Shown piece after piece: positions 1-64,000 of a DNA stretch of 64,000 nt. The stretch spans positions 1,548-65,547 of the forward strand of contig JACPLN010000002.1 of assembly GCA_016186485.1 (NCBI GenBank), given 5' to 3'. The translations under genes and the position numbers were made by a program. Each line of letters starts with the position of its first letter. Position 1 is the stretch's first letter. Source of the DNA: Candidatus Nealsonbacteria bacterium. GTDB taxonomy: Bacteria; Patescibacteriota; Minisyncoccia; Minisyncoccales; UBA6532. The notes below the pieces were generated by a model that saw only the letters and a list, made by a program, of their open reading frames with translations, did not search any database and was not told the DNA's origin.

Positions 1-1
1 C

Positions 2-451
2 GATACCCCAAAAGATATGTACGGCAAAATAATGAGCCTTAAAGACAATCTGATAATTCACTATTTTGAGCTTTGCACAGACGTGCCACAAAAAGAAGTT
101 AAGAAATTAAAACCCCTTAAAGCCAAGGCAAGGCTGGCAAGGGAGATAACGGCTTTTTATCACGGGCGGAAAGCCGCCCTATTAGCCGAAAAAGAATTTA
201 ATAGGGTTTTCAAAGAAAAGAAGCTGCCCTCAAATATCCCGGCATTTAAAGCCAAAGAGGAGGTACGTAATATTTTAGATTTTCTGACCCAAAGCCGGCT
301 GGCCCCCTCAAGATCGGAAGCAAAAAGACTGGTTTTACAAAAAGGAGTAAAGCTGGACGGGAAAATTATCGCAAACTGGAATGATGATTTGAAAATAAAA
401 AAAGGACAAGTTTTGCGCGTTGGAAAGAAAAAGTTTGTTAAAATAGTATAG
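2..451 (+). CDS. tyrS: Tyrosyl-tRNA synthetase, C-terminal fragment (5' end lies outside the window)
   Basis: The frame is open from the window edge. It contains the DMYGKIMS motif and a C-terminal S4-like RNA-binding segment, SRSEAKRLVLQKGVKLDG. Confidence 0.8.
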   Translation, partial: DTPKDMYGKIMSLKDNLIIHYFELCTDVPQKEVKKLKPLKAKARLAREITAFYHGRKAALLAEKEFNRVFKEKKLPSNIPAFKAKEEVRNILDFLTQSRLAPSRSEAKRLVLQKGVKLDGKIIANWNDDLKIKKGQVLRVGKKKFVKIV

Positions 452-472
452 CTTTCTATCGGATAAAAAATA

Positions 473-496
473 CTCCCCCGACTTAAATCGGGGGAG
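473..496 (-). terminator. Rho-independent terminator hairpin, probably bidirectional
   Basis: A 9-bp GC-rich stem CTCCCCCGA/TCGGGGGAG with a 6-nt loop. On the minus strand it is followed by TATTTTTTAT. On the plus strand it lies about 20 nt after the tyrS stop and is preceded by an A-run. Confidence 0.6.
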
Positions 497-502
497 GGTG
501 AT

Positions 503-640
503 TTACTCTATTTCTTCTTCTTCCTCGTCAGACTCTTCTTCGCTTTCTTTCTCGTCGCTTTCTTCGGTCTCTTCCTCATCCGCATCCCCTTCTTGACCAA
601 CGAGAGAAGTTGGTTCTTGGTTTTCTTTTTCGTAAATCAT
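503..640 (-). CDS. Hypothetical 45-aa extremely acidic micro-protein (MIYEKENQEPTSLVGQEGDADEEETEESDEKESEEESDEEEEEIE)
   Basis: ATG at 640 and TAA at 503-505, followed directly by the terminator hairpin. No clear SD. It is below the ORF-track size cutoff and was translated by hand. Confidence 0.3.
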   Translation of the reverse strand: MIYEKENQEPTSLVGQEGDADEEETEESDEKESEEESDEEEEEIE

Positions 641-715
641 AATTAAAGGTTATTTTTCAGCTTTACTCGACCTTTTCAGGTTACATGGCCTATTTTAATC
701 CCTTAAAAGAGTTTG

Positions 716-1198
716 TCAAGCCTCCTTTTTCCCCAAAGACAACGCACAGGATATTGCTGCCGCTAAAGCGTCTGCCGCGTCATCGGATTTGGGAATATCT
801 TTTAAATTCAGCGTTTTCTGAACCATTTTTTGCATTTGTTTTTTTTCCGCCCTTCCGTAGCCAGTCACGGCCATTTTTATTTGCGGGGGAGTGAATTCAT
901 ATGTCGGGATTTTCTTTTGCGCGGCGCAAAGCAGAACAACCCCTTTTGCTTGGCTTACCGGTATAGCTGTCTTCGCGTTCTTAAAGAAAAAAATATTCTC
1001 TACAGAAATTGCTTCGGGTTCGTGTTTCTCAATGATTTTATTTAATTGACTGCTTATAATTTTTAGTCTTTCTCCGGCAGGGAGGCCAGACTTTGTTTTT
1101 ATACAGCCGTAATCTAAGCATTTTAGGCTATTTTTAGACTTTTTTATGACCCCGTATCCGGTGATGGCTGTCCCGGGGTCTATGCCCAGTATGATCAT
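716..1198 (-). CDS. ruvC: Holliday junction resolvase RuvC
   Basis: The N-terminus MIILGIDPGTAITGYGVI and a C-terminal DAADALAAA-type motif; the 160-aa length is typical. Confidence 0.9.
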   Translation of the reverse strand: MIILGIDPGTAITGYGVIKKSKNSLKCLDYGCIKTKSGLPAGERLKIISSQLNKIIEKHEPEAISVENIFFFKNAKTAIPVSQAKGVVLLCAAQKKIPTYEFTPPQIKMAVTGYGRAEKKQMQKMVQKTLNLKDIPKSDDAADALAAAISCALSLGKKEA

Positions 1199-1206
1199 AA
1201 ATTATT

Positions 1207-1944
1207 CTAAGATGCTAAATTTGAGTATATTTCCTGCACGGCGTCATTTTCATCAAGGGCCTCAAACAGCTTTTCTAATAACGTTTTATCTTTTTCGTTT
1301 ACCGGGACTACTTCTTTTGCCAGCCAATCCAATGAAGCAGACTCCGTCTTTATATCCTTTTCTTCCAAGTATTTCTTTACTTTATATAAATCCTCGGGTT
1401 TGGTATAGACATCAATCAAATCGTTCTCCTGGTAAATATCTTCTGCGCCGGCTTCTATGGCCATAAGCTCAATTTCCTCTTTGCTTTTGGGATTTGGGAC
1501 CTGTGTTTTATGGTCTATCGTTATTACTCCTTTCCTTTCAAATAACCATTTAATAGATCCTTCGCCGGCTATCTTGCCGCCGTTTTCCTGAAGAATTTTT
1601 TTTATATCTCCCAGAGCGCGATTCTTGTTATCGGTAATTCCCTCAATAATAATGGCGACCCCGCCCGGGCCATAAGCTTCAAAAATCATTTCTTCTAATT
1701 TTGCCGATTCTTCAGTTGAGCCAGCCGCTTTTTTAACCGCTCTTTCAATGTTTTCTGAAGGCATATGCGCCCCCCTGGCTTTTTCAATGGCAACGCGAAG
1801 CTTGGGGTTGGTGGCAGGATCCGTCCCTCCCTCTTTTACGGCTATGGTTACCATCCTATTTATTTTAGAAAAAACCTGACCCCTTTTTTGGTCGGATATT
1901 TCCTTCTGATGCTTTATTTTTTTTGCATGCGAATGTCCAGACAT
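1207..1944 (-). CDS. yebC: YebC/PmpR family DNA-binding regulator
   Basis: MSGHSHAKKIKHQK...RGQVFSK...AIEKARGAHMPSENIERAVKKA, a classic YebC signature. The yebC-ruvC adjacency is widely conserved. Confidence 0.9.
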   Translation of the reverse strand: MSGHSHAKKIKHQKEISDQKRGQVFSKINRMVTIAVKEGGTDPATNPKLRVAIEKARGAHMPSENIERAVKKAAGSTEESAKLEEMIFEAYGPGGVAIIIEGITDNKNRALGDIKKILQENGGKIAGEGSIKWLFERKGVITIDHKTQVPNPKSKEEIELMAIEAGAEDIYQENDLIDVYTKPEDLYKVKKYLEEKDIKTESASLDWLAKEVVPVNEKDKTLLEKLFEALDENDAVQEIYSNLAS

Positions 1945-1953
1945 AATACTTTT

Positions 1954-2493
1954 CTATGATACCATTTTTCTTTTGATAGTCAAAGAAACAATTATAGAAA
2001 TAACAGATATTGCCAGGGCGGCAATAAAAATAATGGGTTTTGGGCTTTGTTGGCCCGCCAAAGCTAGATTTATTTCTTTAGTTTCCAATTTTTGTCCCTG
2101 GTTTTGCGTAACGACTTCGGGAGGGGAAATAATTGGCCCCGGTTTTTGATTAGATTCTTCCCCTTGCGGTTTATTGATTGCTTCTGGTTTTGGTTCCGTC
2201 TCTGGTTGAAATTCGGTCTGGGGCGAAGGAGCAATCCAGGCCAAACCCTGTTCCTTAATGTCTCTAAGCCTGGCCTCGCCTATGCCCTTTATTTTTACAA
2301 GCTCATCTAAGGAAGAAAACGGTCTCAGAGAAATTAATTCCGACGCCCTAACCTCTCCTATGTGAATAATTTTGACCAGGTCTTCTAAGGGAGCGCTGTT
2401 GATGTCTATTCTCCCATCAGCAAAAACAAAATTAATCCGCCCAAAAAAGAGACCCGAGAACAAAAAAATAAAAATAAGGCAATAAACTTTCAT
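1954..2493 (-). CDS. comEA: ComEA-like helix-hairpin-helix DNA-binding protein, membrane anchored
   Basis: An N-terminal hydrophobic anchor, HhH repeats INSAPLEDLVKI and IKGIGEARLRDI, a Pro/Glu-rich linker and a C-terminal TM segment. Confidence 0.75.
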   Translation of the reverse strand: MKVYCLIFIFLFSGLFFGRINFVFADGRIDINSAPLEDLVKIIHIGEVRASELISLRPFSSLDELVKIKGIGEARLRDIKEQGLAWIAPSPQTEFQPETEPKPEAINKPQGEESNQKPGPIISPPEVVTQNQGQKLETKEINLALAGQQSPKPIIFIAALAISVISIIVSLTIKRKMVS

Positions 2494-2496
2494 GGC

Positions 2497-3504
2497 CTAA
2501 AGCAGGTTTTGAGAAGCTTTGTATTTTATGCCCAGGTGCAGGTAGGCAAGCTTTGTGGCAAGCCTTCCCCGAGGAGTTCTTTCTATAAATCCAAGCTGCA
2601 TTAAATAGGGTTCGTAAATATCCAATATTGTATCTTGTTCTTGAGAGGCGGCGGCAGCTAAGGCCTGAAGACCAACCGGTCCTCCGCTGAACTTTTCAAT
2701 GATCGCTTCCAAAATTCTTTTATCGCCCTCTTCCAGCCCCTTCTCATCAATTTCAAGAAATTCAAACGCTTTCTTGGCTAGCGCCATGGTGATAATGTTC
2801 CCTCCCTCTACTTGAGCGAAGTCCCTGACTCTTTTTAAGAGGCGGTTTGCCACCCTGGGGGTGTATCGCGATCTCTCGGCGATTAGATTAACTGCTTCTG
2901 GTTCAGGATTTACGCCTAAAAGATTTGCCGATCTTTGCAGGATTTTTTTAATGTCCTCTTTTTCATAAAAGTTAATCTGGAATGATGCCCCGAATCTGCT
3001 TCTTAACGGAGAAGACAAAAGGGCAATTCTGGTTGTGGCCCCGATAAGCGTAAACCTTGGCAGTTTTAACTCCATTGTTCTTGCCATAGGGCCTTTGCCG
3101 ATAACCAGATTTAGTTTAAAGTCTTCCATTGCCGGGTACAAATATTCTTCGCAAACCCTATTCAATCTGTGGCATTCGTCTAAAAAAATGACATCGTTTT
3201 CGGATAGATTCGTCAGAATGGCAGCTAAATCCCCCGCTCTTTCAATTGCCGGCCCCGAGGTTATCTTAATATTGGTTTTGAGTTCTTTGGCCACTAAATA
3301 AGCGAGGCTTGATTTGCCAAGTCCGCTTCCTCCGTAGAATAACAGGTGTTCCGGAGGCTCTTTTCTCTGTTTCGCCGCGTCAATAATGACTTTAAGATTC
3401 TTTTTTATCCTTTCTTGTCCAATATATTCTTCCCATTTTCTGGGCCTGAGAGCCGAATCTAAAGTAACGTCTTCTTGAATTGTTTTTGGGGGTGGGGTTG
3501 ACAT
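2497..3504 (-). CDS. ruvB: Holliday junction branch migration helicase RuvB
   Basis: Walker A GGSGLGKSSLA and Walker B IFLDECHRL, with a RuvB-type C-terminal winged helix. The start is taken at ATG 3504 (MSTPPP). The ORF-track extension to 3573 runs into the inverted-repeat element. Confidence 0.9.
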   Translation of the reverse strand: MSTPPPKTIQEDVTLDSALRPRKWEEYIGQERIKKNLKVIIDAAKQRKEPPEHLLFYGGSGLGKSSLAYLVAKELKTNIKITSGPAIERAGDLAAILTNLSENDVIFLDECHRLNRVCEEYLYPAMEDFKLNLVIGKGPMARTMELKLPRFTLIGATTRIALLSSPLRSRFGASFQINFYEKEDIKKILQRSANLLGVNPEPEAVNLIAERSRYTPRVANRLLKRVRDFAQVEGGNIITMALAKKAFEFLEIDEKGLEEGDKRILEAIIEKFSGGPVGLQALAAAASQEQDTILDIYEPYLMQLGFIERTPRGRLATKLAYLHLGIKYKASQNLL

Positions 3505-3543
3505 TTTAAAAATATCCTGATATAATAGATGGGTTAAAGGAGG

Positions 3544-3667
3544 AACCGGGAGTTGAGGGCCAAGGAATTTCACTTAGCCGGATAGTCTGGCGCGAGCGAG
3601 ACTGCTCCTCGGTGAAGTTCTAAACTTTACGTTCTTACACTAAAGTGTCGGCCCTCAACTCCCGGTT
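3544..3667. repeat. 124-bp element bounded by perfect 18-bp inverted repeats (AACCGGGAGTTGAGGGCC / GGCCCTCAACTCCCGGTT)
   Basis: Left arm 3544-3561 and right arm 3650-3667, read directly. The interior carries sub-hairpins at 3584-3603 and 3637-3648. The element starts 1 nt from the stop codon of the upstream ATPase gene. Confidence 0.8.
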
Positions 3668-3668
3668 T

Positions 3669-4937
3669 CTATTCTCCTGTCACTTTTTCTATTTCTTCTA
3701 TTGTTGTTACGCCTTCTATTACTTTTATAAAACCATCTTGTCTTGCCGTTATCATCCCTTCTTCTATTGCTTCTTTTCTCAAATCGGCGATAGACTGGTT
3801 TGTCAAAATTAATTTTTCTATTTTATCGGTAGCCAAAAGGGCTTCAAATATTCCTATTCTTCCGCGGTATCCAGTATGATTGCAGTAACTACAGCCCTTT
3901 GCCGCGGCTATCCTAAGCGAGGAAGCTATTTTTATATTTTTCACCCCCCTTAATTCTTTTTTTATTTTTTCCAAGTCTTTCGCTGAAATTTTTGTAAAAA
4001 CTGCGCATTTTTTACACACTTTCCTTACCAGTCTTTGGGCAACAGCCATATTAAGGGCGGGGCCGACATTAGACGGTTTTGCTCCCAGGGTAACAAGTCT
4101 TGAAACCGTTCCAGCCGCGTCATTTGTATGCAGGGTTGTAAATACAAGGTGCCCCGTGAGCGCGGCTTGGATTGCGATGTCTGCTGTTTCAGAATCCCTT
4201 ATTTCTCCAACCAATATTACATCGGGGTCCTGCCTGACAATAGCTTTTAATCCCGTTGCAAAATCATAATTCTGGCCCGGATTAACTTGTGTTTGGGAAA
4301 TTCCCGGCAGATGGTATTCAATGGGGTCTTCAATGGTAATAATTTTTATTTCAGGGCGCTGGATTGATTTTAAAAAAGAATAAAGGGTAGTAGTTTTCCC
4401 GGATCCGGTTGGACCGGTAACTATAATCATTCCGTAGGGTTTTTTAACCTCTTTTTTAAAGATATTTAATAATTCTTTTCTCAAGCCCAGTTCCTCTATG
4501 CTTATCAGGCTTTTTGGGTTAAGAATCCTCAAAACTATTGTTTCTCCATATTCTGTAGGGAGGGTTGATGCCCTAATTTCAATCGGAGTTTTATCAAGAA
4601 CAACAGAAAATCTGCCGTCTTGAGGTTTGTCTGAAACATTGATTTTTATTCCCGATAAAAGCTTGAATCTTGAAAGAACCGTTTCATAAATATCGTTTGG
4701 TAAAATGATAAGATCTTCTAAAACCCCATCCAGCCTGATCCTTATTTTTGTTTCTTCTTTCTGGGGTTCTAGGTGCAGGTCGGACGCGTAAAGATTTATT
4801 GCTCCAGCCAAAAGCGCGTTTACAATCTCTGTTACTGGATGCCCGAGGGTTTCATCCAGGACTTTTTTAAACGAGGAAACGCTTGAAATCGTTTTCCCCG
4901 CTAAAATCTCAATGCCGCCGGCGATTTCCTGATTCAT
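3669..4937 (-). CDS. GspE/PilB-family type II/IV secretion ATPase (short form)
   Basis: Walker A GPTGSGKTTT, Walker B/Asp box ILVGEIRD, His box TGHLVFTTLHTN, and the C-terminal tetracysteine CKKC...CSYC typical of PilB/GspE. Confidence 0.85.
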   Translation of the reverse strand: MNQEIAGGIEILAGKTISSVSSFKKVLDETLGHPVTEIVNALLAGAINLYASDLHLEPQKEETKIRIRLDGVLEDLIILPNDIYETVLSRFKLLSGIKINVSDKPQDGRFSVVLDKTPIEIRASTLPTEYGETIVLRILNPKSLISIEELGLRKELLNIFKKEVKKPYGMIIVTGPTGSGKTTTLYSFLKSIQRPEIKIITIEDPIEYHLPGISQTQVNPGQNYDFATGLKAIVRQDPDVILVGEIRDSETADIAIQAALTGHLVFTTLHTNDAAGTVSRLVTLGAKPSNVGPALNMAVAQRLVRKVCKKCAVFTKISAKDLEKIKKELRGVKNIKIASSLRIAAAKGCSYCNHTGYRGRIGIFEALLATDKIEKLILTNQSIADLRKEAIEEGMITARQDGFIKVIEGVTTIEEIEKVTGE

Positions 4938-6070
4938 AAAAGATCAAATATTTTTTCTTTTGCAATATTTAAGTCTTTTTCCTTGATTAAGAATAAAACT
5001 CCTTCTCCGTTGGAAGCCAAGCCGAAGCTCTCTGTAATTTTTCGCGTCGTTTCCTGGTTTGGAGAATAAAAAACACCGCGCACAGCAGGAGGAGAAGCGT
5101 GGCTTTCCCAGAGCAACAACAGAGGGGATGACTGGCCCAGATTCATCCTTAGTTCTGTTATAACCTCAGCCAAATCTTTCGGTTCGCTTTTTGTTTCAAA
5201 GAAGTCGTTTCTGGAAACGGATGCTGTGTAAACATCTTTTTCTTCGTCAAAATTAATTTTTTCAAAAACTTTACCCAAAAGCTTTATCTGATTAATATTT
5301 TTTGATGCCCGGAGACCAATGGTCGTTTTTTGATAATCGCCCCCTTTTTCAATCAGCCAAGAAATGCTTTCAAATGTTTGAGAACGCATTTTTGGCGCCC
5401 TGAAGTTGGAGGTTGCCGAGATTATCCCCGCTAAAAGATAATTGGCAATATCTTTATCAACAAGTTCTTGGTAAAGACTTCTAGTTACTTTGGTTATTAT
5501 CTCTGAAATAGCCAAAGCCTTCTCTCCGATTAAATTAACCTGTCCAAAACCTTCGTTGACTGTTTGGTTATCAATATTGATTATTGGAATTGATCTTAAA
5601 ACATCTTCTAAATTTACCTGGGGCAGTTCTTCCAACGATTTTGCCCCCACGGCAATCAATAAGTCCGGTTTTTCTTTTAGTAAAAGTTGGGAATTTTCTT
5701 CCGAAACAAAAAGATCGTTTTTATCAATCGCCCCCCGGTTAAAAGAAAGAAGAATTTTCAGGGCTCCATCGCTTTTTTCGTATTTCATTTCAGATATCTC
5801 TTTATTCTCGGCGTTGATGGTTATAACTATGTTCTTGCAGCCATTATTTTCCAGCGATCCAAGGGATTGGAATTTTTGAGGAATTTCTTTGGTTAAAAGA
5901 TTAACCCCTTTCCCAATTTTCTTTAACAGCAAATAAAGCGCGGCGGCCGAACAGAAAATATCGCCGGCTTGATGGGATCTTAGGGAAGGCAGGCAGTAAT
6001 TCTCGGGAAGCAAAATAAGGACTCTTTTAGCCCTGTCTATTAACGCCTTTGTTTCTAATAAGGGATTCAT
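4934..6070 (-). CDS. DHH/NrnA-like protein with degenerate catalytic motifs
   Basis: It is collinear with NrnA-type proteins (ANYLLAGIISATSNF compared with AGIVGDTGRF). DHH is replaced by DNQ (INIDNQTVNEGFG), and the DxD and GGGH motifs are absent. A 4-nt overlap joins it to the downstream ATPase gene. Confidence 0.6.
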   Translation of the reverse strand: MNPLLETKALIDRAKRVLILLPENYCLPSLRSHQAGDIFCSAAALYLLLKKIGKGVNLLTKEIPQKFQSLGSLENNGCKNIVITINAENKEISEMKYEKSDGALKILLSFNRGAIDKNDLFVSEENSQLLLKEKPDLLIAVGAKSLEELPQVNLEDVLRSIPIINIDNQTVNEGFGQVNLIGEKALAISEIITKVTRSLYQELVDKDIANYLLAGIISATSNFRAPKMRSQTFESISWLIEKGGDYQKTTIGLRASKNINQIKLLGKVFEKINFDEEKDVYTASVSRNDFFETKSEPKDLAEVITELRMNLGQSSPLLLLWESHASPPAVRGVFYSPNQETTRKITESFGLASNGEGVLFLIKEKDLNIAKEKIFDLL

Positions 6071-6141
6071 ATAACCAATTTCTTTGAATTACTACAAACT
6101 AGCTTATTTATAATTTCTCGTCAATATGATAAAAAAACTTA

Positions 6142-6606
6142 ATGAAAAAGACGGCCGTAATAATAACCAAGAGCGCAAGAGCAACCAAAAAATTTGGGGA
6201 AATCTTTGCAAAGGAAATATTAGAAAAGAAAGCCGGCAGCCGATCCCTCGTTATTGCCCTAGTGGGGGATCTTGGCTGCGGGAAGACCACATTCCTTCAG
6301 GGGTTCGCTAGGGGACTAGGCATTAAAGAGAGGGTTTTAAGCCCGACTTTCATTCTCGTCAAGAGATTTCAATTAAACAGTCTAACAATGAAACAATTTA
6401 ACGATTTTTACCACATTGATTGTTATCGTTTGGGGAAGCCAAAAGAGTTATCGCAACTGGGATTTAAGGAGATTATTTTCAATCCCCGCAATATCGTTGC
6501 CATTGAATGGGCGGATAAAGTAAAGAAAACAATGCCGCCAAAAGCCATCTGGGTTAAGTTTCGGTTCGTAGATAAAAATAAAAGAAAGATAGTTGTGTTA
6601 AAATAG
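6142..6606 (+). CDS. tsaE: tRNA t6A37 biosynthesis ATPase TsaE
   Basis: The P-loop LVGDLGCGKTTFLQGFARGLG, SPTF, and HIDCYRL, which are TsaE/YjeE signatures. Confidence 0.85.
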   Translation: MKKTAVIITKSARATKKFGEIFAKEILEKKAGSRSLVIALVGDLGCGKTTFLQGFARGLGIKERVLSPTFILVKRFQLNSLTMKQFNDFYHIDCYRLGKPKELSQLGFKEIIFNPRNIVAIEWADKVKKTMPPKAIWVKFRFVDKNKRKIVVLK

Positions 6607-6610
6607 GTTT

Positions 6611-7531
6611 ATGACCCAAGACGGAAAGGAGCAACTAATTATTATAGACAGCAATGCGGTTATCCATAGGGCTTTTCATGCCTTGCCTCCGTTAACCGAC
6701 AAGAAAGGCGAAATGGTAAACGCGATTTACGGTTTCCTGCTCGTTCTTTTCAAAGCCATAAAAGAATTTCAGCCGGAATTTATTGCCGCTTGTTTTGATC
6801 TGCCCGCCCCAACCTTCCGTCACAAAAAGTTTAAAGAGTACAAGGCGAAAAGGCCGCCTGCCCCAAAAGAGCTTTATATGCAGATCCCTAAAGTAAAAGA
6901 AGTTTTGGCTGCTTTTAATATTCCGGTATTTGAAAAAGAAGGGTATGAAGCAGACGATCTGATTGGAACAATTGCAAAATTGGCCCCAAGACAGCAGGTT
7001 TTGCCCGAACTAGAAGCGGTAATCTTAACGGGAGACATGGATACCTTGCAGTTGGTTGACGACAAAACCAAGGTTTATGCCTTAAGCAGAGGGGTGAAAG
7101 AGGCAATTATTTACGATAGTGATAAAATTAGAGAGAGGTTCTCGGGCCTAAACCCGGATCAAATGCTTGATTTTAAAGCCTTAAAAGGAGATCCGTCTGA
7201 CAATATACCGGGAGTCCAGGGCATCGGAGAAAAGACCGCGATTAAAATAATAAAAGAAATCGGAAGCTTAGAAAGTTTTTACCAAAACCCCGAATCAAAA
7301 AGCTTGTTTCAAGAGAAGTTGCTGTCTTATAAAGACCAGATTTTATTCGCCAGGAATTTGAATCAGATCAAAAAAGACGTGCCGATAGACTTCAGGCTAG
7401 AGGATTGCCGTTTTAGCAAATTTGATAAAAACGAAGCAATTAAAATATTAGAAAAATTTGAGTTTTACAGTTTAATAAAGAGACTGCCGGAACTGCAGAA
7501 TAAAACATCCAGCCAGCAAAATTTACTTTAA
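6611..7531 (+). CDS. 5'-3' exonuclease / flap endonuclease (stand-alone Pol I N-terminal domain)
   Basis: A PIN-like N-terminus IIDSNAVIHRAFHA, acidic clusters YEADDLIGT and LTGDMDTLQL, and the H3TH motif GDPSDNIPGVQGIGEKTA. Confidence 0.85.
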   Translation: MTQDGKEQLIIIDSNAVIHRAFHALPPLTDKKGEMVNAIYGFLLVLFKAIKEFQPEFIAACFDLPAPTFRHKKFKEYKAKRPPAPKELYMQIPKVKEVLAAFNIPVFEKEGYEADDLIGTIAKLAPRQQVLPELEAVILTGDMDTLQLVDDKTKVYALSRGVKEAIIYDSDKIRERFSGLNPDQMLDFKALKGDPSDNIPGVQGIGEKTAIKIIKEIGSLESFYQNPESKSLFQEKLLSYKDQILFARNLNQIKKDVPIDFRLEDCRFSKFDKNEAIKILEKFEFYSLIKRLPELQNKTSSQQNLL

Positions 7532-8400
7532 TGCCAGAGCTGCCCGAGGTAGAAAACACAATAATGGGCTTAAGAAGAAATATTATCGGCAAAAAGTTTG
7601 CCGATGTTTGGACCGATTGGGCAAAAACAATAAAAAAACCAAAAGACTTTAAACAATTTAAGAAAGGAATTGCGGGCAAAAAGGTTTTGAAGATCAAGAG
7701 GAGGGGGAAAAACATTATTTTTGAGCTCTCTGGTAAAAAGACTCTTCTTATCCACCAAAAAATGACCGGCCATTTGCTTTTTGGCAAATGGAAGAAAAAA
7801 ATGGGCAAATGGATAGCGAGCAAGGGCCCCATGTCAGACCCAATGAACAGGTTTTTGCACCTGATTTTCATCTTTAGCGACGGCAAAATGATGGCCTTTT
7901 CCGATTTAAGGAAGTTTGGGAAAGTAGAGCTGTGGAAGCGAGAAGATTTCAAAAATAATTCAGATATTAATCAATTGGGACCCGAACCATTAGAGAAAAG
8001 TTTTAGCCTTTCAAGGTTTAAGAAAATCGCATACGGAAAAAAGGGGAAAATCAAGCAAGTTTTAATGGACCAGAAGGCTGTTTCCGGAATCGGGAACATT
8101 TATTCAGATGAAATTTTATGGCGGGCAAGGGTTCATCCCTTAAAGCCGGCAAATAAGCTGTCAGACAAAGAACTGAAAGATATTTACGGCGCAATGAAGG
8201 AAATTTTGCAAAAAGCGATAAAGTTAGGAGGAGAAAGCATTTCTGATTACAGAAAACCTGACGGAAAAAGAGGTAATTTCGATAAGATTAGAAAGATTTA
8301 TAGGAGAGAGGGCGAAAAGTGCTTTAGATGCTTGAATCCAATCAAAAGAATTAAGATTGGGGGAAGATCGGCGCATTATTGTCCTTTCTGCCAGAAATAG
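7531..8400 (+). CDS. mutM: Formamidopyrimidine-DNA glycosylase
   Basis: N-terminal MPELPEVE (catalytic Pro2/Glu3), the H2TH segment, and a C-terminal zinc finger CFRC...CPFC. Confidence 0.9.
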   Translation: MPELPEVENTIMGLRRNIIGKKFADVWTDWAKTIKKPKDFKQFKKGIAGKKVLKIKRRGKNIIFELSGKKTLLIHQKMTGHLLFGKWKKKMGKWIASKGPMSDPMNRFLHLIFIFSDGKMMAFSDLRKFGKVELWKREDFKNNSDINQLGPEPLEKSFSLSRFKKIAYGKKGKIKQVLMDQKAVSGIGNIYSDEILWRARVHPLKPANKLSDKELKDIYGAMKEILQKAIKLGGESISDYRKPDGKRGNFDKIRKIYRREGEKCFRCLNPIKRIKIGGRSAHYCPFCQK

Positions 8401-8426
8401 GGTAAAAAGGATTTAATTGGAGCAAT

Positions 8427-8831
8427 ATGTTAACCCAAAACGAAAAACAAAAAAGCCAAAACTACAATCAAAAACCAAAAACTGATTTGAAACAGAGAGC
8501 GTATTTGTATTCAATTAAATTGGTGAAATTCATTGATCAATTGTCCAAGGATTCTTCTTCGCAAATAATTGCAAAACAGCTTTTAAGATCGGGAACAAGC
8601 ATCGGAGCAAATATTGTTGAAGCCCACGGCTCATCAGGACGGAGAGATTTCGCTAATTTTTTCACACATGCTTTAAAATCGGCCAATGAAAGCAAGTACT
8701 GGTTGGGGCTATTAAGAGATACCCATAAAGCGCCAAAAGAAATCGTTGAAGTCTTGCTAAAAGAAACCATAGAATTATCCAATATTTTAGCCTCTAGCCT
8801 CATGACCATTAGAGGAAAAAAAACTTTTTGA
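8427..8831 (+). CDS. Four-helix-bundle protein (23S rRNA intervening-sequence protein family)
   Basis: QLLRSGTSIGANIVEAHGSSGRRDFANFFTHALKSANESKYWLGLL is the family signature. The N-terminal 20 aa are encoded by a heptad-periodic A-rich tract. Confidence 0.75.
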   Translation: MLTQNEKQKSQNYNQKPKTDLKQRAYLYSIKLVKFIDQLSKDSSSQIIAKQLLRSGTSIGANIVEAHGSSGRRDFANFFTHALKSANESKYWLGLLRDTHKAPKEIVEVLLKETIELSNILASSLMTIRGKKTF

Positions 8832-8882
8832 TTTTTATTTATACTTTTTTGTTTTGTGTTTTAATCTTTTGGTTTAATTACT

Positions 8883-9827
8883 ATGATTATTCTTTTTTAC
8901 GGCGAAGATACCTATAGGAGCAGACAGAAGTTCAATGAATTTATCGGCCACTATAAAAAAACCTACAAAAACGGGTTAAATTTGATATTTATAGACGGAG
9001 AGACAGCCAAATTTCAAGACCTGAATGAAATTTGCAGCACCCTAGCAATGTTTAAAGAGAAAAAGCTGATTGCAATAAACGGCCTTTTCTCCAGCAAAGA
9101 ATTAAAAGAAAGGTTTATTGAAGAAATTGAAAAATTTTTAAAATCTAAATACCTGTTTTTGCTTTACGAAAACAAAAATATTCTCCAAAAAGACAGCCTT
9201 TTGAAAGTTCTGAAAAAGAACGCAAAGATTCAAAAGTTTGATTTATTAGAGGGACTGAAACTTAAGAATTGGATAAAAAAAGAATTTGATAGATATAAAG
9301 CTATTGCAGAAAAAGGCGTTGTTGAGAAACTGATAGAGTGTTTGGGAAGCGATACTTGGCGCATCTCAAACGAGATAAATAAATTGGTCAGCTATAAGCT
9401 GGATTCAGAGCCAATTAAAATTTCTTTAGGCGATCTGAATATTTTTTTAAAACCGGATATTGATGCGGAAATTTTCAAAACGATTGATTTTTTGGGATCT
9501 AAAAACAAAAAATCCGCAATTGAACTCTTCCAGCGTCATTTGGAGACGGGGGAACGTCCGATTTATCTTTTTTCAATGATTAATTTTCAATTCAGGAACA
9601 TTCTGGAAGTGAAAGACGCGATTGAGAGGGGGTACGATTACTACAAGATTTTAGATAAAATAAAGCTTCACCCATTTCTGATTAAAAAAAGCTACTACTT
9701 GGCTCAGAAATTCACCATAGATGAACTGAAAAAAATATATCAAAGGCTGTTTGAGGCGGATTTGAATATAAAAACCGGTAAAGTGAATCCGGAAACGGCA
9801 TTGTATATGTTTATCGCTTCTATTTAA
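8883..9827 (+). CDS. holA: DNA polymerase III delta subunit
   Basis: MIILFYGEDTYRSRQK at the N-terminus, with length and helical C-terminal domains typical of HolA. The similarity is weak and judged by eye. Confidence 0.65.
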   Translation: MIILFYGEDTYRSRQKFNEFIGHYKKTYKNGLNLIFIDGETAKFQDLNEICSTLAMFKEKKLIAINGLFSSKELKERFIEEIEKFLKSKYLFLLYENKNILQKDSLLKVLKKNAKIQKFDLLEGLKLKNWIKKEFDRYKAIAEKGVVEKLIECLGSDTWRISNEINKLVSYKLDSEPIKISLGDLNIFLKPDIDAEIFKTIDFLGSKNKKSAIELFQRHLETGERPIYLFSMINFQFRNILEVKDAIERGYDYYKILDKIKLHPFLIKKSYYLAQKFTIDELKKIYQRLFEADLNIKTGKVNPETALYMFIASI

Positions 9828-9832
9828 GGAAG

Positions 9833-10102
9833 TCAAACTCCCCCAGTTTTGTTTATCATTTTGGTTATTCTGGACTTTCTCCTGGCCGAAGTGTTCTTTT
9901 TGATGACATTTTCTTTCGCAGCTTTATCCAAAATTTTGTAGAGGGCTGGCAAAAGCTTTTTTGCTTCATCGGTTTTCTTTCCCAAAACAAGTTTTCTCAC
10001 CTCTTTAATAAGGCGTTTTATTTTATTTTTATAAACAAGATTATGGGCCTTTCGCTTTAGGCTCTGGCGAATAGCTTTCTTCGCGGATTTTGTTATCGGC
10101 AT
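9833..10102 (-). CDS. rpsT: 30S ribosomal protein S20
   Basis: MPITKSAKKAIRQSLKRKAHN..., a basic 89-aa protein with the S20 N-terminal signature. Confidence 0.85.
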   Translation of the reverse strand: MPITKSAKKAIRQSLKRKAHNLVYKNKIKRLIKEVRKLVLGKKTDEAKKLLPALYKILDKAAKENVIKKNTSARRKSRITKMINKTGGV

Positions 10103-10107
10103 ATTAA

Positions 10108-12066
10108 TTATTGTTTAACATTTTTTAGTTTTCTTATCAAGTCGCGGAGTTGGGCCGCTCGTTCAAAGTCAAGCTCTTTCGCCGCCTTTTTCATCTCTTT
10201 TTCCAGTGTTTTTATATCCTCCAGCTCCATTAAAGATAAAAAGTCTTCTGGCTGGGGAGTTTTCCCGATCGTCCATTCTCTTATTTCTTTAATAATGGGT
10301 TTGGGGACAATATCGTGCTCTTTATTATATTCCTCTTGAATTTTTCTTCTTCTTTTGACTTCTTTCATCGCAGATTTAATTGAGCCGGTTATTTTATCTG
10401 CGTATAAAATTACTCGGCCCTTAGGGTGCCTTGCGGCTCTGCCCATTGTTTGGATTAGGGTGGTTTCGTTTCTTAAGAAACCTTCTTTATCCGCGTCTAA
10501 AATTGCCACTAAAGCTACTTCCGGCAGATCCAAACCCTCTCTTAAAAGATTTATGCCGACTATCACATCGTATTTGCCTTCTCGCAGAGCCTGCAAAATC
10601 GCCGGTCTCTCAAGGGTTTTAATTTCAGAATGCAGGTAATTAGTTTTAATTCCTTTTTCCAGCAAGTTTTCCGCAATATCTTCCGCCAGCCTTTTTGTTA
10701 TAGTTACAACCAACACTCTTTGTTTAAGCTTGATCGTTTTTTCTACTTCTTGAATGAGGTCTTTTATTTGGTTCTTGGCTGGCCTAATTTCTACCGATGG
10801 TTCCAAAAGGCCTGTCGGCCTGATCAATTGTTCTACTATCGCTGGGGCAGATTTATTTTTTTCGTAAGCCGATGGAGTGGCAGACGCATATATTATTTGA
10901 TTGACTTTCTTATTAAATTCTTCAAAGGTTAATGGACGGTTGTCTAGGGCCGAGGGCAGCCTGAATCCGTGCTCAATCAGAGTTTCTTTTCTGATCCTAT
11001 CTTGGATAGACATTGCCCTTAATTGGGGAACGGTGAGATGGGATTCGTCTATCACCGCTAAAAAATTATTTTTTCCAAAACTTGTTCTGAAGTAATCAAT
11101 AAGGGTAAAAGGGGGATCATTTGGTTTCCTGAATTCAAGATGCCTTGAATAATTTTCTATGCCGTGGCAATATCCCGATTCTTTCATCATTTCCAGGTCG
11201 TAATTAGTTCTTTGTTCCAGTCTTTGAGCCTCAAGCAACTTTTTGCCCTTTTTCAGTTCTTTTAGCCTTTCCTGAAGCTCCAGCTTTATATTTTCAATAG
11301 CAATATCCAGTTTTTGTTGCGAAGTTACCCAGAATTTAGCGGGATACAACGGGTATTTGGCGGTCAGCGGTTTGTAATCAGCGGAGGCTGCGGCCGAAGA
11401 GATCAGAATTTTATTTATTTTATCCCCGTCTAATTCTATCCGCAGAAGTTTTTTGCCGGTGACCAAGTATATGTCTATAATGCTGCCCCTGACCCTAAAG
11501 GCGCCTGGTTTGAAATCATAGTCGTTTCTCTGGTATTGAAGGGAAATCAAGCCAGAAAGAAGCTCTTTTCTTTTCATCCTTTTGCCCGGCTTTATTTCCA
11601 GACTCGTTTCCCGATAGCTTTCGGGACTGCCGATGTTGTAAATACAAGACACCGAGGCAATCACAATGACATCGTTTCTGGATAAGACGTCTTGGGTGCT
11701 TTCATGCCTCAACCTGTCCAGTTCTTCGTTGACCTTCGCATCCTTTTCTATATATGTATCCGTCTGGGGGATATAGGCTTCGGGCTGGTAATAGTCGTAA
11801 TAGGAAACAAAATAGTGAACAGCGTTATTGGGAAAGAATTCCCTGAATTCCTGGTAGAGCTGGGCGGCCAGGGTTTTGTTTGGGCTAATAACCAGAGCGG
11901 GCTTTTGAGTTTCTTCAATTACTTTGGCTATGCTGAATGTTTTGCCAGATCCGGTAACCCCCAAAAGCACCTGGTGACTCGCGCCCGCTTTTATATTTCC
12001 CGTTAACTGTTTGATTGCCAGAGGCTGGTCGCCTGTCGGTTTGAAGCTTGATATTATTTTAAACAT
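10108..12066 (-). CDS. uvrB: Excinuclease ABC subunit B
   Basis: FKPTGDQPLAIKQL, Walker A GVTGSGKTF, DESH box VIDESHLTVPQ, helicase motifs, and the C-terminal UVR domain AAKELDFERAAQLRD. The start is taken at ATG 12066 (MFKII). Confidence 0.92.
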   Translation of the reverse strand: MFKIISSFKPTGDQPLAIKQLTGNIKAGASHQVLLGVTGSGKTFSIAKVIEETQKPALVISPNKTLAAQLYQEFREFFPNNAVHYFVSYYDYYQPEAYIPQTDTYIEKDAKVNEELDRLRHESTQDVLSRNDVIVIASVSCIYNIGSPESYRETSLEIKPGKRMKRKELLSGLISLQYQRNDYDFKPGAFRVRGSIIDIYLVTGKKLLRIELDGDKINKILISSAAASADYKPLTAKYPLYPAKFWVTSQQKLDIAIENIKLELQERLKELKKGKKLLEAQRLEQRTNYDLEMMKESGYCHGIENYSRHLEFRKPNDPPFTLIDYFRTSFGKNNFLAVIDESHLTVPQLRAMSIQDRIRKETLIEHGFRLPSALDNRPLTFEEFNKKVNQIIYASATPSAYEKNKSAPAIVEQLIRPTGLLEPSVEIRPAKNQIKDLIQEVEKTIKLKQRVLVVTITKRLAEDIAENLLEKGIKTNYLHSEIKTLERPAILQALREGKYDVIVGINLLREGLDLPEVALVAILDADKEGFLRNETTLIQTMGRAARHPKGRVILYADKITGSIKSAMKEVKRRRKIQEEYNKEHDIVPKPIIKEIREWTIGKTPQPEDFLSLMELEDIKTLEKEMKKAAKELDFERAAQLRDLIRKLKNVKQ

Positions 12067-12104
12067 ATAGTAATAATTAGTTAGCACATTTAAAGGTGTG
12101 TTAA

Positions 12105-12800
12105 TTGATAAAAGCAATTTTGATAGATGCGATGTTCACCATTTGGGAACCGATTCACAAAGACAGATATTACCTTTACAGGAACTTTATTCAAGAAGCT
12201 TTGGGGAGAAGGGTGTCAATATCGCTTCTCAGGGAGGTTTACCAAAGAAAACGCAACGAGTTTTATCCTAACGATTACCCCAGCTATACGAAAAGATGGA
12301 TGACCATTAATTATCATGTATTAGAATCGCTTTTTCCGGACCTTAAAGAAGAAAAAATCCTGGAGATGGCAAGAGATCTGACAAGTCTGATTCTATCGCC
12401 AAAGCCGTTTAGGGTAAAGAGAGACACTAGAATATTTTTAAAGCAGGCCAAAGAGCGAGGACTAAAAGTAATAATTGCCTCTAACAATTCAGGCGGAAGA
12501 TTGAGGGCCTTGCTGGAAAACTTTTCCTTAAATAAATTGATTGATTCAGCCTACGCCTCTTCTGACATTGGCCTTGAAAAGCCCGATGTTGATTTCTTCA
12601 AACATATATTAAAAAAAGAGAGCCTTAAACCAGAAGATTGCGTGATGATTGGAGATAATCTAGACCACGACGTTAAGGCTCCGAAAAGCATGGGAATTAC
12701 GGGAGTTCTTTACAATCCAAACAGAGAACACAAAGACTATGCCGGATACACAGTTTCAAAATTAACAGATGTTTGGCAGCTTGACCCATTTAAGAGCTGA
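12105..12800 (+). CDS. HAD-superfamily hydrolase
   Basis: Motif I LIDAMFT, motif II IASNNS, and motif IV MIGDNLDHD. TTG start. The 3' end overlaps the convergent gene by 64 nt. Confidence 0.7.
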   Translation: MIKAILIDAMFTIWEPIHKDRYYLYRNFIQEALGRRVSISLLREVYQRKRNEFYPNDYPSYTKRWMTINYHVLESLFPDLKEEKILEMARDLTSLILSPKPFRVKRDTRIFLKQAKERGLKVIIASNNSGGRLRALLENFSLNKLIDSAYASSDIGLEKPDVDFFKHILKKESLKPEDCVMIGDNLDHDVKAPKSMGITGVLYNPNREHKDYAGYTVSKLTDVWQLDPFKS

Positions 12801-13837
12801 TATCGGCTCTTTTTTATTTTATCTGCGAATTCTAAAAATTCTTTCCAGGATTTGAGGCAAACCCATTTGCCAGAATGATTTTTTCCTTTGCGGCAGCCAA
12901 ACAAAGCCAGGTGGGGCACAATGGAAGCCATAGAACTTAAGACAATGCTTTTGTCGTCCAAGAAAATGTCTATCCCCAATTTTTTTGCCAGAACAGCTTT
13001 TTCTTTTTCTTCTTTGACGAAATACACCCTGTTTTCCGGAATTAGGCTAAAAATATTATGAATTTTCAGCCAATCTAAGGCTAATTTAGACTCTTTTCTT
13101 TTTGAGATAATATACAAATCCGTGTCCCAGCATTTTAATCCACTTATTGATTCTAAAGAAAACGGCATTGGCCCGGCTTTTAAAGATATTTTCCCATACA
13201 GCTCCTTTTTTAATGCTTTGTATTGTTCTTTAGGAATTAAAGTTTTAAGCTTTTCGGAGCCGACATCCTCTTTTTTAACGCTAAACCCAAGTTTTTTCGC
13301 CAGCATCATTTTATTTTCAGAGTGGTCTATAATAACTCCGTCTAAATCAAGGCCGATTTTAAATAAAGGCATTTTTTTATTTCCAAAAGACGTGTCAAAT
13401 ACCGAGTGGGGCTCGGTTATTTTTTGAAACCCTCTTTTTACAATTTGATAATGTTTAAAAAGGGCTTGGCTTGCGTCCCCCTTTCTTTTTAAGAGCCTGT
13501 CTTTGATTATGCATTCCTTGCAAACGGCTTCTATGATATAAAAATCAGCCCCTGCTTTTTTGGCAATTTTTTTAGCTGCGTTTCTGTGCATTTTTTTTGC
13601 AAAAGTAGCGTCAAGGACAACCGATTTCCCGGAAGCTAAAGCGGTTTTAGTTCTTCTAAGCATTTCTTCATATACTTTTCCCATGTCTTTTTGCGCGTAA
13701 GGAGGCTTTGGATTATTAAAAATCACCCTCCTAATCACATCCGTTCTTAAGAGCAGGGCGCCTTTCTTTTTTGAGATATATTTGGCTATTGTGGTTTTAC
13801 CGCTCCCTGGGAGACCGGCTGTTAAAATAAGCTCCAT
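12737..13837 (-). CDS. Fusion protein: N-terminal P-loop kinase (AAA_33/T4-Pnk-like) and C-terminal HAD/NT5C-like phosphatase
   Basis: Walker A GLPGSGKTT, LRTDVIRR, VVLDATF and GDASQALF in the N-terminal half. The C-terminal half has the DxDG motif IGLDLDGVIIDH and FLDDK. Confidence 0.7.
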   Translation of the reverse strand: MELILTAGLPGSGKTTIAKYISKKKGALLLRTDVIRRVIFNNPKPPYAQKDMGKVYEEMLRRTKTALASGKSVVLDATFAKKMHRNAAKKIAKKAGADFYIIEAVCKECIIKDRLLKRKGDASQALFKHYQIVKRGFQKITEPHSVFDTSFGNKKMPLFKIGLDLDGVIIDHSENKMMLAKKLGFSVKKEDVGSEKLKTLIPKEQYKALKKELYGKISLKAGPMPFSLESISGLKCWDTDLYIISKRKESKLALDWLKIHNIFSLIPENRVYFVKEEKEKAVLAKKLGIDIFLDDKSIVLSSMASIVPHLALFGCRKGKNHSGKWVCLKSWKEFLEFADKIKKSRYQLLNGSSCQTSVNFETVYPA

Positions 13838-13883
13838 AATTAAAATCTATCATTTATGGTGAGCTTGTCGAACCATTATCAAT

Positions 13884-13909
13884 TAAAAAACCCAGACGAT
13901 TTATCTGGA
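13884..13909 (-). terminator. Rho-independent terminator after the ParB-like gene
   Basis: Stem CCAGA/TCTGG (13892-13908) lies directly after the stop at 13911-13913. On the minus strand it is followed by TTTTTT (complement of 13885-13890). Confidence 0.55.
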
Positions 13910-13910
13910 T

Positions 13911-14612
13911 TTATCCATCTATCCCAAGGTGTTTTAGGTCGCGGAATAGGCCTGTCTTGAGCCCAAAGTAGCGTTCATTGATATCGCTCGGTTTTTCCTG
14001 CAGATCAATGACTTTAATTGAGGACCAGGGCATTAAATCGCACGGAAAAGGGTGTGATACCCCGCTTACAACTATTGAATTTATCATGGGCTTAATCTGT
14101 TTTGTTATGTAGTTTCGGTGAATACCGTCCATAACCACTAAATCTTTTCTGTGCCGTTCAACGATCGGAGGAAGATAGAGCGCCATAGAATCGATGCCGT
14201 TCAAGTTCTTGCCAAAAATAAAATAGGTCCCCAATTCGCTAAGGCCGCTGGCAACTGAAAAATGTTTGAAGAGAGAAGCCACGTTTTCCACTAGAGACTG
14301 ATAGTTCTGGCGGTATACGAACCTCTGTCCTATTTTGAGTTGGCGCGGATCAAGATTTATCATTTCAATTGTGGCTTTTTTAAACACCTTTTTTCCATCA
14401 ATAGTTTTTATTTCCCGCAGAATATCCAACAACACATCAAATGGCATGGGGATTAAGGCATCGATTATTTTAATGTCCCGCAGGGGAATGACCTGTTGAA
14501 CGAGGCGGGTATCGGGAAGGTGGATTTTCTTTGCGAAATCCTCGGGACCGTCAATGTTCAGCCGCTTCCAAAAGTCTTGTACTTGTATTATCCATTCTGG
14601 CACCATTCTCAC
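13911..14612 (-). CDS. ParB/sulfiredoxin-fold domain protein, function unknown
   Basis: LYLPPIVERHRKDLVVMDGIHRNYI matches the P-I-x-V...x-D-G-x-H-R core of ParB-like nuclease/Srx domains. No HTH or other domain was recognised. Confidence 0.6.
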   Translation of the reverse strand: MRMVPEWIIQVQDFWKRLNIDGPEDFAKKIHLPDTRLVQQVIPLRDIKIIDALIPMPFDVLLDILREIKTIDGKKVFKKATIEMINLDPRQLKIGQRFVYRQNYQSLVENVASLFKHFSVASGLSELGTYFIFGKNLNGIDSMALYLPPIVERHRKDLVVMDGIHRNYITKQIKPMINSIVVSGVSHPFPCDLMPWSSIKVIDLQEKPSDINERYFGLKTGLFRDLKHLGIDG

Positions 14613-14678
14613 CTTTTAAAGTTACTAATGTCAGTATATCCAAGAAATGGAAAAGCGCAAACATGTTATAATAATATA

Positions 14679-15239
14679 ATGATTTACTTTCTTGAAGGAA
14701 AACCGGTTTTAAAAGGAAATAACTTTATTGTTTTGGAGGTCAACGGGCTGGGGTATAAAGTTTTTTTGTCCGCAAATAACCTGCAAAGGGTTGAAGAAAG
14801 CGAAAAAGCCATTAAGCTCTTTACCTCTTTGCGCTTAAAAGAAGACGCCCTTGAGCTTTACGGGTTTTTAAACCAAAAAGAGCTTGGGCTTTTTGAAACC
14901 CTGAACGAGGTTCAAGGAATCGGGCCAAAAGCCGCCTTGGTTCTTTCTTCGGTTGGCTCTCCAGAAGATTTTAGAAAGGCCATAGAAGAAGGAGACGCAA
15001 AATTCTTTGCCGGAATCAAAGGAATAGGCGCAAAAAAAATCCAGAAAATCATTTTAGAGCTTACGGGCAGGTTTAAAGAGCTTAAAAAAGAAGACAACAA
15101 GGAAACGGATGATGCATTAGACGTTTTAATCTCTCTCGGTTTTTCTCGCCAAAAAGCAAAAGAAGCCCTAGATAAGGTTTCTCTGGAAACAAAAGAAGCA
15201 GACCAGAGAGTTAAAGAAGCCCTAAAGATTTTAAGGTAG
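14679..15239 (+). CDS. ruvA: Holliday junction DNA helicase subunit RuvA
   Basis: MIYFLEGKPV...VLEVNGLGYKVF (OB domain) and HhH motifs VQGIGPKAA and IKGIGAKKIQKI. The start is taken at ATG 14679. The ORF-track extension overlaps the convergent gene. Confidence 0.85.
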   Translation: MIYFLEGKPVLKGNNFIVLEVNGLGYKVFLSANNLQRVEESEKAIKLFTSLRLKEDALELYGFLNQKELGLFETLNEVQGIGPKAALVLSSVGSPEDFRKAIEEGDAKFFAGIKGIGAKKIQKIILELTGRFKELKKEDNKETDDALDVLISLGFSRQKAKEALDKVSLETKEADQRVKEALKILR

Positions 15240-15251
15240 GGCGGTATTTTT

Positions 15252-15280
15252 TTGACAGGGTCTGAGAGTTAGGCTATAAG
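15252..15280 (+). promoter_or_regulatory. Sigma70-like promoter TTGACA-17 nt-TATAAG
   Basis: TTGACA at 15252-15257, a 17-nt spacer, and TATAAG at 15275-15280, upstream of the 15299 gene. Confidence 0.5.
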
Positions 15281-15298
15281 GAAGCAGTGGGCTGAACT

Positions 15299-15787
15299 TT
15301 GACAAAAGAAGAAAAAGAGCTTAGGAAAAAAAGGCATAGCCGTTTAATAACGGTTATTGCATTGGCAGTGGTTTCTGTTTCTTTAATTAATGTTTCTTTG
15401 GTTAACGCCTCTTTAACCGTGCTGGCCGCAGTAAATACAAACCTAGAAATCAACATTTTTTATGATACGCAGTTTCTCAGTTATCAGGTCGCTACGTTAA
15501 GGTTGCCGAAAGCTGATTTGGGCCAGGCAGGGACCGAGAAGGCCGTAAAACTTTTAAAGGAAGGATTAAACCATCTTAGGGAAGCAGAAGCTCTTTCGGT
15601 AAAATCCGATAGCGTCTTATCAGAGATGATAGAACAGCAAAAAAAAATGCGTTCAATTGAGTTTCCAATTGCGGTCGTTGCAGTATTTCTGAAGATAGAA
15701 GAGTTCAAAAAAATAACTAAAGAGGTCCAAAAAGAACTGGATCAAAGCGAGTATTATCTTTCAGAAGCCAATAAGCTTCTTGGTTAG
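15299..15787 (+). CDS. Hypothetical membrane-anchored helical protein
   Basis: TTG start, an N-terminal TM segment (LITVIALAVVSVSLINVSLV), then predicted helices. No recognisable family. Confidence 0.55.
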   Translation: MTKEEKELRKKRHSRLITVIALAVVSVSLINVSLVNASLTVLAAVNTNLEINIFYDTQFLSYQVATLRLPKADLGQAGTEKAVKLLKEGLNHLREAEALSVKSDSVLSEMIEQQKKMRSIEFPIAVVAVFLKIEEFKKITKEVQKELDQSEYYLSEANKLLG

Positions 15788-15789
15788 CA

Positions 15790-15817
15790 CCCTATCTTAA
15801 CAAAGACAGGGTTTTTT
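15790..15817 (+). terminator. Rho-independent terminator (possibly leaky, internal to the operon)
   Basis: A 9-bp stem CCCTATCTT/AAGACAGGG with one mismatch, loop AACA, then TTTTTT. Confidence 0.55.
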
Positions 15818-15894
15818 AATATTTTGCGCTTGACGAGACTTTTATTTTTTGGTAGGGTGCACAAGGAAAGCGTTCCTTGAAAAGTGAATAGGCG

Positions 15895-17274
15895 ATGAAT
15901 AAATTGAGAGAAAATAACAGGAAAGGAAAAGTAATTCTAGCGCTGATAATAATAACGATTTCGTTCTCCATATTTGCAGGCAGGACCAATGCCGAATACC
16001 CGCAGTATAGGCCGGCGCTCAAGGCCGGAACCTGGATGGAATACGAGTTCAAGTTTTATCCTGACATTGAGAGGATGCGTTTGGAGGTGTTGGAGGTAAG
16101 AGATTACGATCTTTTGCTGAAAGTCACAACTTTCTATAGAGATGGTAAAACAACAATTGAAGAAAAGTTTTTCTCCGTCGGAGTTCAAACCGAAAGAGTG
16201 GGTACAGAAGTCATAATTCCTCTTAATTCCAGCGACAATTGGCAGTCAATAAAGGGAAAAAATGAAATAAAACCAAAATCAGATCATTTAAGTCTTTACT
16301 TAACTCCAGACAGCGAAACGGGGTACAGTGAGGTATTATATTCATTTAATACTCCCCAGGGCCTTAATAAAGATTTCCTTGTGTGGATAGAGTTGGAAAA
16401 TAAAACCAAGGGCGAAAAGTATTCAATGATCTACGAAGATAAAAACGGAGAGGTTAAGGTAAAAGATTTATTCTTTTCAGAACCAGCAGATCCGAGGATA
16501 AAAGTTTATGCATACAAAGACACATCCTCGCTTACTTCTGCGCCCGGATATTTAGATTACGGAGTTAGCTCTACTGGCGTAGCGGGCATAGACTCAAAAT
16601 CCATAAGCAAAGTCAGATTTGTTTATTCCGCCAATAAAACAACAGGGATTGAAGCCAGGGAATTTAAACTTAAAGCATTCGTTTTCTATCAGAGGATAAC
16701 CGCTGATGGCGAAGAATATGTCTTCGGGACAAAAACCCATAGAATTGGAGAATTGATCTTTCCGGTAATAGGCGGGGCGCTTAAAAACCAAGAACAAATT
16801 TACCCAGACCTCAAGACATCCATTGGCGGAGAATTTAACGATTTGGTTGGGCTCAAAGACTTCAGAACTTTCCGAGACCACTTTGGCTATTTGGAATACT
16901 CAGGGCCTGTTCCGGTCAAAGGGTGGTACTGGGACAAGCAAACAGGCATACTGATAGGCTACTTTGACGCCTCCGGCACGCCCAGGAAAATTAATTTGAA
17001 AGACACGAACGCCTGGGACGGGCCGGACTTTATGGGCTCCGTTTTCGTAGAGTACCGCATTGTTGTCGGCATAATATGGGCAAATATCGGTTGGCCGATC
17101 GGGGCCGCCATTGTTTTTCCTCTATCTTATCTAGGTTTCTTTATCTACGACAAAGCCACGCGGAAAGAATTATCAACCTGGAAGCAGTGGCTGCCATGGG
17201 TTCTGATAATGTTAATACCGACAGTTGTTATGATATTATTTTGGGTATATATTTTCCCAAATATCAACAGGTGA
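15895..17274 (+). CDS. Hypothetical exported protein with signal peptide and C-terminal multi-TM anchor
   Basis: An N-terminal signal-like segment ILALIIITISFSIFAGRTNA, a long beta-rich body, and C-terminal hydrophobic helices (IVVGIIWANIGWPIGAAIVFPL, WVLIMLIPTVVMILFWVYIF). Confidence 0.7.
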   Translation: MNKLRENNRKGKVILALIIITISFSIFAGRTNAEYPQYRPALKAGTWMEYEFKFYPDIERMRLEVLEVRDYDLLLKVTTFYRDGKTTIEEKFFSVGVQTERVGTEVIIPLNSSDNWQSIKGKNEIKPKSDHLSLYLTPDSETGYSEVLYSFNTPQGLNKDFLVWIELENKTKGEKYSMIYEDKNGEVKVKDLFFSEPADPRIKVYAYKDTSSLTSAPGYLDYGVSSTGVAGIDSKSISKVRFVYSANKTTGIEAREFKLKAFVFYQRITADGEEYVFGTKTHRIGELIFPVIGGALKNQEQIYPDLKTSIGGEFNDLVGLKDFRTFRDHFGYLEYSGPVPVKGWYWDKQTGILIGYFDASGTPRKINLKDTNAWDGPDFMGSVFVEYRIVVGIIWANIGWPIGAAIVFPLSYLGFFIYDKATRKELSTWKQWLPWVLIMLIPTVVMILFWVYIFPNINR

Positions 17275-17280
17275 GAGACA

Positions 17281-19974
17281 GTGAAATTACGGAAAGAAAA
17301 AGAAAATAAAGAAGAGAATGGTCCAGACGCCGGTTTTAAAACCTATTATTGGGGAAGGCATGGGTGGTTTAGGACCGTATACCATCCCCTATTGTTATTA
17401 ACAAGTAAGCACTACAGGTTTTACCGTTTCTCTCGCTTGTCGCCGGAGAAACGCAAGAAAAAAGCCGAAAAGATGGCAAAAGGATTCAGAGAAATGATTG
17501 ATTATCCTCCGGTCGGACCAGAAGACATCATAGGCCGGGAAAAGGAAATGAAAGAACTGCTTGAAGCGATACTATATCACGTTGTCAGAGACAAAGAAAC
17601 AATCAACCGCTATTCTAAAGTTCCACCGCCAAAGATATTTCTTGTAAAAGGAAGCACTGGCAGCGGGAAAACTTTTATGGTTCAGGCGGTAATGAGAGAA
17701 GCCTTTGAAAAGGGAATTGAAAACGGCGTTATAGTCAATCTAAAAACCGTAACCGTAAACGAAATCAAGACCGTATGGCAGGCAATGTCAGCCCAGCAGA
17801 TGGCCGGAATGATAGATACCGTATTGTCTTCGCCCACAATTCTCTTTTTTGACGAAGCCCAGCAATACCTGAAAGAAGACAAGATGTCTGTCGGAAACAA
17901 CCAGGATTACACAGACGCCAAAAACGTACTCTTGCAAAAACTGGACAGGCTGGAAAGAACCAATATGAGAGGCGTGGTGATATTCTCTACCGACGAGTTT
18001 GAAGCCATTTACAGCACGGCAAGAAGAAGATCAAGGACCATAGATTTGGACCAAGGAATAAAGGAAGAATACCTTGTTGAGTGCGCCAGACGCATGTGCA
18101 AAAAATACGGCATAACCAATCTTGAGCCCGAAGCCATTGTAAATGTCTTGGGGCAGAGTTTGAGAGCCGTTGGCCAATCTTCAATAACCTTTTTTGACGT
18201 TACCGACGCTTTCAGGCTGGTCTATCACGAAAAAATCCTTAACAGAAAGGTAAAAGAAGCTGTTCTGGACGATTTTGCCGATGTGGCAAAAAGAGTAAAG
18301 GCCTACAAAGAACAGGAGGTTCCCGATGTTGTAAGGGACGCTGTTCAGGCCACTTTGCCGACCGAGAGGTACAAAGATATCGGCGGACTTCACGGCGTAA
18401 AGGACGAAATCATCAGTTCAATAACCTATTGTCTTAACCCCGAACTGGCAAAACAAGTCGGCTATCAGCCGCCCAGAGGTTTCCTGTTTTATGGCCCCCC
18501 GGGCACCGGAAAAACCCTTTTAGCTAAAGCCATTGCCGGAGAATCCAAAGCCCACTTCATAACTCTAAGCGGGCCGGAAGTATTCTCCAAATGGGTTGGA
18601 GAATCGGAGAAAGTAATGAAGAGCCTGTTTGCCAGGGCAAAGATATATTCCCCAAGCATTATTTTCATTGACGAAATGGAATCAATAGCCATGGAAAGAG
18701 GGCGGAGATCAGGAGATGCAGGAGTTTCAGAAAACGTACTGGCTGTTTTGCTGAAAGAGCTTGACGGTTTCAATCCCTTGGGGCAAGTTGTCTTCATAGG
18801 AGCCACCAACAGAAAAGACATGCTTGACCCGGCTATAATAGAAAGGCTTTCAGAACAGTACGAGTTTACATATCCTAAGACATCCAAAGAAAAGAAAGAA
18901 ATTATTGAAGTCAATCTAAACAAACCGGCAGAGCTTTTGTCAAAGGAGGTAACAATAGACTCGGTATTCAAGATATTTTTGAAAAGAACCTTTTCGCCAC
19001 GGCTAGTTGCTCAAACAATCAGCCGGGCAGTGGCTAACAGAGGCAAGGAAATCTTAGCTTGCGCGGAGCTTGTCAGGGCAACAGAAGAAAAAGATTCTTC
19101 TAAAATTTCACAGATAAAAGAAGACTTTAGTCTTGCCTTTGAAAGGCTTGATAAGGTCTTTGGCAAAGAATCCAGCGAAGAAGCCAAAATAGAAAAATAC
19201 AGAGACATAGCTAAAGCCCTTAAAGACCCCCTGTATTATACCTTGACTCTAAGGCACATAGAAGAAGCGTTTGAACAAAAAGTCAGCAACGAAAACCTTA
19301 AAGAAACAAGAGAGTGGCAAAGGATTTATCGGTCAAAGGAGCCTGAAATCGGAAAAGCTTACGGACTGGCGACAGATGCTCTTGGCCAAGTAGGAAGCAT
19401 TAGCATAGTTGAGGCAAAAACCTATCCAAGATCAGACAGGCAAGAACGGATTTTAGTCTTGGGGACAGTTGATGACTCAATTAAAGATAGCGCCAAGGCA
19501 GCTGCTGAATTCCTAAGAGAGTTTTGTCCGATTGCAGACAAAGTTGACATTGATATCCACCTTATTTCAATATCCGAAGGCGTCAGCGAAGGACAGCAAA
19601 AACCATCAGGACCTTCGGCCGGAATGGCAATAACCGTGGCTTTAGCCTCAGCTTTGGGAAGGATTTCCTTGTCTCCCGATGTCTGCATGACAGGGAAGGT
19701 AGAATTGCTCAAAGCGGTAGCCGGCGCCATAGGGGGAATCCATCCAAAGTCGGGTTCCGGGAAAATAGACGTAGCGGCAGATGAAGGATTCAAGAAAGTG
19801 ATAATTCCTCAGCTTGGATACGAATACCTGAAAAGAGACTTCCCCGACTACCTGGAAGCGGTCAGAGAACGAGGCACGAAGGTAGTTGGCGCCAAAGACT
19901 TCTTTGGCTACATGGAAGCAGCCAGCTCAATAAAGGAAGAAGAGATCAAGGAGAGATTGAAAGAAGTAATTTAA
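17281..19974 (+). CDS. Chimeric AAA+ protease: P-loop module, classic-clade AAA module and Lon (S16) protease domain
   Basis: The GTG start lies 6 nt after the upstream stop, with an AGGTGA SD. Module 1 has GSTGSGKT / ILFFDEAQQY. Module 2 has GPPGTGKTLLAKAIAGES / IIFIDEMESI / ATNRKDMLDPAIIERL. The C-terminus has PSGPSAGMAITVA and GGIHPKSGSGK (Lon Ser-Lys dyad context). Confidence 0.85.
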   Translation: MKLRKEKENKEENGPDAGFKTYYWGRHGWFRTVYHPLLLLTSKHYRFYRFSRLSPEKRKKKAEKMAKGFREMIDYPPVGPEDIIGREKEMKELLEAILYHVVRDKETINRYSKVPPPKIFLVKGSTGSGKTFMVQAVMREAFEKGIENGVIVNLKTVTVNEIKTVWQAMSAQQMAGMIDTVLSSPTILFFDEAQQYLKEDKMSVGNNQDYTDAKNVLLQKLDRLERTNMRGVVIFSTDEFEAIYSTARRRSRTIDLDQGIKEEYLVECARRMCKKYGITNLEPEAIVNVLGQSLRAVGQSSITFFDVTDAFRLVYHEKILNRKVKEAVLDDFADVAKRVKAYKEQEVPDVVRDAVQATLPTERYKDIGGLHGVKDEIISSITYCLNPELAKQVGYQPPRGFLFYGPPGTGKTLLAKAIAGESKAHFITLSGPEVFSKWVGESEKVMKSLFARAKIYSPSIIFIDEMESIAMERGRRSGDAGVSENVLAVLLKELDGFNPLGQVVFIGATNRKDMLDPAIIERLSEQYEFTYPKTSKEKKEIIEVNLNKPAELLSKEVTIDSVFKIFLKRTFSPRLVAQTISRAVANRGKEILACAELVRATEEKDSSKISQIKEDFSLAFERLDKVFGKESSEEAKIEKYRDIAKALKDPLYYTLTLRHIEEAFEQKVSNENLKETREWQRIYRSKEPEIGKAYGLATDALGQVGSISIVEAKTYPRSDRQERILVLGTVDDSIKDSAKAAAEFLREFCPIADKVDIDIHLISISEGVSEGQQKPSGPSAGMAITVALASALGRISLSPDVCMTGKVELLKAVAGAIGGIHPKSGSGKIDVAADEGFKKVIIPQLGYEYLKRDFPDYLEAVRERGTKVVGAKDFFGYMEAASSIKEEEIKERLKEVI

Positions 19975-19986
19975 AATCGACCATTA

Positions 19987-20020
19987 GGACCCAGAGAAAA
20001 ACCCTGGGCCTTTTCTTTTT
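19987..20020 (+). terminator. Rho-independent terminator after the AAA-Lon gene
   Basis: Stem GGACCCAG/CTGGGCC (7 bp with one bulge) followed by TTTTCTTTTT. Confidence 0.6.
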
Positions 20021-20048
20021 GATAGAATTTATTTATAGTTTAATAATA

Positions 20049-21251
20049 ATGGAGAATTTAATTAAGAAACTTATTCCCCCTTTTTTGTTAGACTGGTATC
20101 ATTATTGCCTTGCACTACTGGGTGCAATTTTTTATAGATTTCCTTCCAGAGGCCTAAAAGTTATTGGTGTCACCGGTACCAACGGAAAGTCAACCGTTGT
20201 AGAAATGATATCTAAAATTCTGAGAGAAGCAGAATATAAAGTAGCTTCAATTTCTTCAATCCAATTTAAAATAGGAGATAGAGTTTGGCCCAATAATTTA
20301 AAAATGACTATGCCTGGCCGCTTTAAACTTCAAAAGTTTTTAAGGCAGGCAGTTAATTCAGGGTGCCAATACGCGGTTTTGGAAGTTACTTCCGAAGGCA
20401 TAAAACAGCACCGCCACAGATTTATTGATTTTGACACAGCGGTTTTTACAAACTTGACACCAGAGCACATTGAGAGGCACGGAGGATTTGAGGAATACAA
20501 AAGAGCCAAGGGAGAGCTTTTTCAAATTACTAAAGAAACGCATATTATTAACCTTGACGATAAAAACAGCGGCTATTTTTGGCAGTTTCCGGCGAAAAAT
20601 AAGATAGGCTACAGCATAAATGATTTTTCTAAATTCCAGCCCCTGAAATTAAGGCTGTTAGGAAAATTCAATGCCTATAACGCAATAGCAGCGATTAAAG
20701 CCGGCTTATCGCAAGGGGTAAGCCTGGAAATATGCAAGAGGGCCTTGGAAAAGATGGAAGTGGTGCCGGGGAGAATGGAAACAGTCATAAAAGAGCCCTT
20801 TGCGGTAATTGTTGATTATGCCCATACGCCCGATGCTTTGCGCAAAGTCTACGAAACCTTAACCGCAAATAATCAACTAATTTGCGTGTTAGGGGCGGCT
20901 GGAGGGGGGAGGGATAAATGGAAAAGGCCCGAGCTTGGCAGAATTGCAGCCCAATATTGTGATCAAATTATTCTAACCAACGAAGACCCATACGATGAAA
21001 TTCCAGAAAAGATTATAGAAGAAATTTTTTCTGGAATTTCAACCCCAAATCTTAAAGGTCAAATCTCAAAAGTCTATAAAATTTTGGATAGACGCGAAGC
21101 TATTAGAGAAGCCCTGAAATCGGCTCAATCCGGAGATATGGTTATAATTACCGGCAAGGGGTCTGAACCGTGGATGTGCTTAGCCCGAGATATAAAAATC
21201 CCCTGGGATGACAGGGAAATTGTCAGAGAAGAAATAAAAAAGCAACCATAG
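20049..21251 (+). CDS. murE: Mur ligase, MurE-like (UDP-MurNAc-L-Ala-D-Glu:diamino acid ligase), short N-terminus
   Basis: VIGVTGTNGKST, LEVTSEGIKQHR, FTNLTPEHIERHG and DYAHTPDAL. It lacks the usual ~90-aa N-terminal UDP-binding domain and is not in a dcw cluster here. Confidence 0.8.
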   Translation: MENLIKKLIPPFLLDWYHYCLALLGAIFYRFPSRGLKVIGVTGTNGKSTVVEMISKILREAEYKVASISSIQFKIGDRVWPNNLKMTMPGRFKLQKFLRQAVNSGCQYAVLEVTSEGIKQHRHRFIDFDTAVFTNLTPEHIERHGGFEEYKRAKGELFQITKETHIINLDDKNSGYFWQFPAKNKIGYSINDFSKFQPLKLRLLGKFNAYNAIAAIKAGLSQGVSLEICKRALEKMEVVPGRMETVIKEPFAVIVDYAHTPDALRKVYETLTANNQLICVLGAAGGGRDKWKRPELGRIAAQYCDQIILTNEDPYDEIPEKIIEEIFSGISTPNLKGQISKVYKILDRREAIREALKSAQSGDMVIITGKGSEPWMCLARDIKIPWDDREIVREEIKKQP

Positions 21252-21256
21252 GTTGC

Positions 21257-22915
21257 TTATTTCTCAAGATAGGCAGGCGCAAAATCCCCGGGTTTTTGAT
21301 GAGAAAGGCTTATTGTTCTCGGTATAACCCATCTGTACAGGTTTATTTTTGAACCGGCTTTGTCATCGGTGCCGGATTTCCTCGCGCCGCCGAACGGTTG
21401 CTGGCCGACAACGGCTCCGGTTGTTTTCCAGTCGTAAACATTGCCCGCTGCGTATCGGAGCGCATCTAATCCTTCGCATAGACTGAATACGTCTTTAGTG
21501 TTTATTGCGCCGGTCAACCCATACTCGCTTGCTCTGTCACATAGTTTGAGCGTTTCTTCAAATCCATTTTTATCAAGCAAGCAGACAGTAACCACCGGAC
21601 CGAAAATCTCTTTTTTCATTGTTCGGTAGCAAGGATTTTTAGTGACAATTACGGCGGGACCAATAAACCAGCCGACAGAATTAGCGCATTCGCCGCCCAA
21701 AACCTCAATCACTCTTTCGTTTACAAAGCGATCTGTTTTTGCTGTGTTAATATATTCTAAAATCTTAGAGTATTCGGCTTCGCTGATAATCGCTCCCATG
21801 AAGTTTTTGAAATCTTTAACATCGCCAACTTTTATTAACTCAATGAATTCCATCAGTTTCGGCCTTACTCTCCGCCACATTTCTTCAGAGATATAGACTC
21901 TGGAGGTTGCAGAACATTTTCTCCCTTGGTAGCCGAATCCCCCAACGACAATTGAAGCAGCCGCTACTTTAGGGTCTTCGTCGTCGCAAACAACCAAGAA
22001 GTCTTTTCCGCCTGTTTCTCCTACAGCTGACCTGTGAGGATAGCTTTTATATGTGTTGTTTCCAGTGTTCTCGCCGACCTTTTTCACTATCCAGTTGAAA
22101 ACATCGGTGCTGCCGGTAAAATGGATGCCGGCAAGATCCGGGCTGTCAAGCAGTATTTTTCCAATCATTTCGCTGTCTCCGTTAACCACCGAAAGAGTTT
22201 CCTTCGGCAGGCCTGCTTCATAAAGGATATTAAGAATAGGGTAGAAAGCGGCAACCGTATCGCGGGCTGGTTTGCAAACAACTACATTTCCCATCGTTAA
22301 AGGAGCTGTAGGCAGGTTGCCGGCAATGCTGATGAAGTTGTTGGGCGGCAAAGCGGCGACAAATCCTTCAAGGGGCCGCCAGTCGGTAAAATTGAAGTTG
22401 TAAGGGAGAGTGTCTGGCTGTTCTTTGTAGATTAGATAAGCGTAATAGGCGTTGAAATTCCAGAAATCAACCAATTCGCATACGTCAATCATCGCTTCGT
22501 AAGGATTCTTTGAGTAGTTTTCCATTGTAACCGCTGTTAATTCATAGAAATATTTTGTCTGCAAAAGGTAAGCCGCTTTTCTGAATATGTTAAGGCGCAT
22601 GAACCAATCTAGTTCCCGCCACTTTTTTCTGGCGCACAAAACTGATTTTATAGCGTCAAAAACATGGTCGCTGTTTGCCTTAGAATATTTAGCTAAAATT
22701 CTTTGATGGTTGTGGGGAACAACGCAATCCCCAAGGTCATCCGTAACAATTTCTTCCCCGCCTATTAAAAGCGGAAGGACTGTATTTTTGGATCTTGCGC
22801 ATTCTAATTTCCAAAGCGCTTCTTTCAAGAGCATTCTTTCTTTTGTTTCCGGGGCAAAAGACACCATAGGGGCGTTTTGAGGTTTTGGGATTTCAGGAAT
22901 ACCGTCAATTTTCAA
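21257..22915 (-). CDS. L-glutamate gamma-semialdehyde (1-pyrroline-5-carboxylate) dehydrogenase, ALDH4-type
   Basis: The ALDH superfamily with VGETGGKDF, the catalytic Cys context GYQGRKCSATSR, EIFGPV, and VCELVDFWNFNAYYA (compare ELIDFFRFN of ALDH4). TTG start with AAGGTGA upstream. Confidence 0.8.
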   Translation of the reverse strand: MKIDGIPEIPKPQNAPMVSFAPETKERMLLKEALWKLECARSKNTVLPLLIGGEEIVTDDLGDCVVPHNHQRILAKYSKANSDHVFDAIKSVLCARKKWRELDWFMRLNIFRKAAYLLQTKYFYELTAVTMENYSKNPYEAMIDVCELVDFWNFNAYYAYLIYKEQPDTLPYNFNFTDWRPLEGFVAALPPNNFISIAGNLPTAPLTMGNVVVCKPARDTVAAFYPILNILYEAGLPKETLSVVNGDSEMIGKILLDSPDLAGIHFTGSTDVFNWIVKKVGENTGNNTYKSYPHRSAVGETGGKDFLVVCDDEDPKVAAASIVVGGFGYQGRKCSATSRVYISEEMWRRVRPKLMEFIELIKVGDVKDFKNFMGAIISEAEYSKILEYINTAKTDRFVNERVIEVLGGECANSVGWFIGPAVIVTKNPCYRTMKKEIFGPVVTVCLLDKNGFEETLKLCDRASEYGLTGAINTKDVFSLCEGLDALRYAAGNVYDWKTTGAVVGQQPFGGARKSGTDDKAGSKINLYRWVIPRTISLSHQKPGDFAPAYLEK

Positions 22916-23146
22916 GGAACATTTTCACCTTGTCTATATTAAAAAAAAGCAAAGATAAGTCAAGCCGGCGCTTGATTTTCCCCTAATAATTTTTATAATA
23001 CATCAGTCCATTGAAAATCTTGAAACGTTTGGTTTTTCTGTTTTTGGAACATTATTTTTCTTTAGTCCATCTTTTGTGCAGAGAACAGCTTTTTAATTAG
23101 TGACAAAATAGTCACTTTTTTTGTTCTACTCTATAATATAAAGAGT

Positions 23147-23551
23147 ATGAAAAAATATGAGATTTTACCGCATGCGGCAGATTTACAGATTAAAGTTTTT
23201 GGCAAAACCAAAGAAGAACTTTTTTTAAACGCTCTTTTTGCAATGGGAGAGCAACAGCAGGCTCAGCCTGCAAAAGAAGCTGTTATAGAGCGCGATATTG
23301 AGATAAAATCTATTGATTCGGAAGCTCTTTTGGTGGATTTTTTAAGCGAGGCCCTATACTTGAGCCAGGTCAACAAGGAATCATATTTTGACGCAAAATT
23401 TGATAAATTTTCAGACACGGGTCTTTCCGGGAAAATATTCGGCAGAAAGGCAAAGAGTTTCGGCGAGGACATAAAGGCAGTGACTTTTCATCGGCTGAAA
23501 ATCGAGAAAAAGAGCGGTATTTTCGAAACACTAATTGTTTTTGATATTTAA
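23147..23551 (+). CDS. Archease (RtcB activator)
   Basis: MKKYEILPHAADLQIKVFGKTKEELF at the N-terminus and C-terminal IKAVTFHRL; 134 aa, a typical archease. Confidence 0.85.
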   Translation: MKKYEILPHAADLQIKVFGKTKEELFLNALFAMGEQQQAQPAKEAVIERDIEIKSIDSEALLVDFLSEALYLSQVNKESYFDAKFDKFSDTGLSGKIFGRKAKSFGEDIKAVTFHRLKIEKKSGIFETLIVFDI

Positions 23552-23589
23552 CTACGCATAATTATAGCGATGCTATCCAAAAAGAAAAA

Positions 23590-23619
23590 CCCTGTTATTG
23601 GTATAATCCAATAATAGGG
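23590..23619 (-). terminator. Terminator hairpin between archease and the opposite-strand micro-gene
   Basis: A 12-bp stem CCCTGTTATTGG/CCAATAATAGGG with one mismatch and loop TATAAT. The T-run (TTTTTCTTTTT) is on the minus strand only. Confidence 0.6.
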
Positions 23620-23649
23620 CTTCAAACATATTACGATAGCGACTTCCTG

Positions 23650-23838
23650 CTAAAAGTTAACTACTCTCTTTATTAAAGCCATGAGCCCAATCCAGAGCGC
23701 AACCCCAAGTCCAACCAAGATTCCAATTATGAGCATAGTTCCGAGTCCAGCCATGAGTCCAGTTGTAAGTCCAGCCACGAATCCAGCCTCGAGTCCAATC
23801 GCGATTCCAGTCACGAGTCCAATCGCGATTCCAGCCAC
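23650..23838 (-). CDS. Hypothetical glycine-zipper membrane micro-protein (62 aa from GTG; possibly 76 aa from an SD-proximal ATA at 23880)
   Basis: (G-[LIF]-x-x) is repeated about 9 times: AGIAIGLVTGIAIGLEAGFVAGLTTGLMAGLG. A minus-strand terminator lies downstream. The strong SD GAGGTG (23888-23893) is 7 nt before an in-frame ATA, not before the GTG. Confidence 0.45.
   Translation of the reverse strand: MAGIAIGLVTGIAIGLEAGFVAGLTTGLMAGLGTMLIIGILVGLGVALWIGLMALIKRVVNF
23790..23837. repeat. Tandem 2 x 24-nt repeat within a longer 12-nt periodic tract
   Basis: CGAGTCCAATCGCGATTCCAGTCA / CGAGTCCAATCGCGATTCCAGCCA differ by one position. The 12-nt periodicity extends from about 23700. Confidence 0.85.
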
Positions 23839-24052
23839 GATAATAATCGCGAGTACAAATCCAACAAATTCTTCGTTTATGTCATATCACCTCATTAACT
23901 TCTTTTTTTGTATTCATCCTACTCACACACATATTCAGTTTTCAACCCTCTAAAAAAGAGATTATCATTATCTACAAAATCTGTCAAGGGCACGATTTTG
24001 ATTATCAAACACTTTGAATTTCAGATCTTTTAAGTGTAAAATATATTGAAGT

Positions 24053-25495
24053 ATGGTTTCTAAAAAAGACTTCCGAAAAATTAATGATTACCTATGGGAG
24101 ATTCCCAAAACCTTTAGGCACGATATGCGAGTTCCCGTCCGCGCTTATGTTTCGGAAAAAATGCTTGAGGCCAGCTTTAAAGATAGGTCTCTTGAACAGC
24201 TGGTAAATATCGCCAGCTTGCCCGGGATAGAAAAATACGCATTGGCAATGCCCGATATGCACGAGGGATACGGTTTTCCCATAGGGGGAGTAGCGGCAAC
24301 TAGGGTTTCAGACGGAGTAATTTCGCCGGGAGGAATCGGTTATGACCAAAATTGCGGAGTCAGATTGTTGAAATCAGAGCAAACAGAAAAAGAAATAAGG
24401 CCCCAGTTGGATAGATTAGCTTCAGAAATTCAAAAGGAGGTGCCATCTGGGTTGGGACGGGGCAGGCAGATAAAGCTGAGCATAAAACAGATAGATGAAA
24501 TTCTTGAAGGAGGAGCGCCAAAGCTGGTGGAGTGGGGATACGGAGAAAAAGAGGATATTGAAAACTGCGAAGCAGGAGGGAAACTTGTTCTGGCAGATGC
24601 TAATTTGGTTTCAGGTCGCGCTAAAAACCGCGGCAGGGATCAGGTGGGAACCTTGGGTTCTGGCAATCATTTCGCCGAGATCCAGAAAGTTGAAACGATT
24701 TTTAACGAAGAGGCCGCCAAAACTTTTGGGCTATTCAAAGATCAGGCGGTGGTAATGGTTCATACCGGATCTCGCGGGCTCGGCCACCAGAATTGTACTG
24801 ATTATTTAAGGACAATAGACAGAGCTATTGAAAAATATAAGATCAGGATTCCCGATAGAGAATTAGCCTGCGTTCCTTTTAATTCCCCGGAGGGCCAGAA
24901 TTTTTTTAAAGCAATGTGCGCCGGAGCTAATTTTGCCTGGGCCAACCGCCACATGATAACTTTCTATATCAGAATGGCCTGGCAGTCTGTTCTGGGAGGA
25001 AAAACAGGCCTTAAGCTTCTTTACGATGTTGCTCACAACATTGCCAAGGTTGAAAGCTATGAAGTTGATGGAAAGGAAATCGAGCTTTGCGTGCATAGAA
25101 AAGGGGCTACAAGAGCTTTGCCGCCAGGGCATCCTGAAATTCCGGAAAAATATAGAGAAACTGGCCAGCCGGTTTTGATCCCGGGTTCCATGGGAACAGC
25201 CTCTTATGTTTTGGCCGGCACGAAAAAATCCGAAGAAGCTTGGCATACTGTTTGCCATGGGGCAGGGAGAACGATGTCCCGCCACCAGGCGCTGAGGATG
25301 GTTACCGGCCAGGAGGTGATCAGAAGTTTGGCAAAAAAAGGAATTATTGTTAAGTGTCAGAGCCAGAGAGGCGTTGCTGAGGAGGCTCCATTGGCTTACA
25401 AAGACGTTGATTCTGTTGTTAATGTAGTTCATAATGCAAGATTGGCAGATAGAGTAGCAAGATTAGTTCCCCTTGCTGTAATAAAGGGTGAATAG
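24053..25495 (+). CDS. rtcB: RNA-splicing/repair ligase RtcB
   Basis: PDMHEGYGFPIGGVAA, GGIGYDQNCGVR, GSGNHFAE, HTGSRGLGHQ and CHGAGR, the complete RtcB metal/GTP-binding signature. Confidence 0.92.
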   Translation: MVSKKDFRKINDYLWEIPKTFRHDMRVPVRAYVSEKMLEASFKDRSLEQLVNIASLPGIEKYALAMPDMHEGYGFPIGGVAATRVSDGVISPGGIGYDQNCGVRLLKSEQTEKEIRPQLDRLASEIQKEVPSGLGRGRQIKLSIKQIDEILEGGAPKLVEWGYGEKEDIENCEAGGKLVLADANLVSGRAKNRGRDQVGTLGSGNHFAEIQKVETIFNEEAAKTFGLFKDQAVVMVHTGSRGLGHQNCTDYLRTIDRAIEKYKIRIPDRELACVPFNSPEGQNFFKAMCAGANFAWANRHMITFYIRMAWQSVLGGKTGLKLLYDVAHNIAKVESYEVDGKEIELCVHRKGATRALPPGHPEIPEKYRETGQPVLIPGSMGTASYVLAGTKKSEEAWHTVCHGAGRTMSRHQALRMVTGQEVIRSLAKKGIIVKCQSQRGVAEEAPLAYKDVDSVVNVVHNARLADRVARLVPLAVIKGE

Positions 25496-25500
25496 GATGC

Positions 25501-25644
25501 ATGATGAAAAAAATTCCAAAATCAACAAGAAAATTTATCAGAAAAGAAAAAGCCCGGATTCGCCGGGAAGTTTTAGATTTGAAAGAACAGAAAAAATCAA
25601 TTAACGAGCTCTATCAAAAATTTAAAAAAGATGTTCAAGGTTAA
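25501..25644 (+). CDS. Hypothetical 47-aa lysine/arginine-rich micro-protein ([47 protein letters not shown])
   Basis: Hand-translated. It starts 6 nt after the rtcB stop, with GGTGAATAGGA upstream, and its 3' end overlaps the ahcY start by 14 nt. It is below the ORF-track cutoff. Confidence 0.3.
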
Positions 25645-26878
25645 AAATATCAATTTAGCGCAAAAGGGGAAACTAGAAGTAGAATGGGCTGAGGAAAATA
25701 TGCCCGTGGTGACGAATATCAGAAAGAGGTTTTTAAAAGAAAAGCCGCTGAAGAATGTTAAAATTGCTTGTTGTCTTCATGTTACTAAAGAAACAGCGGT
25801 TCTGGTAAAGACCCTAAAAAGCGGGGGAGCTAAAGTTTCTCTGGCAGGCTCCAATCCTCTTTCAACGAAAGACAGCGTAGCCGCCGCCCTAGCCAAAGAA
25901 GGAATTTCAATATTTGCCTGGAGGGGGGTTGGAAACAAAGATTATTACTGGGCCCTGAATAAGGCTTTGGATATAAAGCCCCAGATCACCATGGATGACG
26001 GTGGAGATTTGGTGAGTCTGATTCACTCCAAAAGAAAAGAACTCATTAAAAAAGCGATTGGCGGCACAGAAGAAACAACTACGGGAGTGATAAGATTTAG
26101 GGCGATGGAAAAAGAAGGGGCCCTAAAATATCCCGTTGTCGCCGTAAACGACGCTTATTCAAAATACTTGTTTGACAACAGATATGGTACGGGCCAGTCA
26201 ACGATTGACGGAATTTTAAGAGCTACTTCAGTTTTGATCGCAGGAAAGGATTTTGTCGTAGCTGGGTACGGTTGGTGCGGCAGGGGAATAGCCTTGAGGG
26301 CAAAATGCATGGGGGCAAGGGTTGTAATCACCGAAGTAAATCCAATAAAAGCCCTGGAGGCAAACATGGACGGATTTTCGGTTTTGCCGATGACAGAAGC
26401 CGCCAAAGTTGGCAATATTTTTGTTACCGCCACGGGAGATAAAAACGTTATAAATAAAAGACACTTTTTATTAATGAAAAACGGAGCGATTTTAGCAAAC
26501 TCCGGCCATTTTAACGTGGAGATAAATATTAAGGATTTAGAGAAACTGGCAAAAGCAAAAAAGAAAATCAGGGAAAACGTAGAAGAATACCAGCTTAAAA
26601 AAAAGAAACTTTATCTGCTATCCCAAGGCCGGCTCGTCAATCTGGCCGCAGCCGAAGGGCATCCTTCGGAAGTAATGGATATGAGTTTTGCCGTTCAGGC
26701 ACTGACCATAGAATGGTTAGCGGGTTTAAAGAAGAAACTGTCTCCAAAAGTTCATAACGTTCCTAAAGAAATAGACGAGAAGGTCGCCAAACTAAAACTG
26801 GAGGCTTTAGAGATAAAGATAGACAAATTAACTAAAGAACAAAAAAAGTACTTAGAAAGCTGGAAAGAGGGAACTTAA
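25631..26878 (+). CDS. ahcY: Adenosylhomocysteinase
   Basis: [25 protein letters not shown] and the NAD motif [10 protein letters not shown]; the short (archaeal-type) 415-aa form. Confidence 0.9.
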
Positions 26879-26880
26879 AT

Positions 26881-26997
26881 ATGAAAAACTACTCATCTAA
26901 GAGAGCAAAAAGAGGAAAATTAGCTTATAGGACTCCGGACCGTTTTATTTACCGAAAATGGCAAAGAACAACAAAGGATAAGGCCAGAGCTAAATAA
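26881..26997 (+). CDS. Hypothetical 38-aa basic micro-protein (MKNYSSKRAKRGKLAYRTPDRFIYRKWQRTTKDKARAK)
   Basis: Hand-translated. The ATG lies 2 nt after the ahcY stop, with a GAGGGA SD about 9 nt upstream. It overlaps the convergent elp3 stop by 8 nt. Confidence 0.3.
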   Translation: MKNYSSKRAKRGKLAYRTPDRFIYRKWQRTTKDKARAK

Positions 26998-28612
26998 TGC
27001 GCTTTACCATATAAGTATCTTTGAGTTGGTACCCCAGTTTTCTGAAGTAGGGACGAGCGCCCACGCCCGCAATAACGGCAATTTTTTTTAGGCCAGACTC
27101 TTGTTTAGCTATTTTTTCCGCCTCTTTCATTAGTTTTTTCCCCAGGCCCTTGTGCTGGGGGGATTTTGACAGGGCCGGGCCTTGGCCAATAGGATGGACT
27201 TGGCCATAGGTTTGGATTTCCCTGATAATGGCGCTATCCTTTAACGTCTGGAAAGATAGCGGAGGTTGAACCTCCGCTGGAACTCTTAATCGCAAGAGAG
27301 AAAACAGTTTAGTTCGGCTTTTGTTCTCAAAGCTTAAGAATATTTCTCTTCCGCCGGAGGCTTCGTAGTTCTCTCTAAAAAGATATATTTTTTCTTTTGG
27401 ATTGTAATCGCCCTTAACTTCTCGGCACCTGATGCATTTACAGCGCCAGCCTTCTTTAATTTGATCTTTGGCTAAATCTTGCCTAAGACTGACCGCTTTA
27501 GCGCCCCCCTCTGTTATTTTTGTGGACGGTATGTCTCTTATAACCCTTTGGATTCTGCAGTAATAAGGAATTTTCTTTTTTGCTTCTTTCAACAGTTCTC
27601 TCAATTCGTCAACATTGTATGGCTTGTACCCGATTTTATCTTTGACCCAATACAAAGGAGCTTCTTTCAACAAGGCGCAGGGGTAAATTTTCAACTGGTC
27701 CGGCTGGAAATTGAGGTTTTGAAACAATTCTTCAAACATCTTTTCATCTTTTTCCAAATTAGAACCAGGGAGATTGGGCATCATTTGGTAGCAGATTTTA
27801 AAGCCGGCATCCTTTAGCAGCTTTGTAGCTTTAATGGTTGCATCAATTTTATGGCCCCTGTTATTCAAATCAAGAACGTTATCATATGTGCTTTGCACCC
27901 CAAGTTCTACTCTGGTTACTCCCAACTTTCTTAATCTCTTAATTTCTTTAATGTCTATATAGTCGGGTCTTGTTTCTACGTTTACCCCGATTATTCTGCA
28001 TTTTGCGTTTTCATTAGCTTTTTGAAGTTTTTCTAAGTTTTCAGTTTTTAGTTGTAGTTTTTTGTTTTTTGTTTTTTGTTTTTTGTCGTAATCGTTGCAC
28101 GCCTCAAAGCACCTTTTAATAAACCAGGTTTGATATTTCTTGGGGTTGTAAGACCAGGTTCCTCCAATTATTCTTAAATCAATCTTGTCTATTGGGTGCC
28201 CGGTGTTTTCTAGCGCTTTTAATCTGTTTTGAACCTGGAGGTAAGGATCAAATTTATTTGCTAAAGCCCGCATTACGGCCGGCTCCCCATCCAAATAGCT
28301 TTTAGGAACGCCCTTCTGGGTTGGGCAGAATAGGCACTTCCCTCCGCAAGGATAAGGTCTTGTTAGGACAGATACGACTATTATGCCGGAAAGAGAACGT
28401 ATTCCCCTTGTTTTTAAAAGGTTTTCCAATTTAGCACTGGGCCCCATCATTCCTTTTTCAACTAAATTGTGATATTCTTTTAGAAGTTCGGTATTTGTCA
28501 GCAAAGGAATCCCATATTTTGCGGAAACCTTTCTTTTGAACGATTCCAAAGATTCCCTGGTTTTAAAACCGGCCTTTGCCAATTCTTTAATTGCCGCGTA
28601 TTTTATATCCAT
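26990..28612 (-). CDS. elp3: Elp3-type radical-SAM / GNAT acetyltransferase (tRNA U34 cm5 modification enzyme homolog)
   Basis: The radical-SAM cluster motif YPCGGKCLFCP, a TIM-barrel core (VELGVQS), and C-terminal GNAT HKGLGKKLMKEAE...GARPYFRKLGY. The start is taken at ATG 28612 (MDIKY); the ORF track extends to 28651. Confidence 0.85.
   Translation of the reverse strand: MDIKYAAIKELAKAGFKTRESLESFKRKVSAKYGIPLLTNTELLKEYHNLVEKGMMGPSAKLENLLKTRGIRSLSGIIVVSVLTRPYPCGGKCLFCPTQKGVPKSYLDGEPAVMRALANKFDPYLQVQNRLKALENTGHPIDKIDLRIIGGTWSYNPKKYQTWFIKRCFEACNDYDKKQKTKNKKLQLKTENLEKLQKANENAKCRIIGVNVETRPDYIDIKEIKRLRKLGVTRVELGVQSTYDNVLDLNNRGHKIDATIKATKLLKDAGFKICYQMMPNLPGSNLEKDEKMFEELFQNLNFQPDQLKIYPCALLKEAPLYWVKDKIGYKPYNVDELRELLKEAKKKIPYYCRIQRVIRDIPSTKITEGGAKAVSLRQDLAKDQIKEGWRCKCIRCREVKGDYNPKEKIYLFRENYEASGGREIFLSFENKSRTKLFSLLRLRVPAEVQPPLSFQTLKDSAIIREIQTYGQVHPIGQGPALSKSPQHKGLGKKLMKEAEKIAKQESGLKKIAVIAGVGARPYFRKLGYQLKDTYMVKRII
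28056..28087. repeat. Heptanucleotide tandem repeat (GTTTTTT)x4 on the plus strand, (CAAAAAA)-type on the elp3 coding strand
   Basis: Read directly as AGTTTTTTGTTTTTTGTTTTTTGTTTTTTGTCG. It encodes the KKQKTKNKK segment of Elp3. Confidence 0.85.
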
Positions 28613-29303
28613 GAACAAAGAATACGCCGAATATCTTTTAAATAAGACCACTCAAGATTATAACCTGATTGCCGAGGATTTTTCAAGCAAGAGAAAAGAG
28701 CCGTGGCCAGAAATCAAATTCTTATTTGATAATTATATAATACCCGGAGAAAAAGTTCTGGATTTAGGATGCGGCAACGGAAGATTTTCCGCATTTGTTA
28801 AAGATAAAAAGGCTGATTATTTCGGCACAGACGCTTCCGAAAGATTAATTGCAATTGCGAAAAGAAACTATCCGGGGGTCAGTTTCCAGGCAGCCGATGC
28901 TTTTAATCTTCCTTTCCCAAGTAATTTTTTTAATAAAGTTTACATTATCGCAGTTCTTCACCATATTCCCTCAAAAGACAAAAGGCTCCGGTTCTTGGAC
29001 GAAGCTAAGCGGGTGTTAAAGCCAGGAGGCCTGTTGGTTCTGGCGGTTTGGGAACCGCACGGATTGAATGAGTCGTTACTGCTGTTAAAATACGCGATTT
29101 TTAAGCTATTGGGCCTGTCCAAACTGGATTTTGGCGATGTTTTTGAACCTTGGGGGAAAAAAACAAATCGTTATTACCATCTTTTTTCAAAAAAGGAGTT
29201 AATATCTTTGCTCAAAGAAGCGGGATTTAGGGTTTTAGAAAACGGAATAGTAAAAAACGAAAGGGGAAACCGCCGAAACATTTATTTGGTTGTTCAAAAA
29301 TAA
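28611..29303 (+). CDS. Class I SAM-dependent methyltransferase, Trm9/ALKBH8-like
   Basis: YNLIAEDFSSKRKEPWPEI, VLDLGCGNGRFS, IIAVLHHIP, LKPGGLLVLAVWE and DVFEPW. By eye these are collinear with yeast Trm9 (recalled from memory). Confidence 0.8.
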   Translation: MNKEYAEYLLNKTTQDYNLIAEDFSSKRKEPWPEIKFLFDNYIIPGEKVLDLGCGNGRFSAFVKDKKADYFGTDASERLIAIAKRNYPGVSFQAADAFNLPFPSNFFNKVYIIAVLHHIPSKDKRLRFLDEAKRVLKPGGLLVLAVWEPHGLNESLLLLKYAIFKLLGLSKLDFGDVFEPWGKKTNRYYHLFSKKELISLLKEAGFRVLENGIVKNERGNRRNIYLVVQK

Positions 29304-29378
29304 GCCCCCATAGTTTAATGGATATAACGTGGCCCTCCGGAGGCCAAGATCTCCGTTCGAATCGGAGTGGGGGCACCA
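29304..29378 (+). tRNA. tRNA-Arg (anticodon CCG), CCA encoded
   Basis: Acceptor GCCCCCA/TGGGGGC, anticodon arm TGGCC-CTCCGGA-GGCCA, T arm CTCCG-TTCGAAT-CGGAG, discriminator A, then CCA. It starts on the nucleotide after the upstream TAA. Confidence 0.9.
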
Positions 29379-29426
29379 TACTTCGCTAAAACCTCAAAGG
29401 GCGAAGCAATAAAAAACCACCTTTGT

Positions 29427-31664
29427 TTATTGGGTGGTTTTAAAGACATCGTCTTTGGTGATTCCTTTTACGGATATTCTTTCGATTATTTCAGGGGTTA
29501 TTTCCAGGGTTTCCTTTTCCCTTATTTCTTTTGCCAAAAAATCAAGATCTTCCTTATGCTTTTGAATTATTTTCTTTGCCGTATTGTAGGCAAGGTCAAG
29601 TTTTTCTTTAATAACCGCATCCATCTCTTTAAGGGTTTCCGGTGAAAGATCTTTTATTTTAATCGATTGTCCGAGGTAGCCGGGACCAATCTGGTCGACA
29701 AAAATCCTCTGACCCAATCTATCTGTTTCCATCCCAAGGACCATTACCATTTGTTCGGCTAACGAAGAGGCCTTCGCGTAATCATCATGAGCGCCGCTGC
29801 TAATTTCTCCGGTCATTATTTCTTCGCCGATTCTACCGCCGAATAACACGCAGAGCAGGGCATTATATTCTTCTTTCGTCTGAATGAATCTCTCTTCTTT
29901 ATCTAAGAATTGATTATACCCGCCAACACCTTTGGTGGTGGGAATAATGGAAATTTTTTTAAGTAAGGGGACATCAATACCTAGCTTTTGTAAAATTATA
30001 GCTACCATAGCATGGCCTCCCTCATGAACAGAAAGCCGCAATTTTTCTTTTTCATTAAGCATAAGACTTTTTCTTTCAGAGCCTACAAGCAATTCTTCAA
30101 TTGCCTTTTCAAAATCTTCCATTTCTATCTCCTTTTTTCTTACCATGCCCGCTCTTACTGCGGCCTCATTGGCAATATACATTAGGTCAGCCCCCGTGGT
30201 TCCAGTTCTCGTTAGGCGAGCTACTTTCTCCAAATTTACAGATGGCGCCAGTTTCTTTGATTTTGTATGGATTTTTAATATTTCAACCCTGCCCTTAATG
30301 TCTGGAGTGGGCAATACAATCTTTTTGCTGAATCTGCCCGGCCTCAGAAGAGCAATATCAATGTTCTCTGGCTTATTAGTAGCGCCCAAAATTATAATTC
30401 TAAGATCAGAACCAACCCCGTCAATTTCTTTTAATAACTCATTAATGGTGTTGTTGTATTCGTTTTTAGCCCCTCCCATATCAGCATCTAAATTACCCCT
30501 TTTGCCGATAGCATCGATTTCATCAATAAACAATATCACTCTGCCGTTTGTTTTGTTTGCAACCCTCCTTGCTTTAGTAAATAATTCTCTGACTTTTTTC
30601 GGTCCAGTTCCAACAAATATTTCTACAAATCCCGATCCAGAAGAATCTATAAACGGCAGATTGCTTTCCCCGGCAATGGCTTTAGCAAGAAGAGTTTTAC
30701 CAACGCCAGGAGGACCTTCAAGAAGAATGCCTTTTGGCAATGCCGCTCCCAGAGATTTGTAATGTTCGGGTGATCTTATAAAATCAAGAACTTTTTCTAT
30801 TTCCGCCTTGGCTTCGTCTATGCCAGCCACATCGGTAAGGCCAATAGCGGGTATTTCAAATTCTATCTTATCTTCTTTTGACTCAAGATGACGATTAAAG
30901 GAAACTAGGCTAATCAGAAAGCATGCCCATGTCCCTGCGGCTGATATAAGAAAGAACCATCTATTCCAAAAATTGCTTTCGTTAACCTCTTGGGAGGTTA
31001 TCTGCCAGAAGGCAACATTGTTGTCTGTCAGGTCTTTAAATATACCATCGGAAGAAAGGAGGTCTGGTGAAACCGGGGCAACAAAATAGCCGCCGTCTGT
31101 CAATTTTCCAAATACAAATACTGGCAATAAACTATTTTCTGCCATCCCCGAACCCCTTACCGTAATTGTTTCTTTTGCCAAGATAATATTTTCTGTTTTG
31201 TTGGCTCTAATTATTTTTAATAATTCGGGATAACCGAGAAAAGCGTGTTGAATCGGTTTTGTGGCCAACATTTCCTTGTTTGTTTTCACCAAAATTTTCG
31301 CTTTAGACAAAAATCCTACAGCATCATTATTGGTTGACGGCTTATTATCTTCGGCTAGGGGCTTGAGGCTTATGTATTCTATATTTCCCCTTGAAGCCAA
31401 CCGCACTACATCGTTATAAGAGATTTCCGGGAAAACCATATTATCGGGCTCCGAAATAACCCTCCAGGATCCTATTGCCGTGAGGGCAGTAGCTAAAATG
31501 ATTAGAATAATCAGGACCCATCGGAACTTTCTTTTAGACCGAAGGGCGCTTAGTTTTAGATAGTTGGTAATTTCTTTTCTTGGTCTTAATCTCGATGTCA
31601 CTTTATACACCTTTTCAATGTACTTATTTCTTATAGCACAACTATTTATTTTGAAAAATAGCAA
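29427..31664 (-). CDS. ftsH: ATP-dependent zinc metalloprotease FtsH with an enlarged extracytoplasmic domain
   Basis: Two TM helices about 170 aa apart, AAA GPPGVGKTLLAKAIAGES / ILFIDEIDAIG / ATNKPENIDIALLRPGRF, and the zinc motif HEGGHA. TTG start, or an internal GTG. Confidence 0.9.
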   Translation of the reverse strand: MLFFKINSCAIRNKYIEKVYKVTSRLRPRKEITNYLKLSALRSKRKFRWVLIILIILATALTAIGSWRVISEPDNMVFPEISYNDVVRLASRGNIEYISLKPLAEDNKPSTNNDAVGFLSKAKILVKTNKEMLATKPIQHAFLGYPELLKIIRANKTENIILAKETITVRGSGMAENSLLPVFVFGKLTDGGYFVAPVSPDLLSSDGIFKDLTDNNVAFWQITSQEVNESNFWNRWFFLISAAGTWACFLISLVSFNRHLESKEDKIEFEIPAIGLTDVAGIDEAKAEIEKVLDFIRSPEHYKSLGAALPKGILLEGPPGVGKTLLAKAIAGESNLPFIDSSGSGFVEIFVGTGPKKVRELFTKARRVANKTNGRVILFIDEIDAIGKRGNLDADMGGAKNEYNNTINELLKEIDGVGSDLRIIILGATNKPENIDIALLRPGRFSKKIVLPTPDIKGRVEILKIHTKSKKLAPSVNLEKVARLTRTGTTGADLMYIANEAAVRAGMVRKKEIEMEDFEKAIEELLVGSERKSLMLNEKEKLRLSVHEGGHAMVAIILQKLGIDVPLLKKISIIPTTKGVGGYNQFLDKEERFIQTKEEYNALLCVLFGGRIGEEIMTGEISSGAHDDYAKASSLAEQMVMVLGMETDRLGQRIFVDQIGPGYLGQSIKIKDLSPETLKEMDAVIKEKLDLAYNTAKKIIQKHKEDLDFLAKEIREKETLEITPEIIERISVKGITKDDVFKTTQ

Positions 31665-31771
31665 AAAAAATGTTGTTATTCATTTTTAACCCGACCTGCC
31701 TTGTTGAGGCAGATTTTTATTTTGCTATAATAAATTAGTAAAAGGTCGTTCGATGAAATTTTAATAATAAA

Positions 31772-32041
31772 ATGGCAGAAGATATTAAACCAAAAGAAGG
31801 AAAGTTAATAGGCAAGGTATCTCACTATTTTGGCAATATTGGGGTGGCCGTTCTTGAACTGACAGACAAGCTAAAAGAAGGGGATACTATTAGAATTGCG
31901 GGCGGAGAAACCGATTTTAACCAAATCGTTGACTCAATGGAGGTTGAGCACAAAAAGGTGAAAGAGGCCAAGCCCGGTGATTCTGTTGGCATGAAGGCGA
32001 GCCAGAAGGTTAGGGAGGGATACAGGGTATACAAACTATAA
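31772..32041 (+). CDS. Small beta-barrel protein resembling translation-factor domain II (elongation factor-like protein)
   Basis: IGKVSHYFGNIGVAVLELTDKLKEGDTIRI...GDSVGMKA has an EF-Tu domain-2-like pattern. The assignment is tentative. Confidence 0.55.
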   Translation: MAEDIKPKEGKLIGKVSHYFGNIGVAVLELTDKLKEGDTIRIAGGETDFNQIVDSMEVEHKKVKEAKPGDSVGMKASQKVREGYRVYKL

Positions 32042-32065
32042 ACTTCTAATTTCAAATTTCTAATT

Positions 32066-32524
32066 ATGGGGGAGTTTTTTGCTAACCCGGAAATTAAAAT
32101 TTTTTTGCAGATTCTTTTAGCCGCGCTCTTGGGCGGAATTGTTGGGATTGAGAGAGAGCATAAAGGTAAAGAGGCCGGATTAAGAACGTGTATTTTGGTT
32201 GCAGTAGGGGCAACCCTATTTACGACTATTTCTTTAAGCGCATTTAATTCCTATATTGGCATGTCCGGCGTCAGTTTTGACCCTTCAAGGATAGTCGGCC
32301 AAGTTGTCTTGGGGATTGGTTTTATTGGAGCAGGATTGATTATTCACAGGGAGCATCGCGTTGAAGGGTTGACTACCGCCGCCGGCATTTGGACCGTGGC
32401 TGCAATTGGGGCCGCAGTCGGCGTTAAGCTTTATATCCTAGCTATTCTTTCCACGTTTTTAATAGTAGCAATTCTAACCGGTTTGCATCTGATAGAAGAA
32501 AAAGTTTTTAAGACCAAATCCTGA
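32066..32524 (+). CDS. mgtC: MgtC/SapB family membrane protein
   Basis: LLAALLGGIVGIEREHKGKEAGLRT plus 4-5 TM helices. Confidence 0.8.
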   Translation: MGEFFANPEIKIFLQILLAALLGGIVGIEREHKGKEAGLRTCILVAVGATLFTTISLSAFNSYIGMSGVSFDPSRIVGQVVLGIGFIGAGLIIHREHRVEGLTTAAGIWTVAAIGAAVGVKLYILAILSTFLIVAILTGLHLIEEKVFKTKS

Positions 32525-32526
32525 AA

Positions 32527-32811
32527 ATGAAAGCTAGGGTTCATATATTTGTTTCGGGCAGGGTGCAGGGAGTTCTTTTTCGCTACACCGCAAACATAAG
32601 AGCAAACAAGCTTTTGATTAAAGGCTGGATAAGGAATCTGAAAGACGGCAGAGTAGAAGCTGTTTTTGAGGGAGAAAAAGAAAACATTGAAAAGATGCTG
32701 GAATGGGCTCGCATAGGCCCGTTTTTTGCAAAGGTAGAAAAGATTGACATAGAATGGCAAGAGCATAAAGGAGAGTTTAATAATTTTAAAACCGAAAGAG
32801 GGTCTCAATAA
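32527..32811 (+). CDS. acyP: Acylphosphatase
   Basis: VSGRVQGVLFRYT and GWIRNLKDGRVEAVFEG, the two acylphosphatase signatures. Confidence 0.85.
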   Translation: MKARVHIFVSGRVQGVLFRYTANIRANKLLIKGWIRNLKDGRVEAVFEGEKENIEKMLEWARIGPFFAKVEKIDIEWQEHKGEFNNFKTERGSQ

Positions 32812-32812
32812 A

Positions 32813-33931
32813 ATGTTAAAGTTCATAAAAACTTTTTCCGTCTTCGTTGGCACGATAATTGGAGTTGGGATTTTCGGATTGCCGTACGTGGCATTAAAAG
32901 CCGGTTTTCCGACAACTCTGATTTATTTGCTGTTTTTGTTTCTGATTGCGGTTTTTTTGCATATCATATATGGAAAGGTTGCCGTGGGAACAAAAGAGCT
33001 TCATCGTCTCCCGGGATACGTAGGAGAATATTTGGGACCCGCCTGGAAAAACCTTTCTTTTTTTATTATCGGCCTGGGTCTGGTTGGGGCCCTATTGGCG
33101 TATTTAATAATCGGCGGAGGATTTCTAAATTCTATTTTCAGCTCTTATTTTGGAGGGAATTTTTTAATTTATACCCTTTTTTTCTTTATATCGGGCAGCT
33201 ACCTTATTTTTCGGGGAATAAAAGCCATCTCCTTGATTGAGCTTCCCATACTGGCCGCTTTTTACACCATTCTCGCTCTGTTTTTTTGGAAGGCCCGGCC
33301 TTTTATTGACCCGAGTTATTTTAAGGGCGTAAACTTGAAGTTTTCCTTCCTTCCTTACGGCCCCATTCTTTTTTCTCTTTGGGGGTTGTCGGTTATTCCC
33401 GAATTGAAAGAAATGCTGGAGGGCAGAATGGAAAGTCTTAAAAAGGTAATAATCGCAGGGATTTTGGTGTCAGCCGTTACGTATCTCGCATTTATCTTTG
33501 TTGTTTTTGGATCTTCCGGCCCCCTTACTTCCGAAGACGCAATTTCCGGCTTGGGAAATATTTTTGGGAGCAACACGATAAAGCTGGGATTTCTTTTCGG
33601 CGTCTTCACCGCTTTTGACTCTTTTGTTATTCTGGGCCTAACGCTTAAAAAGATTTTCCAGTATGACTTTGGCGTTTCCCATAAGACCGCTTTTTTGCTT
33701 ACTATTTTAATGCCGCTGGCCTTGTTTTTAGCCGGCATCCGAAGGTTTATTGACGTTATCGGTTTTACCGGAGCCGTAGCAATCGGAAGCGAAGCTATAA
33801 TAGTAGTATTTCTTTACAGGGAGTTTTTAAGAAAAAAGTTTTCCCGAGAAATGAGCATTTTTTATTATTTTTTGCCTATTTTCTTCGTTTTCGGAATTAT
33901 TATTGAGTCCTTTTATTTTTTCTCAAGGTAA
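32813..33931 (+). CDS. Amino-acid permease-like polytopic membrane transporter
   Basis: About 11 hydrophobic segments and the N-terminal GTIIGVGIFGLPY motif typical of aromatic/amino-acid permeases. Confidence 0.7.
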   Translation: MLKFIKTFSVFVGTIIGVGIFGLPYVALKAGFPTTLIYLLFLFLIAVFLHIIYGKVAVGTKELHRLPGYVGEYLGPAWKNLSFFIIGLGLVGALLAYLIIGGGFLNSIFSSYFGGNFLIYTLFFFISGSYLIFRGIKAISLIELPILAAFYTILALFFWKARPFIDPSYFKGVNLKFSFLPYGPILFSLWGLSVIPELKEMLEGRMESLKKVIIAGILVSAVTYLAFIFVVFGSSGPLTSEDAISGLGNIFGSNTIKLGFLFGVFTAFDSFVILGLTLKKIFQYDFGVSHKTAFLLTILMPLALFLAGIRRFIDVIGFTGAVAIGSEAIIVVFLYREFLRKKFSREMSIFYYFLPIFFVFGIIIESFYFFSR

Positions 33932-33947
33932 CTTATACTAGAAAGCG

Positions 33948-35189
33948 ATGAAATTTGTTGCCGATTTTCATATCCATTCAAGGTTTGCCAGGGCCACATC
34001 AAAAGACCTTAACCTTGAGAATTTGGATAAATGGGCGAAAATCAAGGGAATAAAGGTTTTAGGCACGGGAGACTTTACCCATCCTTTGTGGTTTCAAGAA
34101 CTGAAAGAAAACCTAAGGCCCGCAGAACCCGGACTTTACTCTTTTAACGGCGGCGAGGCCAGATTTGTTCTGACATCGGAAATAAGCTGCATTTATTCAA
34201 AAAATAACAGGGTAAGGAAGATCCATGTGCTTTTGTTTGCCCCGAGTCTGGAGACGGCAGATAAAATAAACGCAAAGCTTGGCTGGATCGGAAACTTAAA
34301 ATCAGACGGCAGGCCCATTCTGGGGCTGGACGCAAAAGAGCTGGCAAAAATCGTTTTTAATATTTCTGAAGATTGCCTTGTTGTACCGGCTCACGCCTGG
34401 ACTCCTTGGTTTTCCATTTTCGGCTCAAAATCCGGATTTGATTCAATTGAAGAGTGTTTTGAAGAGTATTCAAAATATATTTATGCCATTGAGACCGGTC
34501 TTTCGTCGGATCCTGCAATGAATTGGCGGCTTTCGGCGCTTGATAAAATAACCCTCATATCAAACAGCGATTGCCACTCCGGTCCGAAGATGGGCAGAGA
34601 AGCCAATGTTTTTGACACAGAGCTTTCCTATTCGGGAATCAGGAACGCAATAAAAGAAAAAGATCCTCAAAAATTCTTATATACCATTGAGTTTTTCCCT
34701 GAGGAGGGGAAATATCATTACGACGGCCACCGCCTTTGTAATATAAGCTTAAAGCCGGAAGATTCAAAAAAGTACAATAATCTTTGCCCGGTTTGCGGAA
34801 AACACTTGACTATAGGGGTTTTGAACAGGGTAGAGGAGCTGGCTGACAGGCCAGACGGCTTTAAACCGGAAGGGGCCATTCCTCAAAAGAGCTTGATTCC
34901 TCTCTCAGAAATTATTGCGGATGTTTTGGGCGTGACTCCGGGGACAAAACAGGTAGATAAAGAATATAAAAATCTTATTGAGAAACTTGGTACCGAACTG
35001 AATATTCTTTTAGACATCACGGAAGGAGACCTAGCTTCTGCCACTTTGCCAGAAATTGCCGAAGGTATTTTGAGGGTGAGGAAAAGAGAGGTATTTATTG
35101 AGCCTGGCTACGACGGCGTTTACGGTAAAATTAAGATTTTCTCCAAAGAAGAACAAAAAAAGCCCATTCGCCAAAAGACCCTTCTCTAA
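33948..35189 (+). CDS. Endonuclease Q family protein (PHP domain plus zinc finger)
   Basis: ADFHIHSRFARATSK...VLGTGDFTHPLW, PAHAWTPW, SNSDCHS, the zinc finger CPVCG, and C-terminal PGYDGVYGKIKIF. By eye it is collinear with archaeal EndoQ (recalled from memory). Confidence 0.7.
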   Translation: MKFVADFHIHSRFARATSKDLNLENLDKWAKIKGIKVLGTGDFTHPLWFQELKENLRPAEPGLYSFNGGEARFVLTSEISCIYSKNNRVRKIHVLLFAPSLETADKINAKLGWIGNLKSDGRPILGLDAKELAKIVFNISEDCLVVPAHAWTPWFSIFGSKSGFDSIEECFEEYSKYIYAIETGLSSDPAMNWRLSALDKITLISNSDCHSGPKMGREANVFDTELSYSGIRNAIKEKDPQKFLYTIEFFPEEGKYHYDGHRLCNISLKPEDSKKYNNLCPVCGKHLTIGVLNRVEELADRPDGFKPEGAIPQKSLIPLSEIIADVLGVTPGTKQVDKEYKNLIEKLGTELNILLDITEGDLASATLPEIAEGILRVRKREVFIEPGYDGVYGKIKIFSKEEQKKPIRQKTLL

Positions 35190-35230
35190 AGAGCCGTTGC
35201 TTGGCCGGGGCAAGCAATAGCCCTACCAAA

Positions 35231-35262
35231 GAAAAAAGCCCTTAGGGGCTTTGTTTTGTTTT
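35231..35262. terminator. Bidirectional terminator hairpin
   Basis: Stem AGCCC/GGGCT, loop TTAG, flanked by AAAAAA upstream and TTTGTTTTGTTTTT downstream. It overlaps the stop of the convergent 35242 gene. Confidence 0.6.
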
Positions 35263-35655
35263 TATGTTTATTTTTTGACGGCGGTCCAGCGGTATTATTC
35301 CTGGGATCCACTCGCCCAAATGGTCGAATTCTGGATAAGCATATTCACTTATTTTCGTTCCGTATATTATCTTATATGCGGCAACACGATAGACGTCGTA
35401 TATTACCGCATCGCGTTCCACTACGCCGTTATTTTCAAGGAAGTTTAATAGCTTTCCCAGTTCGTTTTTTTGGGGTTTTTCTTTTATCTTTTCTTCCAGT
35501 ATCTTTTCTTCCAGCTCCATCCAGGTGACAAACCTGTCTTTGTTAATCCATAAATACTCTACAACTTCCTGCTGCCATATCTCGTGGATATCAGTCGGCG
35601 GCTGCGGCGGAGGAGACAGCATCAAAAACCTATTCTTTCTTACTTCGCTTGTCAT
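35242..35655 (-). CDS. Hypothetical protein
   Basis: A 137-aa ORF with no recognisable motif and coding-like composition. Confidence 0.55.
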   Translation of the reverse strand: MTSEVRKNRFLMLSPPPQPPTDIHEIWQQEVVEYLWINKDRFVTWMELEEKILEEKIKEKPQKNELGKLLNFLENNGVVERDAVIYDVYRVAAYKIIYGTKISEYAYPEFDHLGEWIPGIIPLDRRQKINIKTKQSP

Positions 35656-35703
35656 TCGTTCATCAATCCCATGAAATAAGGTTATCGCAAGAAACCAACA
35701 CCG

Positions 35704-36720
35704 TCAAGCCTTCCAGGATACCTTGTTTTCCTCAATTAAAAATTTTCCATTGATAAATTTTTCAATGACCCATATATTCGTTTGACAGTGCTTTGTAATT
35801 TCAGAAACCGTAATCTGGCTTTTGCCCTTGACCAAGGCCAGGTAGGGTAAGATTTGGTCAGCTAAATTTTTATCCAAACAGGCGCCGCTTTTTTGTTCTT
35901 TTAGAAGCGCCAAAGCGGCTTCTTTTCCGATATCTTCGGCTCTTTTTCCTAATTTTCCCAGATTGTCTGTGCCGATTACGGTGTTCCCAAACTCGGCTAT
36001 TAGGCAAATTTGGCTGCCGGGATTTTGGGCTTGGTAATACTCAACTTTTTCTTCAAGGGGCAGTTTCAGTTTCCCCAATATTTCTCTTACCCCAGCCAGC
36101 TGCCTTTCAGCAATATTTTTATTTTTAAGGACTTCTGACGCACCGGAAAGGGCTAGGATTTTTTTAAGGTCTCCTCGGGCAGTAAGATTAATTTTCTTCA
36201 GTTGGGAAGGGAAAATTTTTACTTCCATTTTAGCTCCCCCCTCGGGATAGCAGCCTCTCTTTATAATATTAATTTCTATTTTTGCCCCCATCTTCTCTAA
36301 GACCTTTAGAAATACATACTTAAAATAGTTTATAGTTGGAGAAAAGAAGGTGTCTGTCGCTCCTCCATCAAAACTGATTTCCGCCGCTTTTGGCGAAAAA
36401 AGAGCGGGGGGAATTAATGTTTGCAAAATCAGGGTTATGCTTGCCGCCGTTAGAATTTTGACGGAGGTCTGTCCTCCGTAATCTTGGCCGGGGTAGAATT
36501 TAATATCTTGAGAGCCGAGTTCGTCGCCTTCCAGACGCCCAGAGCATAGCTGCGACAGAGCTTTAATTCCTAGAAGATGCTGATTTGCAAGGCCAGGATT
36601 CGGTCTGTTTTTCCTGATATTAAAAACCCGGCAAGGTTTTTTTGTAATTGCCGAAAGCGCCAAGGCTGTTCTCAAAATCTGCCCGCCCCCTTCAAGATAT
36701 GAGCCGTCAATTTCTATCAT
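35704..36720 (-). CDS. rtcA: RNA 3'-terminal phosphate cyclase RtcA
   Basis: MIEIDGSYLEGGGQILRTALALSAITKKPCRVFNIR and NPGLANQHL. The start is taken at ATG 36720; the ORF-track N-terminal extension is hydrophobic junk. Confidence 0.88.
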   Translation of the reverse strand: MIEIDGSYLEGGGQILRTALALSAITKKPCRVFNIRKNRPNPGLANQHLLGIKALSQLCSGRLEGDELGSQDIKFYPGQDYGGQTSVKILTAASITLILQTLIPPALFSPKAAEISFDGGATDTFFSPTINYFKYVFLKVLEKMGAKIEINIIKRGCYPEGGAKMEVKIFPSQLKKINLTARGDLKKILALSGASEVLKNKNIAERQLAGVREILGKLKLPLEEKVEYYQAQNPGSQICLIAEFGNTVIGTDNLGKLGKRAEDIGKEAALALLKEQKSGACLDKNLADQILPYLALVKGKSQITVSEITKHCQTNIWVIEKFINGKFLIEENKVSWKA

Positions 36721-36780
36721 ATTTATTAAATATAATACAAAAGGATTGACACTCATAGGGATAGATATAAAGTAAATAAG

Positions 36781-37197
36781 GTGAGTCAGATGGGAAATCC
36801 CGATAGAAATGAAGGTTTGTCCCTGGGAGACTATGTAAATCTTACCATAGGCGCATCTTGCTGGAATTGCGAGAATCATGATGGCGGTTGGGAGGTTAAG
36901 GGATTTGATAAGAAACAATGGCTGTATTATCAATGCAAGAAATGCGGATATCAAACCTCATTTGATAAGTTGGGAGTTCCGAGGAATAAGCCGCCATGCT
37001 ACGGACACTACTGGGAAGTCGCTCCTAATTTGAGAAATTTGAAGACAAGAGGCTGCGTAGGAATAGACGGTCTAATAAATTGTCCTTATTGGACATTAAG
37101 CAAAGGCGGTTGCCCGATGGCTGGGAAATTACCGAAAATAGTAAATATCCCGGAGGAAAGAACCGTTAATCAAAGGCACCAAGTGTTCCAACAATAA
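36781..37197 (+). CDS. Hypothetical cysteine-rich protein (zinc-ribbon-like CWNC...CKKC)
   Basis: A GTG at 36781 or ATG at 36790, with ten Cys including CxxC pairs. It is divergent from rtcA and followed by a good terminator. Confidence 0.5.
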   Translation: MSQMGNPDRNEGLSLGDYVNLTIGASCWNCENHDGGWEVKGFDKKQWLYYQCKKCGYQTSFDKLGVPRNKPPCYGHYWEVAPNLRNLKTRGCVGIDGLINCPYWTLSKGGCPMAGKLPKIVNIPEERTVNQRHQVFQQ

Positions 37198-37205
37198 AAA
37201 TAAAA

Positions 37206-37242
37206 GGAAGAAAACTAAAATTTCTTCCCCCTTTTATTTTTT
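37206..37242 (+). terminator. Rho-independent terminator
   Basis: An 8-bp stem GGAAGAAA/TTTCTTCC with a 7-nt loop, then CCCTTTTATTTTTT. Confidence 0.65.
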
Positions 37243-37258
37243 AATTAGGGCTGTGGAT

Positions 37259-37287
37259 TTGTTGATATTTCTTGCCGATGTTATTAT
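37259..37287 (+). promoter_or_regulatory. Candidate promoter of the RNR operon (TTGTTG-17 nt-TATTAT)
   Basis: Hexamers at 37259-37264 and 37282-37287, about 37 nt upstream of the nrdJ ATG. Confidence 0.35.
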
Positions 37288-37323
37288 AAGATAACATCTA
37301 TTGAAAAAGAGATTTTTTATTTT

Positions 37324-39639
37324 ATGATCCAAAAAATTCCTTTTAAAAACGTAACCAAAAGGGACGGAAGATTAGTTCCTTTTGACCAGGCCAGAATTAC
37401 CGAGGCCATTAAAAAAGCGATACAAGCAAGCCAGGAGGGAAATTTAGAAAAAGACCCAGAAAGAATTTCCGACAAAGTAGTGCAGGTTTTGATAAAGAAA
37501 TATCCTTCCACCCACAGTCCGCACATTGAAGAAATCCAGGATATGGTTGAGGAAACGCTCATTCTTTTGGATTTTCCAAAAACCGCCAAGTCCTATATTC
37601 TTTACAGAAACCAAAGGGCCCAGCTGAGAGAAAAAGGAAAAATAGTTCCTGGAAGAGTTAAGGAATTAGTTCAAAAAAGCAAAAGTTATTTTAGAAACAA
37701 ACTCGCCGAGTTTATTTATTACAGATCTTATTCCAGGTGGATAGAAAGCGAAGGCAGGCGCGAAACCTGGATTGAGACCGTTGATAGATTCGTTGATTTC
37801 ATGAAAGAAAGGCTGGAGAAAAAGTTTAGCGAAGCAGAATATGAGAATATTCGTCAGGCAATTTTGAATCAGGAAGTAATGCCGTCAATGAGATTGGTTT
37901 GGTCGGCCGGAAAAGCGGCCAAGGCCACAAACGTTTCAGCATACAATTGCAGTTTTATTGCTCCCAGCCAAATAAGGGATTTTGCCGAAATAATGTATCT
38001 TTCAATGTGCGGGGCCGGAGTAGGATTTTCCGTAGAATCTCAGACTATTCAGCTGCTTCCAATAATCAAGCGCCAGACCGGCGCTGTTTTGCCGACCCAC
38101 GTTATTGAAGACAACAAAGAGGGCTGGGGAAATGCTTTGATTGCCGGGATGACGGCCTGGTATCAGGGCAAAGACATAAATTTCGATTTTTCAAGGTTGA
38201 GACCGGCTGGCGCGAGATTGAATACTATGGGCGGAAGAAGCTCGGGGCCAGAACCATTGCGTTCTTTGCTTGATTTTACCAGAGCAAAAGTTTTAAGCAG
38301 GCAGGGAAAAAGGATTTCTAATTTGGACGCCCACGATATAATTTGCAAAATAGGGGAATTGGTTGTGATGGGAGGAGTAAGAAGAACGGCCCTTATTTCT
38401 CTTTCCGATCTTGATGATCTTGAAATGAGAGACGCTAAAAGAGGGCAGTTTTACATAGAGTATCCATATCGGTCAATGGCAAACAACTCCGCAGTTTATA
38501 TGGAGAAGCCAAACTCAATTCAATTTTTAGACGAGTGGCTGGCTTTATCCAAGAGCGGAAGCGGAGAGCGGGGAATTTTTAACAGAGGCGGATTAAAGGC
38601 TCAGCTTCCGGAACGGCGCTGGAAAAACTTTGAAAAATACTGGCAGAGGGCGGGCACAAATCCGTGCGGAGAGATAATATTGAGGTCAAAAGAGTTCTGC
38701 AATCTAACAGAAGTTGTTGCCAGGCAGGAAGATACGGAGGAAACCTTATTGAAAAAAATAGAGATTGCCTCAATCTTGGGAACTTATCAATCAACCCTTA
38801 CAGACTTCCCTTATATTTCCAAAGATTGGAAGAAAAATTGCGAAGAAGAAAGGCTTCTTGGTATTTCAATCACCGGCCAGTGGGATTGCAAAGCAGTGAG
38901 GAACAGAGCTACTTTGAGAAAGCTAAAAGAAAGGGCGCTTGAGGTCAACAGAATTTATGCCAGGCGTTTTGGCATTAATGCATCGGCCGCAGTAACTTGC
39001 GTGAAGCCAAGCGGCACAGTATCTAATCTCGTAGACTCAGCTTCCGGAATGCATCAAAGATATTCTCCTTATTACATAAGGAGAATAAGGATATCTGCCA
39101 CGGATCCGCTTTTTCACATGCTAAAAGATCAAAAATTTCCTTTCATTTATCCTGAAGTTGGCCAAACCGCAGATTCAGCGACCACTTTTGTATTGGAGTT
39201 TCCGGTAGCCTCGCCAAAGAATTCCATTTTCCGCAATGATTTAACAGCAATTGAACAATTGGAGCACTGGAGGATGGTTAAAGAGAATTACACAGAGCAC
39301 AATCCTTCGGTTACTATTTCTGTTGGTGAGGACGAATGGATTAAAACCGCCCACTGGCTTTATGAAAATTGGGATATTTTGGGAGGACTGTCTTTCTTGC
39401 CCAGATCAAAGCATGTTTACAGATTGGCCCCATACGAAGAAATAAATGAAGATCGTTATAAGGAAATGGTTTCTCAAATGCCGGACATCGATTTTTCGCA
39501 AATTATTATTTACGAGAAAGAAGACGAAACTACGGGAGCCAAAGAGTTAGCATGCGTTGGGGGATTATGCGAGATTGATCTTGAAGAAGGAAGTCTCCCT
39601 TCGGCAATCCCTTCGTCCTCGTCTTCATCAGAAGAATGA
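37324..39639 (+). CDS. nrdJ: Class II (adenosylcobalamin-dependent) ribonucleotide reductase with N-terminal ATP-cone
   Basis: ATP-cone VTKRDGRLVPFDQARITEAIKKA, YRSYSRW...GRRETW, active-site loop GTNPCGEI, and the C-terminal redox tail ACVGGLCE. Confidence 0.88.
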   Translation: MIQKIPFKNVTKRDGRLVPFDQARITEAIKKAIQASQEGNLEKDPERISDKVVQVLIKKYPSTHSPHIEEIQDMVEETLILLDFPKTAKSYILYRNQRAQLREKGKIVPGRVKELVQKSKSYFRNKLAEFIYYRSYSRWIESEGRRETWIETVDRFVDFMKERLEKKFSEAEYENIRQAILNQEVMPSMRLVWSAGKAAKATNVSAYNCSFIAPSQIRDFAEIMYLSMCGAGVGFSVESQTIQLLPIIKRQTGAVLPTHVIEDNKEGWGNALIAGMTAWYQGKDINFDFSRLRPAGARLNTMGGRSSGPEPLRSLLDFTRAKVLSRQGKRISNLDAHDIICKIGELVVMGGVRRTALISLSDLDDLEMRDAKRGQFYIEYPYRSMANNSAVYMEKPNSIQFLDEWLALSKSGSGERGIFNRGGLKAQLPERRWKNFEKYWQRAGTNPCGEIILRSKEFCNLTEVVARQEDTEETLLKKIEIASILGTYQSTLTDFPYISKDWKKNCEEERLLGISITGQWDCKAVRNRATLRKLKERALEVNRIYARRFGINASAAVTCVKPSGTVSNLVDSASGMHQRYSPYYIRRIRISATDPLFHMLKDQKFPFIYPEVGQTADSATTFVLEFPVASPKNSIFRNDLTAIEQLEHWRMVKENYTEHNPSVTISVGEDEWIKTAHWLYENWDILGGLSFLPRSKHVYRLAPYEEINEDRYKEMVSQMPDIDFSQIIIYEKEDETTGAKELACVGGLCEIDLEEGSLPSAIPSSSSSSEE

Positions 39640-40157
39640 TATTTATATTTACCGGAAACGGCAAGGGGAAAACCACCTCGGCCATAGGACAGGCGGTAAG
39701 GGTTATTGGCCAGGGCGAGAGAGCGGCAATAATCCAATTTATCAAAAGCAGGAAATGGGCCGCTGGCGAAGATATTGCCCTTAAAGTTTTTGGTAAAAAC
39801 TTAAAATTTATAAAAGGAGGCAAGGGTTTTGTCGGCATTATGGGAGATAGGCTGCCAAAATCTCTTCACAAAAAGGCAGCCGAAAAAACCTTGAGAAAAG
39901 CGAAGAAGGAGATTTTCTCAAAAAAATACGGCCTTGTTGTTTTAGACGAAATTAATGTTGCCCTTTCTTTAAAACTTGTTAAACTAAATGAGGTATTGAA
40001 AATTATAAAGATGGCACCGAAGGAAACAGATCTTATTTTAACCGGTCGGGACTCGCCCAAAACTTTAATAAAAGAGGCGGATTTAGTAACCGAATTTAAG
40101 GAGATAAGACACCCATTTAAGAAAGGGGTGTGGGGAAAAAAAGGAAGAGAATATTAA
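39636..40157 (+). CDS. cobA: ATP:cob(I)alamin adenosyltransferase (CobA/CobO/BtuR family)
   Basis: MIFIFTGNGKGKTTSAIGQAVR, IIQFIKS and VLDEINVAL. A 4-nt ATGA overlap joins it to nrdJ. Confidence 0.85.
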   Translation: MIFIFTGNGKGKTTSAIGQAVRVIGQGERAAIIQFIKSRKWAAGEDIALKVFGKNLKFIKGGKGFVGIMGDRLPKSLHKKAAEKTLRKAKKEIFSKKYGLVVLDEINVALSLKLVKLNEVLKIIKMAPKETDLILTGRDSPKTLIKEADLVTEFKEIRHPFKKGVWGKKGREY

Positions 40158-40161
40158 TTAT

Positions 40162-40428
40162 ATGGCAGAAAAAATATACAAAGTGAAAGTCATAAGGGAT
40201 CTTTGTATTGGAGCCGGGTCTTGCGAGGTTATTTCCCCGAAGGTTTTTAAGGTTGACGAAGAGGCAAAGGCAATAATTTTGGGCCAGGGGACGAACCCTG
40301 ATGAAAACGGTTTTGTTATGGCAGCCAAAGATACCGCAGAGAATGTTATTGCCGCAGCTAAATCTTGCCCGACTTTTGCCATCATTGTTTTAGATGAGAC
40401 CGGGAAACAAATTTGGCCGGAACTATGA
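40162..40428 (+). CDS. Small ferredoxin with three cysteines (CxxAxxC...CP; 3Fe-4S-type pattern)
   Basis: VIRDLCIGAGSCEVISPKVF...AAKSCPTFAI. The protein contains only 3 Cys. Confidence 0.75.
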   Translation: MAEKIYKVKVIRDLCIGAGSCEVISPKVFKVDEEAKAIILGQGTNPDENGFVMAAKDTAENVIAAAKSCPTFAIIVLDETGKQIWPEL

Positions 40429-42152
40429 TTGATTTAACTTGGAAAATCGGAGGGGAAGCCGGGTATGGAATTATGTCTTCCGGATTGATTTTTGCCAAAG
40501 CCGCCTTGAGGTCGGGCTATTTTATTTATGATTTGAACGAATACCCGTCTCTGATAAGAGGAGGGCACAATACCTATACTGTTAGGATTTCTGATGGAGA
40601 AATTTATTCCCAAGTAAAACCAGTTAATTTATTAGTTGCCCTAAATCAAAACGCCATTGATTTTCATAAGGACGAATTATCTCAAGGCGCAGCCTTGATA
40701 GTAAACACCGATAAGGTAGACCAAGAAAAAATAAAGATTTCTAAAGGCGTTAATCTTTTCCCTGTTCCTTTAATTAAGCTGGCAAAAGAAGTCGATGGGA
40801 AAGAAATAATGATGAATACCGTAGCCATCGGAGCCTCAATGGCATTATTAAAAGGAGATTTTGAGGTGTTGACCGAAGTCATAAAGGATTTTTTTAAGGG
40901 AAAAGAAAAAATAGAGGAACTAAATATTAAAGCGGCAAAACTGGGTTTTGACTTCATAAAAAACAACTTTAACAAAATTGAGTTTAGTTTTTCCCTGCCA
41001 AAGAAAAACAGGGATAATGGGATGCTGTTGACTGGCAACGATGCTATTGCCTTAGGAGCGGTGAAAGCAGGCCTCAAGTTTTTTGCCTGCTATCCGATGA
41101 CGCCGATAAATTCTCTGCTTGCCTATTTTGCAAAACAGGGGCCTGAACTGAAAATAGTTTACATTCAGCCGGAAGACGAGATCTCCGGAATTAATATGGC
41201 GATTGGAGCGTCTTTTGCCGGGGCAAGGTCAATGGTTGCAACTTCCGGCGGAGGTTTTTCTTTAATGACAGAAGCTTTTGGATTAGCCGGGATAACAGAA
41301 ACACCATTAGTTATTATTGAAGGGCAAAGGCCGGGGCCCGCCACCGGTCTTCCGACCTGGGGGGCCCAGGGAGACCTGAGATTTGTTTTACATGCCGCTC
41401 AGGATGATTTTCCGAGAATCGTTTTAGCCCCCGGGGACCCGGAGGAATGTTTTTGGCTTACAATAGAGGCTTTCAATTTGGCTGAAATCTATCAAGCACC
41501 GGCAGTTATTTTGACAGATAAGCATTTGGGAGAAAGTCACCAGAGCGTTGCCGATTTTGAAGATTCTAAAGCAAAAATAGACAGAGGGTTCATGCTTTCA
41601 AAAGACGATCAGCTTAAAGAATATAAGAGATACCAGTTTACTGAAAACGGTATTTCTCCAAGGGGGATTCCCGGCAGAAAAGGATTTACATTCAGAGCCA
41701 ATAGCGACGAACACAATGAATACGGTTTTTCCAATGAGGAAGCCGAGGTCAGGAAAAATCAGGTTGAAAAAAGAATGAGAAAGATGGAAACGCTTGCTAA
41801 AAAAATTCCAAACCCAAATATTTATGGCCCGGATAAAGCAGAATTTACTCTTATCGGCTGGGGTTCTGCAAAGGGGCCAATTCTTGAAGCCCAAAAAGCG
41901 CTAGAAACAGAAAATGTAAAGACAAACTTTTTGCATTTAACATATATGAATCCGTTCCCGTCGCAATTCGTAGCTGATTTTTTGAAAGGCAAAAAGAATG
42001 TTTTAATGGTTGAACAAAACTCAACCGCTCAGTGCGCAGGCCTGATTAGAGAAAGAACAGGAATTACAATTAAGAACCATCTTTTGAAATACGATGGCAG
42101 GCCTTTCTTTCCGGAAGAAATTGCCGAAAAAGTTAAGGAACTATGGAAATAG
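40425..42152 (+). CDS. korA: 2-oxoacid:ferredoxin oxidoreductase alpha subunit (gamma-alpha fusion)
   Basis: An N-terminal gamma-like domain (GGEAGYGIMSSG...YPSLIRGGHN) followed by an alpha domain (GNDAIALGA...CYPMTPIN...GRPGPATGLPT). ATGA overlap with the ferredoxin gene. Confidence 0.85.
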   Translation: MIDLTWKIGGEAGYGIMSSGLIFAKAALRSGYFIYDLNEYPSLIRGGHNTYTVRISDGEIYSQVKPVNLLVALNQNAIDFHKDELSQGAALIVNTDKVDQEKIKISKGVNLFPVPLIKLAKEVDGKEIMMNTVAIGASMALLKGDFEVLTEVIKDFFKGKEKIEELNIKAAKLGFDFIKNNFNKIEFSFSLPKKNRDNGMLLTGNDAIALGAVKAGLKFFACYPMTPINSLLAYFAKQGPELKIVYIQPEDEISGINMAIGASFAGARSMVATSGGGFSLMTEAFGLAGITETPLVIIEGQRPGPATGLPTWGAQGDLRFVLHAAQDDFPRIVLAPGDPEECFWLTIEAFNLAEIYQAPAVILTDKHLGESHQSVADFEDSKAKIDRGFMLSKDDQLKEYKRYQFTENGISPRGIPGRKGFTFRANSDEHNEYGFSNEEAEVRKNQVEKRMRKMETLAKKIPNPNIYGPDKAEFTLIGWGSAKGPILEAQKALETENVKTNFLHLTYMNPFPSQFVADFLKGKKNVLMVEQNSTAQCAGLIRERTGITIKNHLLKYDGRPFFPEEIAEKVKELWK

Positions 42153-43003
42153 ATAAATTTAAAACCGAAGAAAAAGTTACTTGGTGCCAAGGGTGCGGAA
42201 ATTTTGGCATTTGGGTTGCTTTAAGACAGGCATTTTTAGAGCTTGGCTGGGGGCCGGAAGATGTTTTGTTGGTTTACGGGATTGGCTGCCATGGCCATAT
42301 GATTAATTATTTGAATAATTATGGTTTTGACGCTCTCCATGGCAGAGGGCTCCCTTTGGCTCAAGGAGCAAAGCTTGCTAATAAAAATCTTAATGTAATA
42401 GTGATAGCGGGTGACGGCGACCAGTTTGGAGAAGGAGGGAACCACTTTATCCATGCGGCTAGGCGCAACCTAGACATAACTTGCATTATCCACGACAACC
42501 AAATTTACGGTTTAACCGTTGGCCAAACTTCCCCGACCTCTGAAAAAGGGTTTGTTACCAAGTCAACTCCTCATGGCGCGCCAGATCAGCCCGTTAACCC
42601 AATTTCCCTTTCTTTGGCGTCAGAGGCAAGCTTTGTTGCCAGAGGGTTTTCCGGCGATGTCAAACACCTGACTAAGCTTTTTGTGGACGGATTAAAGCAT
42701 AAGGGTTTTTCCGTAATTGATGTTTTGCAGCCCTGCGTAACGCTTAATCATTTAAATACTTTCCAGTATTTTTTCCAAAGAGTTTATAAGCTGGATGAGG
42801 CCGGCCATAATCATAATGACAAGATTTCCGCTTTCACAAAATCTTTTGAGTGGGGAGACAAAATACCAATAGGCCTTTTCTATAAAGAAGAAAGGCCGAT
42901 TCTTGAAGAGTTGCTGCCTCAGTTAAAACCCGAGGAGAAGTCGCTTGTTGATCAGGATATATACAATATAGAAATAAAAAGTCTTTTTGAAGAATTTAAA
43001 TGA
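42143..43003 (+). CDS. korB: 2-oxoacid:ferredoxin oxidoreductase beta subunit (TPP-binding)
   Basis: WCQGCGNFG cluster ligands and the TPP motif AGDGDQFGEGGNH; it overlaps both neighbours. Confidence 0.85.
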   Translation: MEIDKFKTEEKVTWCQGCGNFGIWVALRQAFLELGWGPEDVLLVYGIGCHGHMINYLNNYGFDALHGRGLPLAQGAKLANKNLNVIVIAGDGDQFGEGGNHFIHAARRNLDITCIIHDNQIYGLTVGQTSPTSEKGFVTKSTPHGAPDQPVNPISLSLASEASFVARGFSGDVKHLTKLFVDGLKHKGFSVIDVLQPCVTLNHLNTFQYFFQRVYKLDEAGHNHNDKISAFTKSFEWGDKIPIGLFYKEERPILEELLPQLKPEEKSLVDQDIYNIEIKSLFEEFK

Positions 43004-43929
43004 TATACGATTTGATAATTGTGGGCGGCGGGCCGGGGGGAGCCGCAGCCGGAGTTTATGCCGCTAGAAAAAGAATAAAAAGCCTTTTGATTACCAAAGA
43101 TTGGGGGGGCCAATCCAACGTTTCTGTTGAAATTCAAAACTGGATTGGCGTTGTTTCAATGTCGGGCCATGAAATGATGAAAAAAATAGAGGAGCATGTT
43201 AAGGCGTACGCAGACAATATTCTGGCGTTTGACGAGGGATCGCTGGTTGCAAAAATTTCTCAAAAAAACCCCATTTTTGATTTAGAAACCGATAAGGGCA
43301 AAAAATACCAAGCTAAATCCATTATTGTTGTTTCGGGATCACGCCGCAGGAAGTTAGATGCGCCGGGTTCAAAAGAATTTGAGGGCAAAGGCGTAGTTTA
43401 CTGCGCCTCTTGCGACGCCCCATTGTTTAAAGATAAAGAGGTTGCGGTAGTTGGCGGGGGAAACGCCGGTTTTGAATCTGCCCAGCAATTGCTGGCTTAC
43501 GCCGCTAAAATATATATTTTAGAATACGGCGAAGATTTTAAAGCAGATGAGGTAACCAGGGAAAACGTTATGAAAGACAAAAGAGTGGTGCCCATAACTA
43601 TGGCAGAAATCACGGAGATTAAGGGAAATAAGCTTGTCAACGCTTTGTCTTATAAAAACAGGAAAACAGGAGAAAATAAGGAATTATCTGTTCAGGGAGT
43701 TTTTGTTGAGATAGGATCAATTCCAAACAGCGATTTTGTAAAAGGTTTAGTGGAACTTAATAAGCATGGAGAGATAGCCATTGACCACAAAACCTGCCGA
43801 ACTTCAGTTGAAGGAATTTGGGCAGCCGGAGATGTTACTGACAGCCCCTATAAGCAAAATAATATTTCAATGGGAGATGCAGTAAAAGCCCTTGAAGATT
43901 TATACGTCTGGCTACAAAAGAATAAATAA
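43000..43929 (+). CDS. Thioredoxin-reductase-like flavoprotein, AhpF C-terminal-module type, lacking the NADPH HRR motif
   Basis: FAD motif VGGGPGGAAAG, redox CASC, second dinucleotide fold VVGGGNAGFE followed by ILEYGEDFKAD instead of HRRxxxR, and AAGDVTDSPYKQ. Confidence 0.85.
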   Translation: MIYDLIIVGGGPGGAAAGVYAARKRIKSLLITKDWGGQSNVSVEIQNWIGVVSMSGHEMMKKIEEHVKAYADNILAFDEGSLVAKISQKNPIFDLETDKGKKYQAKSIIVVSGSRRRKLDAPGSKEFEGKGVVYCASCDAPLFKDKEVAVVGGGNAGFESAQQLLAYAAKIYILEYGEDFKADEVTRENVMKDKRVVPITMAEITEIKGNKLVNALSYKNRKTGENKELSVQGVFVEIGSIPNSDFVKGLVELNKHGEIAIDHKTCRTSVEGIWAAGDVTDSPYKQNNISMGDAVKALEDLYVWLQKNK

Positions 43930-43940
43930 AATCCTTCTCG

Positions 43941-43949
43941 TGGTATAAT
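43941..43949 (+). promoter_or_regulatory. Extended -10 promoter element TGgTATAAT with no gene directly downstream
   Basis: TG at 43941-43942 and TATAAT at 43944-43949, 12 nt after the stop of the preceding gene. Confidence 0.45.
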
Positions 43950-43955
43950 AGATTT

Positions 43956-44075
43956 AGGTTATCCATTGCTTTTAGTTGGGTGATGCCTATTGGTTTATCG
44001 CCTCCTAACAAAGCAGTGGGAGGGAAAGGGGAGGGGAAACAAAAACCCCGTACTTAGTGCGAGGTTTTTGTTTTT
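43956..44075 (+). ncRNA. Candidate ~120-nt structured small RNA (unclassified)
   Basis: It lies between the orphan extended -10 and a weak terminator (AACCCCG...CGAGGTT plus TTTTTGTTTTT). It has a 10-bp helix CCATTGCTTT/AAAGCAGTGG (43963-43972 / 44010-44019) enclosing GGTGAT/ATCGCC, then a G-rich tract. No match to any RNA family I can recognise. Confidence 0.3.
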
Positions 44076-44078
44076 GTG

Positions 44079-44154
44079 CCCCTTAGTAGATTTTTGACAA
44101 GGTTTTCTGAAGAAAACCTAATATCGCGAAGCGGGTCAAAAATTCACTACGGGG
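44079..44154. repeat. Long-stem hairpin repeat, copy A (76 nt)
   Basis: Outer 20-nt arms CCCCTTAGTAGATTTTTGAC / GTCAAAAATTCACTACGGGG, inner hairpin AGGTTTTC-TGAA-GAAAACCT, and unpaired AATATCGCGAAGCGG. Confidence 0.85.
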
Positions 44155-44164
44155 TGGGGAGAAA

Positions 44165-44251
44165 ATGTGCAAAATCTGGGCAAAATTTCAGTGGTTTTAC
44201 AAAGATGCTCTTAATTTGACGCATAACTTAAAAAATGCCATAGTTAAATAA
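44165..44251 (+). CDS. Possible 28-aa micro-ORF (MCKIWAKFQWFYKDALNLTHNLKNAIVK)
   Basis: A GGGGAG SD 3-4 nt upstream that abuts the 3' arm of repeat copy A, followed by a 9-bp hairpin. Very speculative. Confidence 0.2.
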   Translation: MCKIWAKFQWFYKDALNLTHNLKNAIVK

Positions 44252-44253
44252 GA

Positions 44254-44296
44254 AAGGGCATCTTAAAGGCGATAAAAAGCCTAGTGATGCCCTTTT
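44254..44296 (+). terminator. Hairpin with a short T-run (possible terminator)
   Basis: A perfect 9-bp stem AAGGGCATC/GATGCCCTT with a 23-nt loop that has its own AGGC/GCCT stem, then TTTTG. Confidence 0.4.
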
Positions 44297-44304
44297 GCGT
44301 TAAA

Positions 44305-44366
44305 CCCCGTAGTAGAAATTGGACTTGCTAACGCAAAATGTAATTTGTCCAATTTTCACTACAGGG
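44305..44366. repeat. Long-stem hairpin repeat, copy B (62 nt, variant with compensated stem)
   Basis: Arms CCCCGTAGTAGAAATTGGAC / GTCCAATTTTCACTACAGGG, with the inner hairpin TTGC-TAAC-GCAA. Confidence 0.8.
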
Positions 44367-44396
44367 TAAAGGTCGAAAAATGAATAAAAAAACAAA

Positions 44397-44675
44397 ATGA
44401 TTGCCCGAAACCAACAAAATTTAATCAATAAAGCAATGAGCTGGTTTTGGGTGCTGCTCTTTGGGACAGCATTGCTGTATATGAGATTTTTAGTGCAGGA
44501 AATGGAAGGCGAAACTAAGAGGCTTGCTGACGAGAGAGAAAGGGCAGAAAGCGGGTTCGTGAAAACCCAAAAAGAGATAGAACGTTTTCAGTCCGATTTT
44601 CAGGCTCAAATAGACGGCGCTCTTAACGATTTTATGCGAGCCTTCCGAAGCAAAGATGTCTACCCCTACCGATAA
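44397..44675 (+). CDS. Hypothetical membrane-anchored coiled-coil protein
   Basis: An N-terminal TM segment (WFWVLLFGTALLY) followed by a charged helical region. Confidence 0.5.
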   Translation: MIARNQQNLINKAMSWFWVLLFGTALLYMRFLVQEMEGETKRLADERERAESGFVKTQKEIERFQSDFQAQIDGALNDFMRAFRSKDVYPYR

Positions 44676-44781
44676 CTTAACTAGGGCACCCATTGAATAA
44701 TATAAAAGCGAAATAACTCACCATGGTGAACCATGTTGGGTTGTCTTAAACGCTTTTTTTATTTCTGCTAGAATAACAGGT

Positions 44782-45498
44782 ATGGATCTCTACAGCGTAA
44801 GAATTAAAGATAAAAAAGAAATCGCCGACAACACCCTCCTTTTTGTATTAGAAAAGCCGGAAAACTTTAAGTTTCGGCCCGGGCAGTTTTTAATGTTAAT
44901 TCTGCCCCAACTTGAAGAAAGCGTTGAAAGGGGCAACTCAAGGCCAATGTCCATTGCTTCCCCGCCATACCAAGAAGAAATTTATATCGCCATAAGAAGA
45001 GGCATAACTCCATTCAAAAAAAAGCTGGAGTCGCTGAATCCCGGCGAAGAAGTAAAAATAAGGGGGCCATACGGCGTATTCGTCCTGTATGACGATCTCA
45101 TAAACACAATAGTTTTTTTAGCCGGCGGGATTGGAATTACTCCGGTAAGAAGCATAATTTTGCAGTCACAATTTGAGAATAAATCCGGCCGATTTTTCCT
45201 TTTTTATTCCAACAACCTTCCAAAAGACGCAGCTTTTTTAGAAGAATTGGGATCCATAAAAGGCATTGATTATAAGCTTGTTTCTACTATGACAAAACCG
45301 GAAGGATTGCCCCAGGATTGGGAAGGAGAAAAAGGTTTTATTGATTTTGAAATGATTAAGAAATATGTTTCCGACGTCAAAGAACCGATTTACTATGTTG
45401 TCGGCCCGCCGGGGTTTGTTGAGGCAATGAAAACAGCGCTGGTTTTAGCGGGGATAGATAAGGCCAAAATAAAGGTTGAAGAATTTAAGGGTTTTTGA
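44782..45498 (+). CDS. Ferredoxin-NADP reductase-like FAD/NAD(P)-binding oxidoreductase
   Basis: RPGQFLML, the FAD motif RPMSIAS, and the NAD motif LAGGIGITPVRS; 238 aa with no fused iron-sulfur or heme domain. Confidence 0.8.
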   Translation: MDLYSVRIKDKKEIADNTLLFVLEKPENFKFRPGQFLMLILPQLEESVERGNSRPMSIASPPYQEEIYIAIRRGITPFKKKLESLNPGEEVKIRGPYGVFVLYDDLINTIVFLAGGIGITPVRSIILQSQFENKSGRFFLFYSNNLPKDAAFLEELGSIKGIDYKLVSTMTKPEGLPQDWEGEKGFIDFEMIKKYVSDVKEPIYYVVGPPGFVEAMKTALVLAGIDKAKIKVEEFKGF

Positions 45499-45510
45499 TA
45501 AAATAATTAA

Positions 45511-45915
45511 ATGAGTTATCATCCTCTGTTGTTTACTTTAGCCGCAATAGGGATCTCAGAAAGCGTTTATTTGATCAGGACAAGAATGGCTGGCCAGAGA
45601 CCGGTTTGCGTTATTGGAAAAGACTGCCATAAGGTTTTGGAATCTGAATACAGAAAGATTTTCGGCATTGATAACGATACTCTCGCCTTGATTTTTTATA
45701 TAATTGTTTCTCTAACCACCGCAATTTTAGTTTTAGAAGCGGGTCCGGTTGTTTTTATCCAAAGATTGGCCAAGATTCTTATTCTAACTGGCGCAGGTTT
45801 TTCTGTTTTAACCATTTTTGTTCAATGGCGGCTAATTAAAGCTTGGTGTTTCTGGTGTTTAATGGCTTCCGCAACGGTATTTTTGATGGCAATAACAATT
45901 TTAATGATGAGCTGA
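45511..45915 (+). CDS. Vitamin K epoxide reductase (VKOR) family membrane protein
   Basis: Four TM helices, the loop cysteines CVIGKDC, and active-site CFWC in the last helix. Confidence 0.8.
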   Translation: MSYHPLLFTLAAIGISESVYLIRTRMAGQRPVCVIGKDCHKVLESEYRKIFGIDNDTLALIFYIIVSLTTAILVLEAGPVVFIQRLAKILILTGAGFSVLTIFVQWRLIKAWCFWCLMASATVFLMAITILMMS

Positions 45916-45922
45916 CATTATT

Positions 45923-46282
45923 ATGAAAACAGCGTCTTTCCATATTTTAAGAGTAGGTACGGCAATTACCTTTTTATGGATAGGCATTTTAATTTTGAAA
46001 GATCCCCAGCTCTGGGGCGGATTTATACAATCCTGGGTTTCCGATCTTTTGCCAATTAGTACTGGTAACATCGCGCTGGGAGCCGCATTTTTTGATATTT
46101 TTGTCGGGGTTTTGCTTTTGGTAGATTACTTTGCCTGGCTAGCCGCTCTTTTGGGGGCAATTCATATCTTTTTGGTTCTTTTTGTTTCCGGCATCAACGC
46201 TATAACCATTAGAGATATCGGGCTTTTAGCCGCAGCCGTTGCTTTATTTATTGATAGCTATAAACAAAAAACAAATGGCTAA
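45923..46282 (+). CDS. Small integral membrane protein (possibly DoxX-like)
   Basis: Four hydrophobic helices; the family assignment is tentative. Confidence 0.6.
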   Translation: MKTASFHILRVGTAITFLWIGILILKDPQLWGGFIQSWVSDLLPISTGNIALGAAFFDIFVGVLLLVDYFAWLAALLGAIHIFLVLFVSGINAITIRDIGLLAAAVALFIDSYKQKTNG

Positions 46283-46967
46283 ATTTACTTTTACCCTAGA
46301 TACGAAATATTTTATTCCATTAGCCGTTGTTGCCGCAGGCGCAATGATTGCTATTGCAATTTTGTATACGGGAGGAGTCAAAATTGCTGCTGTAAAACCA
46401 GAAGTTGGAATAGCGGAATTAAAGACAGGCGGCGAACCTTACCTGGGAAACCCCGATGCAAAAGTAAAAATTGTTTATTATGGGGACTTCCAGTGCCCAT
46501 TTTGCAAGCGCTTTGAAAGCGTTGCCCTGCCGGAGATTAAATCTAGGTATCTTGATAGCGGCAAAGCCGTGTTTTATTTCAAGAATTTTCAATTTTTGGG
46601 CCAAGATTCCGTTACAGCCGGCATAGCCGGAGAGTGTGCTATAAAGCAGTCAAAAGGAAACCTTGATTCTTACTGGAAATTACACAATGCCATGTTTGAA
46701 AAGCAGGACGCTGAAAATGCCGGTTTTGGTTCTGCAGATGACATAAAGAATCTGGTTAGAGAACTTAATTTAGGAATAAATTTGGCTGAATTTGACAAAT
46801 GCCTTGATTCAAGAGAAACGGAAGAAGAGGTTTTAGCGGATACTACCGAAGGCAGGAACGATGGCGTGACGGGCACTCCTGCTAACTTTATTAATGGAAA
46901 GCTTATTCCCGGCGCCCAGGCGGCTTCCGTATTCGTAGCTGAAATTGAAAAATCTTTTAGCCAATAG
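46275..46967 (+). CDS. DsbA-family thiol:disulfide oxidoreductase, membrane anchored
   Basis: An N-terminal anchor followed by the thioredoxin-fold active site YYGDFQCPFCKRF. The start is taken at ATG 46275. Confidence 0.8.
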   Translation: MAKFTFTLDTKYFIPLAVVAAGAMIAIAILYTGGVKIAAVKPEVGIAELKTGGEPYLGNPDAKVKIVYYGDFQCPFCKRFESVALPEIKSRYLDSGKAVFYFKNFQFLGQDSVTAGIAGECAIKQSKGNLDSYWKLHNAMFEKQDAENAGFGSADDIKNLVRELNLGINLAEFDKCLDSRETEEEVLADTTEGRNDGVTGTPANFINGKLIPGAQAASVFVAEIEKSFSQ

Positions 46968-47032
46968 CTCGGTGACAGGTTTTTTAAATACCTTAAAACC
47001 TAATCACTCGCTTATTATGAAGAAGAAAACAC

Positions 47033-47494
47033 ATGATTTTACTAAAAATGCTTAAAAATAGAAAATACTTGGTTTTAAGCGCTTCCCTTGCTGGTTTAAT
47101 TTTGTTTTTATACCCGTTTTTGCAGGTTTTGCCCCAGGGTTTGCATAATTTCGGGTTCTGGTTTTCTCTTTTGACCCCATTAAGATGGTTTTTGTACCTT
47201 TCTTATGGAGTTTTATTTGGTTTAGCAGCTTCTTTTACTGTTTTTTCAAGAAGAGAGAAAGTTTGTCCGGTTCCCGGTAACGGTTCAGGGGCTTTCGGAG
47301 GGTTGGGCGTGCTTTTGGGAATTATTTTGCCCCAATGCCAAGCTTGTTTTTCCCTAGCAGCAATATTTCTGCCATTTAGCGCCATCGCTTTTTTAGCTAC
47401 CCATCTTGTTGAATTTATGGCAATAAGCATAATTTTATTATTATTATCTCTATGGATACAGGGAGCATTTCAAAAAAAGAACTCTACGATTTAA
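47033..47494 (+). CDS. Hypothetical 4-TM membrane protein with CP...CxxC cysteines
   Basis: KVCPVPG and LPQCQACF lie at helix ends. No family was recognised. Confidence 0.6.
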   Translation: MILLKMLKNRKYLVLSASLAGLILFLYPFLQVLPQGLHNFGFWFSLLTPLRWFLYLSYGVLFGLAASFTVFSRREKVCPVPGNGSGAFGGLGVLLGIILPQCQACFSLAAIFLPFSAIAFLATHLVEFMAISIILLLLSLWIQGAFQKKNSTI

Positions 47495-48012
47495 AAAAAG
47501 AGCGTAAAGAAAATGAGAGAACGGGGCCTCGCCAGAAGAATAAAGCCAAGAAATGGTTTTTGGTTGGGGTAGTAATTCTGGTTTCGGTCGGAGGGGTTTT
47601 TGCCGTAAGCAAATATCTGGCAGGTTTCCCCTCGGCCTCAAAAGAAAATCCGGAAAATAGGGTTATTGCTAGGGCAGGAATTCATTGGCATCCTCACCTT
47701 TCAATTAAAATTCTTAGCCAAGAACAGGGCATTCCTGCCGGCATTGGTCTGGGAATAGTTGAGCAGTCAATCCATACGCACGAGTCGGACGGAATTATTC
47801 ACCTAGAACATACGGGTTTAACAAGAGAAAAAGATATTAAACTAGGGAATTTCTTTAAAGTCTGGGGCAAAAGGTTTAATGGGGAATGTATTTTTGATAA
47901 ATGTTCGGGGCCCGAGGGCGAACTTAAAATGTTTGTTAACGGCAAACCCAACTTTGAATTTGAAAATTATTTAATGCGCGACGAAGACAAAATAGAAATT
48001 TTGTTTGAATAA
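47452..48012 (+). CDS. Hypothetical membrane-anchored extracytoplasmic His-rich protein
   Basis: A TM anchor followed by GIHWHPHLSI...SIHTHESDGIIHLEH (a possible metal site). It overlaps the upstream gene by 43 nt. Confidence 0.6.
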   Translation: MDTGSISKKELYDLKKERKENERTGPRQKNKAKKWFLVGVVILVSVGGVFAVSKYLAGFPSASKENPENRVIARAGIHWHPHLSIKILSQEQGIPAGIGLGIVEQSIHTHESDGIIHLEHTGLTREKDIKLGNFFKVWGKRFNGECIFDKCSGPEGELKMFVNGKPNFEFENYLMRDEDKIEILFE

Positions 48013-48025
48013 AAAAGCCAAGTTT

Positions 48026-48304
48026 TCAGCCCGGCTTTTTATTTCGATTTTCCAGCATCCTATTATTCTTCAACATTGCGACGGATATACTAAGAAACAT
48101 TATTCCATACACGATGCCTATTGTAAAGAACAGAACGGAAAACGGATACCCGGCAGAATTAGACGTTTTGTGCAGCAAAAGATTTTCCGATGGGAAAAGG
48201 TCTTCAACAAAAAGGGGAAAGGCCAAAACAGCCAGAGCCGAAAACAGAATACCCAAAAGGAATGTAATCCTAACCGCCTTTTTAGAGTGTTTTTTATTTG
48301 ACAA
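48026..48304 (-). CDS. Hypothetical small membrane protein
   Basis: The best of four mutually overlapping ORFs here; it has two or three clear hydrophobic helices. Confidence 0.4.
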   Translation of the reverse strand: MSNKKHSKKAVRITFLLGILFSALAVLAFPLFVEDLFPSENLLLHKTSNSAGYPFSVLFFTIGIVYGIMFLSISVAMLKNNRMLENRNKKPG

Positions 48305-48359
48305 GGCGCACCTGGTTCAATCATACCAGGGAAAAGCAAAAAGTCAATTTCAGTGCGCA

Positions 48360-48387
48360 TTGACAGCGCAGCTAAAAATAGTATTAT
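48360..48387 (+). promoter_or_regulatory. Sigma70-like promoter TTGACA-16 nt-TATTAT
   Basis: Hexamers at 48360-48365 and 48382-48387. The SD AAAGGTGA lies 6 nt before the thiolase TTG start. Confidence 0.5.
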
Positions 48388-48416
48388 TACACAGTCCTTT
48401 GTAAAGGTGAAAATGG

Positions 48417-49571
48417 TTGGAAGATGTTGTGGTTGTTGATGCCTTAAGGACGCCGATTGGAAAATTCGGCGGAATGTTTAAGGATATCTCGGCCCCAAAT
48501 CTTGGGGCAATAGTAATAAAAGAACTGTTGGGCAGACTTTCTTTGACGGTAACGCCAAAAGATATAGATTTAGTAATCATGGGCCAGGTTTTACAGGCAG
48601 GCCAAGGCCAGGCCCCATCCAGGCAGGCAGCGCTGTATGGCGGCCTCCCTTATTCTTGCAGAGCTTTGACCATAAGAGAGGAGTGCGGTTCTTCTTTAGC
48701 AGCTATCTCTATGGGGGATTCCATGATAAAGGCGGGGAAAGCCGATGTCTTAATTGCCGGCGGAATGGAAAATATGAGCCAGGCTCCGCATCTTTTGAAG
48801 CGCTCTTTCGGGAAGAATTTTGGTCACCAAGAATTGTTAGACAGCATGATCTATGATGGCCTCAAAAACGCCTATAATAAATATTTAATGGGCCGCATTA
48901 CGGAAATAGTCGCTAAGAGATACGGCGTCACCAGAAAAGAACAAGACGAATTTGCCCTATTGAGTTTCAAAAGGGCAATGAAAGCCGCAAGCGAAGGAAT
49001 ATTTAGGGCAGAAATGATTCCAATGCAGGGAAGCGATCAGGGGATTCGCAATACTTCTTTGGAGGAATTAGGAAAATTAAAGCCGGTATTTTTAGACAAG
49101 GGCACAATAACGGCAGGCAACGCCTCGCAGATTTCAGACGGGGCAGCCGCTCTTGTTTTAATGTCTGGGAAAAAAGCGCAAGATCGCGGCATAAAACCGC
49201 TGGTAAGGGTGGTCGGTGAAGCAACCAATGCTTTGTCGCCCCAACATTTCCCGCTTGCTCCCATTGGCGCAATAAGAAAATTGCTGAAGAAGTCAGGCTT
49301 AACGATAAAAGACATAGACCTTTTTGAGGTTAATGAAGCTTTCGCGGCCGTCCCAATTATAATAATGAGGGAAATCGGTATTCCCCAAAACAAGCTTAAT
49401 ATCTATGGCGGAGCGATTGGGGGATTGGGTCATCCCCTAGGAGCGTCAGGAGCCAGGATTTCAACTACCCTTATTAATGCTCTTGTTTCCAATAATTATC
49501 GCTATGGAGTATGCGCGATATGCATAGGCGGCGGCCAGGCGATTGCTATTTTGTACGAAAACATTTTCTAG
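48417..49571 (+). CDS. Acetyl-CoA C-acetyltransferase (thiolase)
   Basis: DALRTPIGKFGG, the active-site Cys context REECGSSLAA, NEAFAAV, GGAIGGLGHPLGASGARI and CIGGGQAIA. TTG start. Confidence 0.88.
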   Translation: MEDVVVVDALRTPIGKFGGMFKDISAPNLGAIVIKELLGRLSLTVTPKDIDLVIMGQVLQAGQGQAPSRQAALYGGLPYSCRALTIREECGSSLAAISMGDSMIKAGKADVLIAGGMENMSQAPHLLKRSFGKNFGHQELLDSMIYDGLKNAYNKYLMGRITEIVAKRYGVTRKEQDEFALLSFKRAMKAASEGIFRAEMIPMQGSDQGIRNTSLEELGKLKPVFLDKGTITAGNASQISDGAAALVLMSGKKAQDRGIKPLVRVVGEATNALSPQHFPLAPIGAIRKLLKKSGLTIKDIDLFEVNEAFAAVPIIIMREIGIPQNKLNIYGGAIGGLGHPLGASGARISTTLINALVSNNYRYGVCAICIGGGQAIAILYENIF

Positions 49572-49631
49572 CCAGCGGCGCATTTGCCGCTTTTTTATTT
49601 GGGTGTTATCATTGGACATGGTTCGTTAAAA

Positions 49632-50363
49632 ATGAATAATAGCAGCCAGAAAACAAAAGATTTGTTAAATAGGGCTGTTTCGGGCAATTCAGCCGCCGGA
49701 GCAAGATTGATGACAATGGCGGAGAACAATAATCGCGCCCTATTGAAGCTGTTAAAAGAGTTGAACATGCCAGCAGCTCTTGTACTAGGGATTACCGGGG
49801 CCGGGGGTTCTGGCAAAAGCACTTTGGTTAACAAAATAGTTGGTTTGCTGAGAAAAAAAGGAAAGCGTGTCGGCGTTATATTATGCGATCCCACCAGCAG
49901 TCAAAGCGGAGGAGCAATTTTGGCAGATAGAATACAGCTCGTTGACCATCTTCCTGATAATCATGTTTTTATCAGAAGCATGGCCACCAGAGAATCTTTG
50001 GGCGGAATACCGGAAACATTACCTTGGATCATTAAGATAATGAAGCTGATGGGGTTTGACATAATTTTGGTTGAGACGATTGGCGTTGGTCAGGATCAAA
50101 CTTTGATTGAAAGAATGGTTGATTTGGTGATTGTAGTAGTGGGCTATGGCTACGGCGACGATATACAGCTTATCAAGAGCAGCGTTTTGGAATCGGGAGA
50201 TATAATCGTCGTGAATCAGAGGGCAAGCTGGACGGGAGACAAGGCTATCAGCGATCTTAAATTCCTTTTTAATAATGCCGATGAAAAGAAGAAAATCCTG
50301 GCATTAGATGCCGCAAACGGAAAAGGAGTAGATGAGCTCATAGAAGAAATAATGCCGAAATAA
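49632..50363 (+). CDS. MeaB/ArgK-like G3E-family P-loop GTPase, short form with an altered NKxD motif
   Basis: GITGAGGSGKST, DPTSSQSGGAILADR, FIRSMATRESLGG and ETIGVGQDQ. NKxD is replaced by VNQRA and the C-terminal extension is missing. The start is taken at ATG 49632. Confidence 0.75.
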   Translation: MNNSSQKTKDLLNRAVSGNSAAGARLMTMAENNNRALLKLLKELNMPAALVLGITGAGGSGKSTLVNKIVGLLRKKGKRVGVILCDPTSSQSGGAILADRIQLVDHLPDNHVFIRSMATRESLGGIPETLPWIIKIMKLMGFDIILVETIGVGQDQTLIERMVDLVIVVVGYGYGDDIQLIKSSVLESGDIIVVNQRASWTGDKAISDLKFLFNNADEKKKILALDAANGKGVDELIEEIMPK

Positions 50364-50377
50364 TAAAATTTAAAAAA

Positions 50378-51367
50378 TCAGGCGTTGGTTGCACCAACGC
50401 CTTTTTTTTCTCTTGATATGACCACCTCAAGTATTAATTTTGAAAGCAGGTCTTTTTCTTTTCCGTCAAAAACAAATGCGGCAGCCCCTGTGTGTCCTCC
50501 TCCGCCAAATTTAGCGGCAAGTTCAGCTAGGTCAATATCGTTTTTGGGACATCGCCTCATTGAACAGCGCCATTTGCCCTCATTGTCTTCCGTTATCAGG
50601 GCGAAAACCTCTAAATCTTCCGCATTCTTTATTAGGCCCATTATTTTTCCAAGATCTCTTTGCTGAGCGTTTAACTTTTCGAACTCTTTCCGAGAGAACG
50701 TTAGGTAGGCAAGATTAGAAAAAATCACTAATTTCTGGTAAGCGTATTTGAGAACGCGGATTTGGCGTTTGTCTATTCTTACTCCCGAGGCATAGATCTT
50801 TATTTTCTCTATGTCAGCCCCAAGAGCCAAGAGTTCGCCTGCAATGCTGAATCCCTCCGGATTTATCAGTGCGTTTGTAAATCCTCCAGTGTCTGTATAT
50901 AGGCCCACCATCAAGTAGGTTGCAACTTCGCGATCAACTTTGTAGCCAGCAGCCTGGAAAAACCTAAGCAGCAAAGCCGTAGTAGAGCTCTTTTTTTCGT
51001 CAACAATAGAAACCCCGGGGTAATTTCCAACGGTGCTTTGACGGTGATGGTCAAATCCTAACATTTTTTTAACGTACGCTTTCGGCAATTTGGTGCGTTC
51101 TGCGTTTCCGTAATCAAAAATAACCGTTAAATCAGGGGCGTCTTGGGGCAACTCATTGAAGGACGTTTCTACTTTAGGAAATATCCCAAAGATTGCATTT
51201 TCCTCCGGTATCTTATCAGGGGAAAATAAAGAAACGTTTTTGCCCTTATCTTTAAGAAACCTTAAAAAAGCCCAAACCGATCCTACCGAATCTCCGTCTG
51301 GTCCCTCGGGAATTGCCAGCAACACGTTATTTGCCTCTTCAATCATTTGGAGTTCTGTTTCCCACAA
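50378..51367 (-). CDS. nrnA: DHH-family phosphoesterase (NrnA-like oligoribonuclease/pAp phosphatase)
   Basis: Intact motifs DGDSVGS, FDYGN, GFDHHRQS, DTGGF and GGGGHTGAAAF. Confidence 0.85.
   Translation of the reverse strand: MWETELQMIEEANNVLLAIPEGPDGDSVGSVWAFLRFLKDKGKNVSLFSPDKIPEENAIFGIFPKVETSFNELPQDAPDLTVIFDYGNAERTKLPKAYVKKMLGFDHHRQSTVGNYPGVSIVDEKKSSTTALLLRFFQAAGYKVDREVATYLMVGLYTDTGGFTNALINPEGFSIAGELLALGADIEKIKIYASGVRIDKRQIRVLKYAYQKLVIFSNLAYLTFSRKEFEKLNAQQRDLGKIMGLIKNAEDLEVFALITEDNEGKWRCSMRRCPKNDIDLAELAAKFGGGGHTGAAAFVFDGKEKDLLSKLILEVVISREKKGVGATNA
50381..50409 (+). terminator. Rho-independent terminator
   Basis: A perfect 9-bp stem GGCGTTGGT/ACCAACGCC with loop TGC, then TTTTTTTT. It lies inside the 3' end of the convergent nrnA-like gene. 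Confidence 0.7.
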
Positions 51368-51416
51368 CCTTTTCCACTAACAATAAGATTATACACCAAA
51401 CATTAATTTATGTCAA

Positions 51417-51493
51417 CCCCGTAGTTAATTTTTGACAAGATTTTCTTTCAGAAAACCTAATATCGCGAAGCGAGTCAAAAATTCACTACGGGG
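51417..51493. repeat. Long-stem hairpin repeat, copy C (77 nt)
   Basis: CCCCGTAGTTAATTTTTGAC...GTCAAAAATTCACTACGGGG. It differs from copy A at roughly eight positions, including one indel. Confidence 0.85.
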
Positions 51494-51775
51494 TCAAATA
51501 AAACAGCAGTTTAGTATATTACCAAACTGCTTTGAGAAAAATGTGCTATGAAAGGAAGTAGCGGTGGGGGCTTTTGGTGCGTATCCAACACGGGCCACGA
51601 CGCCTGATGTGTTAGATTTTTCGCGAAGAGGTCGTACTCTTATCGGGTTTTATCCCCACCTTTTCAGCCCGACAATCTTATTATACCTTTAGCCAAAAAA
51701 CTGTGTCAAGTATTTTGGGCCCTATTTTTCTGCTTTTATCTCGACATAAAGACTATCAGGGCATAAAATAAAGTA

Positions 51776-52414
51776 ATGATTCGCAGGGTTATTAATCGTC
51801 TCATTCCTCTCAACAGAGTGATAAAAGTTTTAATTATGTCTGACTTTGCAGTTTTGTTTGCCTGGGGCCTATACGCTCCAATTTTGGCTATTTTTGTTGT
51901 GCAAAACGTAAAAGGCGGAGATGTTGAGGTCGCGGGCATAGCGGTAGGAATTTATTGGCTGGTGAAGTCAATAGCCCAGATTCCCATAGCAAAATATCTT
52001 GATAGAAATCACGGGGAAAAAGACGATTATAAGTCAATGGTTATAGGATCTTTTTTAGCCAGCATAGTCCCCATAGGGTTTATATTCGTAAAATTGCCTT
52101 GGCATCTTTATTTATTGCAAATATTCCAGGCAATAGTTTGGGCAATGGTTGTTCCGGCCTGGGGAGGAATATTCACCCGCCATATTGATAAGGAAAAAGA
52201 GGCTTTCAGCTGGAGCATAGAAAGTTCCGCCATTGGAATCGGAGGGGGAGCCGCCGGGATTATCGGAGGAGTGACGGCTAAGATATTAGGGTTTCTCCCT
52301 ATTTTTATCGGAGCAAGCCTTTTGCAATTAGTTTCTGCGCTTTTACTGCTTTTAATATCAAAAGACCTTCTCCCAAAAGGAAAAGTAATACCAATTTCAA
52401 AACCACATCCATGA
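51776..52414 (+). CDS. Half-size (6-TM) MFS-like membrane protein
   Basis: Six hydrophobic helices and a motif-A-like loop KYLDRNHGEKDD between TM2 and TM3. The 3' end overlaps the polX start (ATGA), so truncation by assembly is unlikely. Confidence 0.6.
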   Translation: MIRRVINRLIPLNRVIKVLIMSDFAVLFAWGLYAPILAIFVVQNVKGGDVEVAGIAVGIYWLVKSIAQIPIAKYLDRNHGEKDDYKSMVIGSFLASIVPIGFIFVKLPWHLYLLQIFQAIVWAMVVPAWGGIFTRHIDKEKEAFSWSIESSAIGIGGGAAGIIGGVTAKILGFLPIFIGASLLQLVSALLLLLISKDLLPKGKVIPISKPHP

Positions 52415-54156
52415 AAAATCAAGAACTGGCAAAGATTTTTTATGAGATATCCGACTATTTAAAAACAGAAGATATACCCTTTAAGCCCTATGCTTGGCGC
52501 AGGGCAGCGATTGGCATTGAAACGCTGAAAGAGAATATAAGCGATATTTATACAAAGGGAGGCCTAAAATCCCTTGAAGGTATTCCTGGGGTTGGCAAAA
52601 GCATTGCTGAAAAAATTGAAGAATACCTGAAAACCGGAAAAATTAAGTATTACGAGCAGTTTAAAAGAAGGCTGCCATTTAATTTAGAAGAGATAATTTC
52701 GGTTGAAGGAATGGGCCCCAAAAGGGCGAAAGCGCTTTATCAAAGGCTTGGGATAAAAAACTTAAAAGATTTAGAGAGGGCGGCAAAAACCCATAAAATT
52801 GGAAAGATTACTGGTTTTGGCGAGGCTTCGGAGAAAAACATTCTTCAGGGAATAGCGTTTTTAAAAAGAAGCAAAGGCAGGTTTTTATTGGGCGAGATAT
52901 TGCCGGCAGTAAAAGAAATTGAAACCAAATTAAGAAAGTTAAAAGAAGTAAAGCGATTAAGCGTTGCTGGTTCCGTAAGAAGAATGAAAGAAACCATTGG
53001 GGACGTTGATATTTTGATTATCGCAGACAATCCAAAAAAAGTGATGGATTTTTTTGTTTCTTTGCCCGGGGTGGTTAAGATATGGGCAAAGGGTTCAACC
53101 AAAAGCTCGGTTAGGATGGAGGAGGGTTTTGATGTTGATCTGAGGGTTTTGCGGGAAAGAAGCTACGGAGCCGGCCTCCAGTATTTTACCGGTTCAAAGG
53201 AGCACAATATAGCCACAAGGCGCATAGCAATAGAAAAGGGTTTGAAGCTGAGCGAATACGGAGTTTTCAGGGGAAACAAAACGATAGCCGCGAAGACCGA
53301 AGAAGATGTTTATAAAGCCCTTGGGATGTTGTATATTGAGCCGGAATTAAGAGAGGACAATGGGGAAATTGAGGCGGCCCTTCGGCAGGCTCAGGGTAAA
53401 CTTCCTGGTTTGCCCAAAATAATAGAGTACGGAGAAATTAGAGGAGACCTTCATGTTCATTCAAGCTGGGATGGGGGAACCGATTCTATTGAAGAGTTGG
53501 CAAGGACAACTAAAGAAATGGGTTATGAGTATGTTGGTATTTCCGACCACACCAAATTTTTGAGAATAGAGCACGGCCTAAATGAAAAACAATTAGAAAG
53601 AAGAAATAAAGAAATAGACAAGTTAAATTGGAAATTGAAAATTGAAAATTGGAAATTCCGCATATTGAAGGGTTGCGAAGCTAACATTATGAATGACGGT
53701 TCAATTGACATTAAAGATGAAGCCTTGGCTAAACTGGATTATGTTATTGCCGGCGTTCATTCTAATTTGAAAATGGAAAAAGCCCGGATGACGGAAAGAA
53801 TAATTAGGGCGATGAAAAACCCTCATTTGGATATTCTTGCGCATCCTACCGGAAGAATTTTGAAGAGAAGAGACGAATACCAAATTGATTTTGATAAAAT
53901 TTTAAGGGTAGCCAAGGAAACGGGAACCATACTTGAAATTGACGCTTTCCCGGAAAGATTAGACTTAGCGGATCAAAACATAAGGAGAGCGAAAGAATTG
54001 GGGGTAAAAATGGTCATAGACACAGATACACACCAAAAAGACCAGCTTCGTTTTATGGAACTGGGCATTGCCCAGGCTAGACGCGGCTGGGCGGAAAAGA
54101 AAGACATAATCAACGCCTGGCCCCTGGAAAAGCTTTTAAGTTTTTTGAAGAAATAA
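52411..54156 (+). CDS. polX: DNA polymerase X family protein with C-terminal PHP phosphoesterase domain
   Basis: N-terminal HhH (IPGVGKSIAEKI), the nucleotidyltransferase motif GSVRRMKETIGDVDIL, and the PHP domain GDLHVHSSWDGG...HPTGR...DTDTH. Confidence 0.9.
   Translation: MKNQELAKIFYEISDYLKTEDIPFKPYAWRRAAIGIETLKENISDIYTKGGLKSLEGIPGVGKSIAEKIEEYLKTGKIKYYEQFKRRLPFNLEEIISVEGMGPKRAKALYQRLGIKNLKDLERAAKTHKIGKITGFGEASEKNILQGIAFLKRSKGRFLLGEILPAVKEIETKLRKLKEVKRLSVAGSVRRMKETIGDVDILIIADNPKKVMDFFVSLPGVVKIWAKGSTKSSVRMEEGFDVDLRVLRERSYGAGLQYFTGSKEHNIATRRIAIEKGLKLSEYGVFRGNKTIAAKTEEDVYKALGMLYIEPELREDNGEIEAALRQAQGKLPGLPKIIEYGEIRGDLHVHSSWDGGTDSIEELARTTKEMGYEYVGISDHTKFLRIEHGLNEKQLERRNKEIDKLNWKLKIENWKFRILKGCEANIMNDGSIDIKDEALAKLDYVIAGVHSNLKMEKARMTERIIRAMKNPHLDILAHPTGRILKRRDEYQIDFDKILRVAKETGTILEIDAFPERLDLADQNIRRAKELGVKMVIDTDTHQKDQLRFMELGIAQARRGWAEKKDIINAWPLEKLLSFLKK
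53625..53657. repeat. Heptanucleotide tandem repeat (AAATTGR)x4.5 inside polX
   Basis: AAATTGGAAATTGAAAATTGAAAATTGGAAATT, read directly. It encodes NWKLKIENWKF. Confidence 0.85.
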
Positions 54157-54184
54157 GACTTAGTTGCCTCGCTCTTTTATCTAT

Positions 54185-54625
54185 ATGCCATTAGAAAAAT
54201 CAGCCGGAGCCGTAGTTTTTAGGAAAGAAAATAGTAAGATTTATTTTCTGCTTTTGCATTATCAGTCGGGTTCCCGGCGCCCCCGCCCTTACTGGGATTT
54301 TCCCAAGGGCCATATTGAAAAAGGGGAGGGGCCCGACGATGCGGCTAGAAGAGAAATAAAGGAAGAAACCGGGCTGGAAGACATAGAATTTATCCCTGGT
54401 TTTAAAGAAATCATAAAGTATTTTTTTAGGTTTAAGGGCAAAACAATTTTCAAGACAGTTATTTTTTATTTGGCTAAAACAAGAGAAAAAAAAGTAGAGA
54501 TATCTTTTGAACACAAAGGTTTCAAATGGCTGGCTTGCGAGGAAGCCAAAAGCCAAGTAACTTTTAAAAATGCCAAAGAAATCCTCCAAAAAGCAAATGA
54601 GTTCATTCTCTCAAAAAGTATATGA
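54185..54625 (+). CDS. NUDIX hydrolase
   Basis: The Nudix box GHIEKGEGPDDAARREIKEETGL. The start is taken at ATG 54185. Confidence 0.8.
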   Translation: MPLEKSAGAVVFRKENSKIYFLLLHYQSGSRRPRPYWDFPKGHIEKGEGPDDAARREIKEETGLEDIEFIPGFKEIIKYFFRFKGKTIFKTVIFYLAKTREKKVEISFEHKGFKWLACEEAKSQVTFKNAKEILQKANEFILSKSI

Positions 54626-54848
54626 AGTAGTGAGGAAAATTCCCAAGGGAGGGGTTTTAACCTATAAAAAAGTAGCGAGGCTGGCGGGCTACCCTCTAGC
54701 CTGGCGTGCCGTAGGGAACGCCTTAAACAAAAACAAAAACCCCATGATTCCTTGCCATAGGGTCATAAGATCGGACGGAAAGTCGGGCGGTTATAACAGG
54801 GGAGGAAAAAAGAAACGAGCCTTGCTGGAAAAAGAGGGATATTTTTAA
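54597..54848 (+). CDS. MGMT-family protein (stand-alone O6-alkylguanine-DNA alkyltransferase DNA-binding/active-site domain)
   Basis: VYEVVRKIPKGGVLTYKKVA...IPCHRVIRSDG retains the PCHR active-site cysteine. The start is uncertain (54570 or 54597) and the gene overlaps the NUDIX gene. Confidence 0.75.
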   Translation: MSSFSQKVYEVVRKIPKGGVLTYKKVARLAGYPLAWRAVGNALNKNKNPMIPCHRVIRSDGKSGGYNRGGKKKRALLEKEGYF

Positions 54849-54851
54849 CCC

Positions 54852-55211
54852 TCAGGAGGTTTGACTTCCTTTAACTTTTTCTACGATTTTCTTAAATATT
54901 TCAGGGTATTTTTGGGCAAGACCGGCTAATATTTTTCTATCAAGCTCAACCTTGTTTTTTTTCAGCAGGTATATGAATTTGCTGAAAGAAATATCGTATT
55001 GCTTCAAGGCAGAATTGATTTGCGTTTGCCAAAGCTGCCTGAATTCCCTTTTTTTTCTTTTTCTGTCCTTAAAAGAATGAGTCCAAGCATGCAATAGAGC
55101 TTCTTTGGCAGCCCTAAATTTTGATTTTCTTCCCCAGCGAAAACCTTTGGTGTATCTTAACAGATGTTTTCTGTGTTTTTTTGCGGCTTTCCCCCGTTTG
55201 ACTCTAACCAT
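54852..55211 (-). CDS. rplT: 50S ribosomal protein L20
   Basis: MVRVKRGKAAKKHRKHLLRYTKGFRWGR, the L20 signature. Confidence 0.9.
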   Translation of the reverse strand: MVRVKRGKAAKKHRKHLLRYTKGFRWGRKSKFRAAKEALLHAWTHSFKDRKRKKREFRQLWQTQINSALKQYDISFSKFIYLLKKNKVELDRKILAGLAQKYPEIFKKIVEKVKGSQTS

Positions 55212-55389
55212 AAATTAATTTTTTAATTCTTTTAACTTCGTTTTTTGAAACCATAACCCATTTTCTTGTTGCCCTTATTCTCTTCCCGGATTTTTTTGCT
55301 CTAAAGTGGTTTTGACCGGTATGCCTTCTAAGGATTTTACCGGTTTTTGTTATTTTGAATCTTTTTAGAAACGATTTTCTTGTTTTCAT
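55204..55389 (-). CDS. rpmI: 50S ribosomal protein L35
   Basis: MKTRKSFLKRFKITKTGKILRRHTGQNH, the L35 signature. Confidence 0.88.
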   Translation of the reverse strand: MKTRKSFLKRFKITKTGKILRRHTGQNHFRAKKSGKRIRATRKWVMVSKNEVKRIKKLIYG

Positions 55390-55391
55390 AG

Positions 55392-55895
55392 TTATGCCTT
55401 TGAAATAATCATATTGAATCCTCTTGGTTCTCTTTTTAAATCTTTCTCAATCTTATAGGGAATTATTTTATTAAGATTTTCCAGGAATTGGTTTATTTTC
55501 CCTTTGGCAAATTCCCCAAGCGCTTTTTCTCTGCCAAAAAGGCGCAATTCAATCCTCACTTTATTTTTTTCTTTAAGAAATTTTTCCGCTTGTTTTACCC
55601 TTATTTCAAGATCGTGTTGGGATATGTTGAAACCCAGCCTTATGTTTTTTAATTCCCCGCCCTTTTGCGGTTTTTTCTGCTTTTTCCTTTCTTGGTAAAG
55701 GTATTTTCCATAATCCATTATTTTGCACACAGGCGGCTCAACCTTCTCTGTTACCTGGATTAAATCCAAACCGCGCCCCTTGGCTTCATTTATCGCTTGG
55801 TCTAACTGCATTAAGCCGAGCTGTTTGCCGGTTTCGTCAATAACCCTTATTTCCTTTGCCCTTATTTGATAATTGATTAATGGTTGGGTATTCAA
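55392..55895 (-). CDS. infC: Translation initiation factor IF-3
   Basis: INYQIRAKEIRVIDETGKQLG and the C-terminal domain KEIRLGFNISQHDL. The start codon is non-ATG (TTG at 55895, or a nearby ATC/ATT, as is typical for infC). Confidence 0.88.
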   Translation of the reverse strand: MNTQPLINYQIRAKEIRVIDETGKQLGLMQLDQAINEAKGRGLDLIQVTEKVEPPVCKIMDYGKYLYQERKKQKKPQKGGELKNIRLGFNISQHDLEIRVKQAEKFLKEKNKVRIELRLFGREKALGEFAKGKINQFLENLNKIIPYKIEKDLKREPRGFNMIISKA

Positions 55896-55923
55896 ATTTG
55901 TTTTAACCGAGCTTGTTTGGGTG

Positions 55924-56321
55924 TGGAGGCGAGGGGATTTGAACCCCTGTCCAAAAATTCTAACAAAATATATCTACAAGCTTATTCTGTTTTTAATTCT
56001 CGGAATGCCGGATATAAAACAGATAAAATTCCAGCATTCCCAGTCTCTTATTTTTGAGGAATTACCGAGACTTGTAAGTTCTCTATCTCGATTTATGGCA
56101 CCCAGCTCTACTATCGAGATTCATAGAGCAAGATGGCTTACGCTATTTGGTAAGCAGGAACTAAACCGCCTCCGCCACCACCGCCAAAGGCAGCTGCGAA
56201 AACTGATTTAGCTTTTGAAAATAAGTTGGCACTTATTTTGTTTATAGGCAGTTTTACGAGATGACTATAATTCTCGGCTTGCATATTTTAGTACGATATT
56301 TCTGTCGAACATTTCGCCCCC
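55924..56321 (-). ncRNA. ssrA: tmRNA (SsrA), one-piece
   Basis: The 5' GGGGGCG pairs with the 3' CGCCTCC, including a G3:U pair. The T arm is GGACAGGGGTTCAAATCCCCT, with discriminator A; CCA is not encoded. PK1-like GCCGAGAA...CTCGTAAAA is followed by a tag ORF starting at GCC. Confidence 0.85.
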
Positions 56322-56324
56322 AGG

Positions 56325-56774
56325 TCAGATTTTTCCCCTCAGAGCCCTTTCAATTTCTCTTTCCGCAACCCTTTTTTTCAGCACCTCTCTTTTGTCAGAT
56401 TTTTTCCTGCCCTTGGCTATAGCAAACTCTAACTTTATTTTACCCTGCTTAGTATACATCCGCAACGGGATTTGAGTCAAGCCCCTTTGTTTGGATTTTC
56501 CTATTAAATAATTAATTTCCGACTTTTTTAAAAGAAGTTTTCTTGGCCTTTGAGGCTCATAATCTCTCGGAGTATTTTTAGGCTGGTATGGAGGAACCGT
56601 TGCCCCGATTAAGTAAAATTCCCCTTCTTTTGAAACAACATAAGAGCCGCGGATATTAATCCTGCCTAGCTTAATTGACTTTACCTCCTGGCCGGTTAAA
56701 ACAATCCCTGCCTCAATTTTTTCCAGGACCTCGTAGTCAAAATAAGCCTTTTTATTTTCAGCTAGAGACGCCAT
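56325..56774 (-). CDS. smpB: SsrA-binding protein SmpB
   Basis: ENKKAYFDYEVLEKIEAGIVLTGQEVKSIK and the basic C-terminal tail. The start is taken at ATG 56774. Confidence 0.9.
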   Translation of the reverse strand: MASLAENKKAYFDYEVLEKIEAGIVLTGQEVKSIKLGRINIRGSYVVSKEGEFYLIGATVPPYQPKNTPRDYEPQRPRKLLLKKSEINYLIGKSKQRGLTQIPLRMYTKQGKIKLEFAIAKGRKKSDKREVLKKRVAEREIERALRGKI

Positions 56775-56892
56775 ACATTTTAAAGCTATCACAGATTGAC
56801 CGGTCAGACAAAACTAGAAAAATATCCAATGGTTCGCCACTAAGATAGTTGAAGAAGAGATTTTAAAGATATCAAAAGAAAAAGTTTAATTC

Positions 56893-56926
56893 AGCGGGCG
56901 AAACCCAAACCCGCTTTTATTTTTGT
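56893..56926 (+). terminator. Orphan plus-strand terminator hairpin with no annotated upstream plus-strand gene
   Basis: Stem AGCGGG/CCCGCT with an 11-nt loop, then TTTTATTTTT. On the minus strand there is no T-run. Confidence 0.45.
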
Positions 56927-56932
56927 TCCAAA

Positions 56933-56941
56933 TGTTATAAT
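56933..56941 (+). promoter_or_regulatory. Extended -10 promoter TGtTATAAT, implying a leaderless or near-leaderless guaD mRNA
   Basis: TATAAT at 56936-56941 with TG at 56933-56934. The ATG is at 56950 and there is no SD between them. Confidence 0.5.
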
Positions 56942-56949
56942 GTATAAAC

Positions 56950-58188
56950 ATGAAAATAGTTTACGGAACAATACTTAATCCGCTTTCTCCTCTTGATTTA
57001 TGGTATTGCGAAGACGGGGCATTGGTTTTTGATGAAAAGACAGGAAAGATTCTTTTCGTTGGCGAAGCAAAAGAAGCGAGGGAAGATTTTCCTCAGGCCG
57101 AAAAAGTTGATACACCGGATAATATCTTGATAACCCCTTCATTTGTTGATGCCCATCTTCATGCTGTACAGTATAAAATTATTGGCACTTTTGAAGGAGT
57201 AGAGCTTCTGCCATGGCTTCAGAAGTTCACCTGGCCTGAAGAAAGCAAGTTTGCCAAAAGTGATTATGCTGAAAAAGTATTCCAAGAGTTTCTGCACGAT
57301 CTATTAAGAAACGGTACCACCACCGCAGCGGTTTATTCTTCAATCCATGAAAACGCTGTTCACGCCCTTTATGATATATCTCAAGACAAGGCACGACTTT
57401 TTATAGGAAATGTGCTAATGGATCAGAACAGCCCCGATTATTTGCTGCAGAAAACAGATGATGCCATTAATGTTGTTGAAAGATTGGCAAAGAAATATAA
57501 AGATCGCTACGTCGTTACTCCACGCTTTGCCATTACCTGTAGTATGAAACTTATGAAGAGCGTTGCTGCCATTGCCAGAAAATATAATTGTTTTATTCAG
57601 ACGCACCTGTCAGAAAACAAGGAAGAGGTTGAATTTGTGCGCAAACTTTTTCCTGACTGCAAAAATTATACCGATGTCTATTACCAGGCAGGACTTCTGG
57701 GACCCAAATCTATTATGGGTCACGCGATATATTTATCAAATCAGGAACTTGAGCTTTTGCGCAACACTAATACGAAAATCGCTCATTGTCCCATTTCTAA
57801 TTACGAACTTTTAAGCGGAAGAATGACCGTAGAAAGATTTTTGCTCATGGGAGTTAATTTTACTCTCGGCACAGATATTGCCGGCGGCCACGAAATTTCA
57901 ATGCTCGGGGTCATGCGCAGATTTCTAGACGAACATAGGTACTTTGCGCCCATACGCCCCAGCCAAGCATTGTATTGGGGCACCCTGGACGGCGCAGAAG
58001 CGCTGGGTTTGCAAAATGTTGCTGGAAATTTGGCATACGGAAAATACGCCGACTTCCTAGTTTTGCATAAGCCCAAAGGAGCCGTTAATCCCGATGAATA
58101 CATGGAAGGTCTTATGGCGGGCGATTACGACAACATAGTGGCAAAGACATTTTTTGAAGGAAGAGAGGTATACTCAAAACAAAACTAG
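56950..58188 (+). CDS. guaD: Guanine deaminase-like amidohydrolase
   Basis: PSFVDAHLHAVQ, LLPWLQKFTWPEE, QTHLSENKEEV, AHCPISN and LGTDIAGG. Confidence 0.75.
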   Translation: MKIVYGTILNPLSPLDLWYCEDGALVFDEKTGKILFVGEAKEAREDFPQAEKVDTPDNILITPSFVDAHLHAVQYKIIGTFEGVELLPWLQKFTWPEESKFAKSDYAEKVFQEFLHDLLRNGTTTAAVYSSIHENAVHALYDISQDKARLFIGNVLMDQNSPDYLLQKTDDAINVVERLAKKYKDRYVVTPRFAITCSMKLMKSVAAIARKYNCFIQTHLSENKEEVEFVRKLFPDCKNYTDVYYQAGLLGPKSIMGHAIYLSNQELELLRNTNTKIAHCPISNYELLSGRMTVERFLLMGVNFTLGTDIAGGHEISMLGVMRRFLDEHRYFAPIRPSQALYWGTLDGAEALGLQNVAGNLAYGKYADFLVLHKPKGAVNPDEYMEGLMAGDYDNIVAKTFFEGREVYSKQN

Positions 58189-58268
58189 CCATAATGAAAA
58201 TACGATTGACACAATATTGCAAATACTCCAGTATCACAATAGAGGCTCTTTAAAAAGAAGGGAAACTT

Positions 58269-58820
58269 ATGAAAGAAATTATTGATATTTTATGGTTCAC
58301 CGATCCAGCCGCTATTGTATGGAATGTTTTTGCCTATCTTGGAATGGTCCTGATAATAACCGGGATTGTTTCTTCAAGGTTTAGAAACAGATTTTTCTTT
58401 CTGGGACCTTTTATTCTTTTTCTTTACGCCCTGCTTTATTTAAAAGACCCTATTCTTACCGGATTGCAGCTTCTAATATCTTTGTCAGGCGGATTAAATC
58501 TTTTTAATGTCAGAAAAAAGCTTTTTCTCCCGGTGCTTCATGTATCAACCGTTGCGGTTTACGGCATTCTTTTATTCGCGGGGCAAATTTCAGGAGCTTG
58601 GCAGCTTATTGGATCTTTGGGTCTGTTGGGCATAGCCTTTTCTTATACCCAGCTGCCCAACAAAAGAGGGTTTTTGTTCATGGGGTTTAGCGGCTTGCTG
58701 ATCGTTGCTTATTCATTTGTATCCCAAGTCTGGATCTGGTTTGTCCTAAATATAGTTTTCTTTTTCACCAGCATCATTGAATTCAAAAGAAAAGATGCTA
58801 AAAATGAGGGACAAAAGTAA
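58269..58820 (+). CDS. Hypothetical polytopic membrane protein
   Basis: Six or seven hydrophobic helices; no family was recognised. Confidence 0.6.
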   Translation: MKEIIDILWFTDPAAIVWNVFAYLGMVLIITGIVSSRFRNRFFFLGPFILFLYALLYLKDPILTGLQLLISLSGGLNLFNVRKKLFLPVLHVSTVAVYGILLFAGQISGAWQLIGSLGLLGIAFSYTQLPNKRGFLFMGFSGLLIVAYSFVSQVWIWFVLNIVFFFTSIIEFKRKDAKNEGQK

Positions 58821-58821
58821 T

Positions 58822-58848
58822 GCGGGCGAATAACCCGTTTTTGTTTTT
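58822..58848 (+). terminator. Weak rho-independent terminator
   Basis: A 4-5 bp stem CGGG/CCCG (an extra G:T wobble gives the fifth pair) followed by TTTTTGTTTTTG, directly after the stop codon. Confidence 0.45.
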
Positions 58849-58876
58849 GTATAAATAAGATACACTAAAAGTAGTT

Positions 58877-60487
58877 ATGCGCAAGATAATAAGAAATTTA
58901 ATTGAAAAAGCGGTTAAAGAAATTCAAAAATCAGGGGAATTTCCAAAATTTGAGACCCCGTCGATTTTAGTAGAACGCTCGGAATTAAAAGTTCACGGCG
59001 ACTATACCAGCAATATTGCAATGAAAATAAGCGGGTTTTGCAAAAAAAACCCAATGGAAATCGCTAATTTGCTGGTTTCAGAGCTGGATTCGGAAATAGG
59101 GGCCATTTTTGAGAAAATTGAGATAGCGGAACCCGGGTTCATCAATTTTTTTCTTTCAGAGAAGTGCTTGCAGGCGAAAATAAAAGAAATACTTTCCCAA
59201 AAAGATAAATTTGGCAGATTAAATTTGGGTAGGGGCAAAAAAGTTCAGGTTGAATTTATCTCGGCAAATCCAACCGGTCCTTTAACGGTTGCCAACGCCA
59301 GAGGCGGGCCTTTGGGCGACACCTTAGCCAACGTTTTAGAAATGGCCGGCTTTAAAACAGAAAAAGCATACTATATAAATGACGAGGGGAATCAAGTTTT
59401 AATTTTGGGGCACTCTGTTTTAAAAGATGAAAACGCCCAGTACAAAGGAAGTTATATAGATGAACTTAATAAAAGAATAAAAGAAAAGGATGCAGAAAAG
59501 GCGGGCAAAAAAGCGGCTAAAATTATTATTGAAGAGATGATAAAAAAAACCGTAAAGAACCTGGGCATAAATTACGATGAATGGATGTCAGAAGAATGGC
59601 TGCGCAAGAAAAGCTTTGTTGAAAAATCTTTAAATCTTTTAAATAAAAAACGGTTTTTATATCAAAAAGAAGGAGCTCTTTATTTTAAATCTTCCCAATT
59701 TGGCGACGAAAGAGACAGGGTGGTGGTAAAGTCCGACGGTTCTAAAACCTATCTTGCCGGCGATATTGCTTATCATAAGTATAAGTTTGATTCGCCGCCT
59801 GGCGGAAGAAAATTCAGCAAAGTAATTGATATTTTCGGGGCAGACCACCACGGAGACGTGCCGGGGCTGAAAGCCGCAGTTGAGGCTTTGGGGCACAAAG
59901 GCAAGCTGGATGTTATAATATTGCAATTCGTCACTGTTTTAGAGAAGGGAGAGAAGTTAAGAATGTCAAAAAGAAAAGGCTTTTTCGTAACCATGGATGA
60001 ACTTTTAAACGAAGTTGGTTCAGATGCGGTGAGATTTTTCTTTTTGGAAAAATCGGCAGATACCCATTTGAATTTTGATTTGTCTCTGGCAAAAGAGCAT
60101 TCGGAGAAAAATCCGGTGTACTATGTCCAGTATTCCCACGCTAGGATATGCAGCATCCTAAGAAAATCCAAAACCCAAAACCCAAAACCCAAAATTAAAA
60201 TCCAAAATTTAAAATTATTAAACCATCCGAGCGAATCGGGGCTTATTAAGCGGTTAATAATATTTACCGAGGTTATTGAGGATACGGCAAAAGATTATCA
60301 GGTCCAGCGCCTTCCCGGTTATGCCAGGGATCTAGCCGCTGCTTTCAACCAATTTTACAGGGACTGCCGGGTTATTTCAGAAGACAAAGAATTAACAAGA
60401 GCCCGTTTGGCTTTGGTTGCATCAGCTAAATTTGTTCTTAAAAACACCCTCAATCTTATGGGTATTTCAGCCCCGGAAAGAATGTAG
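58877..60487 (+). CDS. argS: Arginyl-tRNA synthetase
   Basis: The class I HIGH-region equivalent SANPTGPLTVANARG, FGADHHGD, KMSKS-like MSKRKG, and the C-terminal anticodon-binding domain. Confidence 0.92.
   Translation: MRKIIRNLIEKAVKEIQKSGEFPKFETPSILVERSELKVHGDYTSNIAMKISGFCKKNPMEIANLLVSELDSEIGAIFEKIEIAEPGFINFFLSEKCLQAKIKEILSQKDKFGRLNLGRGKKVQVEFISANPTGPLTVANARGGPLGDTLANVLEMAGFKTEKAYYINDEGNQVLILGHSVLKDENAQYKGSYIDELNKRIKEKDAEKAGKKAAKIIIEEMIKKTVKNLGINYDEWMSEEWLRKKSFVEKSLNLLNKKRFLYQKEGALYFKSSQFGDERDRVVVKSDGSKTYLAGDIAYHKYKFDSPPGGRKFSKVIDIFGADHHGDVPGLKAAVEALGHKGKLDVIILQFVTVLEKGEKLRMSKRKGFFVTMDELLNEVGSDAVRFFFLEKSADTHLNFDLSLAKEHSEKNPVYYVQYSHARICSILRKSKTQNPKPKIKIQNLKLLNHPSESGLIKRLIIFTEVIEDTAKDYQVQRLPGYARDLAAAFNQFYRDCRVISEDKELTRARLALVASAKFVLKNTLNLMGISAPERM
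60164..60220. repeat. Heptad-periodic A-rich tract inside argS
   Basis: AAAATCC AAAACCC AAAACCC AAAACCC AAAATTA AAATCCA AAATTTA..., read directly. It encodes KTQNPKPKIKIQNLKLL in a variable linker of ArgS. Confidence 0.85.
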
Positions 60488-60588
60488 CGCCCTTGCGGTA
60501 TTGACCAAGTCTGACTTGGTATTGACATTATCGGCCCATACCTTAATTTGAATTAGTGCACCTTGATAACTGAAAATGGTGATATGTT

Positions 60589-61827
60589 GTGAAATTGCTA
60601 TTAGTATTGGGCATGGTATTATTTTCGGCTTTGTTTCTGTTTTCCATCACAAGAACGGCTGGAAGCGAAACCCTGATAACTGTTTCTACAGACAGGAAAT
60701 CTTACCACTTTACCCATCTTATAAAAATAAACGGTACGGTATCTCCGTTGGTTGCCGGAAAAGATACGGTGCAGGTTAAGATTTACAACGGCGTTGACGG
60801 AAAACTGCTTTGGGATTTCCCAAAAACTCCTCTTAGGTTAAGCTCTAATGGCACTTTTTCCGGTTCTCTTAGTTTCAGCAAACTTCCGCCAAAAGCCGGT
60901 CAGGAAACCTATATCTTAGAAATCATATACCTCGGTTCTATTGGCCGCACAAACTTTGATGTTTACAATAGAACACTGGCTTTTACGGTGCGTTCTGACA
61001 AAGAAAAATATACCGCAAAAATTATCAATGGCACTTTGGCCGGGTACACTGTTTATGACGGCCCGGATAAAGAAGCGAACTTAGATTTTTCTAACGGGGT
61101 GGTAAGAACTAAAATGATTACTAAAGGAACCCTCTTTGATAAAAATGGCAATGTTGTTTTTGCAAGAACGCCATCGGGAGAAAATATTCCCACGACAAAA
61201 AGTAAGGTTAAGGACCTTCGGATAGGCAACTCAATTCTTAAGGGCAATTATTCTGTTCAGGATTTTACGATTGCAAACGGGACGCTTTGGCTTACTATGG
61301 GCGAGCACGTTTATGTTTACGGCACCGTTAAGGATATTACCGAAGACAAAGAAGTTTCAATTATAATCTTTAAAGCCGGTGTTTCTGTAGACACTCCCTT
61401 GGCTATTGAAAGCGCGTCAATTCTTTATTCTGTCTGGGCGCTTGCTAACGCAAAAATTGACCCCAATACCTTAAGCTATTTAACAGAAGAGAGCGTTAAT
61501 GCTATTGATCCTGGCGATCCCAGGACTAACGAGGGTGTTTATGCGATAGTGGCAAGTTATAACAAAGAAAGAGTAACCGCTCAGTTCAGAGTTTCTTTTA
61601 AAGGAGAAGATACTGTTTTGAAACCAGAAGATTTAGAGAAAATTGAAAATAACGTTCAAGAAACGGGTACCCCCAAAACAGATGTTCCCGAAAAAGATGT
61701 TATGGTGGAACCTCCAGTCCAAATAAAGAGGCCGCCTCCCTATGAAATCTGGGCTATTGTTTTATTGGTGACAGTTGCCGTGATAATCTTGGCGACAATC
61801 GTTTACGCTGAAATAAGGAGTAGATAA
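60589..61827 (+). CDS. Hypothetical exported beta-rich protein with signal peptide and single C-terminal TM anchor
   Basis: GTG start, the signal LLLVLGMVLFSALFLFSITRTAG, a Pro-rich stalk, and the C-terminal helix IWAIVLLVTVAVIILATIVYA. Confidence 0.7.
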   Translation: MKLLLVLGMVLFSALFLFSITRTAGSETLITVSTDRKSYHFTHLIKINGTVSPLVAGKDTVQVKIYNGVDGKLLWDFPKTPLRLSSNGTFSGSLSFSKLPPKAGQETYILEIIYLGSIGRTNFDVYNRTLAFTVRSDKEKYTAKIINGTLAGYTVYDGPDKEANLDFSNGVVRTKMITKGTLFDKNGNVVFARTPSGENIPTTKSKVKDLRIGNSILKGNYSVQDFTIANGTLWLTMGEHVYVYGTVKDITEDKEVSIIIFKAGVSVDTPLAIESASILYSVWALANAKIDPNTLSYLTEESVNAIDPGDPRTNEGVYAIVASYNKERVTAQFRVSFKGEDTVLKPEDLEKIENNVQETGTPKTDVPEKDVMVEPPVQIKRPPPYEIWAIVLLVTVAVIILATIVYAEIRSR

Positions 61828-61829
61828 AC

Positions 61830-64000
61830 TTGACCGAGAAATTAGAAGAAGGGTATGTTTCAAGAGTAAGGCAAGTCGGAATTTCTTCGCTTTTGCTTAT
61901 GGCCACAATAGTGATTTTTTCCGCAATTATTGCAATACCATTTCTGATTTCGGCAACTCCGCTTGCCAGCAACAAAGAAATCATGGCTTGGTATGGGTTG
62001 GCTGTATCGGGCGGAGGAATAATTTCTGTTTTTGTATGGTCGGGCATAGTTTGGCAGGGAATAGAAGCCAGGTTCGGTGTTTTATTAAGCCGCCTGGCAG
62101 CATTTTTTGAAAAGCCGCCAAAAAGGACGCCAGAAAACGATTTAAGCCCCGAAGAGGCAATAAAGCAAATCAGGGCGCAGAAAAAAAAGTGGGATTTAAG
62201 AGACGTTGATTCTTGGCCGGATGAAAAGGTTGCGCGTTTCTGGGCGGAGTTCAAGAGCACGGAAGAAATCAATGTTCCAAACAAATTAATGGATTGGGTT
62301 ATTTTTCAGGACGAAGTGATAAGAAAGATTCGTATTTTTCTTTTGGATTTCATTGATACAATGAAGCACATAAAATCCGAGGTTAAAAGCGGTAAAAATA
62401 TTTCTGATGTTGTTTCAAAAAGGCCTGCGCCAAAGGTCTTAATGGTCGGGGAGCCGGGCACAGGAAAGACAGTAATCGGCAAAGCAACAAGGGAAACCCT
62501 AGACGACATTTATAAACAAGAAGGGGCAACAGATATTCTTGACGACGTCCTGTGCGTACGAATAAAACACTTTACCAATAGGCCGGAAATCTATATTTGT
62601 CCCGCAGGTACCGCAAAACCATATCTTAGGCAGAGGGAAAAACTGCTTAAAAGAAGAGACAGATCATTCATTATGCCGGTAAAAATGATTTTCGGTTTTG
62701 TGGCGACGCTAGGAGTGGTCCTTACGCTGTTTTTCATTTCAAGGATGGTTATAGATATATCCTCAAATCCAATAGATAATTTGTTCGGCATCATGTCTTC
62801 TTATACGCTTTCAATGAATCTTAGCATGAGCATGACTCTTTCCGCCAGCTTCGCCTACTATATTTTCAGGTCTCTTATCGGCGGCGCTCTTTTCAGCTCT
62901 GTCAGCAGGGATGAGATTGCCGAATTGCCAAATCTTTTAGTGGATAACTCAAAGAAAAGAGTGCCTTTTGTTGATGTTACCGGAGCCACTACCGCAAACT
63001 TGTTTGGCGAAGTAGAATGGAATCCTGTTGGTGCACTAGGCGCTCCTCCGCATAAACGAATGAAGGCAGGCGCTGTTCATATAGCTCACGGCGGGATATT
63101 GTACAATGACGAGATAAAGAATCTTCAACAAGAAGACGCGGTAACGCTGTTGTCAGTTATGCAAAACGGCGAGCTTTCTATCGAGAGCAGAGGTACTAGA
63201 ATCAGTTCTGGCGGAGGGCTTGATGCAAAATCAGGTCCAATAAGGGCGGTATTCTTTATGCTTGCCGCAGGAAATATGGATATATCTTCAGATCCAAACT
63301 CAATCATTAACCGGCTGACGGCATTTAAAGACAGGTTTGACAGCCACGGAGCAATAATCCCCATGAATAACAGCGTCCCAATCACTATGCGCAATAAAGC
63401 AAAGGTTGCCCAGTTTGTCGCTCAGGAGGTTTTCCGGCTTGGTCTTCTGCCTATGGATAACAGCGGCGTTCAAAGGATTATTTCTTACCTTATAAGGCTT
63501 AGCGGCAAAAATGAAATTTCCACAAGGTTGCGGTTGGGCATGGGCCAGGTTAAGAAAGCAGGCCTTTTAGCCAGGGAAGAAAAAGCTAAAATAATTACCG
63601 CTGAACATGTTGATAAGGCAGAAGAAATGTTTGCCCCATCTCAGCAGAAGGCCGTAAAAGATCAAGTAGAGGAAAGGCGCCAAGGGAAGATTATTTTAAG
63701 CAAGGGAGGCGAAGTCGGCAGGGTAAACGGACTTGTGGCCATAAAAGACCCAATTACGGGAGCAATGGTCGGAGACGTCGTGGTAGTTACGGCATTCATG
63801 AAAAAAGTAACAGAAATAAAGCACGCAGACTTTCTGGTTACGGGAATAAAAGAAGCGAACCCGGAGTGGATTGCCGATAGCATAAAAACAGTGAGAACCA
63901 CTATTCTTAGAAGATACCACGTAGATATCGCAAGAGAGTGCTATACCCATATATCATTTGTGCAAAGCAACGGCATAGATGGGCCGTCGGCTGGCATAAC
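61830..64000 (+). CDS. lonB: Archaeal-type LonB membrane protease (3' end outside the window)
   Basis: Absent from the ORF track because there is no in-window stop; translated by hand. The TTG start lies 3 nt after the upstream stop, with an AGGAG SD 9 nt upstream. It has N-terminal TM helices, Walker A GEPGTGKTV, a TM insert between Walker A and B, Walker B GILYNDEI, and the Lon domain GRVNGLVA...GIDGPSAGI. Confidence 0.85.
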   Translation, partial: MTEKLEEGYVSRVRQVGISSLLLMATIVIFSAIIAIPFLISATPLASNKEIMAWYGLAVSGGGIISVFVWSGIVWQGIEARFGVLLSRLAAFFEKPPKRTPENDLSPEEAIKQIRAQKKKWDLRDVDSWPDEKVARFWAEFKSTEEINVPNKLMDWVIFQDEVIRKIRIFLLDFIDTMKHIKSEVKSGKNISDVVSKRPAPKVLMVGEPGTGKTVIGKATRETLDDIYKQEGATDILDDVLCVRIKHFTNRPEIYICPAGTAKPYLRQREKLLKRRDRSFIMPVKMIFGFVATLGVVLTLFFISRMVIDISSNPIDNLFGIMSSYTLSMNLSMSMTLSASFAYYIFRSLIGGALFSSVSRDEIAELPNLLVDNSKKRVPFVDVTGATTANLFGEVEWNPVGALGAPPHKRMKAGAVHIAHGGILYNDEIKNLQQEDAVTLLSVMQNGELSIESRGTRISSGGGLDAKSGPIRAVFFMLAAGNMDISSDPNSIINRLTAFKDRFDSHGAIIPMNNSVPITMRNKAKVAQFVAQEVFRLGLLPMDNSGVQRIISYLIRLSGKNEISTRLRLGMGQVKKAGLLAREEKAKIITAEHVDKAEEMFAPSQQKAVKDQVEERRQGKIILSKGGEVGRVNGLVAIKDPITGAMVGDVVVVTAFMKKVTEIKHADFLVTGIKEANPEWIADSIKTVRTTILRRYHVDIARECYTHISFVQSNGIDGPSAGI

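Follow-up and report, generated by a model that had tools for sequence, protein, structure and literature searches.

A mainly archaeal family of Cdc48-Lon fusion proteases and its likely membrane-associated member in Candidatus Nealsonbacteria

The protease gene and its upstream neighbourhood

We have analysed a stretch of 64,000 nucleotides from a Candidatus Nealsonbacteria bacterium (GCA_016186485.1 JACPLN010000002.1:1548-65547), hereafter the window, with positions counted from its first letter. The host is a CPR bacterium and carries a two-gene module between ruvA and murE. The neighbouring genes scored above curated cut-offs (UvrB, 954 bits; RuvA, 163 bits; MurE, 355 bits with TIGR01085), and the same gene order around the module was found in an independent assembly. 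All features described below lie on the plus strand.

The second gene of the module (17281..19974, GTG start) encodes an 897-aa protein with an N-terminal motif (N-motif), two ATPase modules (D1 and D2) and a Lon_C domain. The coordinates given by a first-pass annotation of the same DNA, with the GTG placed 6 nt past the upstream stop and behind an AGGTGA Shine-Dalgarno (SD) sequence, were recovered when the sequence was re-read. The junction between the two genes (17269..17283) comprises the SD-like AGGTGA (17269-17274), a 6-nt spacer and the GTG start; the TGA stop of the upstream gene (17272-17274) sits inside AGGTGA. At related loci the two frames lie just as close, with a 4-nt gap (L004), a 4-nt overlap (L005 and L124) or a 1-nt gap (L123).

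The upstream gene (15895..17274, ATG start; HYW70_00595, a hypothetical protein in the source record) encodes a 459-aa protein, here termed partner A, which was characterized by ORF analysis, transmembrane (TM) prediction and its homologues. A signal/TM is predicted at its N-terminus and a TM hairpin at its C-terminus, with a beta-rich domain of ~355 aa lying outside between them. Hydropathy placed the signal/anchor helix at aa 11-29 (15925..15981), and membrane prediction placed the hairpin at aa ~387-417 and 435-454 (17053..17256). The hairpin encloses a basic loop, YDKATRKELSTWKQWLP (aa 418-434, 17146-17196), which is predicted to face the cytoplasm by the positive-inside rule. The loop motif YD[KR]..R....[KR]QWLP is common to all partner-A proteins; a similar loop, DTYFKSKKE.VS..RW, is present in the large archaeal partner-B group.

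Further upstream, an ORF of 162 aa (15299..15787, TTG start) encodes a protein with one predicted N-terminal TM (aa 17-35), and the same ORF was called in the independent assembly. Thus, the membrane-anchored 162-aa protein and the exported, C-terminally anchored 459-aa protein that had been annotated were both found, with their TMs, in the expected positions. The 162-aa protein matched no family above noise in Pfam, NCBIfam, PADLOC or PHROG, was not similar to the ORF occupying the same position at L004 and had no detectable homologue at related loci. RNA folding revealed a weak, terminator-like hairpin with a U-run right after the ORF (15789..15819; -10.4 kcal/mol, z = -1.6, with 14/200 shuffles folding equally well), which was missing from the terminator scan output. 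Based on the poor conservation of the 162-aa ORF and on the hairpin/U-run behind it, the proposed operon with two membrane proteins was unsupported, the 459-aa protein being the only conserved partner.

A promoter-like element, TTGACA (15252-15257), a 17-nt spacer and TATAAG (15275-15280), lies upstream of the 162-aa ORF (15252..15280). It escaped the consensus scan owing to the G at position 6 of the -10 hexamer. The near-consensus promoter described previously is therefore present as sequence, but such sites occur in the region at the chance rate (9 observed vs 7.7 expected from shuffles), so that the element gives no evidence of function. Its assignment to the protease module is doubtful.

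Domain architecture of the 897-aa protein

Pfam analysis of the 897-aa protein matched PF00004 AAA (E=3e-54, two stretches, the best at residues 402-530) and PF05362 Lon_C (E=4e-17, residues 681-856), together with weak matches only to AAA_14/AAA_16 (residues 116-200). The annotated succession of two ATPase modules and a Lon domain was borne out by these and by the sequence and structure matches described below. All the motifs quoted for the protein could be located: GSTGSGKT (124-131), ILFFDEAQ (187-194), GPPGTGKT (405-412), IIFIDE (460-465), ATNR (508-511), SGPSAG (776-781) and GGIHPKSGSGKID (818-830). The protein ends in ...ERLKEVI and matched the family profile with 1424 bits over profile positions 2-904, i.e. 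from end to end, including the N-motif and an insertion preceding the catalytic lysine. Membrane prediction found no TM-strength hydrophobic segment in the protease or its relatives.

By phmmer, the protein matched VAT and p97 in two stretches, with the VAT structures 5vc7 and 5g4g as best matches (E about 1e-92). In the Foldseek comparison of the predicted structure, D1 and D2 together aligned with p97, Cdc48 and VAT over about 600 columns. D2 (~aa 360-648, 18358..19224) is a canonical classic-clade AAA module with its lid, as supported by PF00004, NCBIfam and a VAT/p97 alignment spanning residues 344-648. It carries Walker A (405-412), the pore loop KWVG (437-440), Walker B (464-465), sensor-1 N510 and the Arg finger R522. 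The NCBIfam models that best matched the ATPase region were CDC48 (220 bits), PAN (201) and FtsH (153). In the D2 model, helix 482-496 and strand 503-509 are separated by ~6 residues, and hence the pre-sensor-1 hairpin is absent. These data agreed with the earlier assignment of the second module to the classic clade.

D1 (~aa 80-330, 17518..18270) was recognized as a diverged classic-type AAA module from the second PF00004 stretch, phmmer and Foldseek. It contains Walker A GSTGSGKT (124-131), a Walker B DE (191-192), T237-D238 at the sensor-1 position and RRR at 248-250. The Walker motifs of the N-terminal P-loop module were thus present as annotated; a generic AAA_16/STAND-like type was rejected, since the D1-D2 unit aligns as a whole with p97/VAT, and the module corresponds to a diverged Cdc48-type D1. 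The catalytic and ATPase motifs were kept across 28 family representatives. At the D1 pore-loop position the Nealsonbacteria copy reads VWQAM and not the family consensus MWYG, so its D1 may lack substrate grip.

The Lon S16 proteolytic domain (~aa 681-880, 19321..19920) was delimited by PF05362, alignment to Meiothermus Lon (5e7s) and conservation, and was modelled at a pLDDT of about 90. The residue-level HMMER alignment to 5e7s placed S779 (19615-19617) and K828 (19762-19764) on the catalytic dyad, and the two residues were conserved in 28/28 and 27/28 family representatives, respectively. The GPSAG motif of the serine, the T-G motif and, around the lysine, GG...K-(hydrophobic)-x-A-A could also be aligned with Lon. 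This supported the claim of a C-terminal Lon domain with an intact Ser-Lys dyad. The catalytic lysine had been placed in GGIHPKSGSGK, ~40 residues past the serine; it does lie in this motif, as the second lysine, but at a distance of 49 residues. The wider spacing results from a family-specific insertion of 4-6 residues before the catalytic lysine. The alternative K823 (HPK) was rejected because it is absent from many members, whereas K828 (G-K-I-D) is kept.

The most family-specific conserved element was the N-motif (aa 22-50, YYWGRHGWFRTVYHPLLLLTSKHYRFYRF, 17344..17430), an aromatic and basic motif with the consensus W..R....R.L..P.L.L.S..YR.WRF. Conservation over 104 family sequences was W26 94, R33 96, L40 93, Y47 87, R48 90 and W50 80. 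The segment is richer than the whole protein in aromatic (15.8% vs 8.1%) and basic (27.9% vs 14.5%) residues. It stands in place of the Cdc48 N domain, was modelled as helices (pLDDT 60-75) and was not a TM segment by membrane prediction; the N-terminus as a whole is a helical, aromatic and basic segment of 75 residues. We consider the N-motif the candidate docking site for the partner or the membrane. As judged from its sequence, the 897-aa protein is thus a predicted single-chain protease formed by the N-motif, a Cdc48/VAT-type D1-D2 unit and an S16 peptidase with the dyad Ser779-Lys828.

Family distribution, membrane partners and origin of the bacterial copy

An exhaustive profile search of 1.84 billion proteins returned about 25 end-to-end cluster representatives of the family at 50% identity. 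A family-specific DNA pattern detected 111 loci in GTDB species genomes, all archaeal-titled (TACK, Asgard and one Micrarchaeota), and all proved true members, with family HMM scores of about 950-1250 bits where the gene was uncut. The domain shuffle named in the first-pass annotation would suggest a local novelty; it is instead the mark of an old, widespread and essentially archaeal family, to which the bacterial copy is the exception. The view that no characterized family fits was upheld, with whole-protein NCBIfam scores all far under cut-off, and we found no curated family, PDB chain or paper with an N-motif-D1-D2-Lon_C architecture. Such proteins apparently constitute a distinct, mainly archaeal and uncharacterized family. 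The suggested phylogeny against known AAA families, run against archaeal Cdc48 with neighbour-joining as the only method, separated the protease family as monophyletic with 100% bootstrap.

In the same trees, the clade of the Nealsonbacteria copy (100% bootstrap) was nested within archaeal diversity and grouped with a marine Nitrososphaerales protein (87% bootstrap). This nesting makes a cross-domain transfer likely, and both genes of the module were most likely acquired from archaea. The GC content (0.43-0.45) is close to the genome average (about 0.41), suggesting that the transfer was not recent. Possibly, a virus served as the vehicle. Two relatives of the same clade lie on virus-like contigs: L124, on a contig with PolB, a UvsX-like recombinase and PHROG matches, and L125, an IMG/VR UViG with an HNH insertion. 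A TnpB gene was found near L005.

We have investigated the gene neighbourhood in the 98 loci that keep 900 nt or more upstream of the protease. In 87/98, the adjoining upstream ORF encodes a protein with an N-terminal TM and, past an outside domain, C-terminal TMs; this ORF was co-directional in 72 of these, usually overlapping the protease ORF, and divergent in 15. The link to a membrane protein was thus strongly conserved, the two genes being translationally coupled here and in most of the family, and the proposed three-gene neighbourhood held for the membrane-partner/protease pair but not for the 162-aa ORF. Partner-B HMM matches were obtained at 64 loci. Partner-A homologues occurred at all six loci having upstream sequence in the clade of the Nealsonbacteria copy, and they immediately precede the protease gene at L004, L005, L009, L123 and L124. 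Beyond the loop and the last TM, partners A and B showed no significant similarity (hhalign probability 6%). Each partner type has a conserved short motif on its predicted cytoplasmic side, whereas the ectodomains vary widely; in partner group C the last residues form KWRGWY[DE]xIDEE[DE], a tail that is both conserved and exposed. The partner types follow the protease clades, the pattern expected of interacting proteins. In Asgard members the upstream protein is soluble, so that membrane association is not universal in the family.

Proposed mode of action and comparison with known systems

Taken together, the data suggested that the 897-aa protein is likely a membrane-associated ATP-dependent protease. 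We judge it reasonably probable that this member of a mainly archaeal Cdc48-Lon family acts as a partner-anchored membrane unfoldase-protease and was acquired from archaea. By analogy with how p97/VAT, Lon and FtsH are known to work, the protein would form a hexamer with two stacked ATPase rings above a Lon-type proteolytic chamber. Powered by ATP hydrolysis, certainly in D2 and presumably also in D1, the pore loops would unfold substrates and feed the chains to the Ser-Lys dyads inside the chamber for cleavage. By binding the conserved cytoplasmic loop of the partner, here YDKATRKELSTWKQWLP, the N-motif may keep the complex on the cytoplasmic side of the membrane. The partner would thus serve in trans as membrane anchor and adaptor, with client sensing or selection as a possible task of its variable outside domain. 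Such a machine would be an analogue of FtsH and archaeal LonB, a quality-control or regulatory protease extracting and degrading membrane proteins. The host encodes its own canonical FtsH at 29427-31664 (AAA, Peptidase_M41, FtsH_ext), an observation that we have counted against this explanation.

Adjacency alone cannot separate an adaptor from a substrate, and the adjacency data can also be read with the membrane partner as a dedicated substrate and not an anchor. An outside signal received by the ectodomain would then turn the cytoplasmic loop or tail into an exposed degron; extraction of the partner by the Cdc48-type motor and its destruction in the Lon chamber would follow, as a one-component switch of regulated proteolysis in the style of ERAD or anti-sigma factors. 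Cdc48 and p97 are known extractors of membrane proteins, the group C tail looks like a recognition tag, and conserved cytoplasmic motifs below variable ectodomains suit this scheme. However, the tight coupling with overlapping stop and start codons is more usual between the subunits of a stoichiometric complex than between an enzyme and a sole substrate, and no conserved regulator or output gene was found near the examined loci; we therefore regard a substrate role as unlikely. The opposite extreme, a soluble cytoplasmic quality-control protease whose membrane-protein neighbour is functionally unconnected, would suit a protease without TM segment and the Asgard members without a membrane neighbour. 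It is quite improbable given that the membrane gene stands immediately upstream in so many loci despite extreme divergence, in overlapping frames, and that partner types co-vary with protease clades.

The relatives on virus-like contigs, the TnpB gene near L005 and the PADLOC IetA matches could also point to a role in virus-host conflict, either in defence or as a virus-encoded takeover or superinfection-exclusion device degrading specific membrane or invader proteins, of which the Nealsonbacteria copy would be a mobile-element remnant. We hold this to be improbable: the PADLOC/IteA matches were restricted to the generic D2 AAA module and far under curated cut-offs, IMG/VR gave one match only vs 111 in archaeal genomes, archaeal neighbourhoods were varied and mostly housekeeping, and the ruvA-murE locus has no integrase or other mobile-element gene beside the module. 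That horizontal transfer left a non-functional or decaying gene in this bacterium might be argued from the gene being the sole bacterial occurrence, from its degenerate D1 pore loop and from its long branch. Still, the 2.7-kb frame is intact with all catalytic motifs kept, the partner has likewise kept an intact gene and its coupling, and the GC content suggests a non-recent transfer, which makes decay very improbable.

Returning to the partner-anchored protease, we tentatively propose, at less than even confidence, that the fused protease and its membrane partner represent an unrecognized class of AAA+ protease, an archaeal membrane-protein dislocase-protease mobile into CPR. If true, this would be the sole class in which a two-ring (type II) classic-clade motor is fused in cis to a peptidase, and a prokaryotic counterpart of Cdc48-driven (ERAD-like) extraction coupled directly to degradation. 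In TACK and Asgard archaea it would occupy the niche of FtsH, and it would be mobile enough, probably on viruses, to reach a CPR bacterium.

Among known systems, Cdc48/VAT/p97 share the tandem classic AAA modules and the D2 pore loop KWVG; by analogy, unfolding and possibly membrane extraction would be expected. The double-psi-barrel and beta-clam CDC48_N domain is, however, absent from the 897-aa protein: PF02359 and PF02933 were missing from it and from P0002-P0007, and present in full-length archaeal Cdc48 matches such as P0008-P0017. Membership of the Cdc48 family was rejected (TIGR01243, 219.7 bits vs cut-off 802.65). The peptidase is fused in cis, whereas archaeal Cdc48 docks onto a separate 20S proteasome. 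In archaeal Cdc48 and PAN this docking is mediated by the C-terminal hydrophobic-Tyr-X (HbYX) motif, which was not found at the C-terminus of the 897-aa protein, the C-terminal third of which is filled by Lon_C.

Lon proteases (MEROPS S16: LonA, LonB, LonC) likewise combine an AAA+ unfoldase and a C-terminal Ser-Lys domain in one polypeptide, so that a hexameric chambered protease may be expected by analogy, and the apparent action at the membrane recalls LonB. Lon has a single HCLR-clade AAA+ module with a pre-sensor-1 hairpin, in contrast to the two hairpin-less classic-clade modules found here, and the pre-Lys insertion is specific to the present family. The best-scoring stretch for NCBIfam Lon models was always the C-terminal protease region, and this domain scored about equally against LonA, LonB and spore-Lon models, all far under cut-offs. 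LonA identity was rejected on the absence of the N-terminal LON substrate-binding domain (no Pfam match). In archaeal LonB, a TM hairpin interrupts the AAA+ module between the Walker A and B motifs; no TM insertion was found here, and LonB identity was also rejected (TIGR00764, 66 bits vs cut-off 517).

FtsH resembles the module in coupling a classic-clade AAA to a peptidase at the membrane and in including an extracytoplasmic domain in the machine. FtsH, however, forms a single AAA ring, uses an M41 zinc peptidase and carries two TM helices and a periplasmic domain in cis, whereas the 897-aa protease has two AAA modules and a Ser-Lys peptidase, with the membrane and outside parts on a separate partner; neither PF01434 (M41) nor a TM segment was found in it. 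ClpAP and ClpCP are similar in that substrates reach a serine peptidase chamber through a double-ring AAA+ unfoldase, but their ATPases are from other AAA+ clades, and the peptidase ClpP is a separate S14 heptamer of unrelated type, unfused and without membrane partner. The IetAS anti-phage system and Lon-like-Ms (among BrxL-like Lon relatives) also combine an AAA ATPase with a protease. The PADLOC IetA match (E=1e-31) covered D2 only, and IetAS/IteA identity was rejected (NF042959, 79.7 bits vs cut-off 510; no adjacent IetS protease gene). IetS is a separate protease, whereas the neighbours here are a membrane protein, ruvA and murE. Lon-like-Ms, with homologues in Firmicutes, has a single ATPase domain and a Tyr replacing the catalytic Ser (PMC4864567), whereas the 897-aa protease has two ATPase modules and Ser779.

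Domain architecture and motifs of the protease

The 897-aa protein encoded at 17281-19974 (+) has an exact copy in the databases, recorded as 'AAA family ATPase [Candidatus Nealsonbacteria bacterium]'. A Pfam search returned AAA (PF00004, E=3e-54) over two stretches, the best being residues 402-530, and Lon_C (PF05362, E=4e-17) over residues 681-856. HMMER aligned SGPSAG (776-781) to the serine motif of the Meiothermus Lon and G-K828-I-D-V-A-A to its catalytic E-K-L-L-A-A, with a 5-residue insertion ahead of the catalytic lysine. The Lon proteolytic domain proposed in the first-pass annotation was thus recovered at the C-terminus, with its serine motif and Ser-Lys dyad intact; the dyad lysine had to be moved to K828 from K823 of the HPK motif, which is missing from many family members. 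The catalytic serine was kept in 28/28 family representatives and K828 in 27/28. The exception, the 858-aa metagenomic protein P0138, has Arg at this position and a diverged serine motif (RASLG), and may be a proteolytically inactive offshoot.

For the ATPase region, the top-ranked NCBIfam models were CDC48 (220 bits), PAN (201) and FtsH (153), and every NCBIfam Lon model had its best stretch in the C-terminal protease region; all of these scores were far under the curated whole-protein cut-offs. Among PDB sequences, the best matches were archaeal VAT and p97/Cdc48, in two stretches (E about 1e-92). We have obtained an AlphaFold model of the protease built on 45 sequences (mean pLDDT 84), which comprises N-terminal helices (17-70), two alpha/beta ATPase modules (D1 and D2), a helical lid with a linker and a Lon-type domain. 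In Foldseek, D1 and D2 jointly aligned to p97, Cdc48 and VAT over about 600 columns, and each of the top matches listed was a tandem-AAA ATPase, none having all three modules in one PDB structure. These matches and the model indicate that the N-terminal P-loop module is a diverged Cdc48-type D1 and not a generic or STAND-like one. A beta-hairpin before sensor 1 separates the Lon (HCLR) clade of AAA+ proteins from the classic clade. In the model, D2 has no such hairpin between helix 482-496 and the sensor-1 strand 503-509; hence, it fits the classic clade, as had been proposed and as the CDC48/PAN/FtsH ranking also supported.

The D2 motifs are fully canonical (Walker A, KWVG pore loop, Walker B, sensor-1 N510 and R522). 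In D1, Walker A is present in nearly all members and the Walker B DE in most, with the T-[NDS] sensor position and the RRR cluster also kept; a pore-loop-like M-W-Y-G, found in most members, is degenerate (VWQAM) in the window's copy. The N-terminal segment, in which hydropathy predicted no TM helix, contains aromatic and basic residues at about twice the whole-protein level. Its residues W26, R33, L40, Y47, R48 and W50 were each kept in 80-96 of 104 family sequences, and by sequence conservation the segment is the most family-specific element of the protein.

Two variants of this architecture were observed. The metagenomic protein P0125 (1261 aa) carries an intein of ~350 aa in D2, directly before the sensor-1 TNR ('VVIAA'/'TNRKD'), with a homing-endonuclease-like middle. 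In the P0130 cluster (1120 aa; marine Nitrososphaerales, e.g. HJN57553.1), which is closely related to the window's protein, a further domain of ~210 aa with a metallopeptidase-like HEIDH (HExxH) motif is added at the C-terminus, and D1 is degenerate (Walker A GPGWGKK, Walker B EQ).

Gene layout and the membrane partner

The first-pass annotation had placed the protease gene in an operon with two membrane-protein genes. The three ORFs were found where it had put them, all on the + strand, at 15299-15787 (162 aa), 15895-17274 (459 aa) and 17281-19974. The protease GTG start, lying 6 nt past the upstream stop, and its AGGTGA were likewise seen in the sequence, the latter enclosing the TGA stop of the 459-aa partner (17272-17274). 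A promoter-like site, TTGACA-17-TATAAG, can be read at 15252-15280; it carries little weight, since such sites were no more frequent in the stretch than in shuffled sequence. Promoter and terminator scans of the region were at chance level, and no Rfam match was found in 14000-21500. The 162-aa ORF had no detectable relative at related loci, is directly followed on its 3' side by a weak hairpin and U-run, and is not counted as part of the module. Thus, of the supposed operon, the conserved and coupled pair formed by the 459-aa partner and the protease stood, whereas the 162-aa ORF did not.

The pair and the 162-aa ORF are framed by ruvA, directly upstream of the latter, and murE, directly downstream of the protease gene. 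A 233-aa ORF with no Pfam/NCBIfam match lies at 13911-14612 (-), between a P-loop kinase-like gene and ruvA. The host also encodes a canonical FtsH (FtsH_ext, AAA, Peptidase_M41) at 29427-31664 (-), 10 kb away, so the Cdc48-Lon protease is an addition and not a replacement.

The 459-aa protein, labelled hypothetical in the same organism, is predicted to start with a signal or anchor and to end in a TM hairpin, the region between them being beta-rich and lying outside. A homologue search retrieved only the protein itself, and its single-sequence AlphaFold model had a pLDDT of 40.6. Homologues occupy the position immediately upstream of the protease gene at all loci of the window's clade in the protease tree ("clade X") for which upstream sequence exists (L004, L005, L009, L123, L124); they have in common the loop YD[KR]..R....QWLP and the motifs WD..TG[IL]L and TN.W. 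Across the family, the protease gene was found to adjoin an ORF whose product has an N-terminal TM and one or more C-terminal TMs at 87 of the 98 loci having at least 900 nt upstream, which bore out the conservation of a membrane-protein neighbour. At 72 of these 87 loci the two genes are co-directional, usually with the partner overlapping the protease frame, and at 15 they are divergent.

The partner families differ in sequence between protease clades, the partner type following the clade, and every type has a conserved short motif on the predicted cytoplasmic side. The cytoplasmic loop of group B (64 loci) reads DTYFKSKKE.VS..RW; group C is marked by the C-terminal tail KWRGWY[DE]xIDEE[DE] and group D by a basic tail. 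When partner A, the type found in the window, was compared with the large archaeal group B by hhalign, the loop and last TM aligned alone with a probability of 6%; a remote homology is suggested, at a level that is not significant. In the Asgard clade (L025, L033, L068, L076 and L111; Odin-, Hod- and Promethearchaeota), an upstream protein of 176-217 aa replaces the membrane partner, after a gap of about 100 nt. It is soluble at four loci, with a weak N-terminal TM call at L111, and the proteases of this clade have a 120-aa N-terminal extension.

An archaeal family and the origin of the window's copy

The protease had been presented as a chimera. A word-indexed homologue search with the full protein gave at least 6 true full-length relatives among the matches listed, the list being filled by Cdc48. 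The impression of a tiny family was overturned by an exhaustive HMMER search with the family profile and a DNA pattern scan. The former, over 1.84 billion cluster representatives, found about 25 end-to-end clusters (530-1450 bits, 858-1261 aa), the lower-ranked matches being unrelated multi-AAA proteins. For the latter, a degenerate DNA pattern encoding the D1 motif P-[PS]-[KQ]-[IVL]-F-x-x-K-G-x-[ST]-G-x-G-K-[ST] was used, which gave a single match in the window (chance expectation 0) and hit 9 of 11 known family loci, missing L010 and the end-cut L011. Scanning one genome per GTDB species gave 111 loci and no bacterial genome; the family HMM identified a true member at all 111, of full length wherever the locus was uncut. 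All record titles were archaeal, spanning Bathyarchaeia, Nitrososphaerota, Methanomethylicia, Brockarchaeota, Sulfolobales and Desulfurococcaceae MAGs, Nezha-, Mars- and Micrarchaeota, and Odin-, Hod- and Promethearchaeota. The protein is therefore no local chimera but belongs to a widespread archaeal family.

The linker and Lon_C region alone, used as query, gave three Lon_C-only proteins. A natural split two-gene variant was considered and rejected, and the three cases were treated as fragments, because L010 is frameshift-like, L009 has no called ATPase portion in its protease gene (and contains unknown bases in a run within the upstream partner gene) and L011 is truncated by a contig end. 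At L010 (GCA_009787555.1, WNGP01029822.1, 930-3627), a 567-aa AAA-AAA ORF overlaps a 342-aa Lon_C ORF, reflecting either a frameshift or a sequencing error, and the upstream ORF encodes a small 3-TM protein. At L123 (19094-22320), on a 360-kb contig of GCA_027320055.1, an intein-bearing CbbQ/AAA_5 ATPase and, after it, a VWA-domain protein form a MoxR-VWA-type pair ~6 kb downstream from the family gene.

Neighbour-joining with archaeal Cdc48 as the root recovered the family as monophyletic in 100% of 200 replicates. The window falls in the long-branched clade X (100% of replicates), grouping there with L003, L009, P0130 and P0127 in 87%; clade X as a whole is sister to a group of 46 archaeal sequences. 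At NCBI, the P0130 cluster goes under the name 'Nitrososphaerales archaeon', and the P0002 cluster includes fragments from Tara ocean samples. By their profile scores, the flanking genes are clearly assigned as bacterial (UvrB 954 bits, RuvA 163 bits, MurE 355 bits with TIGR01085, all above curated cut-offs). Assembly chimerism at the bacterial-archaeal junctions was rejected, as a second, independent assembly (run SRR12113420) has the identical gene order. The window's copy is thus most likely an archaeal-family member transferred into a CPR bacterium.

Two clade-X relatives lie on virus-like contigs. The 80-kb L124 (JGI Ga0314860_0000137) carries the partner-protease module together with PolB, a UvsX-like recombinase, endonuclease VII, strong PHROG matches and many small ORFs. 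The only IMG/VR match, the 63-kb L125 (IMGVR_UViG_3300025144_000001), has a partner gene (2288-3376, -), an inserted HNH-endonuclease ORF (1713-2546, -) and then the protease gene. A virus is accordingly a plausible vehicle for the transfer. The window also encodes an RtcB RNA ligase (24053-25495, +), an Elp3-like protein (Radical_SAM, Radical_SAM_C, GNAT; 26990-28651, -) and a PolX-type polymerase (pol beta thumb plus PHP; 52411-54156, +). Such genes are commoner in archaea and eukaryotes, so further genes of the window may likewise have come from archaea.

Proposed mechanism and relation to known systems

Our proposal starts from the observed domain composition, intact ATPase and protease motifs, family-wide conservation and conserved, coupled membrane partner. 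From p97/VAT, Lon and FtsH, we infer a hexamer in which two ATPase tiers would sit above a Ser-Lys proteolytic chamber, with pore loops threading substrates into it. The N-terminal motif, bound to the cytoplasmic loop of the partner, would keep the protease at the membrane. The partner would then act in trans as anchor and adaptor, and clients could be selected or sensed by the variable domain that it exposes outside.

In the main rival reading, a regulated extraction-and-degradation switch has the partner itself as its substrate. The data would fit an anchor or a substrate equally, but genes so tightly coupled in translation speak for a stoichiometric complex. A soluble protease with an unrelated neighbour is less likely, a membrane-protein gene adjoining the protease gene so widely, and so is a decaying product of the transfer, given the motifs retained. 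A role in defence or virus conflict is also considered less likely than the anchor-adaptor reading; the defence-system assignment itself was rejected, the PADLOC and PHROG matches being to generic AAA.

The near-universal pairing points to an unstudied pathway of membrane proteostasis or signalling. The family occurs in Thermoproteota and Asgard archaea, lineages central to ideas on the origin of the eukaryotic Cdc48/ERAD machinery, and the CPR copy and its virus-borne relatives would record a complete two-gene machine moving from archaea to bacteria. Because the system is compact, is contained in one chain and has orthologues in thermophilic archaea, it would lend itself to the study of substrate hand-over from a p97-like motor to a protease.

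The family is thus a widespread archaeal, apparently uncharacterised group of proteases in which Cdc48 and Lon parts are fused and the membrane partner is conserved. In line with the earlier view that no characterised family fits, there was no NCBIfam/Pfam model for the whole protein, no PDB entry with the full architecture among the top-ranked matches and no paper on a Cdc48-type AAA plus Lon_C fusion in a full-text literature search, whose coverage is incomplete, so that an earlier description is possible. Source databases name family proteins 'AAA family ATPase', 'transitional endoplasmic reticulum ATPase' or 'SpoVK/Ycf46/Vps4 family'. Of two candidate descriptions, Lon-like-Ms (PMC4864567) is a different, unrelated family, and an archaeal dark-matter review (PMC6393860) is unrelated to the fusion.

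The 897-aa protein differs from Lon in having no Lon-type AAA+ module, LonA N domain or LonB TM insertion, from Cdc48 in having neither a CDC48_N domain nor an HbYX tail and scoring well under the TIGR01243 cut-off, and from FtsH in having no M41 domain. Known energy-dependent proteases combine one ring with a fused peptidase (Lon, FtsH) or use a separate peptidase (Clp, HslUV, proteasome with PAN or Cdc48). A widespread Cdc48-type double ring fused to a Lon peptidase would be a new design, and would show that this peptidase was independently recruited by a second ATPase lineage. The ATPase half shares descent with Cdc48/VAT and the peptidase with Lon and, like Lon and FtsH, the protein would work as a fused ATPase-peptidase.

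What the first reader, a model, noticed from the sequence alone, without database searches (positions are those of the whole stretch)
37324..43929. Six-gene operon bundling a class II RNR with cofactor activation and its own low-potential electron supply
The genes are on the same strand, with 0-5 nt gaps or 4-10 nt overlaps throughout.

1. An nrdJ-like class II RNR: ATP-cone, GTNPCGEI, C-terminal CVGGLC redox tail.
2. A CobA/CobO/BtuR-type corrinoid adenosyltransferase: GNGKGKTTSA.
3. An 88-aa three-cysteine ferredoxin: CxxAxxC...CP.
4. A 2-oxoacid:ferredoxin oxidoreductase alpha subunit (gamma-alpha fusion).
5. The oxidoreductase beta subunit (TPP motif).
6. A TrxR/AhpF-like flavoprotein (CASC).

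Established knowledge: class II RNR needs adenosylcobalamin and a dithiol reductant. CobA-type enzymes act on cob(I)alamin, which is produced by a low-potential flavodoxin/ferredoxin system.

Inference: the operon couples 2-oxoacid oxidation to ferredoxin reduction. Reduced ferredoxin would then drive Co(II) to Co(I) reduction for AdoCbl synthesis, and (via the flavoprotein) re-reduction of the RNR. That would be a self-contained dNTP-synthesis module for an organism with little other redox metabolism. No thioredoxin or NrdH gene is visible in the operon.
Basis: partly seen in the sequence, partly recalled or inferred. Interest (0 to 1): 0.65.

Follow-up and report, generated by a model that had tools for sequence, protein, structure and literature searches.

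The report
B12 RNR operon with cofactor recharging
A tiny-genome groundwater bacterium (Candidatus Nealsonbacteria) puts its vitamin-B12-dependent enzyme for making DNA building blocks in one operon with the enzyme that activates B12, a small ferredoxin, an enzyme that can charge that ferredoxin, and a disulfide reductase; relatives repeat this grouping, which suggests but does not prove a built-in electron supply for B12 activation.

Summary
The six genes are real, co-oriented and joined by ATGA-type overlaps, with hairpins on both sides. All six identities hold:
- RTPR-like class II RNR with an ATP-cone
- CobA/CobO adenosyltransferase
- three-cysteine CxxAxxC..CP ferredoxin
- two-subunit 2-oxoacid:ferredoxin oxidoreductase (OFOR)
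- AhpF-like flavoprotein with a CxxC motif

Synteny depends on the anchor gene. Of 80 species with a 61-72% identical RNR, only 4 have CobO nearby and 1 has OFOR. When I anchored on the OFOR, class II RNR and/or CobO lay next to it in 4 of 7 related contexts. Three of those carry a non-orthologous NrdJ-type RNR. CobO-Fd-OFORalpha-OFORbeta keeps the same order in three lineages.

The closest RNR relative has RNR-CobO-flavoprotein without Fd/OFOR, so this operon is a mosaic.

Best reading: an AdoCbl supply and recycling module in which OFOR-reduced ferredoxin is the one-electron donor for CobO (inferred, about 45%).

The flavoprotein keeps an NADH-type dinucleotide site and is far closer to AhpF than to the ferredoxin-linked thioredoxin reductases. 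The ferredoxin motif is [3Fe-4S]-type, which is not necessarily low-potential. The 64-kb window has no thioredoxin, flavodoxin or B12 transporter, so "self-contained" is unproven.

The parts
37206..37228 (.). Hairpin with T/A runs on both sides, between the upstream ORF (ends 37197) and the RNR start. It marks the upstream boundary of the operon. About 95 nt of AT-rich leader follow it.
   Evidence: Terminator-like on both strands; sequence. No cobalamin riboswitch or other Rfam family here. No NrdR box in the window.
37324..39639 (+). Class II (adenosylcobalamin-dependent) ribonucleotide reductase of the monomeric RTPR type, with an N-terminal ATP-cone and a C-terminal CVGGLC redox tail.
   Evidence: Pfam ATP-cone and RNR_Alpha; TIGR02505 at 269 bits. 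Best solved structure is L. leichmannii RTPR 1L1L. NCSF Cys209, TNPCGEI Cys448, Cys459 and C-terminal Cys744/749 all align to cysteines of RTPR. 100% identical to the NCBI protein 'ribonucleoside-triphosphate reductase [Candidatus Nealsonbacteria bacterium]'.
39636..40157 (+). CobA/CobO/BtuR-type ATP:cob(I)alamin adenosyltransferase. It overlaps the RNR stop codon by 4 nt (ATGA).
   Evidence: PF02572 177.5 bits; TIGR00708 168.5 against a cutoff of 167.75. Aligns to S. enterica CobA residues 31-196 (4HUT/1G5R). The P-loop GNGKGKTT and the Phe of the GF motif are conserved, Trp93 is replaced by Gly, and the first ~30 residues of CobA are absent.
40162..40428 (+). 88-aa single-cluster ferredoxin with exactly three cysteines (CIGAGSC...CP), the [3Fe-4S]-type motif.
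   Evidence: Fer4_15 and Fer4_13 above their cutoffs. Cys15/21/69. CIGAxxC..CP is invariant in the four cluster-linked ferredoxins. Motif assignment from PMC6237146. Nearest structures are single-cluster ferredoxins 1ROF, 6MCW and 1IQZ.
40425..42152 (+). 2-oxoacid:ferredoxin oxidoreductase alpha subunit (gamma-alpha fusion). Its ATG overlaps the Fd stop codon (ATGA).
   Evidence: TIGR03710 668.5 bits (cutoff 482.75); POR + POR_N + PFOR_II domains; YPMTP motif. Nearest structures are the S. tokodaii OFOR 5B46 (322 bits) and chain 6N2N (315 bits, full length; deposited as 'Pyruvate flavodoxin/ferredoxin oxidoreductase domain protein', which I recall as the Magnetococcus marinus 2-oxoglutarate enzyme).
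42143..43003 (+). OFOR beta subunit (TPP-binding, single [4Fe-4S] site). It overlaps alpha by 10 nt. There is no delta (two-cluster) subunit.
   Evidence: TIGR02177 345.6 bits (cutoff 261.9); TPP_enzyme_C + PFO_beta_C; GDGD...N motif and Cys15/18/49/198.
43000..43929 (+). Stand-alone AhpF-C-terminal-like / low-Mr thioredoxin-reductase-like flavoprotein disulfide reductase (CASC), with an NADH-type dinucleotide site. It overlaps beta by 4 nt.
   Evidence: PDB best hits: AhpF 1HYU/1FL2 232 bits, S. solfataricus TrxB-3 202 bits, 6GNA 108 bits. Across 120 homologues: CxxC 100%, GGGNAG about 100%, Glu175 in 104 of 120. Sources name homologues 'AhpF' or 'NADH-dependent peroxiredoxin subunit F'.
44026..44084 (+). 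Long imperfect hairpin followed by a T-run, about 100 nt after the last stop codon. Probable operon terminator.
   Evidence: Inverted repeat I1 (29-nt arms); terminator-like site at 44049-44061. The next ORF starts at 44397.
44782..45498 (+). FNR-like FAD/NAD(P)-binding reductase (238 aa), outside the operon but recurrently near this cluster. Possible NAD(P)H-linked reductase of the ferredoxin or of cob(III)alamin (speculative accessory).
   Evidence: FAD_binding_6 + NAD_binding_1; Fre/FNR-type NCBIfam hits. A homologue lies divergently adjacent to CDGSH-CobO-Fd-OFOR in L086-88 and 4 kb upstream of NrdJ-OFOR in L172/173. None in 80 RNR-anchored background loci.

Best explanation
This is a cofactor-supply operon for an adenosylcobalamin-dependent (class II) ribonucleotide reductase in a Parcubacteria (CPR) bacterium.

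Strongly inferred: CobO adenosylates salvaged or catalytically damaged cobalamin for the RNR encoded immediately upstream.

Inferred (the key step): the two-subunit OFOR oxidises a 2-oxoacid (pyruvate or 2-oxoglutarate; specificity unknown) and reduces the adjacent three-cysteine ferredoxin. That ferredoxin gives the single electron that turns CobO-bound cob(II)alamin into cob(I)alamin. It would thus play the role that flavodoxin plays for Salmonella CobA and that PduS plays for PduO.

Inferred: the last gene, an AhpF-like flavoprotein, takes electrons from NADH (not from ferredoxin). It reduces an unidentified thioredoxin/NrdH/glutaredoxin-like protein encoded elsewhere, which re-reduces the RNR's C-terminal CVGGLC pair.

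Evolution: the operon is a mosaic. An RNR-CobO-flavoprotein unit, as in the closest relative, carries a Fd-OFORalpha-OFORbeta unit between CobO and the flavoprotein.
For: 1. Operon anatomy: 4-10 nt overlaps or a 4-nt gap at every junction and flanking hairpins.

2. RNR-CobO adjacency recurs. It is seen in the three closest RNR relatives with readable context (L082, L083, L084; 78-79% identity), in 4 of 80 GTDB species (L001, L002, L025, L045) and in L092, L093 and L104.

3. Anchoring on OFOR alpha (nearest homologues 57-68%) gives these layouts:
- L085: NrdJ_Z(intein)-CobO-Fd-OFORalpha-OFORbeta-VKOR-flavoprotein-DUF1858
- L086-88: CDGSH-CobO-Fd-OFORalpha-OFORbeta
- L171: NrdJ_Z-CobO-OFORalpha-OFORbeta, with the Fd 4 kb upstream
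- L172/173: NrdJ_Z-OFORalpha-OFORbeta
. The RNRs in L085, L171 and L172 pass TIGR02504 NrdJ_Z (638, 661 and 633 bits against a cutoff of 400). The window's RNR is RTPR-like. Two non-orthologous AdoCbl-dependent RNRs therefore head the same cluster.

4. L085 is macro-syntenic with the window (PolX 69%, NUDIX 68%, MFS 52%). The RNR type was therefore swapped in place while CobO-Fd-OFOR was kept.

5. Background frequencies are low. In 80 RNR-anchored loci: Fd 0, OFOR 1, CobO 4. In 80 CobO-anchored loci: Fd 0, and one distant OFOR hit at 23% identity. If genes were placed at random in a ~0.8-Mb genome (L015, L068), a 16-kb window would hold the RNR about 2% of the time. Seeing 3 of 7 gives a binomial P of about 3e-4 (my arithmetic; shared ancestry ignored).

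6. Among the cluster's products, CobO is the only enzyme known to need a one-electron donor.

7. No flavodoxin was found in the window.

8. Thermodynamic precedent: PduS cofactors at -150 and -262 mV still support cob(II) to cob(I) reduction for adenosylation (PMC2982820).

9. Flavoprotein as an NADH-type disulfide reductase.

10. The RNR's C-terminal cysteines align with the CEGGAC tail of RTPR.
Against: - There is no experimental evidence; every electron-transfer step is inferred from gene neighbourhood.
- The ferredoxin motif is [3Fe-4S]-type. Characterised examples lie at -85 to -203 mV (PMC6237146), well above Co(II)/Co(I) (-450 mV is quoted for the corrinoid substrate in PMC4083273).
- CobO lacks the equivalent of Trp93 and the N-terminal 30 residues of Salmonella CobA. 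The way it forms and reduces four-coordinate Co(II) may therefore differ.
- 76 of 80 species with this RNR have no CobO within 10 kb, and 79 of 80 have no OFOR.
- The OFOR stands alone in L174-176 and sits beside a SUF operon in L089.
- L172/173 have RNR-OFOR with no CobO or Fd between them, which direct Fd-to-CobO coupling does not explain.
- Neighbours in relatives are often general redox or oxidative-stress genes: SOD, AhpC, DsbA-like, VKOR, CDGSH, DUF1858.
- The sample of OFOR contexts is small (7) and the loci are phylogenetically related.
- An FNR-like reductase lies nearby and could reduce the ferredoxin from NAD(P)H instead.
Confidence: 0.45

Rival explanations
1. Redox or oxygen-stress island without direct electron hand-off. 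The OFOR and its ferredoxin are the cell's general catabolic 2-oxoacid oxidation system (acetyl-/acyl-CoA and reduced ferredoxin for fermentation). They sit beside the RNR, CobO and the flavoprotein because all are oxygen- or redox-sensitive functions under common regulation, or because of inherited gene order. CobO gets its electron from free reduced flavin or another carrier.
For: Neighbours in related loci include SOD, AhpC-type peroxiredoxin, DsbA-like, ResA-like, VKOR, CDGSH and DUF1858 proteins. The OFOR stands alone in L174-176 and lies next to a SUF Fe-S assembly operon in L089. RNR-OFOR adjacency occurs without CobO or Fd in L172/173. A thiolase (acetyl-CoA user) lies 4.5 kb downstream in the window. 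The OFOR family is the widespread TIGR03710 type, with 52-55% identical homologues in many archaea and bacteria.
Against: The strict order CobO-Fd-OFORalpha-OFORbeta, with overlapping or nearly abutting genes, is kept in three lineages whose CobOs are only 57-65% identical. The cluster is kept while the RNR is replaced by a non-orthologous AdoCbl-dependent type. In L086-88 CobO-Fd-OFOR form a unit with no RNR, so the constant link is CobO/AdoCbl with OFOR rather than stress genes.
Confidence: 0.3
2. OFOR-reduced ferredoxin also drives RNR turnover through the flavoprotein, which would act as a ferredoxin-dependent thioredoxin reductase. The whole operon would then run on 2-oxoacid oxidation alone.
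For: OFORbeta and the flavoprotein gene overlap by 4 nt in the window. They are also adjacent in L170 and separated by one gene in L085. Pyridine-nucleotide-independent, ferredoxin-linked members of the TrxR family are known (my recollection: clostridial FFTR, PDB 6GNA-6GND).
Against: The protein scores 232 bits against NADH-dependent AhpF but 100-108 bits against 6GNA/6GNC/6GND. It keeps GGGNAG and an AhpF-like LE(Y/F)xxxxKAD segment. In 120 homologues the Gly motif is about 100% conserved and the acidic residue is present in 105 of 120. These features indicate a working NAD(H) site.
Confidence: 0.07
3. CobO, with the MeaB-like GTPase downstream, mainly serves an AdoCbl-dependent acyl-CoA mutase encoded elsewhere. 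The OFOR makes the acyl-CoA substrate from a branched-chain or other 2-oxoacid. RNR adjacency would be secondary.
For: A MeaB-family GTPase (PF03308 180 bits) follows a thiolase at 48417-50363. MeaB-CobO adjacency is common in unrelated CobO loci (L129, L140, L142, L147, L168). Three enoyl-CoA hydratase genes lie near CobO-Fd-OFOR in L086.
Against: No mutase or B12-binding domain protein was found in any window ORF scanned or in the related loci. The MeaB-like protein scores below the TIGR00750 cutoff (192 against 241) and lies 9 kb from CobO. CobO overlaps the RNR stop codon, and RNR-CobO pairs recur without MeaB.
Confidence: 0.08

Closest known systems
Salmonella enterica Fpr - FldA (flavodoxin) - CobA corrinoid reduction and adenosylation system
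   Same: It uses a CobA/CobO-family adenosyltransferase (window CobO aligns to CobA residues 31-196 with the P-loop conserved). That enzyme needs a protein one-electron donor to make cob(I)alamin. An FNR-like reductase is also encoded nearby (44782-45498).
   Different: The proposed carrier here is a three-cysteine Fe-S ferredoxin, not flavodoxin. Its proposed reductase is a TPP/Fe-S 2-oxoacid oxidoreductase, not an NADPH flavoenzyme. The genes are clustered with the client enzyme. As I recall, cobA, fldA and fpr are unlinked in Salmonella. CobO here lacks the N-terminal 30 residues and the Trp93 equivalent.
Pdu metabolosome cobalamin recycling: PduS (corrin reductase) + PduO (adenosyltransferase) + PduGH, encoded with the AdoCbl-dependent diol dehydratase
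   Same: The logic is the same. An AdoCbl-dependent radical enzyme is encoded in one operon with its own adenosyltransferase and its own Fe-S electron source for Co(II) to Co(I). PduS cofactors have modest potentials, -150 and -262 mV (PMC2982820).
   Different: All the protein families differ: PduO-type versus CobA-type transferase, and NADH-dependent FMN/[4Fe-4S] PduS versus OFOR plus a separate ferredoxin. No reactivase or microcompartment genes are present. The client is a ribonucleotide reductase.
Lactobacillus leichmannii RTPR with the thioredoxin / thioredoxin reductase system
   Same: RTPR (1L1L) is the best structural relative. The active-site cysteines and the C-terminal Cx4C pair align. 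A TrxR-family flavoprotein is encoded in the operon.
   Different: The window enzyme carries an N-terminal ATP-cone and scores below the RTPR equivalog cutoff (269 against 340). No thioredoxin is encoded nearby. The reductase is AhpF-like and NADH-type rather than a canonical NADPH TrxR.
AhpF (NADH:peroxiredoxin reductase) and split AhpF-like NADH-dependent TrxR systems (e.g. Thermotoga maritima TrxR with a glutaredoxin-like protein; my recollection)
   Same: AhpF residues 213-515 give the highest similarity of any solved structure (232 bits). The CxxC motif and the NADH-type LExxxxxKAD segment are shared.
   Different: The AhpF N-terminal double thioredoxin-fold domain is missing, so a separate disulfide carrier is needed, and none has been identified. 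An AhpC-type peroxiredoxin is near the cluster only in L171.
Two-subunit (alpha-beta) 2-oxoacid:ferredoxin oxidoreductases (Sulfurisphaera tokodaii OFOR 5B46; chain 6N2N, which I recall as the Magnetococcus marinus 2-oxoglutarate enzyme)
   Same: It has the same architecture: a gamma-alpha fusion plus a beta subunit with TPP and one [4Fe-4S] site, and no delta subunit. It passes the TIGR03710 and TIGR02177 cutoffs and has the YPxTP motif.
   Different: The known examples are central-metabolism enzymes. Here the gene pair is embedded between a corrinoid adenosyltransferase/ferredoxin and a disulfide reductase. Substrate specificity is unknown.
ATP-dependent reductive activators of corrinoid enzymes (RACE/RACo, RamA)
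   Same: They are also dedicated Fe-S proteins that deliver one electron to Co(II) corrinoids and are encoded next to their client.
   Different: They act on protein-bound methyl-transfer corrinoids and use ATP hydrolysis to drive the uphill step. No homologue is present here. The pull would come from adenosylation by CobO.

Membership tests
Class II RNR, monomeric RTPR type (TIGR02505) | Whole-protein score above the curated equivalog cutoff | tested here: not met
   268.9 bits against a cutoff of 340.05. It is still by far the best RNR model, and 1L1L is the best PDB hit. This is a divergent subfamily with an added ATP-cone.
Class II RNR, monomeric RTPR type (TIGR02505) | Thiyl-radical cysteine loop (TNPCGE), the redox-active cysteine pair, and the C-terminal Cx4C shuttle pair | tested here: met
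   Cys448 (TNPCGEI), Cys209, Cys459 and Cys744/749 each align to a cysteine of RTPR (NNCWF, GTNPCGEI, EPCNL and the C-terminal CEGGAC) in 1L1L. As I recall, these are RTPR Cys408, Cys119, Cys419 and Cys731/736. All are invariant in 18 homologues.
Class II RNR, monomeric RTPR type (TIGR02505) | Adenosylcobalamin dependence, and no radical-generating subunit or activase | not testable with these tools
   No NrdB/NrdF or NrdG-like gene was found in the window (Pfam scans). Cofactor use needs biochemistry.
CobA/CobO/BtuR ATP:cob(I)alamin adenosyltransferase (PF02572 / TIGR00708) | Profile score above cutoff and the P-loop GxxGxGKT | tested here: met
   PF02572 177.5 bits (cutoff 25.7); TIGR00708 168.5 bits (cutoff 167.75, marginal); GNGKGKTT at residues 7-14.
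CobA/CobO/BtuR ATP:cob(I)alamin adenosyltransferase (PF02572 / TIGR00708) | Phe91/Trp93 pair that displaces the lower ligand to give four-coordinate Co(II) in S. enterica CobA (residue roles recalled from the literature) | tested here: inconclusive
   In the alignment to 4HUT/1G5R, 'GFTWE' aligns with 'GFVGI'. Phe is kept and Trp becomes Gly. KGGKGFVGI is invariant in six CPR CobOs.
[3Fe-4S] single-cluster ferredoxin (Fer4_13 / Fer4_15) | CxxA/GxxC(x)nCP motif with only three cysteine ligands | tested here: met
   CIGAGSC...CP; the only cysteines are 15, 21 and 69. The motif is invariant in four cluster-linked homologues. Motif definition from PMC6237146. Cluster type and potential were not measured.
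Two-subunit 2-oxoacid:ferredoxin oxidoreductase (TIGR03710 alpha, TIGR02177 beta) | Both subunits above curated cutoffs, gamma-alpha fusion, TPP motif, four Cys for one [4Fe-4S], no delta subunit | tested here: met
   668.5 (cutoff 482.75) and 345.6 (cutoff 261.9) bits. POR + POR_N + PFOR_II domains. GDGD..N motif. Beta Cys15/18/49/198. No Fer4 two-cluster ORF in the operon.
Two-subunit 2-oxoacid:ferredoxin oxidoreductase (TIGR03710 alpha, TIGR02177 beta) | Substrate (pyruvate, 2-oxoglutarate or branched-chain 2-oxoacids) | not testable with these tools
   It is about equally similar to the OFOR 5B46 (S. tokodaii, as I recall; 322 bits) and to 6N2N (315 bits; from memory, the M. marinus 2-oxoglutarate enzyme).
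Thioredoxin-disulfide reductase (TIGR01292) / AhpF (TIGR03140) | Score above the equivalog cutoff | tested here: not met
   TRX_reduct 277.7 bits against 343.45. AhpF 311 bits against 502.9, matching only profile positions 213-504, so the AhpF N-terminal domain is absent.
Thioredoxin-disulfide reductase (TIGR01292) / AhpF (TIGR03140) | Redox-active CxxC and an intact NAD(P)H site; nucleotide preference | tested here: met
   CASC at 135-138; GGGNAG at 152-157. LEYGEDFKAD aligns with LEFAPEMKAD of AhpF and with IHRRDTFKA of S. solfataricus TrxB-3. The features are conserved in 120 homologues. NADH preference is inferred, not measured.
Ferredoxin-dependent flavin thioredoxin reductase (FFTR-like) | Loss of the pyridine-nucleotide binding motifs; closest similarity to FFTR structures | tested here: not met
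   The motifs are retained. 6GNA/6GNC/6GND score 100-108 bits against 232 for AhpF. That those entries are FFTR is my recollection.
Dedicated corrinoid reduction-adenosylation module attached to an AdoCbl enzyme (PduS/PduO-like logic) | Adenosyltransferase, electron carrier, carrier reductase and AdoCbl-dependent client encoded together, and conserved as a group | tested here: met
   The window plus L085 and L171 carry all four. L086-88 carry three without the client, and L172/173 carry the client plus OFOR only.
Dedicated corrinoid reduction-adenosylation module attached to an AdoCbl enzyme (PduS/PduO-like logic) | Demonstrated electron transfer from the carrier to transferase-bound cob(II)alamin | not testable with these tools
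   Needs reconstitution.

The most novel reading that the evidence does not exclude
A subclade of Parcubacteria has evolved a portable CobO-ferredoxin-OFOR unit. In it, 2-oxoacid oxidation directly pays for the Co(II) to Co(I) step of coenzyme-B12 formation. The unit has been coupled at least twice to different class II ribonucleotide reductases (RTPR-type and NrdJ-type). This would be the first ferredoxin/OFOR-driven reductant system for a CobA-type adenosyltransferase. It would also be the first dedicated cofactor-recharging system known for any ribonucleotide reductase.
Probability: 0.4. Interest if true: 0.7.

Novelty: new variant of a known kind. Interest (0 to 1): 0.55.

Why it matters
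Only a few physiological reductants for CobA-type adenosyltransferases are known: flavodoxin/Fpr in Salmonella, CobR in Brucella, and free flavins. For anaerobes, and for organisms without flavodoxin, the donor is essentially unknown.

CPR bacteria cannot make B12, yet many depend on a B12-dependent RNR for all of their dNTPs. How they convert salvaged cobalamin into the coenzyme, and how they repair it after abortive turnover, bears directly on their dependence on community members.

A conserved CobO-Fd-OFOR unit gives a concrete hypothesis that can be tested by reconstitution with four small soluble proteins. The finding also shows that the TrxR-like protein of these organisms is an NADH-type, AhpF-like enzyme, which constrains models of their thiol redox metabolism.

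If the link turns out to be only co-regulation, the result is an ordinary redox gene island.

Tried and rejected
1. Cobalamin riboswitch or another RNA leader upstream of the RNR: none at Rfam gathering thresholds for the whole window, and none at E<=1 for 37150-37400.

2. NrdR box: no match within 3 mismatches anywhere in the window.

3. Thioredoxin, NrdH or glutaredoxin in the window:
- The motif scan found only an Fpg zinc finger.
The same queries did find Trx right after the RNR in L004 and NrdH-like genes in L002, L047 and L065.
- The only thioredoxin-fold protein in the window is a DsbA-like protein with an N-terminal hydrophobic segment that looks membrane-anchored (46239-46967).

4. 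Flavodoxin, a second RNR class, B12 transporter, acyl-CoA mutase: absent from all window ORFs scanned with Pfam/NCBIfam.

5. Ferredoxin-dependent TrxR idea: rejected.

It was informative only for three more RNR-CobO pairs and as a background.

7. CobO scan of viral contigs: nothing closer than 41% identity and no relevant context.

8. The exact RNR protein could not be looked up in the contig index, so the remaining 25 kb of the source contig were not examined.

9. Literature: three full-text searches combining CPR/Patescibacteria/Parcubacteria, ribonucleotide reductase, cobalamin/adenosyltransferase and ferredoxin oxidoreductase found no description of this cluster. The key CobA papers (PMC1482872, PMC3034633) are not held.

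10. Internal terminators or promoters splitting the cluster: consensus hits are at chance level.

Full report
**1.

Six + strand ORFs occupy 37324-43929. The junctions are ATGA 4-nt overlaps (RNR/CobO, Fd/OFORalpha, OFORbeta/flavoprotein), a 10-nt overlap (alpha/beta) and a 4-nt gap (CobO/Fd).

A hairpin lies between the upstream ORF and the RNR (37206-37228). A long hairpin with a T-run follows the last gene (44026-84), and the next ORF begins about 470 nt later. Terminator- and promoter-like hits inside the cluster are at the level of shuffled sequence. No Rfam family, B12 riboswitch or NrdR box precedes the RNR.

The RNR, OFOR alpha and flavoprotein are 100% identical to NCBI proteins from a Candidatus Nealsonbacteria MAG on an 89-kb contig. 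NCBI taxonomy places that group in Parcubacteria/Patescibacteria.

**2. Gene identities**

- RNR: ATP-cone plus an RTPR-like catalytic body. The score is 269 bits on TIGR02505, below its cutoff of 340. The best solved relative is L. leichmannii RTPR 1L1L. Every catalytic and shuttle cysteine aligns, including the C-terminal CVGGLC against CEGGAC.
- CobO: passes PF02572 and, marginally, TIGR00708. It aligns to Salmonella CobA 31-196, keeps the P-loop and the Phe of GF, has Gly where CobA has Trp93, and lacks the N-terminal 30 residues.
- Ferredoxin: exactly three cysteines in CIGAGSC..CP. PMC6237146 gives CXXA/GXXC(X)nCP as the [3Fe-4S] motif.
- OFOR: alpha (gamma-alpha fusion) and beta pass the TIGR03710 and TIGR02177 cutoffs. 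They carry YPMTP, the GDG..N TPP motif and four Cys for one cluster. There is no delta subunit.
- Flavoprotein: aligns end to end with AhpF residues 213-515 (232 bits). S. solfataricus TrxB-3 scores 202 bits, E. coli TrxR about 149 bits and the 6GNA group 100-108 bits. It has CASC, GGGNAG and LEYGEDFKAD, which aligns to LEFAPEMKAD of AhpF and to IHRRDTFKA of the NADPH-type enzyme. In 120 homologues CxxC and the glycine motif are essentially invariant and the acidic residue is present in 105. I read it as an NADH-type disulfide reductase that needs a separate thioredoxin-fold partner.

**3. Synteny depends on the anchor**

RNR as anchor:
- Of 80 GTDB species representatives (61-72% identity, +/-10 kb where available), only 4 have CobO nearby, 1 has an OFOR (L079; 43% identical, divergent) and none has the ferredoxin.
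- The closest relatives (78-79%) do keep RNR-CobO: L082 (followed by G6PD-PGI-RpiB), L083, and L084 (RNR-CobO-flavoprotein-DsbA-like...SOD).
- A 74% relative (L081) has the RNR alone.

OFOR alpha as anchor (nearest homologues 57-68%), seven distinct contexts:
- L085: DsbA-SOD-NrdJ(intein)-CobO-Fd-OFORalpha-OFORbeta-VKOR-flavoprotein-DUF1858
- L086-88: CDGSH-CobO-Fd-OFORalpha-OFORbeta, with an FNR-like gene and a DsbA-like gene divergent upstream and the flavoprotein 6 kb downstream
- L171: SOD-Fd-CDGSH-AhpC...NrdJ-CobO-OFORalpha-OFORbeta
- L172/173: NrdJ-OFORalpha-OFORbeta-DsbA-ResA-like
- L170: OFORalpha alone, with DUF1858-OFORbeta-flavoprotein 7 kb away
- L089: the contig starts at OFORalpha
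- L174-176: OFORalpha-OFORbeta alone

.

The RNRs of L085, L171 and L172 pass the NrdJ_Z equivalog. They are class II but not orthologous to the window's RTPR-like enzyme.

L085 shares flanking genes with the window (PolX 69%, NUDIX 68%, MFS 52%, L20). The two loci are therefore homologous, and the RNR type was exchanged while CobO-Fd-OFOR stayed.

**4. The operon is a mosaic**

The window's RNR, CobO and flavoprotein are closest to L084 (79, 76 and 69%). Its Fd and OFOR subunits are closest to L085 and L086 (59-68%). Its CobO is only 57-65% identical to the OFOR-linked CobOs.

The simplest reading is that Fd-OFORalpha-OFORbeta lies between CobO and the flavoprotein of an L084-like operon. Repeated assembly of the same set of functions argues for a functional reason.

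A crude estimate: a 16-kb window in a ~0.8-Mb genome holds a given gene about 2% of the time. Seeing 3 of 7 gives P of about 3e-4. This ignores shared ancestry, and the sample is small.

**5. Mechanism**

RNR plus CobO: CobO makes, or remakes after abortive turnover, the AdoCbl that the RNR needs. This is well grounded in what the two families do.

Fd plus OFOR: CobO is the only product in the cluster known to need a one-electron donor. No flavodoxin was found in 64 kb. The order CobO-Fd-OFOR is conserved. I therefore propose OFOR to Fd to CobO-bound cob(II)alamin.

The [3Fe-4S]-type motif is a caveat. Typical potentials are -85 to -203 mV, and down to -340 mV in M. marinum. However, PduS works with centres at -150 and -262 mV, and adenosylation pulls the reaction forward.

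The flavoprotein should use NADH and act through an unidentified thioredoxin-like protein. A thioredoxin sits directly after the RNR in L004 and NrdH-like genes lie near it in L002, L047 and L065. Such partners therefore exist in the group but are encoded elsewhere in this genome.

**6. Rivals**

- The strongest rival is a co-regulated redox or oxygen-stress island in which the OFOR is simply the catabolic 2-oxoacid enzyme. SOD, AhpC, DsbA, VKOR, CDGSH and DUF1858 neighbours, the stand-alone OFOR in L174 and the RNR-OFOR pairing without CobO in L172 all fit this.
- A ferredoxin-driven thioredoxin reductase is disfavoured by the sequence of the flavoprotein.
- A mutase-centred reading is prompted by a MeaB-like GTPase and a thiolase at 48417-50363. 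It lacks any mutase gene in the window.

**7. Comparison and novelty**

Every protein belongs to a known family.

The arrangement resembles the Pdu logic (client + adenosyltransferase + corrin reductase in one operon) and the Fpr-FldA-CobA chain. It uses a different carrier and a different reductase, and the client is an RNR.

Three full-text searches found no description of it. That is absence from an incomplete library, not proof of novelty.

I rate it a new variant of a known kind, with interest 0.55.

Noticed in passing
window 44075-44160, 44300-44372, 51412-51498: Three intergenic copies of a 73-87-nt structured palindromic element (arms CCCCGTAGTnnATTTTTGAC / GTCAAAAATTCACTACGGGG). Two lie directly after the operon's terminator. 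The arm pattern gives 5 hits against 0 expected. The folds are -27 to -34 kcal/mol (z -4.8 to -7.9). No Rfam family matches. It could be a REP/MITE-like repeat or a small RNA.
   Followed up: partly
window 48417-50363: A thiolase (TIGR01930, 424 bits) is followed by a short MeaB-family G-protein (PF03308 180 bits; TIGR00750 192 bits, below the cutoff of 241). MeaB proteins chaperone AdoCbl into acyl-CoA mutases, but no mutase is in the window. MeaB-CobO adjacency is common in unrelated CobO loci (L129, L140, L142, L147, L168).
   Followed up: partly
window 44782-46967: A redox gene run lies just downstream of the operon: FNR-like FAD/NAD reductase, VKOR, DoxX and a DsbA-like protein with CPFC and an N-terminal hydrophobic segment that looks membrane-anchored. 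FNR-like, VKOR and DsbA-like genes recur beside the CobO/OFOR cluster in L085, L086-88 and L172/173, and DsbA-like also in L084.
   Followed up: partly
L085 3730-7200; L171 5199-7445; L172 5747-7978: Related loci carry an NrdJ_Z-type class II RNR at the position where the window has an RTPR-type enzyme. The L085 gene is interrupted by an intein (Intein_splicing + LAGLIDADG). Several RTPR-type homologues in the protein database also carry inteins (P0087, P0090, P0095).
   Followed up: partly
L125 10001-11631; L137 10001-11522: In two distant metagenome contigs a CobO (42% identical) is immediately followed by a TrxR-like flavoprotein (31-35% identical). CobO-flavoprotein pairing may therefore extend beyond the CPR.
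   Followed up: no
L086 6915-7166; L171 3503-3697; L089 6984-7175: A small CDGSH-type (mitoNEET-like) iron-sulfur protein recurs next to the cluster. In L086-88 it overlaps the CobO start by 4 nt. None is present in the window.
   Followed up: no
window 36781-37197: A cysteine-rich 138-aa ORF (several CxxC pairs, zinc-ribbon-like) ends just before the hairpin upstream of the RNR. It has no Pfam or NCBIfam match and no tblastn match (E<=1e-5) in the loci held then (all except the later viral loci L177-L194). It overlaps the far-upstream TTG extension of the RtcA ORF on the other strand, so it is unclear whether it is a real gene.
   Followed up: partly
window 23147-25495 and 35704-36954(-): RNA repair genes: archease and RtcB in tandem, and RNA 3'-phosphate cyclase RtcA 10 kb away. 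A TIGR00375-family PHP-like protein (33948-35189) is 70% identical to the gene that directly precedes OFOR alpha in L170.
   Followed up: no
window 55921-56792(-): tmRNA (Rfam 146 bits) with an unusually glycine-rich tag peptide (ANLFSKAKSVFAAAFGGGGGGGLVPAYQIA), next to SmpB.
   Followed up: no
window 21257-22915(-); L086 17287-17737; L171 11511-11888: Glutamate-linked dehydrogenases occur near the cluster: P5C dehydrogenase in the window, and glutamate dehydrogenase beside the flavoprotein in L086 and near OFOR in L171. Glutamate to 2-oxoglutarate could feed both NAD(P)H and the OFOR substrate. This is speculative.
   Followed up: no
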